From Dehalococcoidales bacterium (lineage in GTDB: Bacteria > Chloroflexota > Dehalococcoidia > Dehalococcoidales > BS750m-G39): DNA of 64,000 nt. The translations under genes and the position numbers were made by a program. Where the stretch lies: positions 4,328 through 68,327 of the forward strand of contig JALHSZ010000010.1 in the NCBI GenBank assembly GCA_022865485.1, given 5' to 3'. Below, piece after piece: positions 1-64,000 of the stretch (positions are counted from its first letter, which is position 1; the number at the start of each line of letters is the position of its first letter). Under the pieces are notes generated by a model that made no database searches, was not told the origin of the DNA, and was given only the letters and a program-made list of their open reading frames with translations.

Positions 1-1451
1 AGGAAGGTCACCGTTTCGCCGGCACCGCCCTCCAGCGTCAGGCTCCGGGTAGCTTCCACCACCCCGTCTATGCTCAGGCTCAGGGACGCGGTGACCGTCT
101 CGGCGGAGACGTTAACGGCTTCGACCTGCACCCTGATGTTCTCGTCGGGCTCCGCCGTTAGTGGCTTAACCGTCAAATTCGAAAGCGCGATGGGGTTGAC
201 CGTTAGCTCGGCGCTCGCCCTGCCTATCTCCAGGAGGCCCGTGCTCAGTCCGGGCGCGCTTTTAACCGCCGACAGGACGAGGGTCTCGGTGCTGCCGGCG
301 TCCACCACCAGCCCCTGCGAAGCCTGGGTGCCGTCGCTCAACGTCAATATCGCCGCATACTGGCCCCTGGCGAAGCCGATGTTGCTCACCTCGGCTCTCA
401 GCTCGAAACTCTGCCCCCCGTCGAGGAAGTAAGGCTCAATCGTCACCGGCCCAATCAACAGGGCGGGGAAGGTGTCAATCCCGGCCTCCTGGCTGGCTTC
501 GTTCAGGTGCTGGGCGGGGATAAAATAGCCCCGCGCATTGCCTTGCCCCCAGGGCAGCAACCCGAGGCAATTACCCAGCTCATCAATAACCGGTCCCCCG
601 CTCAAGCCCCCCCAGCTGGTGCCATGAAAGCGGCGGGCGTCCATTTCGTAGATACGGGTCGAGCTGCCTAGCAGCCCTGTCTCTATGCTCGGCCCCTCCC
701 GCATCAGCCCCGCCACCATGCTATCCGCTGCTTCTCTCATCAGCGCGGCGAAGGTGCCGGGTCGCTGGTAGGGGTCAGCCATTATTTCATCCATGGCTTG
801 CCAGAACTCCAGGGTAAGGTCGATGCCGGCATAGCCGATAACATAGGCGCGGCTGCCCTCCGGCGGCGTCGTTGACTGCAGCCCGATGTAGGGGGTGCCG
901 CTTAAGCCCGTCTCCAGGATGGCAATATCCATCCCGCTTTCGGGGTCCTCGCGAAAGCGTATGTCCTGCACCTCGTGCGGCTCCTCCTCGCCGTAGCGAT
1001 AAACGTAGTCCACCTCCTCGGCGGTTACCGTCAGCTCGCCCTGCACCCAGGCCCACCACACCGTCGAGTAGTAATTGTTATAGAAGCTGCCGAAGTCGAC
1101 CCTCTCGTACCACTCGTCCTCGAACCAGATACCGCCGATGAAGTACATGAGGGCGTATTCCGTCAGCTCTTCATCTGACATGTTGACGCAGTGGGCGGCG
1201 GTGAAGACATCGCCGTTCTCATTGGCAAAGAAGCCGCTGCCCAGGCTTAAAGGCCCTCGAGCTTCGAAAATCTCCCCCCAGCCGCTCACCCAGCCATCAA
1301 CCCAGGTCATCACCTCGACGGTAGCCTCCTTGGCCGCCGTCACCCCGGTCGGGTATTCCTTCTCGGCGCTGGAGGCGACCGAGGGCGCCAGCACTAACAT
1401 CAAGGTCAAAAACAGACAAGCCGGTATCAGAATTCGCCTGAATTTAGTCAC
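1..1451 (-). CDS. Secreted trypsin-like (S1 family) serine peptidase with a C-terminal Ig-like/CARDB-like region; the C-terminus lies beyond the window start
   Basis: My own minus-strand translation from GTG (1449-1451) gives a signal peptide VTKFRRILIPACLFLTLMLVLAPS. Catalytic-triad motifs are present: His FTAAHCV, Asp DIAILE, Ser GGLSGGPV. The frame stays open to position 1. It is absent from the ORF track because no stop codon lies inside the window. Confidence 0.7.
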   Translation of the reverse strand, partial: MTKFRRILIPACLFLTLMLVLAPSVASSAEKEYPTGVTAAKEATVEVMTWVDGWVSGWGEIFEARGPLSLGSGFFANENGDVFTAAHCVNMSDEELTEYALMYFIGGIWFEDEWYERVDFGSFYNNYYSTVWWAWVQGELTVTAEEVDYVYRYGEEEPHEVQDIRFREDPESGMDIAILETGLSGTPYIGLQSTTPPEGSRAYVIGYAGIDLTLEFWQAMDEIMADPYQRPGTFAALMREAADSMVAGLMREGPSIETGLLGSSTRIYEMDARRFHGTSWGGLSGGPVIDELGNCLGLLPWGQGNARGYFIPAQHLNEASQEAGIDTFPALLIGPVTIEPYFLDGGQSFELRAEVSNIGFARGQYAAILTLSDGTQASQGLVVDAGSTETLVLSAVKSAPGLSTGLLEIGRASAELTVNPIALSNLTVKPLTAEPDENIRVQVEAVNVSAETVTASLSLSIDGVVEATRSLTLEGGAGETVTF

Positions 1452-1528
1452 GGTTACCCCCTTGCTGGCTTATCCCTATCGGTTGCAGCCTACAATAAAG
1501 CCCGACCCCTGTCAACACCGCCCTCATA

Positions 1529-1557
1529 TTGTTGACAAGGGTCGTCTCTGCTATAAT
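1529..1557 (+). promoter_or_regulatory. Candidate promoter for tRNA-Glu
   Basis: TGcTATAAT (extended -10, hexamer 1552-1557) lies 10 nt upstream of the tRNA 5' end. The -35 is either TTGTTG (1529-1534, 17-nt spacer) or TTGACA (1532-1537, 14-nt spacer). Confidence 0.4.
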
Positions 1558-1567
1558 TCGTGGACGT

Positions 1568-1642
1568 GCCCCCATCGTCTAGTGGTTAGGACAGCGGCCT
1601 TTCAAGCCGTCAACAGCGATTCGAATTCGCTTGGGGGCACCA
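1568..1642 (+). tRNA. tRNA-Glu (anticodon UUC), CCA encoded
   Basis: Hand-folded cloverleaf. Acceptor GCCCCCA/TGGGGGC, D stem GTCT/GGAC, anticodon stem GCGGC/GCCGT, loop CTTTCAA, T arm AGCGA-TTCGAAT-TCGCT, then ACCA. Confidence 0.9.
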
Positions 1643-1664
1643 AAAAGACATCCGAGGTGTCGCT

Positions 1665-1904
1665 ATGATGATAACCATAGAATGCCCCAAATGTGGTACC
1701 GCGGGTAGCCAGTCCCTGCTCAAGCCGGATTACGTAGGCCCCTACCGCTGCTGGAAATGCCGGGAGCTCTTTACCATCAGGATAGAAAACAACCAGGTCA
1801 AGTCCTGGGAGTCCCTCACCGAGGAGCAACTTGCGGAGCAAGAGGAACAGAGACGGCAGGTAGAAGCGCTCAAGGCTAAATTCGGCAAGAAGCCCGAGGA
1901 CTAA
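1665..1904 (+). CDS. Small zinc-ribbon protein (CPKC...CWKC) with an acidic/basic helical tail; function unknown
   Basis: 79-aa ORF with two CxxC pairs. Confidence 0.5.
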   Translation: MMITIECPKCGTAGSQSLLKPDYVGPYRCWKCRELFTIRIENNQVKSWESLTEEQLAEQEEQRRQVEALKAKFGKKPED

Positions 1905-1908
1905 GGCT

Positions 1909-2400
1909 CTAGAATTTGCCCTTCAGCTTTTCGTAACACTCGGCCAGGGCTTGGGGTATCACCCTCACATCATCCATTACCGGCATAAAGTTGGTATCCC
2001 CCGCCCACCGCGGCACGATATGGGTATGGATATGGTCGTCGATGCCCGCCCCCGCCACCCTTCCCAGGTTCATGCCAACATTAAAGCCCCCGGGCTTAAA
2101 AACCTCTCTCAAGACCTCAAGGCTGTGCCTCACCATTTCATAGTGCTCGTGCAGCTCTTCGTCGGTCAGCTTCTCCAAGCTGTCCACGTGGCGGTAGGGG
2201 GCGACCATCAGGTGGCCCGGGTTATAGGGGTAGCTGTTTAAGATAACGAAGTTCTTCTGGCCCCGGTGCAGGATATAGTTGGCGACATCCTTATTCTCTT
2301 TAGGTTTGTCGCAGAGGATGCAGCCCTCCACCTTGCCCTTCTGGATATACCTTATCCGCCACGGTGCCCAGATATGCTCCATTTCATTCTCCTTAGCCAT
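1909..2400 (-). CDS. HIT (histidine triad) family nucleotide hydrolase/transferase
   Basis: Histidine triad HIHTHIVPR near the C-terminus. A CxxC (CILC) near the N-terminus is typical of the Ap4A-phosphorylase/GalT-like HIT branch. Confidence 0.8.
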   Translation of the reverse strand: MAKENEMEHIWAPWRIRYIQKGKVEGCILCDKPKENKDVANYILHRGQKNFVILNSYPYNPGHLMVAPYRHVDSLEKLTDEELHEHYEMVRHSLEVLREVFKPGGFNVGMNLGRVAGAGIDDHIHTHIVPRWAGDTNFMPVMDDVRVIPQALAECYEKLKGKF

Positions 2401-2450
2401 CCTACTAGTGCTATTTTAGACGGCAATCTCCCCGTTTTCAACCTTACTGC

Positions 2451-2778
2451 ACCCCACCCCCAGGTTTTTCTTCCCAACCGACCCGCCCTATAAAGGCTTC
2501 GCCTCTATAAACTCCCCCCAAAGTACATGCAGCTGACGTCCCTTTTGAGTTCTCAACCCTCTGGGGTGTTTAAGAGGGGTGAAACCCCTCTTTACCTTAA
2601 AAGGGCGGGGGGCGGGAATAGATAAAATTGGGGCGGGGGGACAACAACACCTACGCCAGCCAAGGTGGGGTGGAGAGGCGGTACACCCAAAATAAGGAGT
2701 TAATAGAGGTCTAACCCCTATTGGGTGGGACGGGTGGGACATACTACCTACGCTAAACAAGGTGGGGTGATAAAACCC
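2451..2778 (+). repeat. Intergenic mosaic repeat cluster 1 (module A 2451-2517, module D 2572-2627, module E twice at 2649-2674 and 2746-2778)
   Basis: Module A (ACCCCACCCCCAGGTTTTTCTTCCCA...CCTCTATAAACT) recurs at 55631 and 57851. Module D (hairpin AAGAGGGGT-GAA-ACCCCTCTT plus TTAAAAGGGCGGGGGGCGGGAATAGATAAAA) recurs at 62185-62281. Module E (ACCTACGC..CAAGGTGGGGTGATAAAACCC) is duplicated locally and partly recurs at 58165-58179. Confidence 0.75.
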
Positions 2779-2786
2779 TCAACTAA

Positions 2787-2815
2787 TTGTAAAAACCGAA
2801 GCTATCGTCTATAGT
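2787..2815 (+). promoter_or_regulatory. Candidate promoter for the DUF1847/radical-SAM gene pair
   Basis: TTGTAA (2787-2792), 17-nt spacer, TATAGT (2810-2815). It lies 38 nt upstream of the ATG at 2853, which has the SD GGAGAGGAGG. Confidence 0.4.
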
Positions 2816-2852
2816 AATATGGCTAACCAGAAAGCGAAGGAGAGGAGGCTTT

Positions 2853-3533
2853 ATGACGGAAAATCCCCGGTGCGCCAACTGCACCATGGTGGTGTGCGAC
2901 AGTCAGGCATCGCTGAAAGGCCCCGAAAACTGCCCGACCAAGACCCGACAGGAAATCATCCAGCAAGCGCTGGCGGAATACGATGACCCCCAGGTCAGGG
3001 AGTTCGCCCTACAAGCGTCCATCCAGGAAGCCGAGTGCTATATGAACCTGCCCGAAGGGCTGACCACGCGCTACCCCCGGGTGGAAGAGGTCGCCCGGTT
3101 CGCCAGGAAGATGGGCTATAAAAAGCTGGGCATCGCCTCCTGCCTCGGCCTCAAGGACGAAGCCGAAATACTCTCCGAAATCCTGGAAAACAGGGGCTTT
3201 GAGGTCGTCTCCGTCTGCTGCAAGGCGGGGGCGATACCCAAGGAGAGGATTGGCATTACCGAGGAGCAGAAGATAAAGGGCCCCGGCTCTTTCGAGGCGA
3301 TGTGCAACCCCATAACCCAGGCTAAAATCTTAAACGACGCCGGGACCGACTTCAACATAGTGGTCGGGCTCTGCGTCGGCCACGACTCGCTCTTCTTCAA
3401 ATACGCCGAGGCACCGGTCACCGTGCTGGTGGTCAAGGACAGGGTCTTCGGCCACAACCCGGTGATGGGCTTATACCTGGCTCATTCCCCCTATTACCGC
3501 AAGCTGCTGCGCAAGGAATCCCTTGACTCATAA
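2853..3533 (+). CDS. DUF1847-like cysteine-rich metal-binding protein
   Basis: N-terminal CANC...C...CP, then SVCCK, MCNPITQA and GLCVGHDSLF motifs. The layout matches my memory of DUF1847. Confidence 0.6.
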   Translation: MTENPRCANCTMVVCDSQASLKGPENCPTKTRQEIIQQALAEYDDPQVREFALQASIQEAECYMNLPEGLTTRYPRVEEVARFARKMGYKKLGIASCLGLKDEAEILSEILENRGFEVVSVCCKAGAIPKERIGITEEQKIKGPGSFEAMCNPITQAKILNDAGTDFNIVVGLCVGHDSLFFKYAEAPVTVLVVKDRVFGHNPVMGLYLAHSPYYRKLLRKESLDS

Positions 3534-3550
3534 ATAATAGGAGAGAAATT

Positions 3551-5374
3551 TTGCCCTACCCCGACCGCATTCTCTATGAGGTGACCCGACCCGCCCGCTA
3601 CACGGGCGGCGAGTGGAACTGCGTTATCAAGGACTGGGAAAAGACCGCCCTAAAGTTCGCCCTGTGCTACCCCGACACCTACGAAGTCGGCATGTCCAAC
3701 ATGGCGCTGCCCATCCTCTACGAAATTTTAAACCGCCCGCCCGATGTCCTCGCCGAGAGGGTCTATGCCCCCTGGGTGGATATGGAAGCCGCCCTGCGGG
3801 CGGCGGGTATCCCCCTGCTCAGCCTTGAGTCCAAGCGCCCCCTCAAAGATTTTGACGTCGTCGGCTTCTCTCTGGACTACGAGCTGACCTACACCAACGT
3901 CTTAAATATCCTCGACCTGGGACAGATACCCATCCTGGCGGCGGAGAGAGATGATTCCCACCCCATAGTCATTGCCGGCGGCAGCTGCTGCCTCAACCCC
4001 GAGCCTATGGCTGACTTCATCGACTTCTTCGTCATCGGCGACGGCGAAGAGGCTTTAGTCGAACTGCTCGATACCTTCCGGGAGTGGAAGCAAAGCCAGG
4101 CAACCCGAAAAGAGCTATTGAAAAAGGCAGCCGCCATCCCCGGTGTCTATGTGCCCGCCTTCTACAAAGCGGAATACGGGCCCGACGGCATGTTCCAGAG
4201 CATTAGTCCGACTGAGAGCGAAGCTAAACCGATTATTCAGCGGCGCATCGCCGACAAACTACCGCCCCCCGCCACCCGCCCCATAGTCCCCTATATCGAG
4301 GTCGTCCACGACCGGGGAGCGGTGGAGATTCAGCGGGGCTGCACCCACGGCTGCCGCTTCTGCCAGGCCGGAATTCTATACCGCCCCCTCCGCCAGCGCC
4401 CCCAGGCTGAGATTATCCAGGCGGTGGGGGAGCTTATTGCCAACTGCGGCTACGACGAGGTCTCGCTGGTCTCGTTGAGCACCAGCGACTACCCCAAGAT
4501 AGAAGAGCTGGTGGCGAGCCTGACACGCCAGTATAAAGATCTCTCGCTCTCCCTGCCCAGCCTGCGCCTCGACAGCTTCTCGCTAAAGCTGATGGAGTCC
4601 CTCCCTTCCCGCCGCAAGACCGGGCTCACCTTCGCCCCCGAGGCGGGCAGCGAAAGGCTGCGCCGGGTCGTGAACAAGGGCACCACCGAGGACAAGATAC
4701 TGGAAACGGTGGCAGCCGCCTTCGCCCACGGCTGGCGGAGCCTCAAATTATATTTCATGCTCGGGCTGCCCACCGAGACTATGGAGGACATCGAGGAAAT
4801 CGTCCAGCTGGTGGCTAAAATCCGCGCCGCGGGCAGGGGGACGAAGGGCGGCATGCCCCAGGTCAGAATCAGCCTCTCCACCTTTATCCCCAAGCCCCAC
4901 ACCCCCTTCCAGTGGGTAGCCCAGGACAGCGCCGACAACTTAAACGCCAAACACGAGGTGCTGAAAACAGGGCTGCGCCGCAAGGGCAGCCACCTGTCCT
5001 GGCGCGACCCCGGGGTCAGCCTACTCGAGGCGGCGCTCTCCCGGGGCGACCGAAGACTGGGCAGGGTTATCTACGCTGCCTGGAAGTCGGGCTCGACCTT
5101 CGACGCCTGGGACGAAAGGTTTAACTACCCGAACTGGCTCGATGCCTTCGCTAAAAGCGGACTTGAGCCGGCCTTCTATGCCCGGAGAGAGCGCTCGCTG
5201 GACGAAACCCTGCCCTGGGCGCACATCGACCCCGGGCTAACCACCGAATTCTTAAAGAGGGAATACCAGCGCGCCCTTAAAGGCGAAGAAACCCCCGACT
5301 GCCACTACAATTCCTGTAATGCCTGCGGGCTGGAGCGATTAAACGCCGACTGTAAGCGGAAGCTAGGCGCCTGA
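3551..5374 (+). CDS. B12-binding-domain radical SAM protein (TIGR03960-like uncharacterised family)
   Basis: TTG start. N-terminus YPDRILYEVTRPARYTGGEWN. Radical SAM motif CTHGCRFCQAG. 607 aa. Confidence 0.75.
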   Translation: MPYPDRILYEVTRPARYTGGEWNCVIKDWEKTALKFALCYPDTYEVGMSNMALPILYEILNRPPDVLAERVYAPWVDMEAALRAAGIPLLSLESKRPLKDFDVVGFSLDYELTYTNVLNILDLGQIPILAAERDDSHPIVIAGGSCCLNPEPMADFIDFFVIGDGEEALVELLDTFREWKQSQATRKELLKKAAAIPGVYVPAFYKAEYGPDGMFQSISPTESEAKPIIQRRIADKLPPPATRPIVPYIEVVHDRGAVEIQRGCTHGCRFCQAGILYRPLRQRPQAEIIQAVGELIANCGYDEVSLVSLSTSDYPKIEELVASLTRQYKDLSLSLPSLRLDSFSLKLMESLPSRRKTGLTFAPEAGSERLRRVVNKGTTEDKILETVAAAFAHGWRSLKLYFMLGLPTETMEDIEEIVQLVAKIRAAGRGTKGGMPQVRISLSTFIPKPHTPFQWVAQDSADNLNAKHEVLKTGLRRKGSHLSWRDPGVSLLEAALSRGDRRLGRVIYAAWKSGSTFDAWDERFNYPNWLDAFAKSGLEPAFYARRERSLDETLPWAHIDPGLTTEFLKREYQRALKGEETPDCHYNSCNACGLERLNADCKRKLGA

Positions 5375-6121
5375 GCCGCCGTCGACGACAATAGTGTGGC
5401 CGGTGATGTAAGCCGAGGCTTCGGAGGCTAAAAAGAGCACCGAGCCCACTATATCCTTCGGCTCGGCCAGCCTTCCCAGCGGTATCCCCGCCTCGATTTC
5501 TTTGAGCGTAGCCGTGTCGCTCCACAAAGGCTGACTGAACTTGGTCTTGACCATGGAGGGAGCCACGGCGTTGACCCTTATATTATATTGGGCTAGTTCT
5601 ACGGCCAGAATACGGGTGAGCATAACCACCCCCGCCTTGGCGATGCAGTAGGCGCCCATCTCGGGGGCGGTGTACATCGCCGCCGTGGAGGCGATGTTTA
5701 TGATATTGCCCCGCTTTTGCCCCACCATAACCCTGCCCGCCGCCTGGGAGCAGAGATAATAGCCCTTGAGGTCGGTGTCGATAACCCTGTCCCAGCCTTC
5801 CTCGTTAAGCTCGAGCAGGGGCGCCCGGATGTTCATGGCGGCGTTATTGACCAGGATGTCGACCGCACCCAGCTCGGCTAGCGTCTTCTGCACCATATTA
5901 TCGACATCGGCTTTCCGGGTAATATCGGCCTGGACGGCTAGAGAGCGTCGGCCCAGCTTTTTGACCTCTGCGGCGACAGCCTCGAGCTCGCCGTCGTCAA
6001 CCACCCGGTCGCCAAGGGCGACACCGGCGCCGGCTTCAGCCAGCGCCAGGGCGATAGCCCGCCCGATGCCCCGCCTCCCCCCGGTGACGATAGCCACCCT
6101 GCCCGCTAGAGAGGATGACAC
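5363..6121 (-). CDS. SDR family oxidoreductase (FabG-like)
   Basis: TGGRRGIGRAIA cofactor motif, NNAA, catalytic YCIAKAG. GTG start overlaps the gyrA stop. Confidence 0.8.
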   Translation of the reverse strand: MSSSLAGRVAIVTGGRRGIGRAIALALAEAGAGVALGDRVVDDGELEAVAAEVKKLGRRSLAVQADITRKADVDNMVQKTLAELGAVDILVNNAAMNIRAPLLELNEEGWDRVIDTDLKGYYLCSQAAGRVMVGQKRGNIINIASTAAMYTAPEMGAYCIAKAGVVMLTRILAVELAQYNIRVNAVAPSMVKTKFSQPLWSDTATLKEIEAGIPLGRLAEPKDIVGSVLFLASEASAYITGHTIVVDGGSGA

Positions 6122-7800
6122 TACTTGGGCTCCTTCTCGAAAGAGGCGATAGCCACCACGCTGTCGCCGGGATCGAGCCTCATCAGCCGCACCCCCTGGG
6201 TGCTCCGGCCCTGAGTAGAAATGCCCTGCTTGGGGTCTTTCTCCTTAACCGGGGTCTGGAGGACAATGCCCTCCGCCGATATAATCATCACCTGCTGGGA
6301 GAGCGAAACCACCTCGGCGGCGGCGACCCTGCCCGCCTTTTCCACCAGCTTGAAGGTCCTCACTCCACCACCGGCGCGGTGCTGCCTGGGATAGGCGTCC
6401 GCCGGGGTGAGCTTGCCGGAACCGCCGCTGGTCACCACCAGCACGTAGCTGTCGGGGCGGATAATACCCAGCCCCACCACCTGGTCGGTGGCGCTTAAGC
6501 GGATGCCGCGCACCCCCCCGCTCGTCCTCGATGCCGCCCTCAGGTCGGCTATGGCAAAGCGGATGGCTTGTCCCTCCTGGCTAACCAGGAGCATATCGTC
6601 CTTATCGGTGGCCAGTCGAGCGGCAACCAGCTCATCCCCCGCCTCCAGGTCCATGGCAATCAGTCCACTGCTGCGCACGGCGGCAAACTTATCGGCCGTA
6701 GTCTTCTTGATCTCGCCGAGTCGGGTCGACATCAACAGGTAGGAACCGGGCTCGAAATCGGGCAGGGCGACCATGGCCGTAACCCGCTCGTTATCGGTCA
6801 CGGAAAAGAGGTTAATCACCGCCGTCCCCTTGGTCACGCGGGAGATGTCGGCGGGTATTTCGTGGCACTTCAGGTAGAAGACTCTTCCCCGGTTGGTGAA
6901 GAAGAGCAGGTGGTCATGGGTATCGGCCACCACCAGCAGCCTTACCGCGTCGGCTTCCCGGGTCACCATGCCGATGATACCCCTCCCCCCGCGGTGCTGG
7001 GAACGGTAGCTGCGAGCCGCCACCCTCTTGACGAAGCCGCGTTGGCTCAGCGTCACCACCACACTCTGATGGGGGATAAGGTCCTCCTCGCGGAACTCGG
7101 TTATCTCCTCCTCGCTTATCTCGGTGCGGCGCTCGTCGCCGAAACTTTCTTTAAGCTGGCTCACCTCTTCCCTGATGAGGAGCAATATCCGCTTGGGGTT
7201 AGCCAGCAGGTCTTCCAGGTAGGCGATGGTCTTGACCAGCTCGGCATACTCATCGGCTATCTTTTGCCGCTCCAGGTTGGCCAGACGGCGCAGTTGCATG
7301 TCGAGGATGGCCTGCGCCTGTAGTTGCGACAGGCCGAAGCCGCTCATAAGCTCGCGGCGGGCATCCTCGGCGGTGGCTGACTTCTTGATGGTGGCGATAA
7401 TCTTATCGATGTTGTCCAGGGCTATTTTAAGCCCCTCCAGGATATGCGCCCGCGCTTTAGCCTGCTTCAATTCGAACTTGGAACGTCGGGTAATAACCTG
7501 GTGGCGGAAATCTATGTAGTACTGCAGCGCTTCCTTGAGGCTGATTACCCGCGGCTGACCGTCGACCAGGGCCAGCATGTTAACGAAGAAAGCCGACTGC
7601 ATGGCGGTGTGCTTATAGAGGCTATTGAGCACCTTCTTCGGTTCCGCCTCTCGTTTAAGCTCGATGACGATGCGCATACCCTGCCGGTCCGACTCGTCGC
7701 GCAGCCCGCTGATGCCCTCCACCTTCTTGTTCTTGACCAGCTCGGCAATCCTCTCCACCAGGGCCGCCTTATTGATCTGGTAGGGCAGCTCGGTGACCAC
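6121..7800 (-). CDS. gyrA: DNA gyrase subunit A, C-terminal fragment (ORF start is artefactual; continuous with 7769..8566 after a 1-nt correction)
   Basis: [49 protein letters not shown], followed by the beta-pinwheel CTD repeats. Confidence 0.9.
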
Positions 7801-8566
7801 TATCTGCCGCCGCCCCCCCCGCGTCGCCGATCATGGCTTTAGCCTGCACCAGCACCTTGCCCCGCCCCGTGGCGTAGGCATTTTTTATACCCTCCCCCCC
7901 GCGAATGATGCCCGCGGTGGGGAAATCGGGCCCCTTGACGAACTGGGTCAGCTCGTCGACGGTGGCTTCGGGGTTCTCGATGATGTAGGCGATGGCGTCG
8001 CAGACCTCGCCTAAATTATGCGGCGGGATGTTGGTAGCCATGCCCACGGCGATGCCGGCGCTGCCGTTGACCAGCAGGTTAGGCAGTTGGGTGGGCAGGA
8101 CGAGAGGCTCTTTCAGGCTGTCGTCGAAGTTGGGCATAAAGCCGACGGTATCTTTATCGATATCGACCAGCATCTGCTCGGCGATAAGCGCCAGCCGCGC
8201 CTCGGTATAGCGCATGGCGGCCGGCGGGTCGTTATCGACGCTGCCGAAATTACCCTGCCCGCTAATCAGCGGGTAGCGCATGGAAAAGTCCTGCGCCATA
8301 CGCACCATGGCTTCATAGACCGGGGCGTCGCCGTGAGGGTGATATTTACCCAGCACCTCGCCCACGATACGGGCGCTCTTCTTGTGCGGGCTGTTGGCCG
8401 CCAGCCCCAGCTCGTCCAGGGCGTAGAGAATGCGCCGCTGCACGGGTTTGAGGCCGTCGCGCACATCGGGCAGGGCGCGGGCAACGATAACGCTCATGGC
8501 GTAAGCGAGATAAGAGCTGCTCATCTCGTCTTCTATATTCACCGGTCGGGTCTTGCCTAAAACCAT
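7769..8566 (-). CDS. gyrA: DNA gyrase subunit A, N-terminal fragment (terminates early because of a frameshift in the C8 run at 7813-7820)
   Basis: [32 protein letters not shown], active-site region [10 protein letters not shown]. The last ~17 codons are out of frame. Confidence 0.9.
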
Positions 8567-8584
8567 ACGGAAAACCTCCTGCTC

Positions 8585-9340
8585 CTAGTCAACTCCGCTG
8601 TCATCCATATCAACCGACTCGTCGGCCAGTGTCTCTATCTGCTCCAGCTCGCGCCGCAGTATCTTATCGCTCAAGTAAGGGCGCAGGCTGTCTGTTCCAC
8701 GGGGGGGAAAGGAAAGCTGCCCCGACTGGGAGGGGTCCTGGTATATCTCGCGGATAAGGACCGTTACCCTCTCCTCGCCGACGCTGACGATAGCCGCGCT
8801 GTATTGGTTGCCGCCATCCATCAGCTTTATAAGCCGCTGCCCGTGCTTGGGCTCGACCTGCCCCACGTGCTCGCCGTGCCCGCTCTCCACGTTCAAACCC
8901 GCCCCGTCCACCTTGAGGTAAACCCTGTCGCCCGCCCCCATCCTGGCCAGCACCGCCAGCGGCGCCAGGTGGTAAAGGGCGACCACCCCCGTTTTCCCCG
9001 TCTCCTCGATAAAGTGCTGGGGCTCGACCTGGTCGGAATCATCCGCCTCGCCCGCCTCCTCCCCCAGATAGGAAAGGCGCTGCAGGTTCTTCTGGGCGAT
9101 GATGTTATAGGGGTCGAGCTCCATAGCCCTGGCGTAGGCTTCCTTGGCCAGGGCGTACTCCCCCAGCTCGATATGGGCTCGGCCCAGACGGTTATAGGCA
9201 TCGACATCGCCGGGGAAGCTGGCGATTATATCCTCGTTGGCTGCCACCGCCTCCCGCCACCGCCCCTGCATGGCCAGGGCTATAGCCTGCTTGCTGCGCT
9301 GCCGTCTCAGCCTTACCTGTTCCTCTTCCTGATATGCCAT
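8585..9340 (-). CDS. TPR repeat protein
   Basis: TPR-like helices (AYNRLGRAHIELGEYALAKEAYARAMELDPYNIIAQKNL). I prefer the ATG at 9340 (MAYQEEEQ), with GAGGG upstream, over the GTG at 9370. Confidence 0.55.
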   Translation of the reverse strand: MAYQEEEQVRLRRQRSKQAIALAMQGRWREAVAANEDIIASFPGDVDAYNRLGRAHIELGEYALAKEAYARAMELDPYNIIAQKNLQRLSYLGEEAGEADDSDQVEPQHFIEETGKTGVVALYHLAPLAVLARMGAGDRVYLKVDGAGLNVESGHGEHVGQVEPKHGQRLIKLMDGGNQYSAAIVSVGEERVTVLIREIYQDPSQSGQLSFPPRGTDSLRPYLSDKILRRELEQIETLADESVDMDDSGVD

Positions 9341-9447
9341 CCGGCTACCCTCGCCCCGTTCTAAAATCACAGTATTTTACTCCAGCCAGAGCGGTAAAAC
9401 AAGCCAGGTCAGGACTAAAAAACCCTATTTTCAGCCCTTTAGCTAAC

Positions 9448-10665
9448 TTATTCTTCTTCCAGCTCAAAGGCACGGTGTAAGGCTCGGACGGCGTCCTCGA
9501 CCTTATCTTCGCCGATAATGCAGGTGATTCTTATCTCCGAGGTGGAAATAAGCTGGATGTTAATCCCCTTCTCGCTCAAGGTGGAAAACAGGCGGGCGGC
9601 AAAACCGGGCGTATTCTGCATGCCGGTGCCGATAATGCTGACCTTGCCCAGATGAGAGTCGCTGACGCACTCGGTGGCGCCGATTGACTTTGCAATGGGC
9701 TTGACCACCGCCATCGCCTTATCCAGCTGGCTCTTGGCCACGGTAAAGGTCAAATCGGTGATATTATTGATACTGGCGTTCTGCTCGATGGTATCGATAC
9801 TGACGTTGGCTTTAGCTAGCGGCTCGAAGATAGCCGCGGCGATACCCGGATGGTCGGGCACGCCGACCACCGTTATCTTGGCCACATCCAGGTCGTGAGC
9901 GATACCCCGCACCTTATTTCTTAGTTCCATAGACCCCCCTCCATGAATTAGTGTCCCCGGATTATCGTTAAAGCTGGAAGCCACCAGAATAGGTATATGG
10001 AAAAGCTCCCCCAGCTCGACCGCCCGGGGGTGCATTACCTTGGCGCCGTAGGTCGCCAGCTCCAGCATCTCCTCGTAGCCGATTTCGTCCACCTTCCGCG
10101 CCTCAGGAACGAGCCTGGGGTCGGCGGTATAGACCCCCTCCACATCGGTGTATATCTGGCAGGCATCCGCCGCCAGGCTGGCCGCCAGTGCCACGGCGGT
10201 GGTATCGGAGCCCCCCCGCCCCAGCGTGGTGATATCCATCCCCTCGGTAATCCCCTGGAAGCCGGCCACGATGACGATATTGCCCTTGTCCAGCTCGCTG
10301 ACCACCCTCTCCGGGTCAATCCGCTCAATCCGAGCCTGGCTATAGGCGGCGTTTGTCTTTATCCCCGCCTGCCCCCCGGTCAGGCTGATGGCTTCATAGC
10401 CCATTTCCTCCAGCGCCATCGCCAGCAGCGTGCTGGAAACGACCTCCCCCGTGGAAAGGAGAAGGTCGAGCTCGCGGTCGGCGGGGTGGCTGGTCATCTG
10501 GTAGGCTAATTTCAGCAGGTTATCGGTGCTATCCCCCATCGCCGAAACCACCACCACCACCTCGTTGCCCTTATCTTTAGTAGCAGCGATGCGCCGAGCC
10601 ACGTTCTTAATCTTCTCGGCGTCGGCAACCGAACTCCCGCCGTATTTCTGAACGATCAAAGCCAT
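9448..10665 (-). CDS. lysC: Aspartate kinase
   Basis: [20 protein letters not shown]-terminus, a kinase domain, and two C-terminal ACT-like regions. Confidence 0.9.
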
Positions 10666-10668
10666 CTT

Positions 10669-11856
10669 CTAATCCTCAATCAACTTCCCCATTATTTTAT
10701 ACCCATCGGCCACCAAAAGACCAGTGCCCTTTGCCGCCGCCTCACTGTATTCCTTCGCTCCATTTGAGCTAAAGCCTTTTCCCCACAGCAAAAACGGCAC
10801 CGGCTCCGGGCTGTGAGTCCGTATCTCGATGGGGGTGGGGTGATCGGGCATAGCCAGCACCCTTAAATCGTCTTTTTGATAGGAGCGCAGCCGCCCGATA
10901 ACCTCTCTATCTATTCTCTCGACAGCCTCGACCTTGTCATTGATGGAGCCGGCGTGGGCCGCCTCGTCGGGCGCCTCTATATGGACCACCACCAAATCGT
11001 TATCCTCAAGAGCCTTGAGAGCGCCGGCGGCTTGAGCGGCATAGTCGTTGTCCAGCCCGTCGGTGACCCCGGGAATATCAAGGACTTTCATCCCCGCCAT
11101 CTTGCCCAACCCCCTGAGCAGGTCGACGCCGGAGGTCAGGGCGGCACCAAGACCATAGAGCTGCTTGAAGGCGGGCATCTCCGGCACTCTACCGCTCCCC
11201 CAGAAAAGCCAGATGGTGGTGGCGGGCATATCGCCCCGCGATTGTCGACTAAGGTTTATCGGATGACCCTGGAGCACTGCTTCCGAGCGCTTCATCAGCT
11301 CGCGCAGTATTTCGCTGCCCTTACCCTTAGGCAGATACTCAGCCACAGGCTTATCGGGTATATCGTGGGGCGGCGTGCAGTGAGCCGAGAGCGCGTCCTC
11401 ATGCCCCCTGAGCTTTAGTATATTTCGGTAGCTCACGCCCGGATAGAAGTGAATGCTGTCGCTACCCAAGCCATCATTTAGCGCAGCAATTAGCTTTTTT
11501 GCCTCCCCGGTGCTGATATGGCCAGCGCTATAGTCCCACATCCGGCCACCACGAACCCCCACCAGGTTGCAGCGGAAGACGACCTCCCCCTCCCCGATGG
11601 CAATATCCATGGCTCTGGCTTCGATGGCGCTCCGCCCCCGGTAATAAACCTTAGGGTCGTAGCCCAGCACCGACATACAGGCGCAGGCGCTGGACGGCTC
11701 CATCCCCGGGGGCACGGTGCGCGCCAGCCCCACCACCCCTTCCCCCGCCAGGGCGTCGAGGTTGGGGGTCTTAGCCAGCTCCAGGCAGCTCTTGCCTCCC
11801 CGCTCCGGCAGGGGTAAGCCCGCCGCGCCGTCGATTATGACAACACAGTATTTCAT
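10669..11856 (-). CDS. ApgM-family cofactor-independent phosphoglycerate mutase homologue (the family also proposed to be an alternative homoserine kinase)
   Basis: MKYCVVIIDGAAGLPLPERGGKSCLELAKTPNLDALA and VHIEAPDEAAHAG. Start taken at the ATG at 11856 rather than the track start at 11898. Only 3 nt separate it from lysC. Confidence 0.75.
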   Translation of the reverse strand: MKYCVVIIDGAAGLPLPERGGKSCLELAKTPNLDALAGEGVVGLARTVPPGMEPSSACACMSVLGYDPKVYYRGRSAIEARAMDIAIGEGEVVFRCNLVGVRGGRMWDYSAGHISTGEAKKLIAALNDGLGSDSIHFYPGVSYRNILKLRGHEDALSAHCTPPHDIPDKPVAEYLPKGKGSEILRELMKRSEAVLQGHPINLSRQSRGDMPATTIWLFWGSGRVPEMPAFKQLYGLGAALTSGVDLLRGLGKMAGMKVLDIPGVTDGLDNDYAAQAAGALKALEDNDLVVVHIEAPDEAAHAGSINDKVEAVERIDREVIGRLRSYQKDDLRVLAMPDHPTPIEIRTHSPEPVPFLLWGKGFSSNGAKEYSEAAAKGTGLLVADGYKIMGKLIED

Positions 11857-11908
11857 CTTCTTTCCCCAAGCCTTATAAGGGCTGGCACCCCTCCCCACCC
11901 CCCCCGTT

Positions 11909-11937
11909 TTGCAATAGAAGTTAAATCATCCTATAAT
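11909..11937 (+). promoter_or_regulatory. Candidate promoter for tRNA-Pro
   Basis: TTGCAA (11909-11914), 17-nt spacer, TATAAT (11932-11937). It ends 8 nt before the tRNA 5' end. Confidence 0.5.
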
Positions 11938-11945
11938 ATGTCGGA

Positions 11946-12020
11946 CGGGGCGTAGCGCAGTTCGGTTAGCGCGCAGCGTTCGGGACGCTGAGGTCGGTGG
12001 TTCAAATCCACTCGCCCCGA
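11946..12020 (+). tRNA. tRNA-Pro (anticodon CGG), no encoded CCA
   Basis: Hand-folded. Acceptor CGGGGCG/CGCCCCG, D stem GCGC/GCGC, anticodon stem CAGCG/CGCTG, loop TTCGGGA, T arm GGTGG-TTCAAAT-CCACT. Confidence 0.9.
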
Positions 12021-12091
12021 TTTTTATGCTCTTTTTTGCCGCTGATTGCCGTCCATTATAGCACAAAAAAAAGACTAAGGAGGAAGTTTAT

Positions 12092-12640
12092 ATGCAAAAA
12101 ACGGCTAATCCCGGTGCTCTGGGACTGGGGGCGTTCGCCCTGACCACATTTCTCTTGAGTATGGTGAATGCGGAATTCATTGCCCCCGAATCTATCGGCA
12201 TGGTCCTGCCCATGGCGTTCTTCTACGGGGGGCTGGCTCAAGTGCTGGCCGGAATGTGGGAATTCAAGACCGGGAATATCTTCGGTGCCACCTGTTTCAC
12301 CTCTTTCGGAGCCTTCTGGATGGGACTGGCGCTGATGATAGTCCTGGAGACGGCGGGCGTAATCTCGGCGGTGCCGCCGGCCGGATTGGCTGTTTTCCTG
12401 GCGGCCTGGGGCTTCTTCACCCTCTACGCCACCTTCGCCGCCACCAAAGCCCCGAGGGGGCTTCTGGCCCTCTTCATCGCCCTCACCATAACCTTCTTCT
12501 TACTGGCGGGGGGCGAGTACGTTTCCGGCTTAAAGCTGGCGGGTGGCTACCTGGGGATTCTGGTGGCTCTAATCGCCTGGTACGACTCGGCGGCGATACT
12601 GATAAACGATATGTTTGGCCGGAAGGTCTTGCCCTTCTAG
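12092..12640 (+). CDS. GPR1/FUN34/YaaH-family acetate/succinate transporter
   Basis: NPGALGLGAFALTTFLLS signature, about six TM helices, SD AAGGAGG upstream. Confidence 0.8.
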   Translation: MQKTANPGALGLGAFALTTFLLSMVNAEFIAPESIGMVLPMAFFYGGLAQVLAGMWEFKTGNIFGATCFTSFGAFWMGLALMIVLETAGVISAVPPAGLAVFLAAWGFFTLYATFAATKAPRGLLALFIALTITFFLLAGGEYVSGLKLAGGYLGILVALIAWYDSAAILINDMFGRKVLPF

Positions 12641-12676
12641 CAGGGACTGGCGCAGTCTGATTTAATACGCAATCTT

Positions 12677-12706
12677 CGGGAGCGGGGCTTTAAACTCCCG
12701 CTCCCG
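12677..12706. terminator. Bidirectional stem-loop between convergent genes
   Basis: Perfect 10-bp stem CGGGAGCGGG / CCCGCTCCCG with a 10-nt loop, between the transporter (+) and the toxin (-). Confidence 0.55.
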
Positions 12707-12709
12707 GCT

Positions 12710-12973
12710 TTACCTTTTGTAGGTATCCTTGGTTCGTCTGGCTACCCGCACCACTGTAACCAGGCGTTCTTTATCGTCTATGTGATATACCACCCGGTAC
12801 TGCCTCACCCTGATGCGCCACAAGCCGCTTGAGGCTAGCTTCTTGACTCTCGGTGGTCTCGGCTCCCGCGCCAAGGCGGAGATGGCCCGGTCAACGGCCT
12901 GATAGTCCCGCCCCGCAATCGCATCCAGCTGCCTCTGGGCTATTCGCCTTAATCTAAGCTGGTAGCTCACCAC
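12710..12973 (-). CDS. RelE/ParE-family type II toxin
   Basis: YQLRLRRIAQRQLDAI...WRIRVRQYRVVYHIDDKERLVTVVRVARR. A GTG start near 12973 overlaps the antitoxin 3' end. The upstream part of the track ORF (to 13030) overlaps the antitoxin. Confidence 0.7.
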   Translation of the reverse strand: MVSYQLRLRRIAQRQLDAIAGRDYQAVDRAISALAREPRPPRVKKLASSGLWRIRVRQYRVVYHIDDKERLVTVVRVARRTKDTYKR

Positions 12974-13199
12974 GGAGTTCCCGCTCTTTTCTCTGTCGCT
13001 GATAGTGTTCCAGGCTAACCGTGCCCTCATCGTCGGCCAGGGCTTTCAGTCCCTCCCGGACGTCCTGCTCGTCTTCCAGTATCTCCAGGGCGGCGTCACG
13101 CAGGAGCTTAGCCATAGAGGTTCGCTGCTCGAAGGCAAGCCGGCGCAGGCTCTCGTGCTGCTCCTCGGTGAGGAAGATAGTGGTTCGCTTCAAAGTCAT
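12954..13199 (-). CDS. Ribbon-helix-helix (CopG-like) antitoxin
   Basis: MTLKRTTIFLTEEQHESLRRLAFEQRTSMAKLLRDAA is an RHH fold pattern. ATG at 13199 with SD AAGAGGTGA. Confidence 0.7.
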   Translation of the reverse strand: MTLKRTTIFLTEEQHESLRRLAFEQRTSMAKLLRDAALEILEDEQDVREGLKALADDEGTVSLEHYQRQRKERELRGELPA

Positions 13200-13223
13200 A
13201 GCCTTCACCTCTTAATGAATGGT

Positions 13224-13253
13224 AACATATAAACATCTATATGTCTATATGTT
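13224..13253. promoter_or_regulatory. Nested palindrome; candidate operator of the TA module
   Basis: AACATATA-N14-TATATGTT with an inner ACAT-CTAT-ATGT palindrome, 25-55 nt upstream of the antitoxin start. Confidence 0.4.
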
Positions 13254-13274
13254 TAAGAGAGCTCGAATCCCCAC

Positions 13275-14072
13275 CTATTTTAATCCCTTTTTCGCCTCCG
13301 CCCACAGGGCGTTCTGCTCGTCGAAGGAAAGCTCGCCGAGCTTCAGCCCCCGCTTACGGCAGAGCTTTTCCATATAGCTGAAGCGCTCGTAAAAACGCTT
13401 ATTGGCTTCTCTAAGCGCCGCCTCCGAGTCTATACCCATCCGCAGCGCGATGTTGGCCAGCGTAAAGAGCAGGTCGCCGAACTCGCTGGCTTTCTCGGCC
13501 TGGCTCTCCGCCCGCTGGAACTCGCCGACCTCCTCGGCCAGCTTATCGATAATGCCATCGATATCCTCCCAGTCGAAGCCGACATGGGCGGCGCGGCGCT
13601 GTACCTCCTGGCTGTAGCCCAGGGCGGGCATTTCCCCGGGCACGCTCTCCAGTATAGAGGCATCGGGCGCTCTCTCCTCCCCTTTCAGCTCCTCCCAGGT
13701 ATGCATCACCTCTTCGGCGTCCTTGACCTTCCTGGAGCCGAAGATGTGGGGGTGGCGGTGGATGAGCTTGGTGTTGATGCCCTCGATGACCTCCCCCAGC
13801 TCGAACTCGCCGGCTTCGCGGGCAATCTGGGCGTGGAGGACAATCTGCATTAATAAATCGCCCAGCTCGTCGCGCAGCTTCTCGGCATTCCCCTCGTCCA
13901 GCGCCTCCAGCACTTCGTAGCACTCTGAGAGCAGGTTTACCCGCAACGAGGCGTGGGTCTGCTTGCGGTCCCAGGGGCAGCCGTCGGGCGCCCGCAAGGT
14001 AGCGATAATATCAACCAGAGCCGAAAACCGGCTCAAATCTTTAGGTTGGGACAAGGTGGACCTCCTTATCAA
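13275..14072 (-). CDS. mazG: Nucleoside triphosphate pyrophosphohydrolase MazG
   Basis: CPWDRKQTHASLRVNLLSECYEVLEALD, and a tandem MazG-domain length (265 aa). Confidence 0.85.
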   Translation of the reverse strand: MIRRSTLSQPKDLSRFSALVDIIATLRAPDGCPWDRKQTHASLRVNLLSECYEVLEALDEGNAEKLRDELGDLLMQIVLHAQIAREAGEFELGEVIEGINTKLIHRHPHIFGSRKVKDAEEVMHTWEELKGEERAPDASILESVPGEMPALGYSQEVQRRAAHVGFDWEDIDGIIDKLAEEVGEFQRAESQAEKASEFGDLLFTLANIALRMGIDSEAALREANKRFYERFSYMEKLCRKRGLKLGELSFDEQNALWAEAKKGLK

Positions 14073-15004
14073 CTCGATGGCAATACCGCCCCGATAAAGT
14101 CGCGCTGACCTCTTAAGAACTCGGCGGCGGATAGCGCCTGCTTCCCCGCCAGTTGCACCCTTAGGATATCCAGTACGCCCTCGCCGCTGCCGATGCCGAA
14201 GCCCCCCGAGTCCAGCGCCACCACCTCCCCCGCTTTAGCGGGCGTCACCGCAGTTAAGGGCGCCGCCTCGATAATCTTGAGCGTCTTTCCCCGCCAGCGG
14301 GTAAAGCACCCCGGCCAGGGATAAAAAGCCCGCACCCGCCGCCATATCTCAATAGCCGATAACTGCCAGTCGATTTCTCCATCGTCTTTAGCGATGGGTT
14401 TGCAATAAGTCGCCCTGGCTTCATCCTGGGGCTGGGGGCTAAGCTCCCCCCCCATCCACCCCACCAGCACCTCCCCCAGCAGCCCCGCCCCGACTATGGA
14501 GAGCTTTTCGCCAAGCGAGGCGGTGGTGTCTATATCGGCAATCGGTAGCTGCGCCCGGCCCAGCACCGACCCGCTGTCCATGCCTTCATCGAGCAAAATA
14601 ATACTAACCCCGCTGAAGCCGTCGCCGGCTAAAATTGCCGCCGCCACGGGCGAAGCCCCCCGGAATTTAGGCAAAAGCGAGGGGTGGACGTTGAGGCAGC
14701 CCCACCGCGGCAGCTCCAGTACTGGCTTGGGCAGGAGCTGCCCGAAGGCAGCCACCACGATAACGTCCGGCTTAAAGCCGGCCAGCTGCTCAACCGCCCC
14801 GGGCGCTTTCAGGCTTTGGGGCTGCACCACCGTTAATCCCAGAGCCGAGGCAGCCTCTTTCACCGGGGAAGCCGCCAGGCTGCGCCCCCGCCCCCCTATG
14901 CTATCGGGCTGGGTGTAGACCGCCGCCAGCTCATATCCGCTGGACACGAGATATTCCAGGGAGGGGACGGCGAAGCGGGGACTACCCATAAAAACAACTC
15001 TCAA
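14069..15004 (-). CDS. fmt: Methionyl-tRNA formyltransferase
   Basis: MRVVFMGSPRFAVPSLEYL, NVHPSLLPKFRGASP. Confidence 0.9.
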   Translation of the reverse strand: MRVVFMGSPRFAVPSLEYLVSSGYELAAVYTQPDSIGGRGRSLAASPVKEAASALGLTVVQPQSLKAPGAVEQLAGFKPDVIVVAAFGQLLPKPVLELPRWGCLNVHPSLLPKFRGASPVAAAILAGDGFSGVSIILLDEGMDSGSVLGRAQLPIADIDTTASLGEKLSIVGAGLLGEVLVGWMGGELSPQPQDEARATYCKPIAKDDGEIDWQLSAIEIWRRVRAFYPWPGCFTRWRGKTLKIIEAAPLTAVTPAKAGEVVALDSGGFGIGSGEGVLDILRVQLAGKQALSAAEFLRGQRDFIGAVLPSS

Positions 15005-15319
15005 CTTTTGCCTCCACGGGCTAAAATTTTAACACTAAAACTTTTGGACAACAAGTTCCCGTTTTATGGCTATCCCGTCAATATCAAGCGAAAGAACAAG
15101 CCTGACAGACCTTTCAAGGGAACCCAAGCCCCCCAATCCCCTCCCAACCACCCCCAAAAAGTTTGCCATCATCCACCCCTCCCCGCTATTCTATATATCA
15201 CGCCACCAACTTCCTCCCTCGGCCTCTATCGAAACCGCGCTCTTCCCCGACTGCCCGCCGCTGCAGGCTGTTCTGAACAAACCTAAAGCGACTAATCTTA
15301 ACGAGAGGTAAGGAACCGT

Positions 15320-16147
15320 ATGGGAGCTAGTTCAGCTCAAGAAATCTGGGAAGCCGCTTTGGGTGAACTACAGGTTCAGGTCACCCCCTCATACTACCGC
15401 ACCTGGCTGGAAAAGACCACAGGCTTAAGCTACGAAGGCGACCAGTTCGTCGTCGGCGTGGCCAACGCCTTCGTCGCCGAATACCTCAATCAGAATCAGC
15501 GCTCCCTCCTCGAAAAGACCCTCATCGGGCTTACCCGCCCCGACATCAAGGTCCTCTTTCGAGTAGCCTCGGCACGAGAGACCACGGCCTCGGCCCCCAC
15601 CACCCAGCCCGCGGGCAAAGCCCGCTACACCTTCGATTCCTTCGTGGTCAGCAACAGCAACCGCCTGGCTTACGCCGCCGCCCTCAGCGCCGCCGAAAAC
15701 CCCGGGCACGGCTACAACCCGCTCTTCCTCTACGGCGGGGTGGGGCTGGGCAAGACCCACCTGCTGCACGCCATCTACCACGCCGCCCGCGCCAATAATT
15801 TCCACGCCCTCTACGTCAGCGCCGAGCAGTTCACCAACGAGTTCGTCAGCGCCATCAGGGAGAAGAGCACCGAGGAGTTCCGCCACAAGTTCCGCACGGT
15901 TGATATCCTGTTGATAGATGACATCCAGTTCATCAGCGGCAAGGAGCAGACCGAGGAGAGCTTCTTCCACACCTTCAACGAGCTGCACGACGCCAACCGC
16001 CAGATTGTTATGACCAGCGACTGCCCGCCCAAGTCCATGCCCCGCCTCGGCGCCCGCCTCTGCTCCCGCTTCGAGTGGGGGCTGGTAGCTGACATCCAAC
16101 CCCCCGACTTCGAAACCCGCCTGGCCATCCTGCAGGCAAAGGCCTAG
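15320..16147 (+). CDS. dnaA: Chromosomal replication initiator DnaA, N-terminal part (ends at an in-frame TAG)
   Basis: [19 protein letters not shown], Walker A [19 protein letters not shown], ends ...RLAILQAKA*. Confidence 0.9.
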   Translation: [275 protein letters not shown]

Positions 16148-16162
16148 CAGGAAAAGACCGAG

Positions 16163-16627
16163 GTGCCCCGGGAGGTGCTCGAGTTCATCGCCCAGCGCAT
16201 CCAGCAGAACATCCGGGAGCTGGAAGGCTCCCTGCACCGGGCTATCGCCTACGCCCGACTCTTCCGGGCGTTACTCACCCCGGAACTGGCCGCCCGGGCG
16301 CTGGAGGACATCGCCGGCAAGGGGACCAAGAACCCCCTCACCCCCGACAGGGTGATAAAGGCCGTGGCCCAGAGCTTCCAGCTCACCCCCGACGACCTCA
16401 AGGGCCGCAAAAGAGACCGCAACACTGCCCTGGCCCGCCAGCTCGCCATGTACCTGCTCAAGGAGGGCACCAGCTGCTCGCTGGCTCAGATCGGGCTGGA
16501 GTTCGGCAAGCGCGACCACTCCACGGTCACCCACGCCGTCCAGAAGATAGCCGCCGGAATGGACAACGACCCCTACCTGAGGCGAAAGGTCCTCGACATC
16601 CAGCAGGGCTTCTCCCCCACTCAATAA
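16163..16627 (+). CDS. dnaA: DnaA, C-terminal part (same frame as 15320..16147)
   Basis: NIRELEGSL, and domain IV [18 protein letters not shown]...[20 protein letters not shown]. 15320 and 16163 are both congruent to 2 mod 3. Confidence 0.9.
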   Translation: [154 protein letters not shown]

Positions 16628-16891
16628 CCATCTCCCCACCGCTAATCCACCATCGGTAAACAGCCCCCTGCGCCAGAAAAACGGCGTTTGTGGATAATCG
16701 CCCCCGCCCCGTGGAAATCTACCCCACCCCCCAGCTTCAATTTTCCCCCTTTTCGCCAGCCCCTTTCTTCGAGGCTGGTCACCAGCTATAGATGGTATTA
16801 TAATTAGTGTTATTAACTATAGACATCTATTACTTGGTAATATAATCTTAATAAAGCCGGTTAAGATGTTGATAAAACTTTCAGGAGCGCT
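16628..16891. other. Candidate oriC segment (DnaA box plus AT-rich unwinding region)
   Basis: Perfect TGTGGATAA at 16689-16697. Degenerate box TAATCCACC at 16643-16651. Strongly AT-rich 16787-16880 (TATTATAATTAGTGTTATTAACTATAGACATCTATTACTTGGTAATATAATCTTAATAAA). Confidence 0.55.
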
Positions 16892-17938
16892 ATGTTTGAC
16901 CACGCCGAGATAACGGTTAAGGCGGGAGACGGCGGTGATGGCATCGTCAGCTTCCGCCATGAGAAGTTTGTCCCCTTCGGCGGCCCCGACGGCGGCGACG
17001 GCGGCGACGGCGGCGATGTTATTATCCTGGCCGACCGTTCGGCGTCGAGCCTGAAGGCGTTCTGGAGAAAGCGGCAGTTCAAGGCGACTAGCGGCAGGAA
17101 GGGCATGGGCCAGAACAAGCACGGTAAGAATGGGGAAAGCCTGACCCTGACCGTGCCCGCGGGCACCGTGGTCAGCTATAAGGCGCAGGTCGGCGGCGGG
17201 AGCCTCATCGCCGACCTGGACCAGGCTGGCCAGTCGGTGGTGGTAGCTAAAGGTGGCAAGGGGGGCTGGGGCAACGCCCGCTTCGCCAGTTCGACCAACC
17301 AGGCGCCCCAGACCGCCGAGGAGGGGACGGAAGGGAAGGAGCATTCCCTGATTTTAGAGCTCAAGCTTATTGCCGATGTCGGCGTTATCGGCTATCCTAA
17401 TGTGGGCAAGTCGACGCTGCTGGCGGCGGTCTCGGCGGCTAAGCCCCGGATAGCCAGCTACCCCTTCACCACGCTGGAACCGGTGCTGGGAGTGGTCGAG
17501 GTCGGCCGGCTGAGCTTTGTCCTGGCCGAGATTCCCGGGCTGATAGAGGGCGCCCACCTGGGCAAGGGGCTGGGGCACGACTTCCTGCGCCACATTGTGC
17601 GCACCCGGGTGCTCATCCACCTGTTAGACGGCGGCTCGCCCTCGCCCGCGGAGGATATGGCGCAGGTAAACACCGAGCTCAGCCTCTTCGACTCGGCGCT
17701 GGCCCAGAAACCGCAGCTGGTGGCGGTCAACAAGCTCGACCTGCCCCAGGTCAAGGCCCGGCAGGAGGAACTCAGGGAGAGCTTCGTCTCTATCGGCACT
17801 CCTGTCTTTTTCGTCTCGGCGGTCAGCGGCGAGGGCATCCCCGAGCTTATGGCGGCGACGGAGAAAATGCTTCAGTCGGCGCCCAGGCCCGAGCCGGCAA
17901 AGAGAAAAAAGGTTTTCAGGCCTCAGCCTAAACCTTAG
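16892..17938 (+). CDS. obg: GTPase Obg/CgtA
   Basis: MFDHAEITVKAGDGGDGIVSFRHEKF..GGPDGGDGGDGGDV. G1 motif GYPNVGKST. Confidence 0.9.
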   Translation: MFDHAEITVKAGDGGDGIVSFRHEKFVPFGGPDGGDGGDGGDVIILADRSASSLKAFWRKRQFKATSGRKGMGQNKHGKNGESLTLTVPAGTVVSYKAQVGGGSLIADLDQAGQSVVVAKGGKGGWGNARFASSTNQAPQTAEEGTEGKEHSLILELKLIADVGVIGYPNVGKSTLLAAVSAAKPRIASYPFTTLEPVLGVVEVGRLSFVLAEIPGLIEGAHLGKGLGHDFLRHIVRTRVLIHLLDGGSPSPAEDMAQVNTELSLFDSALAQKPQLVAVNKLDLPQVKARQEELRESFVSIGTPVFFVSAVSGEGIPELMAATEKMLQSAPRPEPAKRKKVFRPQPKP

Positions 17939-17965
17939 TCAATCTGGGATTGGAGTAGCCGTAGA

Positions 17966-20520
<2,555 letters not shown>

Positions 20521-20675
20521 TTACTCCGTTATTGGCAGTGAGGGAAGATGAAGAGCTGAGCAGCTTCTGGCTAAAGAAGAAGAGGCTACCCGACTACAGG
20601 CGGTTGCTGATGATTGTAAGGCAGCCATATATATTAATTATAGCATAATCCAGCCGTGAAGTGAAGCTGGGGAAG

Positions 20676-21926
20676 CTACTTTAGCAACCCCTGTAGCTCC
20701 CCGACCGCCACGCTTTTCTGCTCGGCGCTGCCCATATCCCGCAGCACCGCCGTACCCGCCCTGACCTCCTCCTCCCCGATAATGACCGCGTAGCGCACGC
20801 CCAGGCTGTTGGCTTGCCTCAGCTGCGCCTTGAGGCTCTTATCCCCCATAGCTGCGATGACCCCTACCCCCGCCCCCCTCAGCTCGGCGGCCAGCTTGGT
20901 CGCCGTCTCTTTGGCTTCATCGCCCAGGCAGGCGATAAACACCCGGGGCTTGGGCAGCGGCGGTATGGCGACCTTCTGCTCTTTAAGGTTCAGTATGAGC
21001 CGTTCCATGCCCGCGGCGAAGCCGATAGCCGGGGTAGGCTTGCCCCCCAGCTCCCCGATGAGGTCGTCGTAGCGCCCCCCGCCGGCCAGCGTGCTCTGGG
21101 AGCCCCCCGCCTCGGGCTGGATCTCGAAGACCGTCCGTGTATAGTAGTCCAGCCCCCGCACCAGCTGGTGATTGACGTTAAAGGGCAGCTTAAGCAGTTC
21201 CAGGTATCTCTTCAGCTGATTGAAATGCCCGGCACACTCGTTACAGAGATAGTCCACGCTCTTGGGCGCTGCGGCGGCCACCTTTTGGCAGCCGGCCTGC
21301 TTGCAGTCGAGCAGCCGCAGCGGGTTTCGCTTCAACCGGGTCTGGCACTCGGGGCAAAGCTCCAGGGCGCGCCCCACGTAGTAGCTTTTGAGCGAATCCA
21401 CATAGTTTGGGCGGCACTGCTTGCAGCCGATGCTGTTCAGCTGCAGCGTCAGCCGGCGGAGATTCATGTCAGCGAAGAAGCGCCAGGCCAGGTCGATGAC
21501 CTCGCCGTCGAGGGCGGGGTCGCCCTCGCCGATAGCCTCGTAGCCGAACTGGTAGTGCTGGCGGTATCTCCCCGCCTGGGGCCTTTCGTATCTAAAGATA
21601 GAGGCGATATAATAGAGCTTCACCGGCTGGGGCTGGTTGTGCAGGCCGTGCTCCAGGTAGGCGCGGCAGACCGAGGCCGTGCCCTCCGGTCTCAGCGTTA
21701 GCGAGCTTTTCCCCCGGTCCTCAAAGGTGTACATTTCCTTGGTGACGATGTCGGTGTCCTCGCCGACGCTGCGGGCGAAGAGCTTGGTGTCCTCAAAGGC
21801 GGGGGTGTCGATGCGCTCGTAGCCGTAGAGCTGGGCGCTTTCAGCCACCTTCTGCTCGATGAAGCGCCAGTAGGCTTGCTCCTCGGGCAGTATGTCCGAG
21901 GTTCCTCGCGGTGCCTGATACAACAT
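20676..21926 (-). CDS. hisS: Histidyl-tRNA synthetase
   Basis: MLYQAPRGTSDILPEE, class II motifs (FRYERPQAGRYRQHYQ, GGGRYDDL). ATG at 21926 is preferred over the TTG at 21938. Confidence 0.9.
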   Translation of the reverse strand: MLYQAPRGTSDILPEEQAYWRFIEQKVAESAQLYGYERIDTPAFEDTKLFARSVGEDTDIVTKEMYTFEDRGKSSLTLRPEGTASVCRAYLEHGLHNQPQPVKLYYIASIFRYERPQAGRYRQHYQFGYEAIGEGDPALDGEVIDLAWRFFADMNLRRLTLQLNSIGCKQCRPNYVDSLKSYYVGRALELCPECQTRLKRNPLRLLDCKQAGCQKVAAAAPKSVDYLCNECAGHFNQLKRYLELLKLPFNVNHQLVRGLDYYTRTVFEIQPEAGGSQSTLAGGGRYDDLIGELGGKPTPAIGFAAGMERLILNLKEQKVAIPPLPKPRVFIACLGDEAKETATKLAAELRGAGVGVIAAMGDKSLKAQLRQANSLGVRYAVIIGEEEVRAGTAVLRDMGSAEQKSVAVGELQGLLK

Positions 21927-22022
21927 GGCTTTTCTCAAGGGTTAGAATACAGTATTAACCCTGGGTTGTAAAGGGATATTATATTTTTTGCACCCCCCGC
22001 CCCCTTGCGCTATACTTGGAAC

Positions 22023-24185
22023 ATGAGTCTGGCCGAGCTTTTAGAGAAGGCAAAAGAGTACCTGCCGCCGGAGAAGCTGCCCCTGGTGAAAGACGCCTAT
22101 GCCTTCGCCGCCGAGGCGCACGCGGGGCAGGTGCGCAAGTCGGGCGATGCCTATATCGAACACCCGCTGCAGGTGGCGCTCATCTTGGCCGGCCTCCAGT
22201 TCGACGCCAGCACCCTGGCGGCGGCTCTGCTCCACGATGTCCCCGAAAACTGCGACGTACCCCTCGACCAGCTCGAAGCCAGGTTCGGCCCCGAGGTAAC
22301 CAAGCTGGTTGATGGCACCACCAAGCTGGGCAAGCTCTCCCTGCATGCCCCCATCGCCGCCAACCGGGCTAGGCAGGCGGAGAGCCTCAGAAAAATGCTG
22401 GTGGCGATGGCGGAAGACCTGCGGGTGGTCTTTATCAAGCTGGCCGACCGCCTGCACAATATGCGCACGCTCAAGGCGCTGACGCCGGAGATGCAGCGCA
22501 GCATCGCCCAGGAAACGCTGGAAATCTATACCCCCCTCGCCCACCGCCTGGGGATATGGGAACTGAAGTGGCAGCTGGAGGATTTATCCTTCCGCTACCT
22601 GGAGCCGGAAAAGTACCACCACGTGGCTAACCTGATTGCCGCCCGCCGCGCCCAGCGCGAGAACTTTATCGCCCAGATAATCAAAATTCTAGAAGCCGAG
22701 CTCAAGCGGGTGGGCTTGCGCGCCGAGATATCGGGCCGCCCCAAGCATATCTACAGCATCTACCAGAAAATGGAAAGATACGCCACGCTGGGCAAGGACT
22801 TCGACGACATCTACGACCTACTCGCCCTGCGCATACTGGTGGGCACGGTATCCGATTGTTACAACGTTCTCGGCGTCATCCACAGCCTCTGGCGCCCCCT
22901 GACCGGTGAGTTCGACGACTTTATCGCCAACCCCAAGCCCAACGGCTATCAGGCTTTGCATACGGCGGTGATGTGCCTGGGCAACGTGCCCCTGGAGGTG
23001 CAGATTCGCACCCGCGAGATGCACCATATCGCCGAATACGGCGTGGCCGCCCACTGGCGCTATAAAGAGGGCGAGGAGAAAGACCTCCGCTTCGAAGAGC
23101 GCATATCCTGGCTGCGCCAGCTCATCGACTGGCACCGCGAGCTCAGCGGCACCGAAGAGTTTCTGGAATCGGTCAAGACCGATATCTTTATCGACCAGGT
23201 CTTCGTTTATACCCCCAAGGGGACGATAATAGACCTGCCCAAGGGGGCGACCCCCCTCGACTTCGCCTATCGCCTCCACACCGAGCTGGGCAACCGCTGC
23301 ATCGGGGCTAAGGCCAACGGCAAGCTGGTGCCCCTCAACTACCAGCTCCAAAACGGCGATGCCATCGTGATTGTCGCCGCCAAGGGGGAAAAAGGCCCCA
23401 GCCGCGACTGGCTCAACCCCCACCTCAACTACACCAAGACCTCCCACGCCCGCGCCAAGATACGCCAGTGGTTCAGCCGCCAGGAGCGGGCGGAGAACAT
23501 CGAGCGGGGCCGGGAGCTCCTGGAAAAGGAGATGCGCCACCTGGGCATAAAGCCCACCGAGCGCGAAGCGCTGGCCAAGATGTTCAAGTACGATAGCCTG
23601 GACGACTTCCTGGCGGCTATCGGCTACGGCGGCATTTCCACCCACCAGATTGCCCTGAAACTCTCCGCCCAGCAGCCCCCCCAGACCAAGCCAGCGGCCG
23701 CCCCGCCCAAGCCTCCCCAGTCGGCGATACGGGTGCTGGGGGTGGAGAATTTAGTCACCCATCTCGCCCGCTGCTGCCACCCGGTGCCCGGTGATAGGAT
23801 TATCGGCTACGTCACCCGCAGCCGGGGGGTGACTATTCACCGCAAAGACTGCTACAATATAGTCCACGAGGATGAGAAGGAACGGCTCATCGCCGTGGAT
23901 TGGGAGCCGACCGATTCCCTGTTCCCGGTCAATATCCTGGTCGAGGCCTGGGACCGGGTAGGGCTCATCCGCGACATTACCACCATCGTGGCTGAGGAGG
24001 GGTTAAACATTACCTCGATGACCTCGACCCCCGAGGCCAGCCACAAGGTGACGGAAAACTTTACCCTGCAGGCCAGGGACCTGTCCCAGTTAAGTCGGAT
24101 CATGGCAAAAATCGATGGTATTCGAGGGGTGATTGGTGTTTCCCGCATCGGCGACGAAGCCACCAGGCCAAAACCCTCGACCTAA
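22023..24185 (+). CDS. rel: Bifunctional (p)ppGpp synthetase/hydrolase (RelA/SpoT homologue)
   Basis: HD domain (YIEHPLQVALIL...LHDVPE), synthetase region (YSIYQKM, NGYQALHT), TGS and ACT regions. Confidence 0.9.
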   Translation: MSLAELLEKAKEYLPPEKLPLVKDAYAFAAEAHAGQVRKSGDAYIEHPLQVALILAGLQFDASTLAAALLHDVPENCDVPLDQLEARFGPEVTKLVDGTTKLGKLSLHAPIAANRARQAESLRKMLVAMAEDLRVVFIKLADRLHNMRTLKALTPEMQRSIAQETLEIYTPLAHRLGIWELKWQLEDLSFRYLEPEKYHHVANLIAARRAQRENFIAQIIKILEAELKRVGLRAEISGRPKHIYSIYQKMERYATLGKDFDDIYDLLALRILVGTVSDCYNVLGVIHSLWRPLTGEFDDFIANPKPNGYQALHTAVMCLGNVPLEVQIRTREMHHIAEYGVAAHWRYKEGEEKDLRFEERISWLRQLIDWHRELSGTEEFLESVKTDIFIDQVFVYTPKGTIIDLPKGATPLDFAYRLHTELGNRCIGAKANGKLVPLNYQLQNGDAIVIVAAKGEKGPSRDWLNPHLNYTKTSHARAKIRQWFSRQERAENIERGRELLEKEMRHLGIKPTEREALAKMFKYDSLDDFLAAIGYGGISTHQIALKLSAQQPPQTKPAAAPPKPPQSAIRVLGVENLVTHLARCCHPVPGDRIIGYVTRSRGVTIHRKDCYNIVHEDEKERLIAVDWEPTDSLFPVNILVEAWDRVGLIRDITTIVAEEGLNITSMTSTPEASHKVTENFTLQARDLSQLSRIMAKIDGIRGVIGVSRIGDEATRPKPST

Positions 24186-24196
24186 GGAGGAAGAGA

Positions 24197-24694
24197 TTGC
24201 CAAACATCAAATCAGCGGAAAAAAGGGTACGGGTAACGGAAAGAAAGAGGCTCCGCAACAAGTCGGCGCGCACTATGTGCAAGACCAGTATCACCAAGGC
24301 GGAGAGGCTTATTTTCATGGGCGATGTGAATGCCGCCCAGGAAGCGGTGGTGGTGGCTATCACCTCTCTGGATAAGGCCGCCGAGAAGGGGATTATCCAC
24401 CCCAATAATGCCGCCCGCCGCAAGTCGCGCCTGATGAAGAAGTTCAACCAGCTACAGGCGCAGGCGCCGTCGGCTCCGGCCGTAACCAAGCCCAAAGCGG
24501 CTAAGCCTAAGCCGAAGGCGAAGGCAGCCAAGCCCAAGGCCAAGGCGACCAAGGCCAAGGCGGCGGAAGCCAAGGCAAAGCCTAAGGCGACCAAGGCTAA
24601 AGCCAAAGCCGCCAAGCCAAAAGCCAAAGCGACTAAAGCCAAGCCCGAGAAGAGCAAAGAAAAACCCCCGGCAAAACTTGACTCAGAGGGCTAA
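24197..24694 (+). CDS. rpsT: 30S ribosomal protein S20 with a ~75-aa Lys/Ala/Pro-rich C-terminal extension
   Basis: TTG start. PNIKSAEKRVRVTERKRLRNKSARTMCKT is the S20 core. The tail is AKPKPKAKAAKPKAKATKAKAAEAKAKPKATKAKAKAAKPKAKATKAKPEKSKEKPPAK. Confidence 0.85.
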   Translation: MPNIKSAEKRVRVTERKRLRNKSARTMCKTSITKAERLIFMGDVNAAQEAVVVAITSLDKAAEKGIIHPNNAARRKSRLMKKFNQLQAQAPSAPAVTKPKAAKPKPKAKAAKPKAKATKAKAAEAKAKPKATKAKAKAAKPKAKATKAKPEKSKEKPPAKLDSEG

Positions 24695-24732
24695 AGAGGT
24701 TTATGCTCCGAGAGACAACCTAGAGGGGAAGC

Positions 24733-25320
24733 ATGATCCTATCTCAGTTTCAGACGGTGGGCCGCGACCTCTTCACCAAGGGGCTGGTCTCCTCCCATAG
24801 CGGAAACCTGAGCATCAGGCTGGGGGAGAGGATATTCATTACCCGACGCGGCAGCCGGCTGGGCTGTCTTGAGGAGCACGACCTTATCGAAACCGGTCTG
24901 TCAAAAAACGACCGCAACACCCCGCTGGCGTCGGTGGAACTGGCTGTCCACCGCGCCATCTACCGGGAAACCCCGGCACTGGCTATCGTTCACGCCCATC
25001 CCCCCCACGCCGTCGCCCTGTCGTTGACCGAAACCGAGATTGTGCCCATCGATACCGATGGCCAGTCCATAATGGAAAAGGTGCCGGTGCTGGGCTGGGG
25101 TATGAAGGTTAAACCCGGGGCGTTGGGGGACGAGATCGCTCAGGCGCTAAAGCAGAGTCGGGTGGTCCTGGTTCACGGCCACGGCACCTTCGCTATCGGC
25201 CAGCTCATGGAAGAAGCCCATAATTACACCACCACGCTGGAAGAAAGCTGCCAGGTAATCTGTCTGCTCAAGTCGCTGCGGGGGGAGGTTGCCTCCAAAA
25301 GAGGCGTGTCCAAGCAGTAA
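24733..25320 (+). CDS. Class II aldolase/adducin-domain protein
   Basis: SSHSGNLSIRL, VHAHPPHAVALS, HGHGTFAIG. Confidence 0.75.
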   Translation: MILSQFQTVGRDLFTKGLVSSHSGNLSIRLGERIFITRRGSRLGCLEEHDLIETGLSKNDRNTPLASVELAVHRAIYRETPALAIVHAHPPHAVALSLTETEIVPIDTDGQSIMEKVPVLGWGMKVKPGALGDEIAQALKQSRVVLVHGHGTFAIGQLMEEAHNYTTTLEESCQVICLLKSLRGEVASKRGVSKQ

Positions 25321-25321
25321 T

Positions 25322-26230
25322 CTACCGCTTATAAACTGGCGTGCACCAGTCAAGGTATTTGGGATTATTGCCCCGTATTATCTCGGAGTATAGCTTCTGC
25401 AGCTTCTTGGTCACCGCGCCGATTTCGCCGTCGCCTATCTTACGGCGGTCTATCTCGGCTACGGGGGTGATGTGGGCGGCGGTGCCGGTCAGGAAGCACT
25501 CTTCAGCGGTATAAAGCTCAACCCGCCCCACGTGCCTTTCTACGGTTTCGATGCCCAGCTCATCCTGGGCCAGCTTTATCACCGTATCCCGGGTAATACC
25601 GAGCAGGATGCCGTCATAGCCAGCCGGGGTAACCAGCTTGCCGTCTACGGCCAGAAAGATGTTCTCACCACTGCCCTCGGCGACATAGCCGTCAGGGGTA
25701 AGCATGATGGCTTCGTCAAAGCCGTTCTCCACGGCTTCGGTCTTAGCCACGGCATTGGTTACATAAAGTCCGGTGAGCTTGGCCCGTGGCACTTCGCCGG
25801 GGAAGCGCCAGGAAGAGACGCGGCACCTGGCTCTATCCGCATCCAGGTAGGGCCCCCAGGGGAAGGCGAAGGCCAGGAAATCACAATCTAGGTCGTGGAG
25901 GCGCACCCCCAGCGACTCCGAGCTCTTGTAAGCCAGGGGGCGGACGTAGGTATCTTCCTCAAAGCGGCACTTCGCCACCAGCTCAACCGTGAGCTGGCAT
26001 AGCTCGTCTATAGTGTAGGGCAGGTCGATATTCAACACCTGGCAGCCGTTATGCAGTCGCTGGTAGTGTTCCCTGAGGCGGAAGAGGTAAATCTGCTTCT
26101 TTTGGCTGTTCCAGTTGCCCCTGATGCCCTCGAAGACGGCGGTGCCGTAGTGAAGGAAGTTGGTCATAACCCCTATCTTGGCTTCGGCCAGGGGGACAAA
26201 CTGCTTATTAAAGTAGGCGTATGGCGGCAT
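25322..26230 (-). CDS. ilvE: Branched-chain amino acid aminotransferase
   Basis: HYGTAVFEGIRG, fold-type IV PLP enzyme layout, 302 aa. Confidence 0.85.
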   Translation of the reverse strand: MPPYAYFNKQFVPLAEAKIGVMTNFLHYGTAVFEGIRGNWNSQKKQIYLFRLREHYQRLHNGCQVLNIDLPYTIDELCQLTVELVAKCRFEEDTYVRPLAYKSSESLGVRLHDLDCDFLAFAFPWGPYLDADRARCRVSSWRFPGEVPRAKLTGLYVTNAVAKTEAVENGFDEAIMLTPDGYVAEGSGENIFLAVDGKLVTPAGYDGILLGITRDTVIKLAQDELGIETVERHVGRVELYTAEECFLTGTAAHITPVAEIDRRKIGDGEIGAVTKKLQKLYSEIIRGNNPKYLDWCTPVYKR

Positions 26231-26371
26231 TTTATTCTCTCCCTGTTAGATAGCGTCCATTATAGCTTTTAGTTGGAAATAAGACAAGTAGCTTTCTGCA
26301 TCTCTTGGGAGGCTGGACTCGGATGAGGCTAACTAGTGTATAATTAGGGTAACGAAAATAGGGGGTGAGTT

Positions 26372-26758
26372 ATGCTGGAAAAGCTTTCCACGGAAACCAT
26401 CGAAGCTATCTTTGACGCCCTGCCCGTAGATATAACCTTCGTCGATAAAGACGACACCGTCGGCTACTACAGCCGCCACAATGACCGCATCTTCCGCCGG
26501 ACGCCAGCGATAATCGGCCGGAAGGTGCAGAACTGCCATCCCCAGCAGAGCCTTCATAAGGTAAACGAGGTCGTCGCCGACCTGAAGTCGGGCAAGAGAA
26601 AGGTCGCCGAGTTCTGGATTGACCTTAAAGGGCAAAAGGTCTATATCCGCTATTTCCCGGTCAAAGACAAGGCGGGCAACTACCTTGGCATAGTCGAGGT
26701 CAGCCAGGACATCACCGACCTCCAGAAAATCAAGGGTGAAAAGCGGTTAGTGGGGTGA
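26372..26758 (+). CDS. Stand-alone PAS (PAS_10/DUF438-associated type) domain protein
   Basis: LPVDITFVDKDDTVGYYS...IGRKVQNCHPQQSLHKV...FWIDLKGQKVYIRYFPVKD..GNYLGIVEVSQDIT. Confidence 0.65.
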   Translation: MLEKLSTETIEAIFDALPVDITFVDKDDTVGYYSRHNDRIFRRTPAIIGRKVQNCHPQQSLHKVNEVVADLKSGKRKVAEFWIDLKGQKVYIRYFPVKDKAGNYLGIVEVSQDITDLQKIKGEKRLVG

Positions 26759-26775
26759 GAGGTGGGGATGATAGT

Positions 26776-27210
26776 ATGAGCAGAGTCGGGCTGGCGGTCA
26801 GCGGCTTCGGGCAGGGCTTGAATTGCTGCCAGGCGGTGCTTTCCACCTACGGCCCCCGGTTCGGCCTGGACCGCGAGCTGGCGCTTAAGGTCACCAGCGG
26901 CCTGGGGGGAGGTATTGGCCACCTGGGCGAGACCTGCGGGGTGGTGACCGGCGCTCTCATGGTCATAGGGCTGAAACACGGCGGGACGGTAGCCGGGGAT
27001 GAAAAGTCCCGGGAGAAGACTTTCAGCCTGATAAGCCGCTTTTTGGAGGAGTTCAAAGCTCGCCGCGGCTCGATTCTGTGCCGCGAGCTGCTCGGTTACG
27101 ATATAAGCATTCCCGAAGGATTGCAAGCCGTCAAGGACAAGGGGCTGTTTAGCACGCTTTGCCCCAACTTAGTCCGAGACTCGGCCGAGATTTTAGAGCA
27201 GATATTGTAA
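26776..27210 (+). CDS. C_GCAxxG_C_C family (putative redox-active) protein
   Basis: GLNCCQAVL, GETCGVVTGA, ILCRELL, TLCPNLV. The ATG at 26776 lies inside track ORF 26755..27210, and that ORF overlaps the PAS gene's stop. Confidence 0.7.
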   Translation: MSRVGLAVSGFGQGLNCCQAVLSTYGPRFGLDRELALKVTSGLGGGIGHLGETCGVVTGALMVIGLKHGGTVAGDEKSREKTFSLISRFLEEFKARRGSILCRELLGYDISIPEGLQAVKDKGLFSTLCPNLVRDSAEILEQIL

Positions 27211-27217
27211 ATAATGG

Positions 27218-28432
27218 TCACCCCCTCCCCTTCCGCCCCGTCTCCCTCAGGAACAGGGTGGGTATTATGGCGGCGGCTATAAGCAGCGCAATGACCAGGA
27301 AGCCGACGGTGTAGGCTCCCGATGTGCCTGCGGACACGATAGGCGATATTACCAAGAGCGGTATAACAACGCCCCCAACAGAATGCGCCGATATCATCAG
27401 TCCGGTGGTGCCGCCCACGTGTTCCTGGCCGATTTCGGGCAGCTCCAGCGGCATGGTCAATATCACCGGCGGCAAGGTGCCCACGCCGAGACCGCCCACG
27501 AAGACCAGGACCCAGGTCGCCACACTGGGGGCAAGCTGCCAGGCAAAGAAGAGGCTTATCGGAATAATAATCGCCGCGCCGTAGATAAAAGGCTTTCTCA
27601 GCCCCAGCCTATCGGAGAGGGCGGGCACCAGCAGGTTGCCTAGAATAGCGGCGCCGGTGAGCATGGCGGTGATAGCCCCGGCCGTGGCCGGGCTGATATG
27701 ATGAATTAGCTCCAGCGCTTCGGGGAAGTTCCCCGAAAACGCAGTGAACATCCCCATATACAGGAAATAGACCACGCAGACCAGCAAAATGTTGCGGCTC
27801 TGCAGCCCCTTTTTGATGCCGGAAATCATGGGCGGCATCTTTATCTCGACCCCCTTGGGGGCGTTCCGAGCCAGCAAAGCCCATAGGCAAGCGGCTACCA
27901 GCGTGATTATGCCGACAACAGTGAAAGCCGTCTGCCAGTCTGGGAAAAGGGGGGCGGTAAATAGCCCCAGAGTCAGCCCGAGGCCGATAGACATCGTGTA
28001 GATACCGGCGGCGAGCCCGGCCTGCTTGGGCGGGAACCAGATAGCCACCAGCTTGGGCAGGTTGGACATTGACCCGTAGGCGGCTATGCCTATCAGGCAC
28101 ATCATGATAAACATGACCTCGAAGTTGGGGGCGAAGGCTCGGGCCAGCCCCCCGACCCCGCCCAGAAAGGCGGCTATAGCCACCACCCGCCTGATGCCGA
28201 AGCGGTCGGCGGCAGCCCCCGCGGTGATGGCGCACCAGATGCCCATCATGACGGGCGCGGTGAATATCAGCGTGTACTGCAGGTGGCTTAAGCCCAGGTC
28301 AAGGGAAAGGTGGGAAGCCAGTGACGGTATCAAAAACCAGGACCAGTAGAGGCATAACAGCGTTAGCCAGGCTATGCCCAGGATAACCCAGCGGTATTTT
28401 GGGTATCTTTCCGCTTCGGTGCTCAAGCCCAC
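27218..28432 (-). CDS. MFS transporter (12-TM type)
   Basis: 404 aa, hydrophobic throughout, AADRFGIRR loop motif. Confidence 0.75.
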   Translation of the reverse strand: MGLSTEAERYPKYRWVILGIAWLTLLCLYWSWFLIPSLASHLSLDLGLSHLQYTLIFTAPVMMGIWCAITAGAAADRFGIRRVVAIAAFLGGVGGLARAFAPNFEVMFIMMCLIGIAAYGSMSNLPKLVAIWFPPKQAGLAAGIYTMSIGLGLTLGLFTAPLFPDWQTAFTVVGIITLVAACLWALLARNAPKGVEIKMPPMISGIKKGLQSRNILLVCVVYFLYMGMFTAFSGNFPEALELIHHISPATAGAITAMLTGAAILGNLLVPALSDRLGLRKPFIYGAAIIIPISLFFAWQLAPSVATWVLVFVGGLGVGTLPPVILTMPLELPEIGQEHVGGTTGLMISAHSVGGVVIPLLVISPIVSAGTSGAYTVGFLVIALLIAAAIIPTLFLRETGRKGRG

Positions 28433-28513
28433 GCGTTCATTTCTCTTTAATCAAAAGGGAGCTCTGTTGAGCATATATTAAAGGGAGGCTGGCTGTCAAT
28501 TTTTAGTGTATTT

Positions 28514-29734
28514 CTACCTCGACAGGCTCGGCGTGTTTAAGCTATAGCCCTTCCCGCCCCCCGCAAAGACATCCTTGAGCTTTAATGTCCGCCCCGTCTG
28601 GATGGCGGTGAAGCCGTACTTCTTGCGGATGCGGTCGATGGCTTTATTCAACTGCTCCTGCCGCTGGGCGGAGCCGTCCATCATATCCAGCTGCCGCCCC
28701 GCCTCCACCAGCTCCGAGACCCCGATGCCGATAAGGCGCACCGCCCGCTTTTCCCCCGTAAGCGCTCTTTTCAGCAGCCCCTGCCCCGTCTCGAAGATAG
28801 CCTGGTCGCTGTCCGTGCTCTGGCTCAGGGTGCGGCGGCGGGTGATGGTGGTGAAGTCGCCGTATCTCAGCTTCAGGGTTACGCAGCGCGCCCGCTTCCC
28901 CTTCTGGCGCAAATCGGCGCCCACCCTCTCCCCCAGGTAGCGCAGCGTCGATTCCAGCATGGCGGGGTCTTTAGTGTCCTGGCTGAAGGTAGTCTCCCGG
29001 CTGGTGGACTTGGCGGCGGCGGGCGGCTCAACTTCTCTATCATCAATGCCGCTGGCGAAGCGTTGTAGAACCTCACCAGACGCACCAAAATGGCTTTTCA
29101 GCGCTTTGGGGGGCATGGCGGATAGTTTGCCTATGGTGTCTATGCCGAGGCTCTTTAATTTTGGCTCTGTTTTTTGGCCTATTCCCGGCAGTCTGGCGAT
29201 GGGCAGCGGCGCCAGGAAAGCCCGTTCTTTACCCGCCGCCACCTCCAGCAATCCGTCGGGCTTGCTCATCTCGGAGGCGACCTTGGCAATAACCTTGCCG
29301 CTGGCGATGCCGATGGAGGCGTTAAGCCCCAGCTCCTTTTTGACCCGCTGCTTTATCTTCAGCGCCATCTGCTTGATTGAGCCGTGGAGCGACTCGAAGC
29401 CGGTGGCGTCCAGGTAGGCTTCGTCGAGCCCCATCGGCTCCAGGTAGGGGGAAAAGTCGGCCAGGATGGCCATAAATTTCTCTGAGGCGTCGCGGTATTT
29501 GGGAAAGCTCCCCTGGATGAATATGGCCTGGGGACAGAGTCGGCTGGCGGTGACCAGGGGCATGCCCGAGCGCAGCCCGAAGGCACGTGCTTCGTAAGAG
29601 GCGGCGGCGACCACCCCCCGCCCCTGGGGACGCCCCCCGACGACGACGGGCTTGCCCTTGAGGCTGGGGTCGGCCACCTGCTCCACGGAGACGAAGAAGG
29701 CGTCGAGGTCGATATGCATAATGCGGCGCGCCAT
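28514..29734 (-). CDS. dinB: DNA polymerase IV (Y-family)
   Basis: IMHIDLDAFFVSVEQ, SLDEAYLD-equivalent GLDEAYLDAT, LPIARLPGIGQKT. Confidence 0.9.
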   Translation of the reverse strand: MARRIMHIDLDAFFVSVEQVADPSLKGKPVVVGGRPQGRGVVAAASYEARAFGLRSGMPLVTASRLCPQAIFIQGSFPKYRDASEKFMAILADFSPYLEPMGLDEAYLDATGFESLHGSIKQMALKIKQRVKKELGLNASIGIASGKVIAKVASEMSKPDGLLEVAAGKERAFLAPLPIARLPGIGQKTEPKLKSLGIDTIGKLSAMPPKALKSHFGASGEVLQRFASGIDDREVEPPAAAKSTSRETTFSQDTKDPAMLESTLRYLGERVGADLRQKGKRARCVTLKLRYGDFTTITRRRTLSQSTDSDQAIFETGQGLLKRALTGEKRAVRLIGIGVSELVEAGRQLDMMDGSAQRQEQLNKAIDRIRKKYGFTAIQTGRTLKLKDVFAGGGKGYSLNTPSLSR

Positions 29735-29770
29735 ATGCCCTTATTATAGCGCAACCAGCCGATATATGGC

Positions 29771-30778
29771 TTATTCGGGCGGCGGCATTTTCTGCATCCA
29801 GTAGGGGTAGAGGGGCGCGGGCTGGCTCATTTCATCGAGCTGGCTCACCTCTTCGGCGCTCATTTCCCAGTCGGTTGTCTTCAGGTTGTCGGCCAGCTGT
29901 TCCGGTGTCCGCGCGCCGATGATGACCGAAGATACCCCCTCTTTGGCGAGCAGGTAGTTAAGCGCCGCCTGGGCTACGGTGGCTTTATGCGCCTTGGCGA
30001 TTCGGTCCAGCTCCTCGACGATATCGAATCCCTTTTCGTCGTCGTGCGGTATGAATCTCGGCTGCGGCGCGCTCAGGCGCGTGCCCTTGGGTTGGGGCTT
30101 TCCCCGTCGGTATTTGCCGCTGAGGAAACCGCCGCTCAAAGGGCTCCAGACCAGGATGCCCAGCCCCTGGTCCAGGCATAGCGGCACCATCTCGTTTTCC
30201 AGCTCGCGCGCCAGCAGCGAATAGAGGGACTGCAGCGTGACGAACCTTTCCCAGCCGCGCTTATCGGCGATGGCCAGGGCTTTCATCAACTGCCAGCCCG
30301 AATAATTGGAGCAGCCGATATAGCGCACCTTCCCCTGGCGCACCAGGTCGTCCAGGGCGCGCATCGTCTCCTCCTGCGGCGTGTCGGGGTCGAAGTTGTG
30401 GACCTGGTAGAGGTCGATATAATCGGTGCCCAGCCGCTTCAGGCTGGCGTTGCACCCCTCGATGATGTGGCGGCGGGAAAGCCCGATATCGTTGGGCCCC
30501 GGCCCCATTTTGCCGCGGACCTTGGTAGCCAGGATAATGCTCTGGCGCCGCTTGCCCAGCGCCTTGCCCAGCAGCTCCTCGGAAAGCCCCTCGGAATAGA
30601 CATCGGCGGTGTCGAAGAAGTTTATCCCCGCCTCCAGGGACATGTCCACCAGGGTATTGGCTTCCTTCTGTCCCAGTTGCCCGACGTACTTAAAGAAACT
30701 CCGCCCCCCGAAGGTCATCGTCCCGAAGCATAGCTCGGAGACCTTGACGCCCGTTTTGCCCAGAAAGCGCATCCTCAT
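29771..30778 (-). CDS. Aldo/keto reductase
   Basis: LCFGTMTFGG, INFFDTADVYS, IDLYQVHNFD. Confidence 0.85.
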   Translation of the reverse strand: MRMRFLGKTGVKVSELCFGTMTFGGRSFFKYVGQLGQKEANTLVDMSLEAGINFFDTADVYSEGLSEELLGKALGKRRQSIILATKVRGKMGPGPNDIGLSRRHIIEGCNASLKRLGTDYIDLYQVHNFDPDTPQEETMRALDDLVRQGKVRYIGCSNYSGWQLMKALAIADKRGWERFVTLQSLYSLLARELENEMVPLCLDQGLGILVWSPLSGGFLSGKYRRGKPQPKGTRLSAPQPRFIPHDDEKGFDIVEELDRIAKAHKATVAQAALNYLLAKEGVSSVIIGARTPEQLADNLKTTDWEMSAEEVSQLDEMSQPAPLYPYWMQKMPPPE

Positions 30779-30814
30779 TTTTTGCCTCCTTTTTGTGCTT
30801 GATTATAAATCTCT

Positions 30815-31006
30815 TCACTCTCCCCTTGAGATAAAGGCTTTGACCCGCCGCTCGAAGACCGCCCGCTCCAATAACACCCGCCGCTGGCACCCCAGGCACT
30901 TGATGCCGATATCCGCCCCCAGCCTAACCACCCGCCACTGGTCGCTGCCGCAGGGGTGCTTCTTCTTCAGGCGGACGACGTCGCCCAGCTTTATCTCCAT
31001 AATCAT
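30815..31006 (-). CDS. DUF951-family small protein
   Basis: [38 protein letters not shown]. Confidence 0.65.
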
Positions 31007-31034
31007 GGCTAACTCCGGTGTTAAGGTTGCGGCT

Positions 31035-31859
31035 TTATTTCTCCCGCGTGCTGGCGAGGTGTCTGATCTCGTCCCTCAGCGATAGGGCGACCTGTCGGGC
31101 GGCCTGGGCGAAATCCCGCCTCTTGGAAGCGTATATTATCTGCCGCGACGAGGTGAATATCGCCCCCTGCCCCCAGTTGTCGACCCCGTTACGGACGGCG
31201 GAGGCCAGCTCTCCCCCATGGGTGCCGATACCGGGTATGAGCAGCAGCATCTTGGGGTGGTGGTGCCTTATCAGCTTCAGCTCCTCGGGGTAGGTGGCGC
31301 CCACCACCAGCCCGATATTGTGTCCCTTGCCCTTCTTGTTCCACTGGGCGGCTTTGAGGGCGACAATCTCGAAGAGGGGCACCTGCTTACCGTCCAGGAT
31401 GAAGGGCAGGCCCTGGAAGTCGGCGGCGCCGGGGTTCGAGGTGCGGCAGAGGATAAACACCCCCTTCTCCCAGTACTCGGTGAAGGGCTCTATGGAATCG
31501 AAGCCCATGTAGGGACTCACCGTGGTGGCGTCGAAGCCCAGCGTGGAAAACATGGCTTTGGCGTAGGCTTTGGCGGTGTTGCCGATATCGCCCCGTTTGC
31601 CGTCGCCGATTATAGGGATGTTTTTGGGTATGGCGTTGATGGTGCGCTTCAGGCTTTCCATCCCCTTGTCCAGCACTTCGTAAAAGGCGAGGTTGAGCTT
31701 GTAGGCGCAGACCAGGTCGGCGGTAGCCTCGATAATCGCCTTGTTGAAGTTGGAAACGCTCATCCCCTCCCGCATCAGCTCCGGGTCGGGGTCGAGCCCG
31801 ATGCAGAGCAGGCTCTGGTTCATCTTCATGGCGTTCTGCAGCTTTTCGTTGAAATTCAC
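31035..31859 (-). CDS. pyrF: Orotidine 5'-phosphate decarboxylase (long, type 2 form)
   Basis: [25 protein letters not shown], 274 aa. Confidence 0.85.
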
Positions 31860-31955
31860 CTCTTTACCCCCTGCGTTGATAATAGCAACAGCGGGCGGTC
31901 AGGTCAAGAGTCGGATTGTTGCCCCCCCAGCGGCAATGATATAATTAGCCCCAAC

Positions 31956-33281
31956 GTGAACTACCAGCAAGCCATAGACTATATCAACAGCTACACCGAC
32001 TACGAAAAGATAGGCATGCCCCACGACCCCGCCTTCTACGACCTCAGGCGTGTCGATGAAATCCTGTCTCTTCTGGGCGACCCCCATCAGAAAGCCGTCT
32101 CGGTGCACATCACTGGCACCAACGGCAAGGGCAGCGTGGCGGTCATGGTGGCTTCGGCGCTCACCGCGGCGGGCTACAGCACCGGGCTTTACACCTCCCC
32201 CCACTTCCACAGCTGGCGGGAGAGAATCAGGCTTGACGGCGAGCTAATCTCCGAAGCCGAGCTGGCGCAGCTGGTCACCGACCTCAAACCCCGGGTGGAA
32301 GCGGTCAACCAGCGGGCTAACTACGGGCAGCTTACCACCTTCGAGCTCCTCACGGCTATGGCTTTCGCCTACTTCGGGCAAAAAGGGGTGAAGTTCCAGG
32401 TGCTGGAGGTGGGGATGGGGGGCAAGTTCGACGCCACCAGCGTCATCACCCCCCTGGTGGCTATTCTCACCCCCATCGGCCTCGACCACACCGATGTCTT
32501 GGGCGATACCGTGGCCGAAATCGCCGCCGAAAAGTGCGGCATCATCAAGCCCGGCAGCACGGTGGTTATTTCCCCCCAGACCCCCGAAGTGGCCAAGGTA
32601 ATCGAGCGGACCTGCGCCGAGCGCGGAGCAGGGTTGATAACCGTGGGCAAAGACGTCAGCTGGCGAGGCTTAAGCTCCGATTTAGACGGACAGCGGCTCC
32701 AGGTTAAGGGCAGAAAAGGCAGCTACGAGCTTTTTATACCCGTTCTCGGCGAGCACCAGCTGGTCAATGCCGCCACTGCCCTGGCCGCCCTGGAGGTCCT
32801 GGCCGACAGGGGCTTTGAGATTCCCGCCGAAAAAATCGCCAGAGGCTTCAAGCAGGTCAGCTGGCCCGGCCGCTTTCAGGTGCTGCGCCGAAATCCCCCC
32901 GTGGTCGTTGACGGCGCCCATAATGTCGACGCCGCCCGCAGCCTGAAAAAGGCTCTCCGGCAATACTTCGACTTCGAGCGGGCAATCCTGGTGATGGGGG
33001 CGTCGGGCGATAAGAATATCGCTGGCGTTATCGCCGAGCTTTCCCCTCTCTTCGATAGGGTGATTGTCACCCGTTCCCGCCACCCCCGGGCGATGGCGCC
33101 CGCGCCGCTGGTCGCCGAGTTCGCCCGCCACGGCCTGAAAGCCCGCATCGCCGATGACGTCCCCTCGGCGCTCACCCTGGCGCTCTCCCTGGCCGGGGAT
33201 AAAGACTTGGTCTGCCTGGCGGGCTCGCTGTTCATCGTCGGCGAGGCGCTGGCGGCGGCGAAACTTTCGCTGTCGGGCTGA
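31956..33281 (+). CDS. folC: Folylpolyglutamate synthase / dihydrofolate synthase
   Basis: GTG at 31956 gives VNYQQAIDYINSY...HITGTNGKGS. The track ORF's upstream 246 codons are antisense to pyrF and not coding. Confidence 0.85.
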   Translation: MNYQQAIDYINSYTDYEKIGMPHDPAFYDLRRVDEILSLLGDPHQKAVSVHITGTNGKGSVAVMVASALTAAGYSTGLYTSPHFHSWRERIRLDGELISEAELAQLVTDLKPRVEAVNQRANYGQLTTFELLTAMAFAYFGQKGVKFQVLEVGMGGKFDATSVITPLVAILTPIGLDHTDVLGDTVAEIAAEKCGIIKPGSTVVISPQTPEVAKVIERTCAERGAGLITVGKDVSWRGLSSDLDGQRLQVKGRKGSYELFIPVLGEHQLVNAATALAALEVLADRGFEIPAEKIARGFKQVSWPGRFQVLRRNPPVVVDGAHNVDAARSLKKALRQYFDFERAILVMGASGDKNIAGVIAELSPLFDRVIVTRSRHPRAMAPAPLVAEFARHGLKARIADDVPSALTLALSLAGDKDLVCLAGSLFIVGEALAAAKLSLSG

Positions 33282-33347
33282 AAATTTTTGCCTTGATGCG
33301 CCCGGTTAGGCTAAAATAGCTAAGAAATAAACTTACGGGGTTGATTT

Positions 33348-33620
33348 ATGCCTACTTATGAGTACGAGTGTGATGCCTGTCATCACCGCTTTGAGAAGAA
33401 ACAGAGTTTCGACGCCAAGCCGGTAGTTAAGTGCCCCCAGTGCGGGGGCAAGCCGCGCCGCGTCATCCGCTCCGCGCCGGTTATCTTCAAGGGGAGCGGT
33501 TTCTATGTCACCGACAGCCGCAAGAAACCCCCCGATATGGGCAAGGGCAGCTTGGAGTCGGGCGACGGGGGTAAGGAAAAGGGGAAGAAGGACAAGGAAA
33601 AGAAGGACAAAGAGAAGTGA
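33348..33620 (+). CDS. FmdB-family zinc-ribbon protein with a Lys/Glu-rich tail
   Basis: MPTYEYECDACHHRFE...CPQCGG. Confidence 0.75.
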   Translation: MPTYEYECDACHHRFEKKQSFDAKPVVKCPQCGGKPRRVIRSAPVIFKGSGFYVTDSRKKPPDMGKGSLESGDGGKEKGKKDKEKKDKEK

Positions 33621-34066
33621 AAGCGCTCCTGCAAAGGGTCACCAGCGCCTCGGTCACTATAGATGGAGAGGTGGTGGGCAGCATCGGGCGGGGGCTGGTG
33701 GTCTTTGTCGGCGTCGCCGACGGCGACAGCCCGAAAGACGCTGATTATCTGGCGCAAAAGCTGGTCAACCTGCGCATCTTCGCCGACGCAGCCGAAAGGT
33801 TCAACCTCTCGGCGCTGGGTATCAAGGCCGAGCTGTTGCTGGTGAGCCAGTTCACCCTGCTGGCCGACACTAGGAAGGGGCGCCGCCCCAGCTTCACCGA
33901 GGCTGCCCCTCCCCCCCGGGCTGAGGCGCTATTCGAGCACTTTGTCGATGCGGCTAAAACCAGCGGGCTAAAAGTAGCCACCGGGCGCTTCCAGCAGTAC
34001 ATGCAGGTCGAAATCCACAACGACGGCCCCGTCACCATCATGCTTGACAGCCGCGATAAGGGCTAG
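33617..34066 (+). CDS. dtd: D-aminoacyl-tRNA deacylase
   Basis: GTG start overlaps the previous stop. KALLQRVTSASVTIDGEVVGSIGRGLVVFVGV, SQFTLLADTRKGRRPSF. Confidence 0.9.
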   Translation: MKALLQRVTSASVTIDGEVVGSIGRGLVVFVGVADGDSPKDADYLAQKLVNLRIFADAAERFNLSALGIKAELLLVSQFTLLADTRKGRRPSFTEAAPPPRAEALFEHFVDAAKTSGLKVATGRFQQYMQVEIHNDGPVTIMLDSRDKG

Positions 34067-34074
34067 GGCGGCGG

Positions 34075-34107
34075 TTGCAAATGTTTGTAATTGCAAAACC
34101 TTGCAAT
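34075..34107. promoter_or_regulatory. TTGCAA-repeat cluster upstream of the Fur-family gene (candidate operator), followed by an extended -10 TGTTATAAT (34131-34139)
   Basis: TTGCAA at 34075-34080, 34091-34096 and 34101-34106. Confidence 0.45.
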
Positions 34108-34141
34108 AAGCCGAAAGCTCTGTTATAATGCCCCCCGAAAG

Positions 34142-34564
34142 ATGAACCATTCTGGAGATATCGTCAAAAAACTAACCGAGCGGGGCTATCGGCTTACCCC
34201 CCAGCGGCTGATGACCATCGCCGCTATTGAGCACAGCGACGGCCACATCAGCGCCGAGGAAATCTACGCCCAGGTGGTGTCGAAATACCCCCACGTCAAC
34301 ATCTCAACCGTCTACCGCACCCTGGAACTGCTCAAACAGCTCGGTCTGGTTACCGATACCGACTTCGGCGAGGGCCGGGTGAGATACCACCCGGTAGGCA
34401 AGGGCCACCACCATCACCTGGTCTGCCAGGAGTGCGGCGCTACAGTCGACCTGGATGAAACGGCGCTGACCCCGCTTAAAGATGTTTTGCTCCGGGAATA
34501 CGGCTTCAGCGCCGACCTGAGGCACCTGGCTATCTTCGGCCGCTGCGGCAAGTGCGGGAGCTAA
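34142..34564 (+). CDS. Fur-family metalloregulator (possibly Ni/Co-responsive)
   Basis: LTPQRLMTIAAIE, HHHHLVCQECG, CGKCG. ATG at 34142 is preferred to the track start. It lies directly upstream of cbiM. Confidence 0.8.
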   Translation: MNHSGDIVKKLTERGYRLTPQRLMTIAAIEHSDGHISAEEIYAQVVSKYPHVNISTVYRTLELLKQLGLVTDTDFGEGRVRYHPVGKGHHHHLVCQECGATVDLDETALTPLKDVLLREYGFSADLRHLAIFGRCGKCGS

Positions 34565-34580
34565 ATTTTTTTGACTTGGC

Positions 34581-34608
34581 ATTGCATCTAGTTGCAATTG
34601 CATTGAAT
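34581..34608. promoter_or_regulatory. Second TTGCA(A/T) cluster between the Fur-family gene and cbiM, containing the perfect palindrome TGCAATTGCA
   Basis: TTGCAT 34582-34587, TTGCAA 34592-34597, TTGCAT 34598-34603. TTGACT (-35-like) at 34571-34576. Confidence 0.45.
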
Positions 34609-34632
34609 AGCACTAGCTGAAAGGAGGACTCG

Positions 34633-35271
34633 ATGCACATTCCCGACGGTTTCCTCAACGTAGCCACGGTGGCTACCACCTGTGCCGTGTCGGCGGGCGG
34701 TGTCGGCGGTGCGGTCAGAATGGTCGGCAAGAAGCTGGGGGAAAAGCAGGTGCCCCTGATGGGCATACTGGCTGCCTTCATCTTTGCCGCCCAGATGCTC
34801 AACTTCCCCGTCGCTGGCGGCACCTCGGGGCACGTTATCGGCGCGGCACTGGCGGCGATACTGCTCGGTCCCTGGGCGGCGGTATTAATAATGAGCTGCG
34901 TCCTCATCGCCCAGTCCCTCATCTTCCAGGACGGCGGGCTGCTGGCGCTGGGGGCTAACATCTTCAATATGGGCATCGTCGCCAGCTTCAGCGCCTACTA
35001 CATCTACAAGCTGGTCACTTGGCTGGCTGGCGCCAACCGCAGGGGCACCCTCATCGGCGGCTTCCTCGCCGCCTGGTTCTCGGTGTTCCTGGCATCCACC
35101 TGCTGCGCCATCGAGCTGGCGCTCTCGGGCTCATCCCCATTCGGGGTGGTCTTGCCGGCGATGGCGGGCGTTCACGCCCTTATCGGCATCGGCGAGGGGC
35201 TGATTACCGGGGTGGTGCTCAGCCTGGTGCTGGCAACCCGCGCCGACCTTTTGCAGCTGCAACGTACTTGA
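34633..35271 (+). CDS. cbiM: ECF-type cobalt/nickel transporter substrate component CbiM/NikM
   Basis: MHIPDGFL N-terminus, multi-TM. Confidence 0.85.
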   Translation: MHIPDGFLNVATVATTCAVSAGGVGGAVRMVGKKLGEKQVPLMGILAAFIFAAQMLNFPVAGGTSGHVIGAALAAILLGPWAAVLIMSCVLIAQSLIFQDGGLLALGANIFNMGIVASFSAYYIYKLVTWLAGANRRGTLIGGFLAAWFSVFLASTCCAIELALSGSSPFGVVLPAMAGVHALIGIGEGLITGVVLSLVLATRADLLQLQRT

Positions 35272-35289
35272 TAAACGGGGGTTAAAAAG

Positions 35290-35580
35290 ATGAAATCAAA
35301 GTGGTGGCTGATTGCGCTGTTTATCTGCCTGCTGGTAGCCTGTCTGGCGCCCCTGGCCTCTTCCTCGCCCGACGGGCTGGAAAGAGTGGCTGAGGACGCA
35401 GGCTTTATCGGGCTGGGGCAGGACGCCCCCTACCAGGTTATCGCAGACTACGTCTTTCCCGGTATAGAAAACGAAGCGCTGGCCACGATACTGGCCGGGG
35501 TAGTCGGCACCCTCGTCCTCTTCGGCGCCGCCTACGGGCTGGCCTGGCTACTGAAAACAAGGAGACGGCGAGCGGCGTGA
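35290..35580 (+). CDS. PDGLE-domain membrane protein (occupies the CbiN position)
   Basis: Signal/TM segment, SSSPDGLERVAED, C-terminal TM. Confidence 0.7.
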   Translation: MKSKWWLIALFICLLVACLAPLASSSPDGLERVAEDAGFIGLGQDAPYQVIADYVFPGIENEALATILAGVVGTLVLFGAAYGLAWLLKTRRRRAA

Positions 35581-36356
35581 AACACAGTTTTCTCGACCAG
35601 TACAGTGAAGGGAACAGCCTTATCCATCGGCTCGACCCGCGCACCAAGCTGATTACCACCCTGTTCTTTATCCTGGTGGTGGTGCTCACGCCCGTAAGCC
35701 GCTGGCAGGCGTTCGCCCTCTATTTTATCCTGGTGGCGACCCTGATTATCATATCGCGGGTGCCCCCCCTCTATGTCCTGAAACGCTCGCTGTTAATCAT
35801 CCCCTTCGTCGTCCTGATTGCCGTCTTTATTCCCTTCTTCAAGGAGGGGGAGGTGGCGGGCAGCTACAACATCTGGCTCTGGCAGGTGACGGTCACCCAC
35901 AGCGGTATTCAGGTATTCCTGAATATCCTGGCTAAGTCCTGGCTCTCCATACTCAGCCTGATTTTGCTCACCGCCGCCACCCGCTTCTCCAGCCTGCTCC
36001 GGGGCATGGAACAACTGCGCCTGCCCCGCGTTATGGTGATGATTCTGTCCTTTATGTACCGCTATATCTTCGTCCTCGTCGATGAAGTAATGCGGATGAA
36101 GCAGGCGCGGGACAGCCGTAACCTCGGCGGCGGGCACTTAAGGCAAATACGCACCGTGGGCAACATGATCGGCACCCTCTTTATCCGCAGCTACGAGCGC
36201 GGAGAGAGGGTCTATGCGGCGATGATGGCTCGCGGCTTCGACGGGCAGACGCGCACATTGGAAAACCCCAGCTTCGTCCAGCGGGACTTTTTGTTCGCCC
36301 TGGCCCTGGGCTTAGTCTTGGTCCTGGCTATAGTGTTAAACCTGTGGTATCTATAA
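35577..36356 (+). CDS. cbiQ: ECF transporter transmembrane (T) component CbiQ
   Basis: HRLDPRTKLI, ARDSRN-type loop (QARDSRNLGG). Confidence 0.8.
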   Translation: MKHSFLDQYSEGNSLIHRLDPRTKLITTLFFILVVVLTPVSRWQAFALYFILVATLIIISRVPPLYVLKRSLLIIPFVVLIAVFIPFFKEGEVAGSYNIWLWQVTVTHSGIQVFLNILAKSWLSILSLILLTAATRFSSLLRGMEQLRLPRVMVMILSFMYRYIFVLVDEVMRMKQARDSRNLGGGHLRQIRTVGNMIGTLFIRSYERGERVYAAMMARGFDGQTRTLENPSFVQRDFLFALALGLVLVLAIVLNLWYL

Positions 36357-36364
36357 GGAGAGAT

Positions 36365-37087
36365 GTGTCCGAGATTATAAGGGTGGATAACCTTAGCTTC
36401 GGCTACCCCGACGGTCAGCCGGCGCTGAGCGGCGTCAGCCTGGCGGTGCATCGGGGGGAAACCGTAGCCCTCATCGGCCCCAACGGCGCGGGCAAGTCCA
36501 CGCTGCTTTTGCACTTCAACGGCATCCTCCACAGCGACGGCGCGGTCAGGGTGCTGGGTAAAGCCATAAACGATAAAAACCTGAAGTGGGTGCGGGGCAA
36601 GGTGGGGCTGGTCTTTCAGAACCCCGACGACCAGCTCTTCTCCCCGACTGTCTTCGACGATATCGCCTTCGGCCCCCTCAATATGGGCTACGACGAGGCT
36701 GATGTCCGCGAAGTGGTGGCTAAGGCCTTAGCGTGGGTGGGGATGGGGGGCTACGAAAAGCGCTCGCCCCACCACCTCAGCCTCGGCGAGAAGAAACGCA
36801 TCGCCATAGCCACGGTATTGGCGATGAATCCCGAGGTGCTGGTCATCGACGAACCCACCAGCAACCTCGACCCCGGTAGTAAGTGGTCGCTCATCGAGCT
36901 GCTCAAAGGACTGGAGATAACCAAGGTCATCGCCTCTCACGACCTGGAGCTGGTCGAGGCGCTCTGCCCGCGGGCAATCATTCTTGATGGCGGAAAAGTA
37001 GTCGCCGATGGCGACACCAGCCGGATTTTAGCCGACGAGCGCTTACTGGCCGCTCACGGGCTGGCTCGTCATAAGCCGGCCGGATAA
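36365..37087 (+). CDS. cbiO: ECF transporter ATPase CbiO
   Basis: Walker A GPNGAGKST, signature LSLGEKKR, Walker B LVIDEPTSNLD. GTG at 36365 follows SD AGGAGA. Confidence 0.85.
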   Translation: MSEIIRVDNLSFGYPDGQPALSGVSLAVHRGETVALIGPNGAGKSTLLLHFNGILHSDGAVRVLGKAINDKNLKWVRGKVGLVFQNPDDQLFSPTVFDDIAFGPLNMGYDEADVREVVAKALAWVGMGGYEKRSPHHLSLGEKKRIAIATVLAMNPEVLVIDEPTSNLDPGSKWSLIELLKGLEITKVIASHDLELVEALCPRAIILDGGKVVADGDTSRILADERLLAAHGLARHKPAG

Positions 37088-37091
37088 AAAT

Positions 37092-37463
37092 TTATTTCTC
37101 TCGTACGACGGCGACGCTGCCCTTGGCCAGCCTTAGTGTCGTTCCTGATTCCACCTTGATGACGACACTATCCTCGCTGACGCTTTCAATCACTCCGAAG
37201 ATACCGCCAGCCGTAATTATCCTGTCTCCTCTCTTCAGCTCCTCCATCATCTTCTGGTGCTCTTTCTGTCTCTTGCGCTGGGGACGAATCATCAGGAAGT
37301 AGAACATGGCGAAAATCAGCACCAGGAAGACAATCATGTAGATGGTGCTGGTGGTGCTGCTGCCGCCTTCTTCAGTAGAAGTGGGGTAACAGCCGCCCAG
37401 CAACGCCATGGTGGCGAGAACGGCGACAATCAGCGCTAAACCGAGAATTTTAGACCGCTTCAT
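37092..37463 (-). CDS. yajC: Preprotein translocase subunit YajC (N-terminally extended)
   Basis: MIRPQRKRQKEHQKMMEELKRGDRIITAGGIFGVI. Confidence 0.8.
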   Translation of the reverse strand: MKRSKILGLALIVAVLATMALLGGCYPTSTEEGGSSTTSTIYMIVFLVLIFAMFYFLMIRPQRKRQKEHQKMMEELKRGDRIITAGGIFGVIESVSEDSVVIKVESGTTLRLAKGSVAVVREK

Positions 37464-37482
37464 TTTGCCTCCTAATTATTGT

Positions 37483-38727
37483 TTAACCTTCCACTATGCC
37501 CTGGAGCGCCCAGGGACTTGTTTTCTCGACCCTTAGTTTTATCAGTTTTCCCCGACAGTCGCGGCTGTCGTTGAAGAATACCAGTTTATCGCCCCGGGTG
37601 CGACCCCACCACCTCCCCCCCTTTTCCCCTTCCGCCAGCACCTCCACCGTCTTGCCCTTGAGGCGGGCGTTAATGGTGCTGGCGATGCCCTCCTGCAATC
37701 GCTCGAGGTATTCCAGGCGCCGCTTCTTTTCGGCGGGGGGAACGTTGTCCTCCAGTTTCCTGGCGGCGAAGGTCCCCGGCCGCGGCGAATAAGCGGCTAT
37801 ATGGACTGTATCAAAATTTAGCTCGGATAGCAAGTCGGCCGTCTCTTGGAACTGGGCTTCCGTCTCCGAGGGAAAGCCGAGCAGGATGTCGGTGCTCAAA
37901 GCGATATCGGGTATTCTGGCTCTTATCTCGGCGACCAGCTTTCGGTAGTGCTCGGCGCTATAGCCCCGCCCCATCGCCTTTAAGATAGCGTTGCTCCCCG
38001 ACTGCACCGGCAGGGTAAGCTGCTCGCAGACCTTGTCTAAAGAAGCCACCGCCCCGACCAGCTTCAGGCTCATGTCCTTGGGGTGGTTGGTCAGAAAACG
38101 GATTCGTAAAAGCCCCTCTAGCTCATTCAGCTCGTATAGCAGGTCAGCCAGCTCGGGCTTGCCGGGTAGGTCGTGCCCGTAGGAGTCCACGTTCTGCCCC
38201 AGCAGGGTAACCTCTTTTGCCCCCCGCTCCACCAATTCCCTCACCTCGCCCACGATTTCGGCTAGCGGGCGGCTCTTCTCCCGCCCCCGACGGTAAGGGA
38301 CGATACAATAGCTGCAAAAATTATCGCACCCCTGGATAATGGGGACATAAACGGCGACATTCGGCTTCTCGGGTAGGGGTAGTTCTTTGGGGCTTTCCAG
38401 CCACTGAGGATATTCCCCGGGCTTGAAGAAGTAATCGACGTGGGGAAAGCGCTCCTCCAGCTTGGTAGTGTCGGCGTTGACCAGGCAGCCGGTAACGGCC
38501 AGAGTCATATCGGGGCGCGATTTCTTCAGCGCTTTAAGGTTAGCCAGCTTATTAACCACGCGGTCCTCGGCGCTCTGCCGCACCACGCAGCTATTGAGCA
38601 CCACCAGCTCGGCTTCGTTAGCGCTGGCGGCGGCTTCGTAGCCCAGCTGCTCAAGGTGGCTGCCCAGCCGCTCCGACTCCGCCTTATTCATCTGGCAGCC
38701 GATGGTCCAGATATGATATTTAGGCAT
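37483..38727 (-). CDS. miaB: tRNA methylthiotransferase MiaB family
   Basis: [17 protein letters not shown], radical [18 protein letters not shown]-like C-terminus. Start could alternatively be the TTG at 38751. Confidence 0.85.
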
Positions 38728-38788
38728 GGTCTTCTCTATAAGGATAGCCAAAAATGCCCCTTAATTTAAGGGGCACACTAGCCTGATA

Positions 38789-38880
38789 TGGCGGAGGGGG
38801 AGGGATTCGAACCCTCGACCCCGGTTACCCAGGGTAAGCACTTAGCAGGCGCCCGCACTAGACCACTATGCGACCCCTCC
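38789..38880 (-). tRNA. tRNA-Ser (anticodon GCU), long variable arm, CCA encoded
   Basis: The reverse complement folds as GGAGGGG..D arm..anticodon loop CTGCTAA..variable arm TACCCTGGGTAACCGGGG..T arm GAGGG-TTCGAAT-CCCTC..CCCCTCC-G-CCA. Confidence 0.85.
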
Positions 38881-38904
38881 GACGCTAAAAAAGCTGACAG
38901 GCTT

Positions 38905-39750
38905 TTACGATTTTACTATATCATACCCCTGGGCTTTGCTCAATTTCCGCTTGATTTCGGGCATAGCTTCCCGGGTGGCTATCTCCCCCTCCTCGATGCA
39001 CTCCCGGGCGTGATGGAAATCGCCTGGGCTGATGTGGGCGGTATCGGGGTTAATGACGATGTCGGCACCCTCGGTGGAGGCTTTGGCGATGATATAGGTG
39101 CCGATGTACAGAGACTGCAGTATAACGTTGAAGATATTGGGCTCCTTCCAGTCTTTCTTGCCTTCCTTCTTCAAATGGTGGACTCTATCGCCCACGTCGG
39201 GCATGACGTTGACGGCGATGATAAAGTCAGCGCCCATATCTTTGAGCACGCTCACCGGCACCGGGTTCACCAGCCCCCCGTCCACCAGGTAGCGGCCCTG
39301 TCGCTTGGCTACGGTGAATATCCCCGGTATGGAAATAGTGGCTCTTACCCCCTCCAGCACCGAGCCCCGGTCAATCACCACCTCCTCGCCGGTGATGATA
39401 TCGGTAGCCACCAGCGCCAGCGGTATGGGCAATTCCTCGAATTTAACATCGTTCCCCATCATCTTTTCGAGCATACTGATGACCGCCTTGCCCCCGAAGA
39501 GCCCCGACTTGGGCAAGGCCAGGTCGGCTAGCGAGAGCATCTTCACCAGGTTTATCTTTACGGCCATATCTTTTAACAGCCCGAAGTCCTGCCCCCGGGC
39601 GCAAAAGGCGCCCACCAGCCCCCCGATACTGGTGCCGGCAATCATGTCGATGGGAATCCCTTCCCGCTGCAGGACCTCCAGCACCCCGATATGGGCCAGT
39701 CCCCGCGCCGCCCCGCCCCCCAGCGCCAGTCCCACCTTCTTCTTTTTCAT
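38905..39750 (-). CDS. Patatin-like phospholipase
   Basis: GLALGGGAARG oxyanion motif, GTSIGG nucleophile motif, DGG near the C-terminal half. Confidence 0.85.
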   Translation of the reverse strand: MKKKKVGLALGGGAARGLAHIGVLEVLQREGIPIDMIAGTSIGGLVGAFCARGQDFGLLKDMAVKINLVKMLSLADLALPKSGLFGGKAVISMLEKMMGNDVKFEELPIPLALVATDIITGEEVVIDRGSVLEGVRATISIPGIFTVAKRQGRYLVDGGLVNPVPVSVLKDMGADFIIAVNVMPDVGDRVHHLKKEGKKDWKEPNIFNVILQSLYIGTYIIAKASTEGADIVINPDTAHISPGDFHHARECIEEGEIATREAMPEIKRKLSKAQGYDIVKS

Positions 39751-39819
39751 AAAGCTATTCTACCATAAAAGCGGGTTATTGAGCCCTCGACCTGGCTGTG
39801 CTAATATGGGCTTAAAGCC

Positions 39820-40290
39820 GTGGAGATAAACATTTTAGTCGATGAAACCCTGGAGATAGCTGTTGAGCCGGCCTGGCTCGAGGCTGTCGCCCGTCGGGTG
39901 CTGGCGGCGGAAAACATCGGCGCTAAAGCGGAAGTCGGCCTGGTCATCGCCAGTCAGGAAAGGGTCAGGCAGCTCAATCGTGACTACCGCGACATAGACG
40001 AGCCTACCGATGTCCTCTCCTTCTCCGCCCGCGAAGAAGCCGCCGGCCTGCCCCCCTTTATCCCGCCCCCCGACGGCGTTCTTCACCTGGGCGAGGTGAT
40101 AATTTCTTACCCACAGGCGCTAATACAGGCTGAGGAACACGGCCACCCCCTGCAAAAAGAGCTGGCCATTCTGCTCATCCACGGCTTGCTCCACCTGCTG
40201 GGCTACGACCACGAAAAGAGCGATGCGAAGCGTAAGATGAGGGCCCGGGAAGAAGAGCTTCTCGGCCTTATCGAAGGAGGCAGCAAATGA
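39820..40290 (+). CDS. ybeY: rRNA maturation endoribonuclease YbeY
   Basis: HGLLHLLGYDH zinc motif. Confidence 0.9.
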   Translation: MEINILVDETLEIAVEPAWLEAVARRVLAAENIGAKAEVGLVIASQERVRQLNRDYRDIDEPTDVLSFSAREEAAGLPPFIPPPDGVLHLGEVIISYPQALIQAEEHGHPLQKELAILLIHGLLHLLGYDHEKSDAKRKMRAREEELLGLIEGGSK

Positions 40291-40859
40291 GAGTACTGGG
40301 CATTAGTGGCAGCCCCCGCCGCGGCGGCAACACCGACCTCCTGCTGGCTGAAGTGATGAAGGGCGCCGAAAGCCAGGGCGCCGAGGCCAAGACCATTATC
40401 CTGAACGACCTCAAGATTACCCCCTGCCAGCACTGCGACGCCTGCTTCGAGGCGGGCGTCTGCAAGATAAAAGACGATATGCAGATGGTCTATGCCGAGA
40501 TGGAAAAAGCGGACCGAATCGTGCTGGCTTCCCCGGTGCACTTCCTGGGGCTGACCGCCCAGGCCAAGGCGATGATTGACCGCGGCCAGGCGCTCTGGGC
40601 GCGAAAATATATACTGAAAAAACCCACGCTGGGCGACAGCCGGCCCCGGAAAGGCTTATTCATCGCCGTCGGCGGTATGAAGCTGGCTCATCTCTTCGAG
40701 CCCTCGCTGGCGACGGTCAAAGCCTTCTTCAAGGTCATTGATGTCGAATACGCCGCCGACCTGCTCTTCCCCGGTGTCGACGAAAAGGGCGCCATCAAGA
40801 AGCACCCCGATGCTTTAAAGCAGGCATTTACCGCCGGCCAGAATCTGGTTACAGAGTGA
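40287..40859 (+). CDS. Flavodoxin-like NADPH-dependent FMN reductase / iron-sulfur flavoprotein family
   Basis: VLGISGSPRRGGNT, CQHCDAC cluster. Confidence 0.75.
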   Translation: MRVLGISGSPRRGGNTDLLLAEVMKGAESQGAEAKTIILNDLKITPCQHCDACFEAGVCKIKDDMQMVYAEMEKADRIVLASPVHFLGLTAQAKAMIDRGQALWARKYILKKPTLGDSRPRKGLFIAVGGMKLAHLFEPSLATVKAFFKVIDVEYAADLLFPGVDEKGAIKKHPDALKQAFTAGQNLVTE

Positions 40860-40881
40860 GGCAATCGAGAGGAGGAAAAGC

Positions 40882-41568
40882 ATGGATACCGTTACCGCCG
40901 TCAACAAGAGAAAGAGCACGCGGGCTTTTAAGCCCGACCCCGTCCCACAGCCGGTTCTAAAAGAGATAATGGAGCTGGCGTTGCGGGCGCCTTCCTGGGC
41001 GAACACGCAGCCCTGGGAATTCGCCGTAGTCGCCGGAAGCAAGCTCGAAGAGATAAAGCAAAGCTTCATCGAAAAGCTGGACGAGCCACCCGCCCTCGAT
41101 ATCGCCCGTCCCTGGGGCTTCCCCGAACCCTATGGCGGCCGTATTGGCCGGCTGATGGGCACAGAACAGAAAATCAGGGGAATAAAACGGGAAGACCGGG
41201 AGGGCAGGGGCTGGTGGCGGTTGCAGGGCTTGAAGAATTACGGCGCCCCCTGCGTTATTTTTATCTGCATCGACCGCGCCTTTTACTTTCAGGAAGAGAG
41301 CATAAATGCCTGGCTGCTCTTCGATTGCGGTCTGGTCGCCGAGAACATCATGCTTCTGGCTACCGACTACGGACTGGGCACGGTGGCTCAGGCGCAGGCG
41401 GTTCACTACCCCGATGTCCTGAGAAAGGCGCTGGGCATACCCGACTCCAAGCTCATCGTGCTCGGCATCGCCATCGGCTATCCCGATGAAGCAGACCCGA
41501 TAAACCATTTCCGCTCGGAAAGAGAACCTTTGGATAGCGTCGCCAAGTGGTATGGCTTCGGCCAGTGA
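40882..41568 (+). CDS. Nitroreductase family protein
   Basis: KRKSTRAF, APSWANTQPWEF. The last 40 codons are duplicated at 45489..45605. Confidence 0.8.
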   Translation: MDTVTAVNKRKSTRAFKPDPVPQPVLKEIMELALRAPSWANTQPWEFAVVAGSKLEEIKQSFIEKLDEPPALDIARPWGFPEPYGGRIGRLMGTEQKIRGIKREDREGRGWWRLQGLKNYGAPCVIFICIDRAFYFQEESINAWLLFDCGLVAENIMLLATDYGLGTVAQAQAVHYPDVLRKALGIPDSKLIVLGIAIGYPDEADPINHFRSEREPLDSVAKWYGFGQ

Positions 41569-41581
41569 AGGGAAGTCAGAC

Positions 41582-42343
41582 TCACGCCCACCTTCCCTTG
41601 CTTGACAGGATTATCTTTTCCTTGGTGAGGGAGCGGGAGAGGTAAAAGGCAATTATTCCCAGAAGGGCTGCCCCGGCTAAATTATACAGGGCGTAGTCCC
41701 AGGAAGTTAAAAGCCACAAAATCCGTCCTCCGACCTGCCCCACCACCTGCATCAGAACTACCCCGACAAATATAATAATGGTCTGGCCGATAACCGGGTT
41801 GGTAATCAGGCTGAAGATAATCCCCACCATAACCAGGGCCAACATGAACAGGGGCAGGAAGAGAAAGCTGGTAAATGCCGCCGCCAGCGGGAGGACAAAA
41901 TGACCCGTAGTCGGCAGGATAGCCGCCAGGTTCATCGTCAGAATGACTATCAGCGTAGCCATAAGCCCGATGATATAGGCCGGCAGGAAGATAGCCAGAC
42001 TTTTCCCTATCCAGACCCCCCTGGCGGTTAGCGGCGTCGCCAGCAGAGACTCTATAGGCCCCTTGGCCTTTTCCTTGGCGATTGGGTCGGTCGCCCAGGT
42101 CGCCATGCAGCTGAATAGGACTATGAGCGGCACGTAGTTAGCCGCCAGCCCTATGCAGAGCTCTAACAGGGGCTTCGCCTCATCCCAGGATATTCCGTCG
42201 GCTAACCACCCCTTGAGAGCGATAGGTACGCCTACCGCCGCCGCCACGATAAGAGCGCCGATGATACTAACCACAATCAGCAACGACTTGCTATGCAGGG
42301 TATCCCCTAAGTCGTTTCGCAGAACAACGAGCATTCCCTTCAT
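41582..42343 (-). CDS. ABC-2-type transporter permease
   Basis: Six hydrophobic segments. Overlaps the ATPase gene by 4 nt. Confidence 0.65.
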   Translation of the reverse strand: MKGMLVVLRNDLGDTLHSKSLLIVVSIIGALIVAAAVGVPIALKGWLADGISWDEAKPLLELCIGLAANYVPLIVLFSCMATWATDPIAKEKAKGPIESLLATPLTARGVWIGKSLAIFLPAYIIGLMATLIVILTMNLAAILPTTGHFVLPLAAAFTSFLFLPLFMLALVMVGIIFSLITNPVIGQTIIIFVGVVLMQVVGQVGGRILWLLTSWDYALYNLAGAALLGIIAFYLSRSLTKEKIILSSKGRWA

Positions 42344-43263
42344 GATGGCTCCACTTCCTTGAGTATGGCGGAGTAGATTTCCTCGAGGGAGGCTTCCTTT
42401 TTACTTACCCCCTCAATCTCTACCCCCCGCCCGACGAGAAGACTCACGATATCAGGGATTCTTACTCCTTCCTGGGGAGCGAAGGTGAGGATGTTGCCCT
42501 TCCTCTCTCGCAATCCCAGCCGGGAGAGGCTCTTGAGTTCAGCCAGGAGAGGCTCGGCGATGGCTTCGGTAGTCTCAATCTCTACCTCATTCCCACTCCT
42601 CTCACGCTGAAGCTGCTCCAGCTCGCCATAGAGCTTTATCTCACCACGGTCGATTAGAGCGATGCGGTTGCAGATTCTCTGCACCTCGTCCAGATTGTGA
42701 GAGCTCAGGAAGATGGTCCTTCCCTCCTTATGAGCCATGTTAAGGATGACCTCTCTCACCTCCATCTGGCCCGAGGGGTCAACTCCAGCCGTGGGCTCAT
42801 CCAGGACCAGAAGCTCCGGGTTATGCGTCATCGCCCGGGCCAAAGCCAGCCTTTGCCTCATCCCCTTGGAATAGGTGCCCACCTTGTCTCTGGCTCTATC
42901 CCGAAGCTCTACCAGCTCCAAAACCCTATCAATCCTCTCGGCGGGTTCGGCCATTCCGTAAATTCGGGTGTAATACCACAGGTTCTCCTCGGCGGTCTTA
43001 TTATCGTAAAGCCCGTCGCTCTCCAGGACAAAGCCCACCTTTCTTCTGGCCTCATCTCGGGAGACATCGTCTCCCAGGATAGTAGCCTTGCCCGAGGTGG
43101 GCTGGAGCAGGCCGAGAAGGATTCTAATAGTGGTGGTCTTACCGGCTCCGTTAGGCCCCAGATAACCGAAGATATCCCCCTGCTTTACCGTGAAGCTGAC
43201 ATCACTGAGGACTTCGCGTTCCCCCAGTTGCTTGGAGATAGCTTCAAGTCTTATGGCGTCCAT
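42340..43263 (-). CDS. ABC transporter ATP-binding protein (ABC-2 exporter type)
   Basis: Walker A GPNGAGKTT, signature YSKGMRQRL, Walker B LVLDEPTAGVD. Confidence 0.85.
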   Translation of the reverse strand: MDAIRLEAISKQLGEREVLSDVSFTVKQGDIFGYLGPNGAGKTTTIRILLGLLQPTSGKATILGDDVSRDEARRKVGFVLESDGLYDNKTAEENLWYYTRIYGMAEPAERIDRVLELVELRDRARDKVGTYSKGMRQRLALARAMTHNPELLVLDEPTAGVDPSGQMEVREVILNMAHKEGRTIFLSSHNLDEVQRICNRIALIDRGEIKLYGELEQLQRERSGNEVEIETTEAIAEPLLAELKSLSRLGLRERKGNILTFAPQEGVRIPDIVSLLVGRGVEIEGVSKKEASLEEIYSAILKEVEPS

Positions 43264-43364
43264 TCCCTGTCCTTATCGTTGATTTAAGTGATTCTGGGCA
43301 AGATGCTAGCCCCATTATAGCCTAGAAGCTGGAGCTAAGAAAGGGCGCTGACGGAGACGTCCTA

Positions 43365-44075
43365 TTAAGCCAGAGCCGGTAGAATATCAGGGAGCCTCTC
43401 CACCCTTCCGCCGCGTCGGATATATTGGCTAACAGCGCCAGCCAATGCCTCTACCTTACCGTCAGGGAAGACCTTGATAGCCGCCCCGGAAGGAATCCCG
43501 TAGCCTTTCACGTTATCCTGCTCAAGTGCCAGCAAAGCCTTTAATTCCTGCCAGTCATCCTCTTCGGCATGGGTATCACAGATAATCGGCGCCACCCCCA
43601 GACAGGGGAAAATCTCAGCCGTCGCATCATCGTCAGGGTCTCGCCAGCGAATCCACTCTTTGGCCAGCATAATGCTCCCGGCCGAGACCCCGAAAAACGG
43701 TTTACCCTGCCTGTAAAGCTGAAACAGGAAATCGACCATACCCTTTTCCCGCAGAACCTCCATACCCCTCTCCACATCCCCGCCGCTGATAAAAACGATA
43801 TCGGCTGAGATAAGTATATTTTGCGCCTTCTTGAGGTCGGCGTGGTGGGGGGTAATCAGGGCGTGGCTAATCCGGCCTGCCCCCGCCCCCTGCATTTCCT
43901 TCATCATAAAGCTGAGAAACCTGGTGTCATCATCACTGGCCGTGCCCACGTAGCCCACGCTGGGCGACGGCTTACCGCATTCCCGTAAAGCCGCCTGAAA
44001 GGTAGTGTCGGGCTGCCCGTGGGGGCCCCGGCGGCTCCCCCCGATTAAGTAAACAGGCTTCATATTATTCGTCAT
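43365..44075 (-). CDS. Peptidase S51 (dipeptidase E / cyanophycinase-like) family protein
   Basis: ISGGDV and the nucleophile elbow GVSAGS. ATG at 44075 with a GGGGGG SD. Overlaps the upstream ligase gene. Confidence 0.6.
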   Translation of the reverse strand: MTNNMKPVYLIGGSRRGPHGQPDTTFQAALRECGKPSPSVGYVGTASDDDTRFLSFMMKEMQGAGAGRISHALITPHHADLKKAQNILISADIVFISGGDVERGMEVLREKGMVDFLFQLYRQGKPFFGVSAGSIMLAKEWIRWRDPDDDATAEIFPCLGVAPIICDTHAEEDDWQELKALLALEQDNVKGYGIPSGAAIKVFPDGKVEALAGAVSQYIRRGGRVERLPDILPALA

Positions 44076-44091
44076 TATGTTCCCCCCTTCC

Positions 44092-45417
44092 TCAGTCGGT
44101 GACATAGTTTTCATCCAAATAATGCTCTATTTCTACCGGAAACAACGTCTTGGCCAGGCTGTATTTCCCGGAGCCTTCCGGGGGAATGGCATCTTGATAG
44201 CTAACCGAGACTTCAGCATCTCGGCCATAGAGCCCTTTCAATATTTCTGAGGCCTGTTCACTAAGCCTGTCCTTATCCCGCCGCTGGCTGACAAGGTACA
44301 AATGGTAAACACCTTCCCCAGGCTGCTCCAGGCGGTACTCATCGATTCCCTCTAAAACGCTCAGGGCTTTGTCCAGTTCACGTAAAGAGACCAGCCGGCC
44401 GCTGCAGGTGAGAGTCACATTGGTTAGCCGACCCTCAATCGCCTCAAGAATCAAACCCGAATCCCTCCCACAGGGACACTCGCCCCGTTCATCAATACGG
44501 ACTAAATCGCCGACGTCAAAACGAACGATATAATACCACGGATTATTAAAGGTAGTGACCAGAATCCTGCCCAGCCGGGGGCCGCCATGTTCTGGCTTTA
44601 AGGGGTGAAAATCCACGCGACAAAATTCGCTGTTCTGATGAAATTTCCCTTTCTCACACTGCATAAAAACATATCCCGTTTCCGTGGTTCCATACGAGCT
44701 GGCTATGGGCACATCGAAGACCCTGCGGATTTGCCGGTAATGGAAAGCCGAGGGGTATTCGTAAGTAAAAACGATAAGCTGAGGCTGAAAAACCGTTTTT
44801 TTAGTGGTGGCAATATAACGGCATAACTTCGCCAGCAGTGAAGGGTTAGCCTCCAGGACCACTGGCTTAAAAATTTCCAGCTCCCTTATCATCCTGTCCA
44901 TATACTCCGAAGTCCATGATAACGGGTCAGTTTTTTCGTTAAGATAAAGGAACCGTGCCAGGCGCCGCTTTCCCATAGGAAGCTCGACGGTATCCGAGAT
45001 AAAACCGACATTGAGCGGGTTGGCCAGAATCGCCTCCGGGTGACTCCCCGTGGCAATTTTATTGGCATAAGAATTAAGCTTCCAGGAGGCCCTCTCCGAA
45101 GCGTCCCACCACTTTTGATTCCATATATTAGTGACGCTAGAGTCAATCGTGCCGCTGGTTTTAACGAAGGCTATCTCCCCATTGGCCAAGCCGCGTTTAA
45201 AATCGCTATCATTGGGAAGAAGACCCTGGGGGAAGTGCTGGCGAACATCTTGCTTAGTAAGTGCGGGCATGGCGGCGTAGCGCTTATCGACCGGATATTC
45301 GGGGCCGAGGTCGAAAGCCCGCCAGGAACGGTAGGCAGCAACCTCACCGAGAGCTGTCTCCAAGACATACAGGGAACGGCTGTAATAATCAGCCGAGAAT
45401 TTCCAATCCCGGGGCAT
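44092..45417 (-). CDS. PaaK/CapK/F390-synthetase-like adenylate-forming enzyme
   Basis: TSGTIDSS (a degenerate P-loop-like A3 motif), YGTTETG, CPCGR. 441 aa. Confidence 0.65.
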   Translation of the reverse strand: MPRDWKFSADYYSRSLYVLETALGEVAAYRSWRAFDLGPEYPVDKRYAAMPALTKQDVRQHFPQGLLPNDSDFKRGLANGEIAFVKTSGTIDSSVTNIWNQKWWDASERASWKLNSYANKIATGSHPEAILANPLNVGFISDTVELPMGKRRLARFLYLNEKTDPLSWTSEYMDRMIRELEIFKPVVLEANPSLLAKLCRYIATTKKTVFQPQLIVFTYEYPSAFHYRQIRRVFDVPIASSYGTTETGYVFMQCEKGKFHQNSEFCRVDFHPLKPEHGGPRLGRILVTTFNNPWYYIVRFDVGDLVRIDERGECPCGRDSGLILEAIEGRLTNVTLTCSGRLVSLRELDKALSVLEGIDEYRLEQPGEGVYHLYLVSQRRDKDRLSEQASEILKGLYGRDAEVSVSYQDAIPPEGSGKYSLAKTLFPVEIEHYLDENYVTD

Positions 45418-45488
45418 CAACTATGCTCCTTTATGATGTGCGTAATCGAGCCAAACTCAATTCTATCACTACCCTTCGCTGGGAAGCA

Positions 45489-45605
45489 AAGCTCATCGTG
45501 CTCGGCATCGCCATCGGCTATCCCGACGAAGATGACCCGATAAACAGTTTCCGCTCGGAAAGGGAGCCGCTGGATAGTGTCGCCAGATGGTGTGGCTTCG
45601 ACTAA
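45489..45605 (+). pseudogene. Orphan 3' fragment of a nitroreductase gene (about 39 codons, no 5' part)
   Basis: Encodes KLIVLGIAIGYPDEDDPINSFRSEREPLDSVARWCGFD*. The intact gene ends KLIVLGIAIGYPDEADPINHFRSEREPLDSVAKWYGFGQ*. The first 38 nt are identical and the whole is about 89% identical by hand alignment. Confidence 0.8.
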
Positions 45606-46777
45606 TCTAAAGGCAGGTCGTAGATGCGCCAGGTCTTGTAGCGCTTGGCCCCCATAAACTCGGAAGGGCGCAGGATGAGGTGGTTATCCTCCAGGAGCAG
45701 GGACGCCTCGCACGTGGAGTAGCCTTTCCCGATGGCGTAGTTCTTAACCCTTTCGTAGAGCAGGGCGTCGATGCCCAGGTTGCGAAAACCGGGACGAATG
45801 CCGAAGAACATCAGGCGGGTGCGGCCGGTGTGCCGACGCTTACGGAGCAGCCGGATAAGGCGTATCAGGTCGGAATCGCCGTACCAGCGCCAGCGTGGCC
45901 GTAAGGCATAATTGGGGTCGGGGAAAGCCCCCAGAACAGCCGCCGGCTCACCTCGGACGAAGGCGAACTGAACCAAGCCCGGATCTACGATCAGGCGCAG
46001 GGAATTTGCCAAGAGGATAGCTTCCTCATCGGTTATGGGCAGGAACCCCCAGTTTTGCGCCCAGCTATCGTTATATATTTTTACTATCAGGTGCACCTCT
46101 TTTTGCAGGTGTTTGAGGATTAGTGGCCGCGTTTCGATGTCCCGGCGCTGTCGTACCTGCTCGGCCAGCCTCTGCAATCGGGGGGGTGGGGGCGTTTGCA
46201 CGTCCATGATATAGGCGTGATAGTCCTTGGCTTTGCCGAAACCGTAGCGTTCCAGGAAGTCGGCGTAGTAGGGAGGGTTGTGGGTCAGTTCCACCGTCGG
46301 CGGATACTCGAAGCCGTCGATAAGGATACCCTGGCGTTCGTGGGTGGCATTGGAGTATTCACCGGGGCCTCTTATAACCGTCATCCCGCGCTCTTTGACC
46401 CAGGCACAAGCCCGCTCCAACAGTGCCTTAGCCACGGCATAATCCTCGATGACGTCCCAGAAGCCGAAAAAGCCGATACGAGTACCGTGGTATTCGTTGA
46501 AGCGACGGTTGATGGCCGCCGAGACTCGTCCCACCGCCTTGCCGTCACGCCAGGCCAGAAAGTGGGTAACTTCAGCATCCCGGTGGTAGGGGTGCTTCGG
46601 CGTCAGCAGGCCGACCAGGCCGAGCCATCGGTTGCCGAGCAGGTCGCCGCGGAGGGGCGGGGTCCAGCAGGGGTCGCCGCGATGGATATGCCAGGGTAAA
46701 TCGGCGAAGAGCTTAATTCGGGGCGAGCCTAACGAGATTTCCTCGATCCTCAGGGGGGCGCGGGATGTGGAATTCAT
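45602..46777 (-). CDS. Uncharacterised GNAT-fold-like (acyl-CoA N-acyltransferase-like) protein
   Basis: RIGFFGFWDVIEDYAVAKALLERACAWVKERGMTVIRGP resembles a large uncharacterised 'N-acetyltransferase' family. The assignment is tentative. Confidence 0.4.
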   Translation of the reverse strand: MNSTSRAPLRIEEISLGSPRIKLFADLPWHIHRGDPCWTPPLRGDLLGNRWLGLVGLLTPKHPYHRDAEVTHFLAWRDGKAVGRVSAAINRRFNEYHGTRIGFFGFWDVIEDYAVAKALLERACAWVKERGMTVIRGPGEYSNATHERQGILIDGFEYPPTVELTHNPPYYADFLERYGFGKAKDYHAYIMDVQTPPPPRLQRLAEQVRQRRDIETRPLILKHLQKEVHLIVKIYNDSWAQNWGFLPITDEEAILLANSLRLIVDPGLVQFAFVRGEPAAVLGAFPDPNYALRPRWRWYGDSDLIRLIRLLRKRRHTGRTRLMFFGIRPGFRNLGIDALLYERVKNYAIGKGYSTCEASLLLEDNHLILRPSEFMGAKRYKTWRIYDLPLD

Positions 46778-46781
46778 AAAG

Positions 46782-47951
46782 CTATTTAGCCACTACCAGC
46801 TTGCCCACCGCCGTCTCCAGCCCGGCCAGCGTTAGCGGGTACATGGAGAAGAGCTTCCCAATCATCTGCACGGTGGGGTGAATCCAGAAGCGCGGGTCGT
46901 CGGGGTTCAACCAGACGCAGTGGCTGAAGTGCTCCCTGATTCTTTTCAGCCAGAGTATGCCCGGTATCTCGTTGCGCTCGTAGTAATTTATGGCTCCGTA
47001 GCGCTCGGTCAGCTCCCAGGGCCCCATCCTGGCGTCGCCCACCAGCAGCAGCTTGTAGTCGGGCTCCAGCGTGTGCAGCAGGTGCAGGGTGCTCACCGCG
47101 TCCACCCGCTCGACGTCTTTGTAGAGGTAGTCGTAGATGCAGTTGTGGAAATAATAATACTGAAAGTCCCGGAAATGGGTGCTGGAATGCGCCGCCGAGA
47201 AGAGCTGGCTGCAGAGCTTGGCGAAGGGCTCCATGGAGCCGCCGACGTCCATCAGCAAGAGCAACTTTACCGTGTTCTTGCGGCTGCGCTGCCAGATAAA
47301 ATCGAGGTCGCCGGCATTTTTAGCGGTGGCTTTAATCGTCCCCTCAAGGTCTAATTCATCTTCAACACCGGTGCGGCGCAGCTGCCTCAGCTTTTTGAGT
47401 GCCATGCCTATCTGGCGCACGTCCAGCGTCAGGTCGCTGCGGTAGTTCTTGAATCTACGCTCCGCGGCAATCTGTACGGCGTGCCGGCCCCCCGACTGCC
47501 CCCCGATTCTGATGCCCGCGGGGTGGTAGCCCGAGTGCCCGAAGGGAGAGGTGCCCCCCCTCCCTATCCAGTGGCCGCCCCCGTCGTGCTGCTCGGTCTG
47601 CTCTTTGAGCCGTTTTTCCAGCTCTTTAATCAGCTCGTCGAAGTCCATGCTCTCGAACTTGGCCTGCTCCTCCTCGCTTAAGAAAAGGCGGTTCAGGGGG
47701 TCTTTGAGCCAGTCCAGCACCTGCTCGGCAATCTCCTCGGGGGCTTCCACCCCCTGGAAGTACTGCTGGAAGGCGACGTCGTACTGGTCGTAGTAGGCTT
47801 CGCTCTTGACCAGGATGGCTCGGGCCAGGAAATAGAAATCGTCCAGGTTATGGATGTGCCCCTTGGCCAGGGCTTCCATGAGGGTCATCCACTCCACGAG
47901 CGAGACCGGCACCTTGTTTTTCCTGAGGATATAGAAAAAATCGGTAAACAT
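46782..47951 (-). CDS. VWA domain protein, CoxE-like
   Basis: N-terminus FFYILRKNKVPVSLVEWMTLMEAL. VWA MIDAS-like LLLMDVGGSM. Sits directly downstream of a MoxR-type ATPase. Confidence 0.65.
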   Translation of the reverse strand: MFTDFFYILRKNKVPVSLVEWMTLMEALAKGHIHNLDDFYFLARAILVKSEAYYDQYDVAFQQYFQGVEAPEEIAEQVLDWLKDPLNRLFLSEEEQAKFESMDFDELIKELEKRLKEQTEQHDGGGHWIGRGGTSPFGHSGYHPAGIRIGGQSGGRHAVQIAAERRFKNYRSDLTLDVRQIGMALKKLRQLRRTGVEDELDLEGTIKATAKNAGDLDFIWQRSRKNTVKLLLLMDVGGSMEPFAKLCSQLFSAAHSSTHFRDFQYYYFHNCIYDYLYKDVERVDAVSTLHLLHTLEPDYKLLLVGDARMGPWELTERYGAINYYERNEIPGILWLKRIREHFSHCVWLNPDDPRFWIHPTVQMIGKLFSMYPLTLAGLETAVGKLVVAK

Positions 47952-47953
47952 AG

Positions 47954-48790
47954 CTACCGCCGCCGAATGACGAAGTTGTTGACGAAGTAGTCGTAGTCGG
48001 TTTCTTTTTTGAGCAGGGTGCCGATAAAGGGGAACTGCTTGGAGACATTCTCGTGGGGGATGCCGCCGGCGATAAGCGCCCGAATCCAGTCGATAAGCTC
48101 GCTGGTCGAAGGCTTCTTGCGGAAATCGTCGACCTCCCTCAGCTTGTAGAAAGACTTCAGGGCTTCGCTGAGCAGGCTGTCCTTGATGTCGGGGAAGTGC
48201 ACCCGCACGATTTCCTCCATCAATTCCGGTGTGGGGAACTCGATATAATGAAAAATACAGCGCCGCAGGAAGGCATCGGGCAACTCCTTCTCGGCGTTGC
48301 TGGTGATGACGGTTATAGGGCGGTGGACGGCGCTGATGGTCTCGTTGGTCTCGGGGATATAAAAGCTCATTTCATCCAGCTCGTTGAGCAGGTCGTTGGG
48401 GAACTCGATGTCGGCCTTGTCCACCTCGTCAATGAGCAGGACCACCTGCTCCGGGGAGGTAAAGGCCTGCCCCATCTTGCCCAGCTTGATGTACTGCTTG
48501 ATGTCGGCAATATCCTTGTCGCCGAAGCGGCTGTCGTTGAGCCGCTGCACGGTGTCATAGACGTAAAGCCCCTCCTGGGCTTTGGTCGTCGACTTCACGT
48601 TCCAGGTGATTAGTTTCTTCTCCAGCCCCTGGGCGATGCTGTGGGCCAATAGTGTTTTCCCCGTCCCCGCCTCCCCCCTTATTAGCAGCGGCCTCCCCAG
48701 GGCGATAGACACATTGACCGCATTGCGGAGCGGTTCCGAGGTAACGTAGTCCTCCGAGCCGCTAAATTGGGCAAAACTATCCTTGCTCAC
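47954..48790 (-). CDS. MoxR-like AAA+ ATPase
   Basis: Walker A GEAGTGKT, Walker B LLIDEVDK, ITSN sensor region. Confidence 0.8.
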   Translation of the reverse strand: MSKDSFAQFSGSEDYVTSEPLRNAVNVSIALGRPLLIRGEAGTGKTLLAHSIAQGLEKKLITWNVKSTTKAQEGLYVYDTVQRLNDSRFGDKDIADIKQYIKLGKMGQAFTSPEQVVLLIDEVDKADIEFPNDLLNELDEMSFYIPETNETISAVHRPITVITSNAEKELPDAFLRRCIFHYIEFPTPELMEEIVRVHFPDIKDSLLSEALKSFYKLREVDDFRKKPSTSELIDWIRALIAGGIPHENVSKQFPFIGTLLKKETDYDYFVNNFVIRRR

Positions 48791-49013
48791 TACTATCTGC
48801 CTCCTGAAAGATATTCACCGCGGACATATTAATTCTGTCGCAGCTGAAATTGTCGCTTCTAGAGGGTTCTAATCACTCCCAAACTAAATTATACCTGAGA
48901 TTAGGAGTGGGAAGCAAACTTGGGGTGAATAGGGACGGCGCAGTTTGTATAGTGTGTGGCTGTACTTGACTTAGCCGCTGCGAGGTGCTACTCTCTGGCG
49001 AGGGAGCGAAGGC

Positions 49014-50003
49014 ATGCCCAGAAAGAATTTCACCATTGAAGACCTCAGGCGCTGGCAGCAACGGGGGCTTCTATCCGATAAACAGCTGACGTCTATCCTG
49101 GCCGAAGAAGGCTTGGAAGCCGAGCCCGAGGCGAAAGAAAAAAAAGCCGGCCTGAACCTGGTCACCGTAGCCTATTATTTCGGAGGCTTGCTGGCCTTCT
49201 TCTCCTTTGCCGTTTTCGTGGGCATAAACTGGGAAGGCCTTACCGATTGGGCGCACCTGGGCGTAGCCCTCGGGGCAATGCTCGGGATTGGTGCCCTGGG
49301 GTTCTGGCTTCGTTTCAGGCGAGGCTATCCCACGGCCGGTGGGCTCCTCCTATTTTTAGCCACAGCCATAGTGCCCCTCTTAATCTATACCATAGAGAAA
49401 CTGCTCGGCGCCTGGCCGGCTGGCGCATCCCTTTATGAGCTTCGTTTTGACGTCCTCTACCTGTGCCTGGGGAGTCTTGCCGGGACTCTGGCGATGCTAA
49501 TTCTCACCCGCTTCTCCCTGATATCCCTGTTTGTGGCCGCCTTCGTCCACCTGACCGTTCTGGATATCGCTCAGATAATCGCGGGGGGAGGGGATTATGC
49601 CGCTCAACTGACCGCCGCCACTTGTGGAGGGCTCATCCTACTCGGTATCGCCTTAACGCTCTGGGGAAGGAAACCCTACGCCTTTTGGTTCAAGCTATAC
49701 GGGCTGGGGGGCCTTTACATAGCCTTCACCATTCTTTTTGTGGAGAGTGGCAGCATATTATTCGGGCTTCTATTCCTCTTGGTGTATCTCATTATGGTAG
49801 GTTTTAGCCTGCGCTTCCGCGAGGTTATCTATCTGATATTTGGCGCCATCGGGGTTTATACCTATATTATCCGCCTTGTCTTTGACACCTTCCAGGGGAC
49901 CGTATACTTCCCGCTACTGCTTGGGGGCATTGGTATCAGCATTATAGTGCTGGCTGTTCTCTACCAGCGGTATGGCACTCGCCTGTTCCGCCGCCGCTCG
50001 TAG
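49014..50003 (+). CDS. Polytopic membrane protein (about 8 TM) with a soluble N-terminal segment; function unknown
   Basis: Hydrophobicity pattern only. Confidence 0.5.
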   Translation: MPRKNFTIEDLRRWQQRGLLSDKQLTSILAEEGLEAEPEAKEKKAGLNLVTVAYYFGGLLAFFSFAVFVGINWEGLTDWAHLGVALGAMLGIGALGFWLRFRRGYPTAGGLLLFLATAIVPLLIYTIEKLLGAWPAGASLYELRFDVLYLCLGSLAGTLAMLILTRFSLISLFVAAFVHLTVLDIAQIIAGGGDYAAQLTAATCGGLILLGIALTLWGRKPYAFWFKLYGLGGLYIAFTILFVESGSILFGLLFLLVYLIMVGFSLRFREVIYLIFGAIGVYTYIIRLVFDTFQGTVYFPLLLGGIGISIIVLAVLYQRYGTRLFRRRS

Positions 50004-50113
50004 AGCTTAGCCCCCCTAATCCATGTGCTCCAACACTTCAAGCTTGACGCAAACACAGATTGCCCTTCCCCCGATTTGAATAGCCAGCGGGTAACAATGT
50101 AAAATATAACTGT

Positions 50114-51283
50114 ATGAACACAAAGCGGCTCAAAAACGCCCTGCCCTGGTTAATTTTGGTCTTGCTGCTGCCTCTGCTGGCGTTATCCTCCACGTCAGGC
50201 ACGGTCGAAGCCGGCTGCCCCTGCCAGGACAACCCCTCGCCGCCGCCCCCGCCGGTAACTGAGGTTGTCCGCGTGGATGTCAGCCCTCATGGCGCTGGCG
50301 ATGTCGAGGTAGCCGGGCGGCTGCCCGACGCCTATCCGGTTACCCGTACCGTGGAGACCAGTCAGTCGGTATACCTTGAGGCCTTCCCGGCCGACGGCTA
50401 TTACTTCGTCGGCTGGAGCGGCGACCTGAGCGGCAACGCAAACCCGGCAGAGGCAGATATAGATGGTGATGCCGAAATCACCGCCCACTTTTTCCCCGAA
50501 GAGATTGTCTCCGCAGATAGCAGGCTGCAAATCGTTTTCCCGGTGGGCACCGTTGTCCAGGATAGGGACGGCGCCCCGCTCGGCGGCCTGGAAATTGCTA
50601 TCAGTGAGACACCGCTGCCCCCGCCCCCCGAGTCCGATATCGTCGGGCGGCCCTATGAGCTGGGACCGGATGGGACGACCTTCGACCGGCCGGTTACCAT
50701 AAACTTCAGCTATGACCACGGCGATATCCGCCCTGGTGTCGACGAAGAAGAGCTGGTCCTGGGCTACTACGATAATGAAGCCGCCCAGTGGCAGTTTATG
50801 CCCTCGGTGGTCGATATGGCCAGTCACATCGTAACCTCCATGGTTGACCACCTCAGCACCTTCGCCGTCATTGCTCCCATGCCCCTGCCGGCCGCTTTTA
50901 GCACCAGCGAGCTGAGCGTTTACCCGCCCGAGGCAGAAATCGGCGAAACGGTAACGGTAAGCGTGCTGGTGACCAATTCCGGCGAGCTGGAAGGCGTCTA
51001 CGGCCTGAGCCTGACTATAAACGGGGTGGTGGAAGGAACCAGGGAAATAACCCTGGCTGGCGGCAGCCAGCAGGTGGTCTTCAGTGTTGCCGGGGATGAA
51101 GCCGGCACTTACTCGGTGGAGGTTAACGGCCTTGAGGGTTCCTTTACGGTCAGGGAGGCGCCCATCCTGCCGATTGTTCTCCCCAGCGCGGTTATCTGGA
51201 CGATATTAGGGCTGGCTATAGCGGCGCTGGTATTTTCCGCCGTTATCTTCCCCATTGTCTGGATGCGCCGGGACTACTACTAG
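50114..51283 (+). CDS. Membrane-anchored surface protein with an InlB-B-repeat-like domain and a CARDB-like domain
   Basis: Signal peptide, proline linker PSPPPPPV, GYYFVGWSGDLSG, then ETVTVSVLVTNSGELEGVYGLSLTINGV (CARDB-like), then a C-terminal TM helix. Confidence 0.6.
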   Translation: MNTKRLKNALPWLILVLLLPLLALSSTSGTVEAGCPCQDNPSPPPPPVTEVVRVDVSPHGAGDVEVAGRLPDAYPVTRTVETSQSVYLEAFPADGYYFVGWSGDLSGNANPAEADIDGDAEITAHFFPEEIVSADSRLQIVFPVGTVVQDRDGAPLGGLEIAISETPLPPPPESDIVGRPYELGPDGTTFDRPVTINFSYDHGDIRPGVDEEELVLGYYDNEAAQWQFMPSVVDMASHIVTSMVDHLSTFAVIAPMPLPAAFSTSELSVYPPEAEIGETVTVSVLVTNSGELEGVYGLSLTINGVVEGTREITLAGGSQQVVFSVAGDEAGTYSVEVNGLEGSFTVREAPILPIVLPSAVIWTILGLAIAALVFSAVIFPIVWMRRDYY

Positions 51284-51323
51284 CCCCCCCCGCCCCGATA
51301 AGCTCTCCGATATCTTCTATCCC
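51281..51323 (-). pseudogene. About 40-bp orphan copy of the pyrD 3' terminus
   Basis: TAGCCCCCCCCGCCCCGATAAGCTCTCCGATATCTTCTATCCC, against the pyrD end (53197-53240) TAGCCCCGCCCCGCCCCGATAAGCTCGGCGATATCCTCGACCCC. Confidence 0.6.
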
Positions 51324-52942
51324 TTTTCAGACTCATCAAGCATGTGTTGCTTACGGAGCGGGATTTCTCTGAGGAACAGGTTGGTGATGAAGGCAAGAAC
51401 AGTCATAACAAAGGCTACCACAAAAACCTCGGTAAGGCCGGAATTAAGAGCTTCACGCAGTGTCTGGAGTGTCTGGTCACAAAGAGCGGCCCCTTGCTCT
51501 CCCATATTACGGAACACGGCTTGCAACTGAGCTTGCGCTTCTGGACTCACCAGCACCTGAGCATTGTGTGTTATTGAAGATAACAGCTCGGGTGGTATAA
51601 GCGCCTTTATTGTTTCAGGGAGTTTGGTAAGGAACTCCGAGGCCAGGCGGTTGGTCATTATCGAGCCGAAGATTGACAACCCGACAGTGCCGCCGATGGC
51701 ACGGAAAAAAGGCACCGAAGAAGTAGCGGCACCAAGGACGTTGTAGGGGACTGTATTCTGAACAGCGATAGTGTAAAGTGGCATGGTGATACCCAGTCCA
51801 AAGCCGATAAGGGCAATGTTTACCACGGCACTGGCGTAGCTTGTTTCGGGGGTCACCCTGGAGAGAAGCGCCAGACCCAAAGCCATGATGGCTAGGCCAA
51901 AGATACCCTGAAGGCGGTAATGTCCGCCGGTGCGGGCTAGTAGCTGCCCGGAAATAAAACTGGCGATTACCTGGCTGAGCATCATGGGCATCAAAAAACT
52001 GCCGCTGGTAGTAGCCGATAGTCCCAGGACCCCCTGAAAGAAAAGGGGAATAAAAATGATACTGCCGAACATGCCAATACCGGAGAGAAAGGTAATCGAA
52101 ATAGATATAGCTACAATCGGATTTTTGAAGATGCGGAGGGGTATAATAGGTTCCTCGCTTTTACCTTCGATTATCGGGAAAGCTACGATAGCTGCCGCTG
52201 ATAGGGCAAACATGCCGATGACCGGGACCGATAGCCAGGGGTATTCCGTCCCACCCCAGGACAGGGCCAGCATCAGCGGCACTACGGCCAGTACCAGTGC
52301 GGTAATACCAGCGTAGTCAATCTTATGCTCTAAATTGTCCTGCCGGAAGTGAGGGAAAAAGACGATGAATAGAATGATAGTAATAATGCCCAGAGGGATG
52401 TTTATATAAAATATCCAGTGCCAGGAAAAGCTATCGGTTATGAATCCACCCAGAGTTGGGCCAATCACCGATGATACGCCAAAGACGGCGGTTACCAGAC
52501 CAATATATTTCCCACGTTCGGCGGGCGGAAAAAGGTCGCCAATAACGGTGAAGGCATTGGCCATTATGATGCCGCCGCCAACACCCTGAAGGCCGCGAAA
52601 GATAATAATCTGGGTCATAGTCTGGCTTAGCCCGCACAGTAAAGAGCCGAGGATGAAAATCGCGATCCCGGCAGTATAAAAGTATTTGCGACCGTACATA
52701 TCGGTTAGCTTGCCAGTAATCGGCAGCACGATGGTTGAAGTCACCATATAGGCTGTCGCCAGCCAGGTATAGTGGGCAAATCCACCAAGGTCAGCAATAA
52801 TGCGCGGCGTAGCCGTACCGACAATGGTCTGGTCCAGCGAACTCAAGAACATGGTCAGGAGTACTCCGCCTAGAGTAATGATTATTTGTCGCCTTGGTAA
52901 TGAACGCAGGCCGATTGGTGGTAGCTGGACCTCTTTCCCCAC
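51317..52942 (-). CDS. MFS drug:H+ antiporter, DHA2 (14-TM, EmrB/QacA-like) family
   Basis: 541 aa, LDQTIVGTATP, 14 hydrophobic segments. Noticeably lower GC than its neighbours. Confidence 0.8.
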   Translation of the reverse strand: MGKEVQLPPIGLRSLPRRQIIITLGGVLLTMFLSSLDQTIVGTATPRIIADLGGFAHYTWLATAYMVTSTIVLPITGKLTDMYGRKYFYTAGIAIFILGSLLCGLSQTMTQIIIFRGLQGVGGGIIMANAFTVIGDLFPPAERGKYIGLVTAVFGVSSVIGPTLGGFITDSFSWHWIFYINIPLGIITIILFIVFFPHFRQDNLEHKIDYAGITALVLAVVPLMLALSWGGTEYPWLSVPVIGMFALSAAAIVAFPIIEGKSEEPIIPLRIFKNPIVAISISITFLSGIGMFGSIIFIPLFFQGVLGLSATTSGSFLMPMMLSQVIASFISGQLLARTGGHYRLQGIFGLAIMALGLALLSRVTPETSYASAVVNIALIGFGLGITMPLYTIAVQNTVPYNVLGAATSSVPFFRAIGGTVGLSIFGSIMTNRLASEFLTKLPETIKALIPPELLSSITHNAQVLVSPEAQAQLQAVFRNMGEQGAALCDQTLQTLREALNSGLTEVFVVAFVMTVLAFITNLFLREIPLRKQHMLDESEKG

Positions 52943-53195
52943 GTTATCTCCTGTTCTAGCTTTGCCCCGATGTCCTCAGGCTTCTCTAGGGCGATTGAAA
53001 GCTCCGCTGGTTCCGCTGGCGTAAGGCAGGATGGTTTATTCCTGGTATTTTGGGCTTCCCAAGTTATTCAATATACAGGACTCACGGTGTGATTTTCAAG
53101 GTTGCCTTGGCTTGGATTGCCTGAGGAGAGAGCACACAGTTCGTCAATTTGTGCAGTTAGGGTCGTTTCTGACAGGGAGTCTGGTGCAATAGCCT

Positions 53196-54125
53196 TTAGC
53201 CCCGCCCCGCCCCGATAAGCTCGGCGATATCCTCGACCCCCTCCTTGGCCATAAACTCCTCTATCCCCTCCAGCACTTCGATGGGGGCGCTGGGGTTGGT
53301 GAAGTTGGCCGTGCCCACCTGGACGGCGCTGGCTCCGGCCATAATGAACTCCAGGGCGTCGCTGGCGCTGGCGATGCCGCCGATGCCCACCACGGGCACC
53401 TTCACGGCACCGGCCACGCTGTAGACCATATAGACGGCGATGGGCCTTATCGCCGGCCCCGATAGACCCCCCCTGACGTTACCCAGCAAGGGTCGGCGCC
53501 TGGCTATGTCGATGACTATGCCCCGGGGGGTATTGATCAGGGATAGAGCGTCGGCGCCGGCTTCAGCCACCGCCTGGGCCACCCCGACGATATCGCCCGT
53601 GTTGGGGGTCAGCTTGACCATTACTGGCAAAGATGTCGCCGCCCTGACCGCCGCCGTCACCGCCGCCGCCGAATCGGGATGAGCGCCGAACTCGTCGCCC
53701 CCGGCTTCGATGTTGGGGCAGCCGATGTTGACCTCGATGCCCCCGATTCCCCCCACCCCGTCCAGCTTCCGGGCCAGTGAGGCGTACTCCTCGACGGTTT
53801 CCCCCACGATATTAACGATGACCGGCACCCGCCACCCCGCCCAGATAGGCGCCTTCTCTTTAATTACGGCTTCGACGCCGATATTCTGCAACCCGATGGC
53901 GTTGAGCACGCCGCAGGGCGTCTCCGCCAGCCTCGGCTGGGGGTTGCCCTCCCTGGGCTTGAGGGTAGTCCCCTTGCCGACGATAGCCCCCAGCCTCTGA
54001 ATATCGAAGAGGTGCTCGTACTCGGTGCCCCAGCCGAAGGTCCCCGAAGCCGTCATCACCGGGTTGGCTAGAAGCAGCCCCCTTTTATTCTTGGGCGCCA
54101 GTTGTACCGAGAGCTTCAAAGACAA
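53196..54125 (-). CDS. pyrD: Dihydroorotate dehydrogenase, class 1 catalytic subunit (1B-like)
   Basis: NPVMTASGTFGWG, NIGCPN, GGIASASDALEFIMAGASAVQVGTA. The start may be the TTG at 54119. No pyrK is adjacent. Confidence 0.85.
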   Translation of the reverse strand: MSLKLSVQLAPKNKRGLLLANPVMTASGTFGWGTEYEHLFDIQRLGAIVGKGTTLKPREGNPQPRLAETPCGVLNAIGLQNIGVEAVIKEKAPIWAGWRVPVIVNIVGETVEEYASLARKLDGVGGIGGIEVNIGCPNIEAGGDEFGAHPDSAAAVTAAVRAATSLPVMVKLTPNTGDIVGVAQAVAEAGADALSLINTPRGIVIDIARRRPLLGNVRGGLSGPAIRPIAVYMVYSVAGAVKVPVVGIGGIASASDALEFIMAGASAVQVGTANFTNPSAPIEVLEGIEEFMAKEGVEDIAELIGAGRG

Positions 54126-54132
54126 CTCCTTG

Positions 54133-54263
54133 TCATAAATCCAGCACGGTGCCCGCGTTGTTTGAGAAAAAGCGGTCGCCGAACTCCTGGGCCATTATGA
54201 CCGATGCCGCCATTCCCGTGCAACGGCGGTATTTTCGCTCAAAGTGGTGATGCGCAGCCCCAT
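54133..54263 (-). pseudogene. Collapsed remnant of a COG1237-type MBL-fold metallohydrolase gene (N-terminal about 14 codons joined out of frame to the C-terminal about 29 codons)
   Basis: The minus strand reads ATG GGG CTG CGC ATC ACC ACT TTG AGC GAA AAT ACC GCC (MGLRITTLSENTA). A shifted frame then reads CTGMAASVIMAQEFGDRFFSNNAGTVLDL*. Confidence 0.4.
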
Positions 54264-54357
54264 TTTCACCCCTTAGTGGTGGTGACTAGTATAGGCCATA
54301 TCCTTCTGGCTGGCAACCTTCCTTCAGGCAGAAATAGTTCGAGAGCGTCAATCGGGT

Positions 54358-55098
54358 TTAGTCCATCTGCTTGATGACCAGCATGAGACCTAAGCCAGCT
54401 AAAAAAGTGCCAAAATGCAGTACTGACCTTTTGAGGTTGGTCGTATGTTTAATTTCGGGGATTAAATCGGCCGCGGCTATGTAAATGAAGTTTCCAGCGG
54501 CGAAAGGAAGAAGATAAATGATAGAACCCTGTAGCTGGGAAGAGAGGTAGTATCCAGTAACACCCCCCACGATGGCCGTAACGGCTGAGATGTAGTTAAA
54601 GGTTAGGGCTCGCGCTCGGCTGAAGCCGCCGTAGATTAGAACACCGAAATCGCCCAGTTCCTGGGGTATCTCATGGAGCGCCACTGCCAGGGTGGTGACA
54701 ACCCCTATCTGAAAACTGACAATGAAGCTGGCAGCGATAATCAAGCCGTCAATAAAATTATGCACGCTATCGCTGATTAAAATCATGTAGGAGAAGGGTT
54801 GTATCCGGTGGACGGTACCATGCTCATGTCGCCACCGCAGGAATTGCTCTAAGACGAAGAAAAGGCAGAAGCCGAGAAGTAGATATAGGAAGATGTCTAA
54901 GGTAGCTCCTGCCTCCTCGATAGCCTCGGGTAATAGATGCAGGAAAGCACCCCCGAGTAAACCTCCGGCAGAGAGCGCCACCAAAACCAGCAGGGCTTTG
55001 TTCAATAAGTCTTTTTTCAGGAAAAAGGTCAGAATACCGACCAGGGAAATTAGGCTGACGACAAAGGTAGCCACCAATATCTGTAACAAAGTTGTCAA
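54358..55098 (-). CDS. zupT: ZIP-family zinc transporter (ZupT-like)
   Basis: HNFIDGL and HEIPQELGDF motifs, lower GC. Confidence 0.8.
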   Translation of the reverse strand: MTTLLQILVATFVVSLISLVGILTFFLKKDLLNKALLVLVALSAGGLLGGAFLHLLPEAIEEAGATLDIFLYLLLGFCLFFVLEQFLRWRHEHGTVHRIQPFSYMILISDSVHNFIDGLIIAASFIVSFQIGVVTTLAVALHEIPQELGDFGVLIYGGFSRARALTFNYISAVTAIVGGVTGYYLSSQLQGSIIYLLPFAAGNFIYIAAADLIPEIKHTTNLKRSVLHFGTFLAGLGLMLVIKQMD

Positions 55099-55137
55099 CT
55101 TATACTCACCTCCTTAACGGCCACACCCAGATAGAAT

Positions 55138-55569
55138 CTAGGTGGCTCTCTGGCAGTCCTGGCAGCGCCCGATGAACTCGAGCAGGTGTCCTTCAATCTC
55201 AAAGCCGGTCTCCCGGCAAAGCCTTGCCTCCAGCTCGGTGAGGTAATGGCCGCTGAAGTCGATAACCTCGCCGCAGTCGGCGCAGATAAGGTGGTGGTGG
55301 TGCCCCGGGGCGGCGATGGTGTAGCTGCGGCAGCTCCCCCCCGCGTGCAGCTCGCAGATAAGCTCTAATCTGGCCAGGATGTCCAGGGTGCGGTAGACGG
55401 TCACCAGCCCTATAGCAGGGTGGTCCTGCCGCACCTTTTGGTAGAGGGCGGTGGTGGTAAGGTGGTCGGGGCTGGAGGCGATGGCGCCTATTACCGCCCG
55501 GCGCTGCGGGGTGAGCTTATAGCCGTGGCGCTTCAGGGAGGCGGTTATCTTCTTTTCGCTAAGTCTCAT
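55138..55569 (-). CDS. zur: Fur-family regulator, probably Zur
   Basis: LTPQRRAVIGAI, HHHHLICADCG, CQDC. ATG at 55569. The track ORF's N-terminal extension runs into the promoter and repeat region. Confidence 0.75.
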   Translation of the reverse strand: MRLSEKKITASLKRHGYKLTPQRRAVIGAIASSPDHLTTTALYQKVRQDHPAIGLVTVYRTLDILARLELICELHAGGSCRSYTIAAPGHHHHLICADCGEVIDFSGHYLTELEARLCRETGFEIEGHLLEFIGRCQDCQRAT

Positions 55570-55575
55570 CTCAAG

Positions 55576-55629
55576 CTCTAAATGAAAATTATTATCATTT
55601 ATATAATACAATATTATCATGGTTGTCAA
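55576..55629 (-). promoter_or_regulatory. zur-zupT promoter with overlapping Fur/Zur-box-like sites
   Basis: The minus strand reads TTGACA-ACCATGATAATATTGTA-TTATAT...AAATGATAATAATTTTCATTT. It has two TGATAAT half-sites and an imperfect palindrome at 55580-55600. Confidence 0.55.
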
Positions 55630-55630
55630 G

Positions 55631-55847
55631 ACCCCGCCCCCGGGTTTTTCTTCCCACCCAAATCCCACCCTACAGAGGTGTCACCTCTATATACTTCTCT
55701 CCTTACCCCTTAGACTACACAGTCATTGCTTCCCTCCGTCATTCCCGCGAAGGCGGGAATCCAGTCTCCCCCTTTGGTAAAGGGGGATTAAGGGGGATTT
55801 TCCCTATCCACTGTCATTGCGAGGAGCTTGAGCGACGAAGCAATCTC
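55631..55847 (+). repeat. Intergenic mosaic repeat cluster 2 (modules A 55631-55702, B 55738-55801, C 55811-55847)
   Basis: Module B is GTCATTCCCGCGAAGGCGGGAATCCAGTCTCCCCCTTTGGTAAAGGGGGATT (two hairpins). Module C is CTGTCATTGCGAGGAGCTTGAGCGACGAAGCAATCTC. All three recur at 57851-58157. Confidence 0.8.
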
Positions 55848-55932
55848 TACCGGCTCTTACCCCCCCAAAATCCCCAAAATGTGTCTGGGGGCATTGACCA
55901 AAACCGATAATTAGGATACACTTGAGGTATAG

Positions 55933-56032
55933 TAGCGCTATTGTCTCTTGCTATAGCGCTAGTCCTTCTGTCCAATCTTGCTTTCGCGCAAAATCGTCAA
56001 CCATAGATGCTTAGCTGCCAGCGTAGCTAAGC
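55933..56032 (+). promoter_or_regulatory. Two perfect hairpins in the leader of the DksA/TraR-like gene
   Basis: TAGCGCTAT-N11-ATAGCGCTA (55933-55961) and GCTTAGCT-N8-AGCTAAGC (56009-56032). The second ends 1 nt before the SD GGGGGAGGG. Confidence 0.4.
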
Positions 56033-56046
56033 AGGGGGAGGGAAAG

Positions 56047-56436
56047 ATGGAGAAGAAGACGGGGAAAACGAATGTAGGCTTCAATCTGCTGCGTGCCCGC
56101 CTGGAAGGCGAGCAAAAGCGGCTCAGTGAAGAATTAGAACAGCTTAAATCCAGCGTCCGTCCGGCTGACGAGCGGCGTGAAGGCAGCCCCTTCGGCAAAC
56201 GGGAAGAGGAGGCTACCGAGAGCTTCGAACTGGAAAGGCGGCTGACCATGGAAAAGCGGCTCATAGACCAGCTGGCTGAAGTGGAACATGCCCTGCAGAA
56301 GTTCGAAGACGGGACTTACGGCTTATGCGATAACTGCGGCCAGCCGATAAACCCGGAGCGGCTGGAGGCGCTGCCCCAGGCCAGCCTGTGCCTGGACTGC
56401 AAGACGCGCCAGGCGAAGGAGGCGAAAGGTAAGTAA
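56047..56436 (+). CDS. DksA/TraR-family C4 zinc-finger protein
   Basis: CDNCGQPI...CLDC. ATG at 56047 follows a strong SD. Confidence 0.8.
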   Translation: MEKKTGKTNVGFNLLRARLEGEQKRLSEELEQLKSSVRPADERREGSPFGKREEEATESFELERRLTMEKRLIDQLAEVEHALQKFEDGTYGLCDNCGQPINPERLEALPQASLCLDCKTRQAKEAKGK

Positions 56437-56485
56437 TCTCCGGGACAGGCGCTGGCAGCTAGGCTTCTTCCTTATAGCCTTCGGC

Positions 56486-56944
56486 GTGCTGGTTGCCGAC
56501 CAGCTCACCAAGCTCTGGATAAGGTCCACTCTGGATATCGGCGAGGTGCTGTGGCAGGCGGGAATCTTCAGTATAGTCCGTAGCAAGAATACCGGTGCCG
56601 CCTTCGGCTTATTTCAGGGGCATGCCTTGGTCATAGCCATAGTCGCCAGCGTCGTCGTTGTTCTGGTGCTCTTCTACGTCCTCTGGGCTCACCGCCGCTG
56701 CCCCATTTTCGTCGGCCGCCTGAGCTGGGTAGCGCTGGGCCTGAGTCTGGGCGGCATCATCGGCAACCTCATCGAACGAGCATGTAATCTGATTGACCCG
56801 TCGCGTTTCGTCGGGGTTACCGACTTCATCAGCGTCGGCTGGTGGCCCTCGTTCAACATTGCCGATTCGTCGCTGGTGGTGGGCACCATTCTCCTGGCTT
56901 ACTCCCTGCTGCTCATGATAATAAAGCCAGATTCGTCGTCTTAG
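56486..56944 (+). CDS. lspA: Lipoprotein signal peptidase II (the annotated start is probably too far downstream)
   Basis: DQLTKLWI, NTGAAFG, FNIADS. The in-frame upstream sequence RRWQLGFFLIAFG looks like TM1 but has no ATG/GTG/TTG. Confidence 0.8.
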   Translation: MLVADQLTKLWIRSTLDIGEVLWQAGIFSIVRSKNTGAAFGLFQGHALVIAIVASVVVVLVLFYVLWAHRRCPIFVGRLSWVALGLSLGGIIGNLIERACNLIDPSRFVGVTDFISVGWWPSFNIADSSLVVGTILLAYSLLLMIIKPDSSS

Positions 56945-56948
56945 AGTC

Positions 56949-57842
56949 ATGGACAAGTCATATAGCCTTACCGCTGATGGGGACGCCCGTCTCGACAAAT
57001 ATGTCTGCGCCCGAGCCCCCGAACTTTCCCGGACACGGGTGCAAAAGCTCATTGCCGCGGGCAATATCACCGTCAACGGGCAGCCGGCTAAGCCGGGGCA
57101 CAGGCTCAGTCCCGGTGACAGGATTGAGCTTAATGTTCCCCCCACCCCGCCCCAGGAGCTGAAGCCCGAGGCGATTCCGCTGGAAATCCTCTACGAAGAC
57201 GACGACCTCCTGGTCGTCGATAAGCCGGCCGGTCTGACCGTCCACCCCGCCCCGGGCCACCCCGCCCATACCCTGGTCAACGCCATCCTGGCTCACTTTC
57301 CCCACCTGGCTGACATCGGCGACTCCCTGCGCCCCGGTGTCGTCCATCGGCTGGATAAAGACACCTCGGGGGTGATGCTGGTGGCGAAGAACAGCGCCGC
57401 CCAGGTTGACCTCGCTAAGCAGTTCAAGTCCCACTCCGTAACCAAGGCTTATCTGGCGCTGGTCAAGGGCAGGCTGGAGCCCGAAAACGGTATCATCGAG
57501 GCCGATATCGGCCGCGACCCCCGCAACCGGAAGCGCATGGCGGTGGTGGCTGAGGGCAGGGAGGCCCGCACCGAATACCGCGTGGTCAGATATATCGGCG
57601 GCTACAGCCTGCTTGAGATTATGCCCGAAACCGGGCGCACCCACCAGATAAGGGTGCACCTGGCGGCAATCGGCTTTCCCGTGGTGGGGGATAAGGTCTA
57701 CGGCGTCAAGTCCAAATATCTTTCTCGCCAGTTCCTCCACGCCTCCCGTTTGGGCTTTAAGCTCCCCTCCACCGGGGAGTACGTTGAGTTCCAGTCCGCG
57801 CTGCCCCCCGACCTGGAGCAAGCGCTGGAGGATATTGGCTAG
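56949..57842 (+). CDS. rluD: RluA/RluD-family 23S rRNA pseudouridine synthase
   Basis: S4 domain N-terminus, HRLDKDTSGVM catalytic motif, GRTHQIRVH. Confidence 0.9.
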   Translation: MDKSYSLTADGDARLDKYVCARAPELSRTRVQKLIAAGNITVNGQPAKPGHRLSPGDRIELNVPPTPPQELKPEAIPLEILYEDDDLLVVDKPAGLTVHPAPGHPAHTLVNAILAHFPHLADIGDSLRPGVVHRLDKDTSGVMLVAKNSAAQVDLAKQFKSHSVTKAYLALVKGRLEPENGIIEADIGRDPRNRKRMAVVAEGREARTEYRVVRYIGGYSLLEIMPETGRTHQIRVHLAAIGFPVVGDKVYGVKSKYLSRQFLHASRLGFKLPSTGEYVEFQSALPPDLEQALEDIG

Positions 57843-57850
57843 ACTACTTG

Positions 57851-58179
57851 CCCCACCCCCGCGTCTTTCGTCCCACCCAATACCCACCCTACAGAGGTGT
57901 CACCTCTATAGACTTCTCTCTCCCCCCCCTTGCTATCATGGCAAGAAGCCCTTTTTCTTTTTGTCATTGCGAGGAACGCAGCGACGAAGCAATCTCTCCG
58001 CCATCTTGAGCGAACGCACCCTCACTTTGTCATTCCCGCGAAGGCGGGAATCCAGTCTCTCCCTTTAGTAAAGGGAGATAGAGAGGGATTTCGTAACCCC
58101 CCCCATAGCCTTTCTTTCCCCCTGTCATTGCGAGGAACGCAGCGACGAAGCAATCTCAGGGTGAGGGTGATAAAAACCC
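57851..58179 (+). repeat. Intergenic mosaic repeat cluster 3 (A 57851-57923, C 57961-57996, B 58029-58092, C 58122-58157, partial E 58165-58179)
   Basis: Same orientation as cluster 2. Module C is present twice with identical sequence TGTCATTGCGAGGAACGCAGCGACGAAGCAATCTC. Confidence 0.8.
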
Positions 58180-58241
58180 TAGAATAATGGTGGGTGGGGT
58201 GGTAGAATGGGTAAGCAATATCGCTGGTAGAGGAGGCAAAA

Positions 58242-58472
58242 ATGTCTATCCTGGCAATCTTCGGCTTCATACTGGCTATCATTAATCCGGTTATCGGCGG
58301 GGTGCTGGTGGGCTATCTGGTCTGGTTGGACGACCCGGATACCGGCTTCCAGATTCTGATGCTCTCATTTTTCGTGTTCAGCCTGATGGTCATCGGCTTC
58401 ATAGTCTGGGCGCGAAAGAAGATTAAAAAGCTGGAAAAAGAGATAAAGGCGATTAAGGGGAAGGCCGAATGA
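58242..58472 (+). CDS. Small two-TM membrane protein with a Lys-rich tail, translationally coupled to gltX
   Basis: 76 aa, SD GAGGAGG. Its stop overlaps the gltX start (ATGA). Confidence 0.5.
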   Translation: MSILAIFGFILAIINPVIGGVLVGYLVWLDDPDTGFQILMLSFFVFSLMVIGFIVWARKKIKKLEKEIKAIKGKAE

Positions 58473-59965
58473 CCAAACCAGTCCGAGTCCGCTTTGCCCC
58501 CAGCCCCACCGGTTATCCCCATGTGGGCAATATCCGCACGGCTTTATTCAACTGGCTCTTCGCCCGCCGCTACGGCGGCCGCTTTATCGTGCGCATCGAG
58601 GATACCGACCTCGCCCGCAAGGTGGAAGGGGCGGAAAAGGGCATACTGGATTCCCTGCGCTGGCTGTCTCTGGACTGGGACGAGGGCCCCGATGTGGGAG
58701 GCGACTACGGCCCCTACTACCAGTCGCAGCGCCTGGAGCTATACAAGTCAGCCGCTGAGAAGCTGGTGGCGCAGGGAGATGCCTACTACTGCTACTGTTC
58801 CCCCGAGCGCCTTGAGGCGATGCGCGCCGAGCAGGTCAAGCGAAAGCAGCCCCCTGGCTATGACCGCCACTGCCGCGAGCTGGCCCCCGAAGAGAGGGCC
58901 CAGAAAGAGGCCGAGGGCATCGTGCCCGTGGTGCGCTTCAGGGTCCCGCTGGAGGGGCAGACCCGCTTTAAGGACCTGATATACGGCGATGTCGTCTTCG
59001 GGCACAGCACCCTCGACGATTTCGTCCTGCTCAAGTCGGACGGCTACCCCACCTACCACCTGGCTAATGTCGTCGACGACCACGCCATGAAAATAAGCCA
59101 CGTCATCCGCGCCGAGGAGTGGATATCGAGCACCCCCCGCCACCTCCTGCTTTACCAGGCGCTCGGCTTCGAGCCGCCTGAGTTCATTCACCACCCGATG
59201 ATACTGGGCCCCGACCGGGCCAAGCTGAGCAAGCGGCACGGCGCCGTCTCCATACTCGACTACCGCGACCAGGGCTACCTGCCCCAGACCATGTTCAACT
59301 TCCTGGCCCTCATCGGCTGGTCGCTGGACGACAGGACCGAGATAATCCCCCGCCAGGCGCTGGTCGACAACTTCTCCCTGGAAAGAATCGGCAAGACGGG
59401 GGCAATATTTAACCGCGAAAAGCTGGACTGGATGAACGGCGTCTATATCCGCAGCCTGACCCCCGACGAGTTCTTCGACGCCGTGCAGCCCTTCCTGATG
59501 TCCGATATCGCCGCGGGTGAGGCGCTGATAGAAAACGAAGACTATGTCAGGGAAGTTTTACCGCTGGTGCAGGAACGCGCCAAGACCCTGCTCGAGGTAG
59601 TCGAGCTGACCAGGTTCTTCTTCGTCGACGGGCTCGACTATGATGCCAGCCAGCTTATCGGCAAGAAGATGGACGCTCAGTCTACTGTCAACGCATTGAA
59701 GGCGGCGCAGGAGAATCTGGAGAAGTTAGTGGTATTGCAGGAATCAGCCACTAGTGAGACCCTGCCAGCCTTCGACGCCGACTCCCTGGAAGCTGTCCTC
59801 CGCCCTCTGGCTGCCGAGCTGGAACTCAAGACGGGCCAGCTCTTCGGCGTGCTCAGGGTAGCCGTTACCGGCCAGTCCGCCGCCCCGCCCCTCTTCGCCA
59901 CCATGGCGGTGCTGGGCCGGGAGCGCTCACTCAAGAGGATTGCCGCCGCGCTATCGAAGCTATGA
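58469..59965 (+). CDS. gltX: Glutamyl-tRNA synthetase
   Basis: RVRFAPSPTGYPHVGNIRTALFNWLFAR (HIGH-type), KLSKRHG (KMSKS-type). Confidence 0.95.
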   Translation: MTKPVRVRFAPSPTGYPHVGNIRTALFNWLFARRYGGRFIVRIEDTDLARKVEGAEKGILDSLRWLSLDWDEGPDVGGDYGPYYQSQRLELYKSAAEKLVAQGDAYYCYCSPERLEAMRAEQVKRKQPPGYDRHCRELAPEERAQKEAEGIVPVVRFRVPLEGQTRFKDLIYGDVVFGHSTLDDFVLLKSDGYPTYHLANVVDDHAMKISHVIRAEEWISSTPRHLLLYQALGFEPPEFIHHPMILGPDRAKLSKRHGAVSILDYRDQGYLPQTMFNFLALIGWSLDDRTEIIPRQALVDNFSLERIGKTGAIFNREKLDWMNGVYIRSLTPDEFFDAVQPFLMSDIAAGEALIENEDYVREVLPLVQERAKTLLEVVELTRFFFVDGLDYDASQLIGKKMDAQSTVNALKAAQENLEKLVVLQESATSETLPAFDADSLEAVLRPLAAELELKTGQLFGVLRVAVTGQSAAPPLFATMAVLGRERSLKRIAAALSKL

Positions 59966-60984
59966 ACAGGCAAGGCTCGGCCTTATCCGGCTATCATGTC
60001 CTCGATTTAACCGAAAAAAAAGCCAGGCTCTGCTCCCGCTATCTGGCCGACATGGGGGCGGAGGTCATCCGCATAGAGAAGCCGGGAACGCCCTCTTTTC
60101 ACTGGGAAAACCTGGGCAAGCAGTCGGTAACCCTGGATATAGAGCTGGAGGCGGGGCGGGAGCTACTCAAAAAGCTGGTTAGCACCGCCGACGTCCTGGT
60201 GGAAAGCTATTCTCCCGGCTACTTGGATAAACTAGGTCTGGGTTATCCTCAGCTCACTAAAATCAACCCCCGCCTTATTATGGCTTCCATCACCCCATTC
60301 GGCCGGGACGGCCCCTACCGAGACTACAAGTCCTGCGATTTGGTCGCCAGCGCCCTGGGCGGGCAGCTCTACGTTACTGGCGAGCCCGGAAAGCCCCCGT
60401 TGAAACCCTTCGGCAACCAGAGCTATTACCTGGCTTCTCTCTTCGCCGCCATCGGCGTCCTGCTGGCGCTGATGAGCCGCCATAGTTCGGGCAGGGGCCA
60501 GCATATCGACATCTCCCTGCAGGAGTGCGTCGCCGCCGCCCTCGACCACGTCCTGGTGCGCTATTTCTATCAGGACACGGTGTCTAAGCGCCAGGGCAGC
60601 CTCCACTGGAACAACGCCTTCCGCGTCTTTCCCGCTAAAGATGGCTATATCCTGCTCTCCCTGTTCTACCAGTGGCCGACGCTGGTGGAATGGCTGGCCT
60701 CGGAGAGCATGGCGGAAGACCTGGCTGATGAAAAATGGCGGGACAGGGACTACCGCCTTGAGCACCTCGACCATGTTATCGAAGTACTGGAGCGCTGGTC
60801 GAAAAGTCATACTAAAGCCCAACTGGTGGAAAAAGGTCAGCTGATGCGCTTCCCCTGGGCGGAGGTCGCCTCGATAGCCGACCTTTTAGCCAGCCCCCAG
60901 CTAAAAGAGCGGGGCTTCTGGGTGGAGGCGGAGCACTCAGGCAGGAAATATAGGCTCCCGGGGAGAGGGGTTATTCGGTCATGA
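59962..60984 (+). CDS. Family III (CaiB/BaiF) CoA-transferase, apparently short at the C-terminus
   Basis: GYHVLDLTEKKARLCSRYLADMGAEVIRIEKPG. Ends after ...GFWVEAEHSGRKYRLPGRG. ATGA overlaps on both sides. Confidence 0.7.
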   Translation: MNRQGSALSGYHVLDLTEKKARLCSRYLADMGAEVIRIEKPGTPSFHWENLGKQSVTLDIELEAGRELLKKLVSTADVLVESYSPGYLDKLGLGYPQLTKINPRLIMASITPFGRDGPYRDYKSCDLVASALGGQLYVTGEPGKPPLKPFGNQSYYLASLFAAIGVLLALMSRHSSGRGQHIDISLQECVAAALDHVLVRYFYQDTVSKRQGSLHWNNAFRVFPAKDGYILLSLFYQWPTLVEWLASESMAEDLADEKWRDRDYRLEHLDHVIEVLERWSKSHTKAQLVEKGQLMRFPWAEVASIADLLASPQLKERGFWVEAEHSGRKYRLPGRGVIRS

Positions 60985-61988
60985 AAGATATCGAGCCGGG
61001 ATATATTGCCCTCTATCGTTCGGGGGAGCTGGAACGCCGGGCTGAGGCGCTCGAGGCGCGGTTGAGCGCCTGCGATATATGCCCACGGGAGTGCGGGGTC
61101 AACCGCCTGGAGGGGGAGCTGGGGTTCTGTCACTCGGCACGCCGGCCCATCGTCGCCTCGGTCTGCGCCCATCGCGGCGAGGAACCGGCGCTTTCGGGGA
61201 GCCGCGGCTCGGGGACGGTATTCTTCGGCAACTGCAATATGCGCTGCGTCTATTGCCAGAACTACCAGATAAGCCAGGACTATAAGGCTCAAAGGCGCCA
61301 CGAAATGGAGACTCGCGTTCTGGCCGAGAGGATGCTCTTCCTACAGGACGAGCTCGGCTGTCACAACATCAATCTCGTTTCCCCCTCGCACTTCGTCCCC
61401 CAGGTAGTCCGGGCCGTGCTGGAGGCGGTGCCCCTGGGGCTGCGGCGGCCGCTGGTCTACAATACCAGCAGCTATGATTCGGTAGCCACCTTGCGGGAGC
61501 TTGACGGCGTGGTTAGCATCTACCTGGCGGACTTGAGGTATGCCTCAAATAAATGGGGACGGAGGTTTTCCAAGGCTGCCGACTATGTGGAGCGGTCTCG
61601 CGCCGCCATCAAGGAGATGTACCGGCAGGTGGGAAACCTGGTAACGGATGAAGAGGGTGTCGCCCGGAAGGGGTTGATAGTGCGCCACCTGATACTGCCC
61701 AACGGCATCGCCGGCAGCCGCGACTCGCTTAACTGGCTGGTCAGGGAGATTTCGCCCCGGGTGGCGGTAAGCCTGATGTCCCAGTACTTCCCCGTCCACC
61801 GGGCTCGGCGTAACCCCCTGCTTTCCCGGACAATCTCACCCGAGGAGTACGATGAAGTCAGTCGTCTGGTAGACGAGCTGGGGATAGAAAACGGCTGGAT
61901 GCAGGAGATGGGCGCCTCACGAGATTATCTCCCCGACTTTTCCCGCGAGGCGGGGCCGTTTCCGGCCAGGGAGGATGTCAAGCGGTGA
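60981..61988 (+). CDS. PflX-like radical SAM protein (COG1313, 'putative PFL-activating enzyme' family)
   Basis: CPRECGVNR, FFGNCNMRCVYCQNYQIS. Confidence 0.75.
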   Translation: MKDIEPGYIALYRSGELERRAEALEARLSACDICPRECGVNRLEGELGFCHSARRPIVASVCAHRGEEPALSGSRGSGTVFFGNCNMRCVYCQNYQISQDYKAQRRHEMETRVLAERMLFLQDELGCHNINLVSPSHFVPQVVRAVLEAVPLGLRRPLVYNTSSYDSVATLRELDGVVSIYLADLRYASNKWGRRFSKAADYVERSRAAIKEMYRQVGNLVTDEEGVARKGLIVRHLILPNGIAGSRDSLNWLVREISPRVAVSLMSQYFPVHRARRNPLLSRTISPEEYDEVSRLVDELGIENGWMQEMGASRDYLPDFSREAGPFPAREDVKR

Positions 61989-61998
61989 GGTTCTACGC

Positions 61999-62115
61999 TT
62001 ACCTTTTTCTTTTGCGCTTGGTGAAGCCAAAATGGACCTTTTTGCCGCTGAGCTTGTCTTTCTTATTTACATTTTCGATGAAGGTCTTCAGGTCGGGAAG
62101 GGGTTTATCGGCCAT
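61999..62115 (-). CDS. Candidate 38-aa basic small protein
   Basis: Not in the track (<60 aa). MADKPLPDLKTFIENVNKKDKLSGKKVHFGFTKRKRKR* preceded by AAGAGGACAGCC-ATG. Confidence 0.35.
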   Translation of the reverse strand: MADKPLPDLKTFIENVNKKDKLSGKKVHFGFTKRKRKR

Positions 62116-62184
62116 GGCTGTCCTCTTTATCTAGACTATAGCGATACGGGGTTGATTATAGCATATGTTCTGGCGTAAAGCCAG

Positions 62185-62281
62185 AAGAGGGTCACCCCTC
62201 TTAACTGGCTTGATGGTGGGGTTCCAAAGGGGCTTGCCCCTTTGAATACCTTTAAGGGCGGCGGGTGGGAATAGATTAAAA
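62185..62281 (+). repeat. Intergenic mosaic repeat cluster 4 (module D copy plus an extra hairpin)
   Basis: AAGAGGGTCACCCCTCTT, CAAAGGGG-CTTG-CCCCTTTG, TTTAAGGGCGGCGGGTGGGAATAGATTAAAA. Compare 2572-2627. Confidence 0.7.
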
Positions 62282-62310
62282 AGGGGGGAGAGGAAGGAAA
62301 CAATCTGGCC

Positions 62311-62886
62311 ATGGATAAATATCAACTAAAGAAATATCCGACAGTCGGCGTCTGCGGTCTTAATTGCGGTTTGTGCCCGAGGTACCATATTGAGGGCACA
62401 TCGAGGTGTCCCGGTTGCGGTGGGCCGGATTTCGGGCAGAAACACCCATCGTGCGGGTTTATAACCTGCTGTGTTAAGCAGAGAAACCTGGAGACGTGTG
62501 CCCAGTGTGCTGATTGGGGGAGGTGTGATAGGGTGGCTAAGGTTCTAGATGCGGCTAAATGTCAGGACTCCTTTATCTCGTATAGACCGGTTGCGGCTAA
62601 TTTTGACTTTATCCGGGAGAACGGCATTGAGGAGTTTGTCAGACGGGAAGTGGAGAAGCAGGAGTTCCTCAGACACCTTATTAATGATTATGACGAGGGT
62701 CGTTCCAAGATCTTCTACTGCACTAGCTGTCAGCTCATACCGCTGGGCAAACTGAGGGAAGCGCTGGCGGAGGCTGAAGCGGGGATAGCCGAAGGCGCTG
62801 ATATTAAAGAGAAGGCCGGGCTGGTGAGAACGGCGATTAATAGTTTAGCCGATGCTTTACAAATTGATTTAAAGTTGAGGAAATGA
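62311..62886 (+). CDS. DUF3795-like cysteine-rich protein
   Basis: CGLNCGLCPRY, CPGCGG, CGFITCC, CAQC. Confidence 0.65.
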   Translation: MDKYQLKKYPTVGVCGLNCGLCPRYHIEGTSRCPGCGGPDFGQKHPSCGFITCCVKQRNLETCAQCADWGRCDRVAKVLDAAKCQDSFISYRPVAANFDFIRENGIEEFVRREVEKQEFLRHLINDYDEGRSKIFYCTSCQLIPLGKLREALAEAEAGIAEGADIKEKAGLVRTAINSLADALQIDLKLRK

Positions 62887-64000
62887 ATGACCAACCAACC
62901 CAGCTTACAAAACATTAGAATATTAGACTTTACCTGGGTGCTGGCCGGCCCCTATGCCACTCGCCTGCTGGCCGACTTCGGCGCCGAGGTCGTTAAGGTT
63001 CAGCCCCTCCTCCCCCCGGAAGAAGATACCTTCGCCCGCGGCTACTACAACACCTGGAACCGCAATAAGCTGGGCATCACCCTGAACCTTAATAGCCCCG
63101 AAGGCGTAGCTCTGGCCAAGAAGCTGGTGGGCCTTAGCGACGCCGTCGTGGAAAACTTCACCCCCCGCGTCATGGCGAACTGGGGCCTTGACTACGCCGA
63201 CCTCAAGAAGCTCAAAGCTGACATAATAATGCTCAGCCTTTCCACGATGGGCGGCACCGGCCCCCGCAAAGACTACACTGGCTTCGGCCCCACCGTCCAG
63301 GCTTTCTCCGGGCTGACCCACCTCACCGCTTATCCCGATGGCCCCCCGCTGGGCCCGGGCACCGCTTATGCCGACCATGTCGCCGCTCTCTTCGCCTGCC
63401 TGGCTCTGCTCGGCGCTCTGGAATACCGCCGCCGCACGGGCGAAGGCCAGCATATCGATATCTCCCAGGTGGAGGCGATGGCGAGCCTGCTCGGCGACGC
63501 TTTTATTCCCCCCCAGGAGTCGGCGACCTCTGGCGTCTATCGCTGCCGGGGCGATGACCGCTGGTGCGCTGTCGTTGTCTCCACCGACGAGGAGTGGCGG
63601 GGATTCAAAAAGGCTCTGGGAAATCCCCCCTGGGCGGAAGACAAGAGGTTCGCCACTCCATCCAACCGCCTCAAGAATAAAAAAGCGCTGGACAAGCTGG
63701 TAGGGGAGTGGACGCAAGAGCACACCGCCGAAGAACTGATGGCTTTACTCCAGCGTTGTGGCGTGGCTGCCGGTGTTGTCCAGGATGCCCGCGCTCTAGC
63801 CCATGACCCCCAGCTCAAGCACCGCGGCTTCTTTGTCGAGCTCGACCACCCCGAGATGGGCAAGACTGTATCCGATGCCACCCCAATAAGGCTCTCGGAT
63901 AGCCCGCCCCGCTACACCCGCCCCGCCCCGCTTCCCGGCCAGGACAACGAATATGATTACGGCCAACTATTGGGGCTGGGTAAGGCTGAGCTGGCCAGGC
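62887..64000 (+). CDS. Family III (CaiB/BaiF) CoA-transferase, 3' end beyond the window
   Basis: My own translation gives MTNQPSLQNIRILDFTWVLAGPYATRLLADFGAEVVKVQP..., later HRGFFVELDHPEMGK. Not in the track because there is no stop in the window. The minus ORF 62923..63723 is its antisense shadow. Confidence 0.8.
   Translation, partial: MTNQPSLQNIRILDFTWVLAGPYATRLLADFGAEVVKVQPLLPPEEDTFARGYYNTWNRNKLGITLNLNSPEGVALAKKLVGLSDAVVENFTPRVMANWGLDYADLKKLKADIIMLSLSTMGGTGPRKDYTGFGPTVQAFSGLTHLTAYPDGPPLGPGTAYADHVAALFACLALLGALEYRRRTGEGQHIDISQVEAMASLLGDAFIPPQESATSGVYRCRGDDRWCAVVVSTDEEWRGFKKALGNPPWAEDKRFATPSNRLKNKKALDKLVGEWTQEHTAEELMALLQRCGVAAGVVQDARALAHDPQLKHRGFFVELDHPEMGKTVSDATPIRLSDSPPRYTRPAPLPGQDNEYDYGQLLGLGKAELAR

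Follow-up and report, generated by a model that had tools for sequence, protein, structure and literature searches.

The window analyzed here, a 64-kb stretch of DNA from an uncultured Dehalococcoidales genome, contains a locus at which two conserved gene blocks converge. One strand carries miaB-patatin-ybeY-FMN reductase-nitroreductase, and the opposite strand carries AAA-VWA(-GNAT). Nitroreductase (NTR) orthologues are 76 to 90% identical and share the same FMNred-NTR synteny. The interval from the nitroreductase gene to the VWA gene is a variable slot that is filled differently across relatives. In the window lineage, it holds a GNAT-like gene, a ligase/S51-peptidase pair with its own putative promoter, and an ABC exporter pair, arranged as follows.

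40882..41568, plus strand: intact nitroreductase, 228 aa, ending in GFGQ and the stop (Pfam PF00881, E 2.8e-31)
41449..41560, plus strand: repeat copy 1, covering the final 37 codons of the full-length nitroreductase
41449..41486, plus strand: 38-nt core, shared without mismatch by the two window copies
41561..41584, no strand assigned: junction between the stop codons of nitroreductase and ABC permease, aligning without gaps and colinearly with the native L170 junction
41582..42343, minus strand: ABC-2-type permease, 253 aa (weak PF12679 match)
42340..43263, minus strand: DrrA-like ABC ATPase, 307 aa (PF00005, E 7e-34)
43365..44114, minus strand: peptidase S51-like protein, 249 aa, containing GVSAGS (PF03575, E 1.3e-18)
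44092..45420, minus strand: PaaK-like adenylate-forming ligase, 442 aa, 51.0% GC (weak NCBIfam matches)
45421..45488, minus strand: upstream region of the ligase module with a promoter-like element, read directly from the sequence
45489..45605, plus strand: orphan nitroreductase 3' end, 38 codons and a stop, joined to the tail-to-tail junction of the ancestral arrangement
45602..46777, minus strand: GNAT-like gene, 391 aa (PF00583, E 2e-8), which ancestrally neighboured the nitroreductase in convergent orientation
46782..47951, minus strand: VWA (CoxE-like) gene, forming the conserved right-hand edge of the variable slot

Comparison of the window with itself returned the nitroreductase-end repeat as the strongest off-diagonal match (BLAST E = 2e-34). 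The two copies, at 41449-41560 and 45489-45600, agree without gaps at 99 of 112 nt (88.4%), the first 38 nt being identical; over the 120-nt span chosen in an earlier sequence-only reading of this DNA, 102 of 120 nt match. That reading had located the repeat, quoted the peptide encoded by the orphan copy, and observed that the orphan lacks any upstream part of the gene and that its stop overlaps that of the GNAT-like gene, all of which we reproduced. The orphan stop occupies 45603-45605, and the opposite-strand GNAT-like stop starts at 45602. Between the orphan and the opposite-strand ligase start lie 68 nt, a spacer that coincides with the ligase promoter region. The joint of spacer and orphan, 45488/45489, falls at the edge of that promoter and displays at most 3 nt of microhomology.

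The four genes between the copies encode transport and metabolic functions. The ABC permease gene is 88.7% identical in nucleotide sequence to that of the related locus L161, and its partner ATPase matches the TIGR01188 drrA subfamily (E 2e-72, a match below that model's cutoff). The S51-like protein has peptidase E and cyanophycinase as its PDB relatives (E 3e-7 to 1e-5), and its gene comes after the ligase gene in nearly all of ~80 loci. Weak NCBIfam matches place the ligase near F390-synthetase-related and PaaK-like families, its PDB match is phenylacetate-CoA ligase (E 3e-11), and its homologues (n = 1751) come mainly from Dehalococcoidia/Chloroflexota metagenomes. The ligase and S51-peptidase genes form a widespread pair with its own putative promoter. 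The promoter-like element comprises a -10 TAGAAT (45460-45465) with a TG extension, a -35 TTGCTT (45484-45489), and a ribosome-binding site, GGAG (45426-45429); a consensus promoter scan made no call at this element in 45421..45488. The element is conserved 5' of the ligase gene in the unrelated contexts L084, L087, and L090, and the whole of 45421..45488 is 100% identical in L161, L081, and L162. In L095, the pair sits within a tandem tRNA-Arg island array, with tRNA 3' halves flanking it, so the pair does ride integrase-type islands elsewhere.

The insert, 41569-45488, has a GC content of 53.8% versus 58.6% for the whole window; no other 3.9-kb stretch is lower (0.3rd percentile) or deviates further in tetranucleotide composition. 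The low GC had first been proposed from spot counts, and these values make it firmer than the counts suggested; by composition, the insert is foreign. The earlier description of a scar left by an insertion stands in part: the scar is borne out, while a single 3.9-kb element is not. Identity to L161 is 97 to 100% for the ligase-S51 pair and ~91% for the ABC pair, the ABC pair is absent in L081 and L082, and L170 has it without the rest of the insert. Because of this unequal identity, and because the ABC pair is absent or found alone in relatives, the 3.9 kb does not behave as one element; the "cassette" is, to judge from these comparisons, a composite in which the two pairs differ in history. 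Identity along the NTR and ABC genes is mosaic, with a further breakpoint near 41087 inside NTR, which points to repeated homologous exchange. Nor is the left boundary a fresh insertion joint; it is colinear with the native NTR/ABC-permease junction of L170, where the ABC pair lies between VWA and NTR, natively against the nitroreductase. Alignment with L170 indicates that the extra Gln codon of the nitroreductase end arose by TAG-to-CAG read-through.

The two nitroreductase ends are different alleles of the last 39 codons, one completing the intact gene and the other stranded. In its distal 72 nt, the attached copy matches the L161 attached copy at 97% identity but the window's orphan at only 82%. 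Over these 72 nt, orphan and attached copy differ at a pS of 0.45 and a pN of 0.11, which argues that they are two live, selected alleles rather than a duplicate decayed in place. Against the functional ends of L002, L163, and L006, the orphan yields a pS of ~0.8 and a pN of ~0.1 (P ~1e-5), and every orphan residue is found among full-length homologues; the orphan thus bears what we read as a purifying-selection signature. Being near-synonymous to the nitroreductase end, it has no evident use.

In the window and in L161, attached and orphan copies share the 38-nt core without a difference, as does the L081 orphan; the L082 attached copy departs from it at a single position, the core's second base. 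Among orphan copies of different genomes, core identity reaches ~42 nt. Divergence then steps up within the orphan: the first 42 nt are low, like the cassette, and the last 71 nt are high, like the host (0 to 4% variability on the cassette side versus 25% on the host side), with the boundary at the core end in every comparison (three genomes). An outgroup comparison of the nitroreductase-end copies gave no polarity between resident and incoming.

Relatives display the same site empty, occupied, and refilled. In the related Dehalococcoidales loci L001 and L002, NTR and the GNAT-like gene stand tail to tail with nothing between them, and the core is 88 to 92% identical. This synteny check upholds the proposal that the orphan-GNAT junction is ancestral, the orphan marking where the two genes once abutted. 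Slot fillings fall into at least seven distinct types: GNAT only (L001/L002); a 214-aa gene and GNAT (L163); DUF1353 and GNAT (L166); MauJ-like, DUF1353, and GNAT (L006); the ABC pair only (L170); flavodoxin-ligase-S51 on the VWA side (L172, on a contig that stops short of any nitroreductase); and the window type, GNAT with ligase-S51 and the ABC pair. The gene order is AAA-VWA-ABC pair against NTR, with GNAT absent, in L170/L171, and AAA-VWA-flavodoxin-ligase-S51 in L172. Among the related loci compared, none was a donor carrying the exact order NTR-ABC-S51-ligase and, beyond it, a different right flank.

The orphan is common to three independent assemblies, L161, L081, and L162, and L082 keeps a short remnant only; the occupied-site structure also turns up in contigs that stem from separate samples (JGI, Logan, and metagenome). 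A second orphan accompanies it, in that the VWA 3' end (46776-46854) recurs as a fragment in L161, L162, L081, and L082. The module of L161, L081, and L082 has on its flanks truncated 3' ends of the two genes that bound the slot, NTR and VWA. In L161, the joint of the VWA fragment coincides with a 9- to 11-nt microhomology, GGGGA(A)G(A)GCC. About 12 nt with a weak likeness to the GNAT start (8/12 nt) come after the VWA fragment. L161 also has interleaved repeats, in the order VWA end, NTR orphan, VWA orphan, NTR end, and three tandem copies of GGCTTCGACTAG, between two of which lies a second insert (DUF4238, 47% GC). Two further loci show other outcomes: L006 has an insert at the same junction without a repeat, and L013 has a 123-nt, 100% identical duplication of a GNAT-like 3' end, seemingly recent, on either side of an MFS gene.

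At this locus, accessory genes have been inserted between two back-to-back genes, stranding a second nitroreductase end, its last 39 codons. We propose, with about even confidence, that this came about by homology-anchored recombination with a relative's DNA, with a crossover in the identical 38- to 42-nt core and an illegitimate far joint. The incoming DNA would have derived from a related genome with different slot content beside its own nitroreductase end. One crossover would have occurred within nitroreductase homology, the core being the crossover zone; at its other end, which is the upstream edge of the ligase promoter, the incoming DNA would have been joined illegitimately to nitroreductase codon 189. 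Such homology-facilitated illegitimate recombination would require no element-encoded integrase; a single crossover of a circularised fragment with a nitroreductase 3' piece would be a topologically equivalent route. Later homologous exchanges and deletions would have reshuffled the slot, examples being the presence or absence of the ABC pair and of the 231-aa gene with the VWA fragment, and the gain of the DUF4238 gene in L161.

This proposal is favored by the empty sites, whose junction the orphan end matches, and by the donor-type arrangements of L170/L171 and L172 together with the L170-like left junction. The two alleles, the divergence step at the core end, and the mosaic identity argue in the same direction. 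The scant microhomology at the spacer/orphan joint suits an illegitimate far end, and the truncated VWA and NTR ends, the VWA microhomology joint, and the variability of the slot fit as well, as does the presence of the orphan in independent assemblies. The earlier reading had offered exchange with a donor bearing its own nitroreductase end as an alternative, and with the copies being two selected alleles, it is the version that fits best. Several points weigh against it. The crossover boundary is constant in three genome comparisons, which a site-specific process explains more simply than would homologous tracts that end at random; the tandem GGCTTCGACTAG copies resemble att-site accretion; the ligase-S51 pair occupies a tRNA-Arg island in L095; no exact-order donor was found among the related loci; and outgroups did not tell the resident copy from the incoming one. 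Homology-facilitated illegitimate recombination is also rare in experiments (PMC5361080).

A possible but less probable course is site-specific integration, in which the insert would be, or descend from, an integrase-less integrative island with an attachment site that imitates the nitroreductase 3' end, placed there by a tyrosine or serine recombinase encoded elsewhere and acting in trans. The target gene's 3' end recurs as a direct repeat whose core is perfectly identical, and this, the constant cassette/host boundary, the DUF4238 insert between tandem GGCTTCGACTAG copies, and the L095 array all suit such an event. Both integrase-less islands with long imperfect repeats (PMC3191183) and an element integrated in a gene's 3' end, e14 in icd leaving the icdC fragment (PMC13626634), are documented. 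Nevertheless, the four insert genes contain no integrase or transposase domain, and none was found in the window ORFs scanned from ~24.7 to 60 kb (at least 14 kb on each side) or, as any recombinase, in ~10 related loci, including L161, L081, L082, and L162. This absence, which the earlier reading had already remarked on, favors homology-anchored recombination and lends no support to that reading's element with a replacement terminus, were it to act through an integrase of its own. Neither the core nor the spacer was found in viral contigs. Moreover, the left junction is a native chromosomal one rather than an element end, VWA orphan fragments and a microhomology joint lie in the same slot, the insert content varies by genome with mosaic identity, and the L006 insert lacks the repeat.

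In-place duplication is unlikely. Here, a long Campbell-type or replication-template-switch event around the ligase-S51 module would have duplicated a stretch that begins at nitroreductase codon 189, takes in GNAT, and runs to the last 25 to 79 nt of VWA, one GNAT copy being later replaced by the 231-aa gene. The interleaved repeat order of L161, the GNAT-start-like nucleotides after the VWA fragment, and the L013 duplication are compatible with it. However, that GNAT-start resemblance is slight, the window's nitroreductase copies are distinct selected alleles rather than copies of one template, two GNAT copies around the module were seen in no genome compared, and an extra replacement step is needed. 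A decayed tandem nitroreductase paralogue or an assembly mis-join of strain variants is very improbable: although nitroreductases form multi-copy families and MAG assemblies can be chimeric, this reading is largely refuted by the short orphan-to-ligase spacer, a promoter region conserved in other contexts, by the lack of further nitroreductase similarity (and of any paralogue 5' remnant) upstream of the orphan, by recurrence in independent contigs, and by copies that are 88% rather than 100% identical.

Replacement-type flexible genomic islands carry different gene sets between conserved flanks and are exchanged through flanking homology, and a clean double-crossover replacement leaves no scar. 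The slot resembles such islands in having different gene contents at the same position in relatives but differs in bearing truncated copies of its flanking genes, the product of at least two imprecise events.

Insertion into a gene's 3' end is exemplified by e14 and phage 21 in E. coli icd, where the full reading frame is kept, a different 3' end is stranded as icdC, and the two copies can recombine to give back one chimeric gene (PMC13626634). As in e14/icd, a complete gene here has one version of its 3' end and a second is stranded across the insert, a 112- to 117-nt repeat (88%) lies on both sides, and the uninterrupted site is found in relatives (L001 and L002). Unlike e14, a prophage with its own integrase, the present locus yielded neither a recombinase nor a phage gene; its 3.9-kb insert of metabolic and transport genes ends on the left at the native junction of a related genome type and varies as a mosaic rather than as a single unit delimited by element-specific ends.

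Rhs, CDI, and T6SS effector loci offer a second parallel. Orphaned 3' ends there, in arrays of displaced C termini, are attributed to homology-facilitated illegitimate recombination (PMC5361080). In common with the proposal made here, a conserved part serves as anchor, a new 3' end arrives with cargo, and the old end is displaced downstream, with one joint homologous (here the 38- to 42-nt core) and the other illegitimate (at most 3 nt). Those loci diversify toxin tips, with immunity genes kept under selection, whereas here the displaced tip comes from a housekeeping-type nitroreductase, of which it is a near-synonymous allele, and the cargo is unrelated to the target.

Finally, the microcin H47 island shares extensive imperfect direct repeats and the lack of its own recombinase, and it recombines in identity segments within its repeats (PMC3191183). 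More generally, integrase-less islands mobilised in trans (H47/CIME type) have att-like direct repeats and no recombinase in the island, as here. Mobility of the H47 island has been shown experimentally and is RecA independent; the repeat of the present insert, unlike that of H47, is the coding end of a gene. The structure in this Dehalococcoidales lineage is real, and it is a fairly ordinary gene-exchange scar, of a known kind, at a variable spot in the genome.

The 3' end of an intact nitroreductase gene recurs downstream in the window as a stranded second copy (the orphan), as a sequence-only reading had claimed: positions 41449-41560 and 45489-45600 align without gaps at 99 of 112 nt, and the two copies are identical over the start of the repeat (38/38 nt). 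When the window was compared with itself, this repeat was the top off-diagonal match of the whole stretch (BLAST E = 2e-34).

Features of the duplicated locus
40882-41568: intact nitroreductase, 228 aa, PF00881, with the upstream copy at its end
between the copies, minus strand: ABC-2 permease
between the copies, minus strand: DrrA-like ABC ATPase
between the copies, minus strand: S51 peptidase-like protein, with the sequence GVSAGS
between the copies, minus strand: PaaK-like adenylate-forming ligase

The orphan has no gene body; the ligase starts on the opposite strand just 68 nt away, and the orphan's stop overlaps that of a minus-strand GNAT-like gene (391 aa). The DNA between the copies is indeed low in GC (53.8%, versus 58.6% for the window), the lowest value among all 3.9-kb stretches, and it is also the largest tetranucleotide outlier among them. 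GVSAGS presumably resembles the nucleophile motif of S51 peptidases. PADLOC assigned neither the cargo nor the other genes found in this slot (the interval from nitroreductase to a conserved VWA gene) to a defense system, returning only generic ABC-ATPase similarities, and exact-sequence look-ups of the window nitroreductase and GNAT-like proteins found no match.

A search with the GNAT-like gene yielded 80 loci; their genomes are species representatives, and almost all are MAGs of Dehalococcoidales or Dehalococcoidia. The closest two, L001 and L002, share the window's order VWA-GNAT-nitroreductase-FMN reductase-ybeY-patatin-miaB and are empty sites, in which nitroreductase and GNAT stand tail to tail with nothing between them. 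Their nitroreductase genes also end in '...GGCTTCGAC TAG', as the orphan does. The joint between orphan and GNAT is therefore the ancestral one, in agreement with what the sequence-only reading had supposed.

A search with the ligase gene recovered the occupied state in the independent assemblies L161 (a 551-kb JGI contig with flanks ~95.5% identical to the window), L162, L081, and L082, and this recurrence excludes an assembly artifact. The spacer between orphan and ligase start (45421-45488) and the start of the orphan are common to L161, L081, and L162. In L082, all that is left of the nitroreductase end is ~17 nt beside GNAT. This short orphan was first read as an internal deletion, but its promoter variant resembles that of L083, another ligase-S51 locus, and a separate exchange event is equally possible.

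The content of the slot varies among relatives.

Slot content in the window and related loci
L001, L002: GNAT only
L163: 214-aa gene and GNAT
L166: DUF1353 and GNAT
L006: MauJ-like, DUF1353, and GNAT
L170: ABC pair only
L172: flavodoxin-ligase-S51 after VWA; the contig ends before any nitroreductase
window type: ABC pair, S51, ligase, orphan, and GNAT

The ABC pair has a history separate from that of ligase and S51. It is absent from L081 and L082, and in L170 and L171, which lack GNAT, a row of AAA, VWA, ABC ATPase, and ABC permease converges straight on nitroreductase. The nitroreductase/permease junctions of the window and L170 align ungapped, and the window's 'GFGQ*' nitroreductase end reflects a TAG-to-CAG change with read-through to the next stop. 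This colinearity favors a native-type junction over a secondary deletion that removed a 231-aa gene and a VWA fragment, although a short VWA-like remnant may be present there. The S51 gene follows the ligase in essentially all of ~80 metagenome loci, and the two form a widespread module. Upstream of the ligase lies an element (TTGCTT, 18 nt, TAGAAT with a TG extension) that we read as promoter-like because it is conserved across contexts, being kept in the unrelated settings of L084, L087, and L090; a sigma-70 consensus scan did not call it. In the window, the upstream limit of the -35 box coincides precisely with the joint to the nitroreductase fragment.

Further scars mark the occupied relatives. 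L161, L081, and L082 carry a 231-246-aa gene after nitroreductase and, between this gene and the ligase-S51 module, a stranded VWA 3' end. In L161 this fragment spans 79 nt and matches the VWA end of that genome at 97.5%; a GGGGA(A)G(A)GCC microhomology marks its inner joint. In L081 it is ~25 nt long. L161 also has a 1-kb insert (47% GC) with a DUF4238 gene between orphan and GNAT. The insert is flanked by the 12-nt repeat GGCTTCGACTAG, the last 12 nt of nitroreductase, which therefore occurs three times in L161. Truncated ends of both slot-bounding genes are what imprecise, flank-anchored exchanges are expected to leave.

A small presence/absence difference also exists on the other flank of nitroreductase: between it and FMN reductase, a 106-109-aa gene is present in L161 (15410-15739), L163 (9643-9963), and L166 (9645-9965), being DUF5658 in the latter two, and is absent from the window (40859-40882), L002, and L170. 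In L161 (7595-8771), a frameshift around codon 195 splits the GNAT-like gene into two called genes (214 and 191 aa); either pseudogene formation or an error in sequencing may be the cause. In L014, another Dehalococcoidales genome, a 75-nt direct repeat (92%; 9732-9806 and 11199-11273) around the GNAT-like gene suggests that this gene, too, can be an inserted unit. L008 has two identical 404-aa GNAT-like genes 3359 nt apart (1462-2676 and 4821-6035), and the DNA that separates them holds a different gene of the nitroreductase family; the pair is a tandem duplication or else a repeat due to assembly.

Divergence is stepped along the cassette.

Identity to the window by segment
ABC genes: L161, 81-97% in 100-nt windows (gene-wide 88.7% and 94.7%, mean ~91%); L081, absent
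43170-45530 (S51, ligase, spacer, and core, the first 38-42 nt of the repeat): L161, 97-100%; L081, ligase 97.5%, S51 97.1%, spacer and core 100%
flanks/GNAT: L161, ~95.5%; L081, 89.7%

Variable columns were counted in a three-genome alignment. They make up 3-4% of the ligase and S51 genes (4-7% at third codon positions), 0/68 in the spacer, 1/42 in the first part of the orphan, 25% of its last 71 nt, and 11% of GNAT (21% at third positions). The ligase-proximal block has thus been exchanged among these lineages since their split, and in every comparison the right-hand limit of the block is the end of the core. Special constraint on spacer and core was considered and set aside: 1 of 110 columns varies against ~4 expected at the low ligase-S51 divergence, and no extra constraint is needed.

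The two copies in the window behave as alleles of a functional gene rather than as a gene and its decayed duplicate. Over the 72 nt distal to the core they differ at 45% of synonymous and 11% of nonsynonymous sites, as much as orthologues of genomes 12-18% apart. Between the orphan and functional nitroreductase ends (L002, L163, and L006), pS is ~0.8 and pN ~0.1 (binomial P ~1e-5), and every residue of the orphan peptide is found in full-length homologues; the orphan therefore belonged to a working gene during most of its divergence. Other genomes do show some decay: the L081 orphan contains an in-frame TAG, and over 51 nt the L161 orphan has exactly the sequence of the attached copy in the window, a sign of probable gene conversion. 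Variable sites compared with outgroups L001, L002, L006, L163, L166, and L170 gave a mixed signal as to which copy is resident and which incoming.

Neither the insert, the ORFs scanned at ~24.7-60 kb of the window, nor the related loci contain integrase, recombinase, or transposase domains, and viral contigs gave no match to the core or to the spacer. We hold with roughly even confidence that DNA from a related genome with different slot content recombined here. One crossover would have occurred within nitroreductase homology, the identical core offering a natural crossover zone between sequences ~10% diverged, and the far end of the incoming DNA would have been joined illegitimately at the promoter edge. 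Such a process would be homology-facilitated illegitimate recombination, to which the entry of a circularized fragment by a single crossover is equivalent; the mechanism has been put forward for Rhs and T6SS loci with orphaned 3' ends (PMC5361080).

The main rival, site-specific integration by a recombinase acting in trans, is a possibility we regard as rather doubtful. In its favor are the unvarying boundary at the core, the presence in L161 of three GGCTTCGACTAG copies in tandem, and a ligase-S51 pair inside the second, integrase-less tRNA-Arg island of L095. Precedents are published: e14 in icd leaves an icdC fragment (PMC13626634), and the H47 island is integrase-less with long imperfect repeats (PMC3191183). 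The window structure behaves like both the icd/icdC scar and C-terminal displacement. The sequence-only reading had proposed an element integrated into the gene's 3' end or, as an alternative, homologous replacement from a donor with a nitroreductase paralogue; the scar layout stands, but a self-sufficient element does not, given the lack of an integrase, the several units involved, and the native left junction.

A third reading, which we think improbable, is that a long local duplication arose around the module, with subsequent replacement of one GNAT copy. This agrees with the interleaved repeat order in L161 and a perfect 123-nt duplication in L013, but is a poorer fit to the allelic difference between the window's copies. 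In L013 that duplication (1182-1304 and 3140-3262) is of the 3' end of a GNAT-like gene and lies on both sides of a 1.8-kb insert that encodes an MFS transporter on the opposite strand; the layout is the window's, built from other parts and with zero divergence.

We consider it improbable that a recurrent process independent of any element-encoded integrase inserts accessory modules in this clade, duplicating 80-125 nt of a conserved neighbor gene. Candidate routes are circular intermediates recombining via short gene-end homologies, or a host or trans-acting recombinase using GGCTTCGACTAG as its site. The orphan VWA ends of L161 and L081 are a hint, as are the threefold GGCTTCGACTAG of L161, the repeats in L013 and those bracketing the ligase-S51 pair in L142 (an acyl-CoA-synthetase-like end) and L083 (an FAD-oxidoreductase 5' end). 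We keep the estimate low because the frequency of repeats in L013, L083, L142, and L161 is not clearly above a background of ~25 repeat pairs per 1.74 Mb. A further proposal, that the ligase-S51 pair acts as a mobile element in its own right and makes long target duplications, was rejected: bracketing repeats occur in 3-4 of ~45 contexts, which against this background, counted in the same loci, does not establish enrichment.

The ligase-S51 module moves between chromosomal contexts: this slot, a tRNA-Arg island, and a site beside transposase genes. In L095, two tandem copies of the 3' half of tRNA-Arg(acg), with a shared island-side arm, come after the intact tRNA gene (repeats at 6263-6346, 10113-10196, and 12669-12745); the second island holds the pair along with genes for a GNAT and a GYD-domain protein, and the DNA between the repeats contains no integrase. 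In L173 (3389-6829), a third kind of mobile context, the pair (ligase 85% identical) comes immediately after two transposase genes of the rve family and is followed by an MFS gene. In L093, one of the bracketing cases, the repeats are of a generic intergenic palindromic kind.

Elsewhere in the window, two neighboring pairs of direct repeats, at 55632-55701 and 57851-57920 (70 nt, 90%) and at 55731-55847 and 58022-58157 (~110-130 nt, 74-87%), lie upstream of minus-strand FUR (55138-55668) and a minus-strand 309-aa gene (56958-57887) and bracket dksA-like and lspA genes; a weak third copy is at 2452-2521. Carrying palindromic motifs such as GTCATTCCCGCGAAGGCGGGAATCC, they look like a dispersed intergenic repeat family. 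A second low-GC stretch (~49-52%) holds an MFS/TRI12-like transporter gene (51317-52942), which is also in L161 and is thus an older accessory gene. L161, the window's closest relative, has a 1.8-kb restriction-modification pair (17860-19650; N6_N4 methyltransferase and DpnII-like; 36.6% GC) inserted beside tRNA-Ser(gct) (17768-17859); the equivalent window site (38752-38880) has no such pair.

The window structure shows the testable features of flank-anchored illegitimate recombination in a variable slot, and it belongs to an already known class of recombination scars. As it stands, it is a tidy scar, well documented by comparative data and of no great surprise to a specialist. It provides a well-resolved case, documented by sites in the empty, occupied, and intermediate states, of the entry and reshuffling of small accessory modules in uncultured Dehalococcoidia, whose compact genomes have overlapping convergent genes and no intergenic DNA to spare. 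The stranded gene ends are markers from which the order of events can be told. The finding also draws attention to a ligase-S51 module with its own promoter-like element. Were a dedicated, recurrent mechanism at work, it would bear on gene flow in a group with few recognizable mobile elements.
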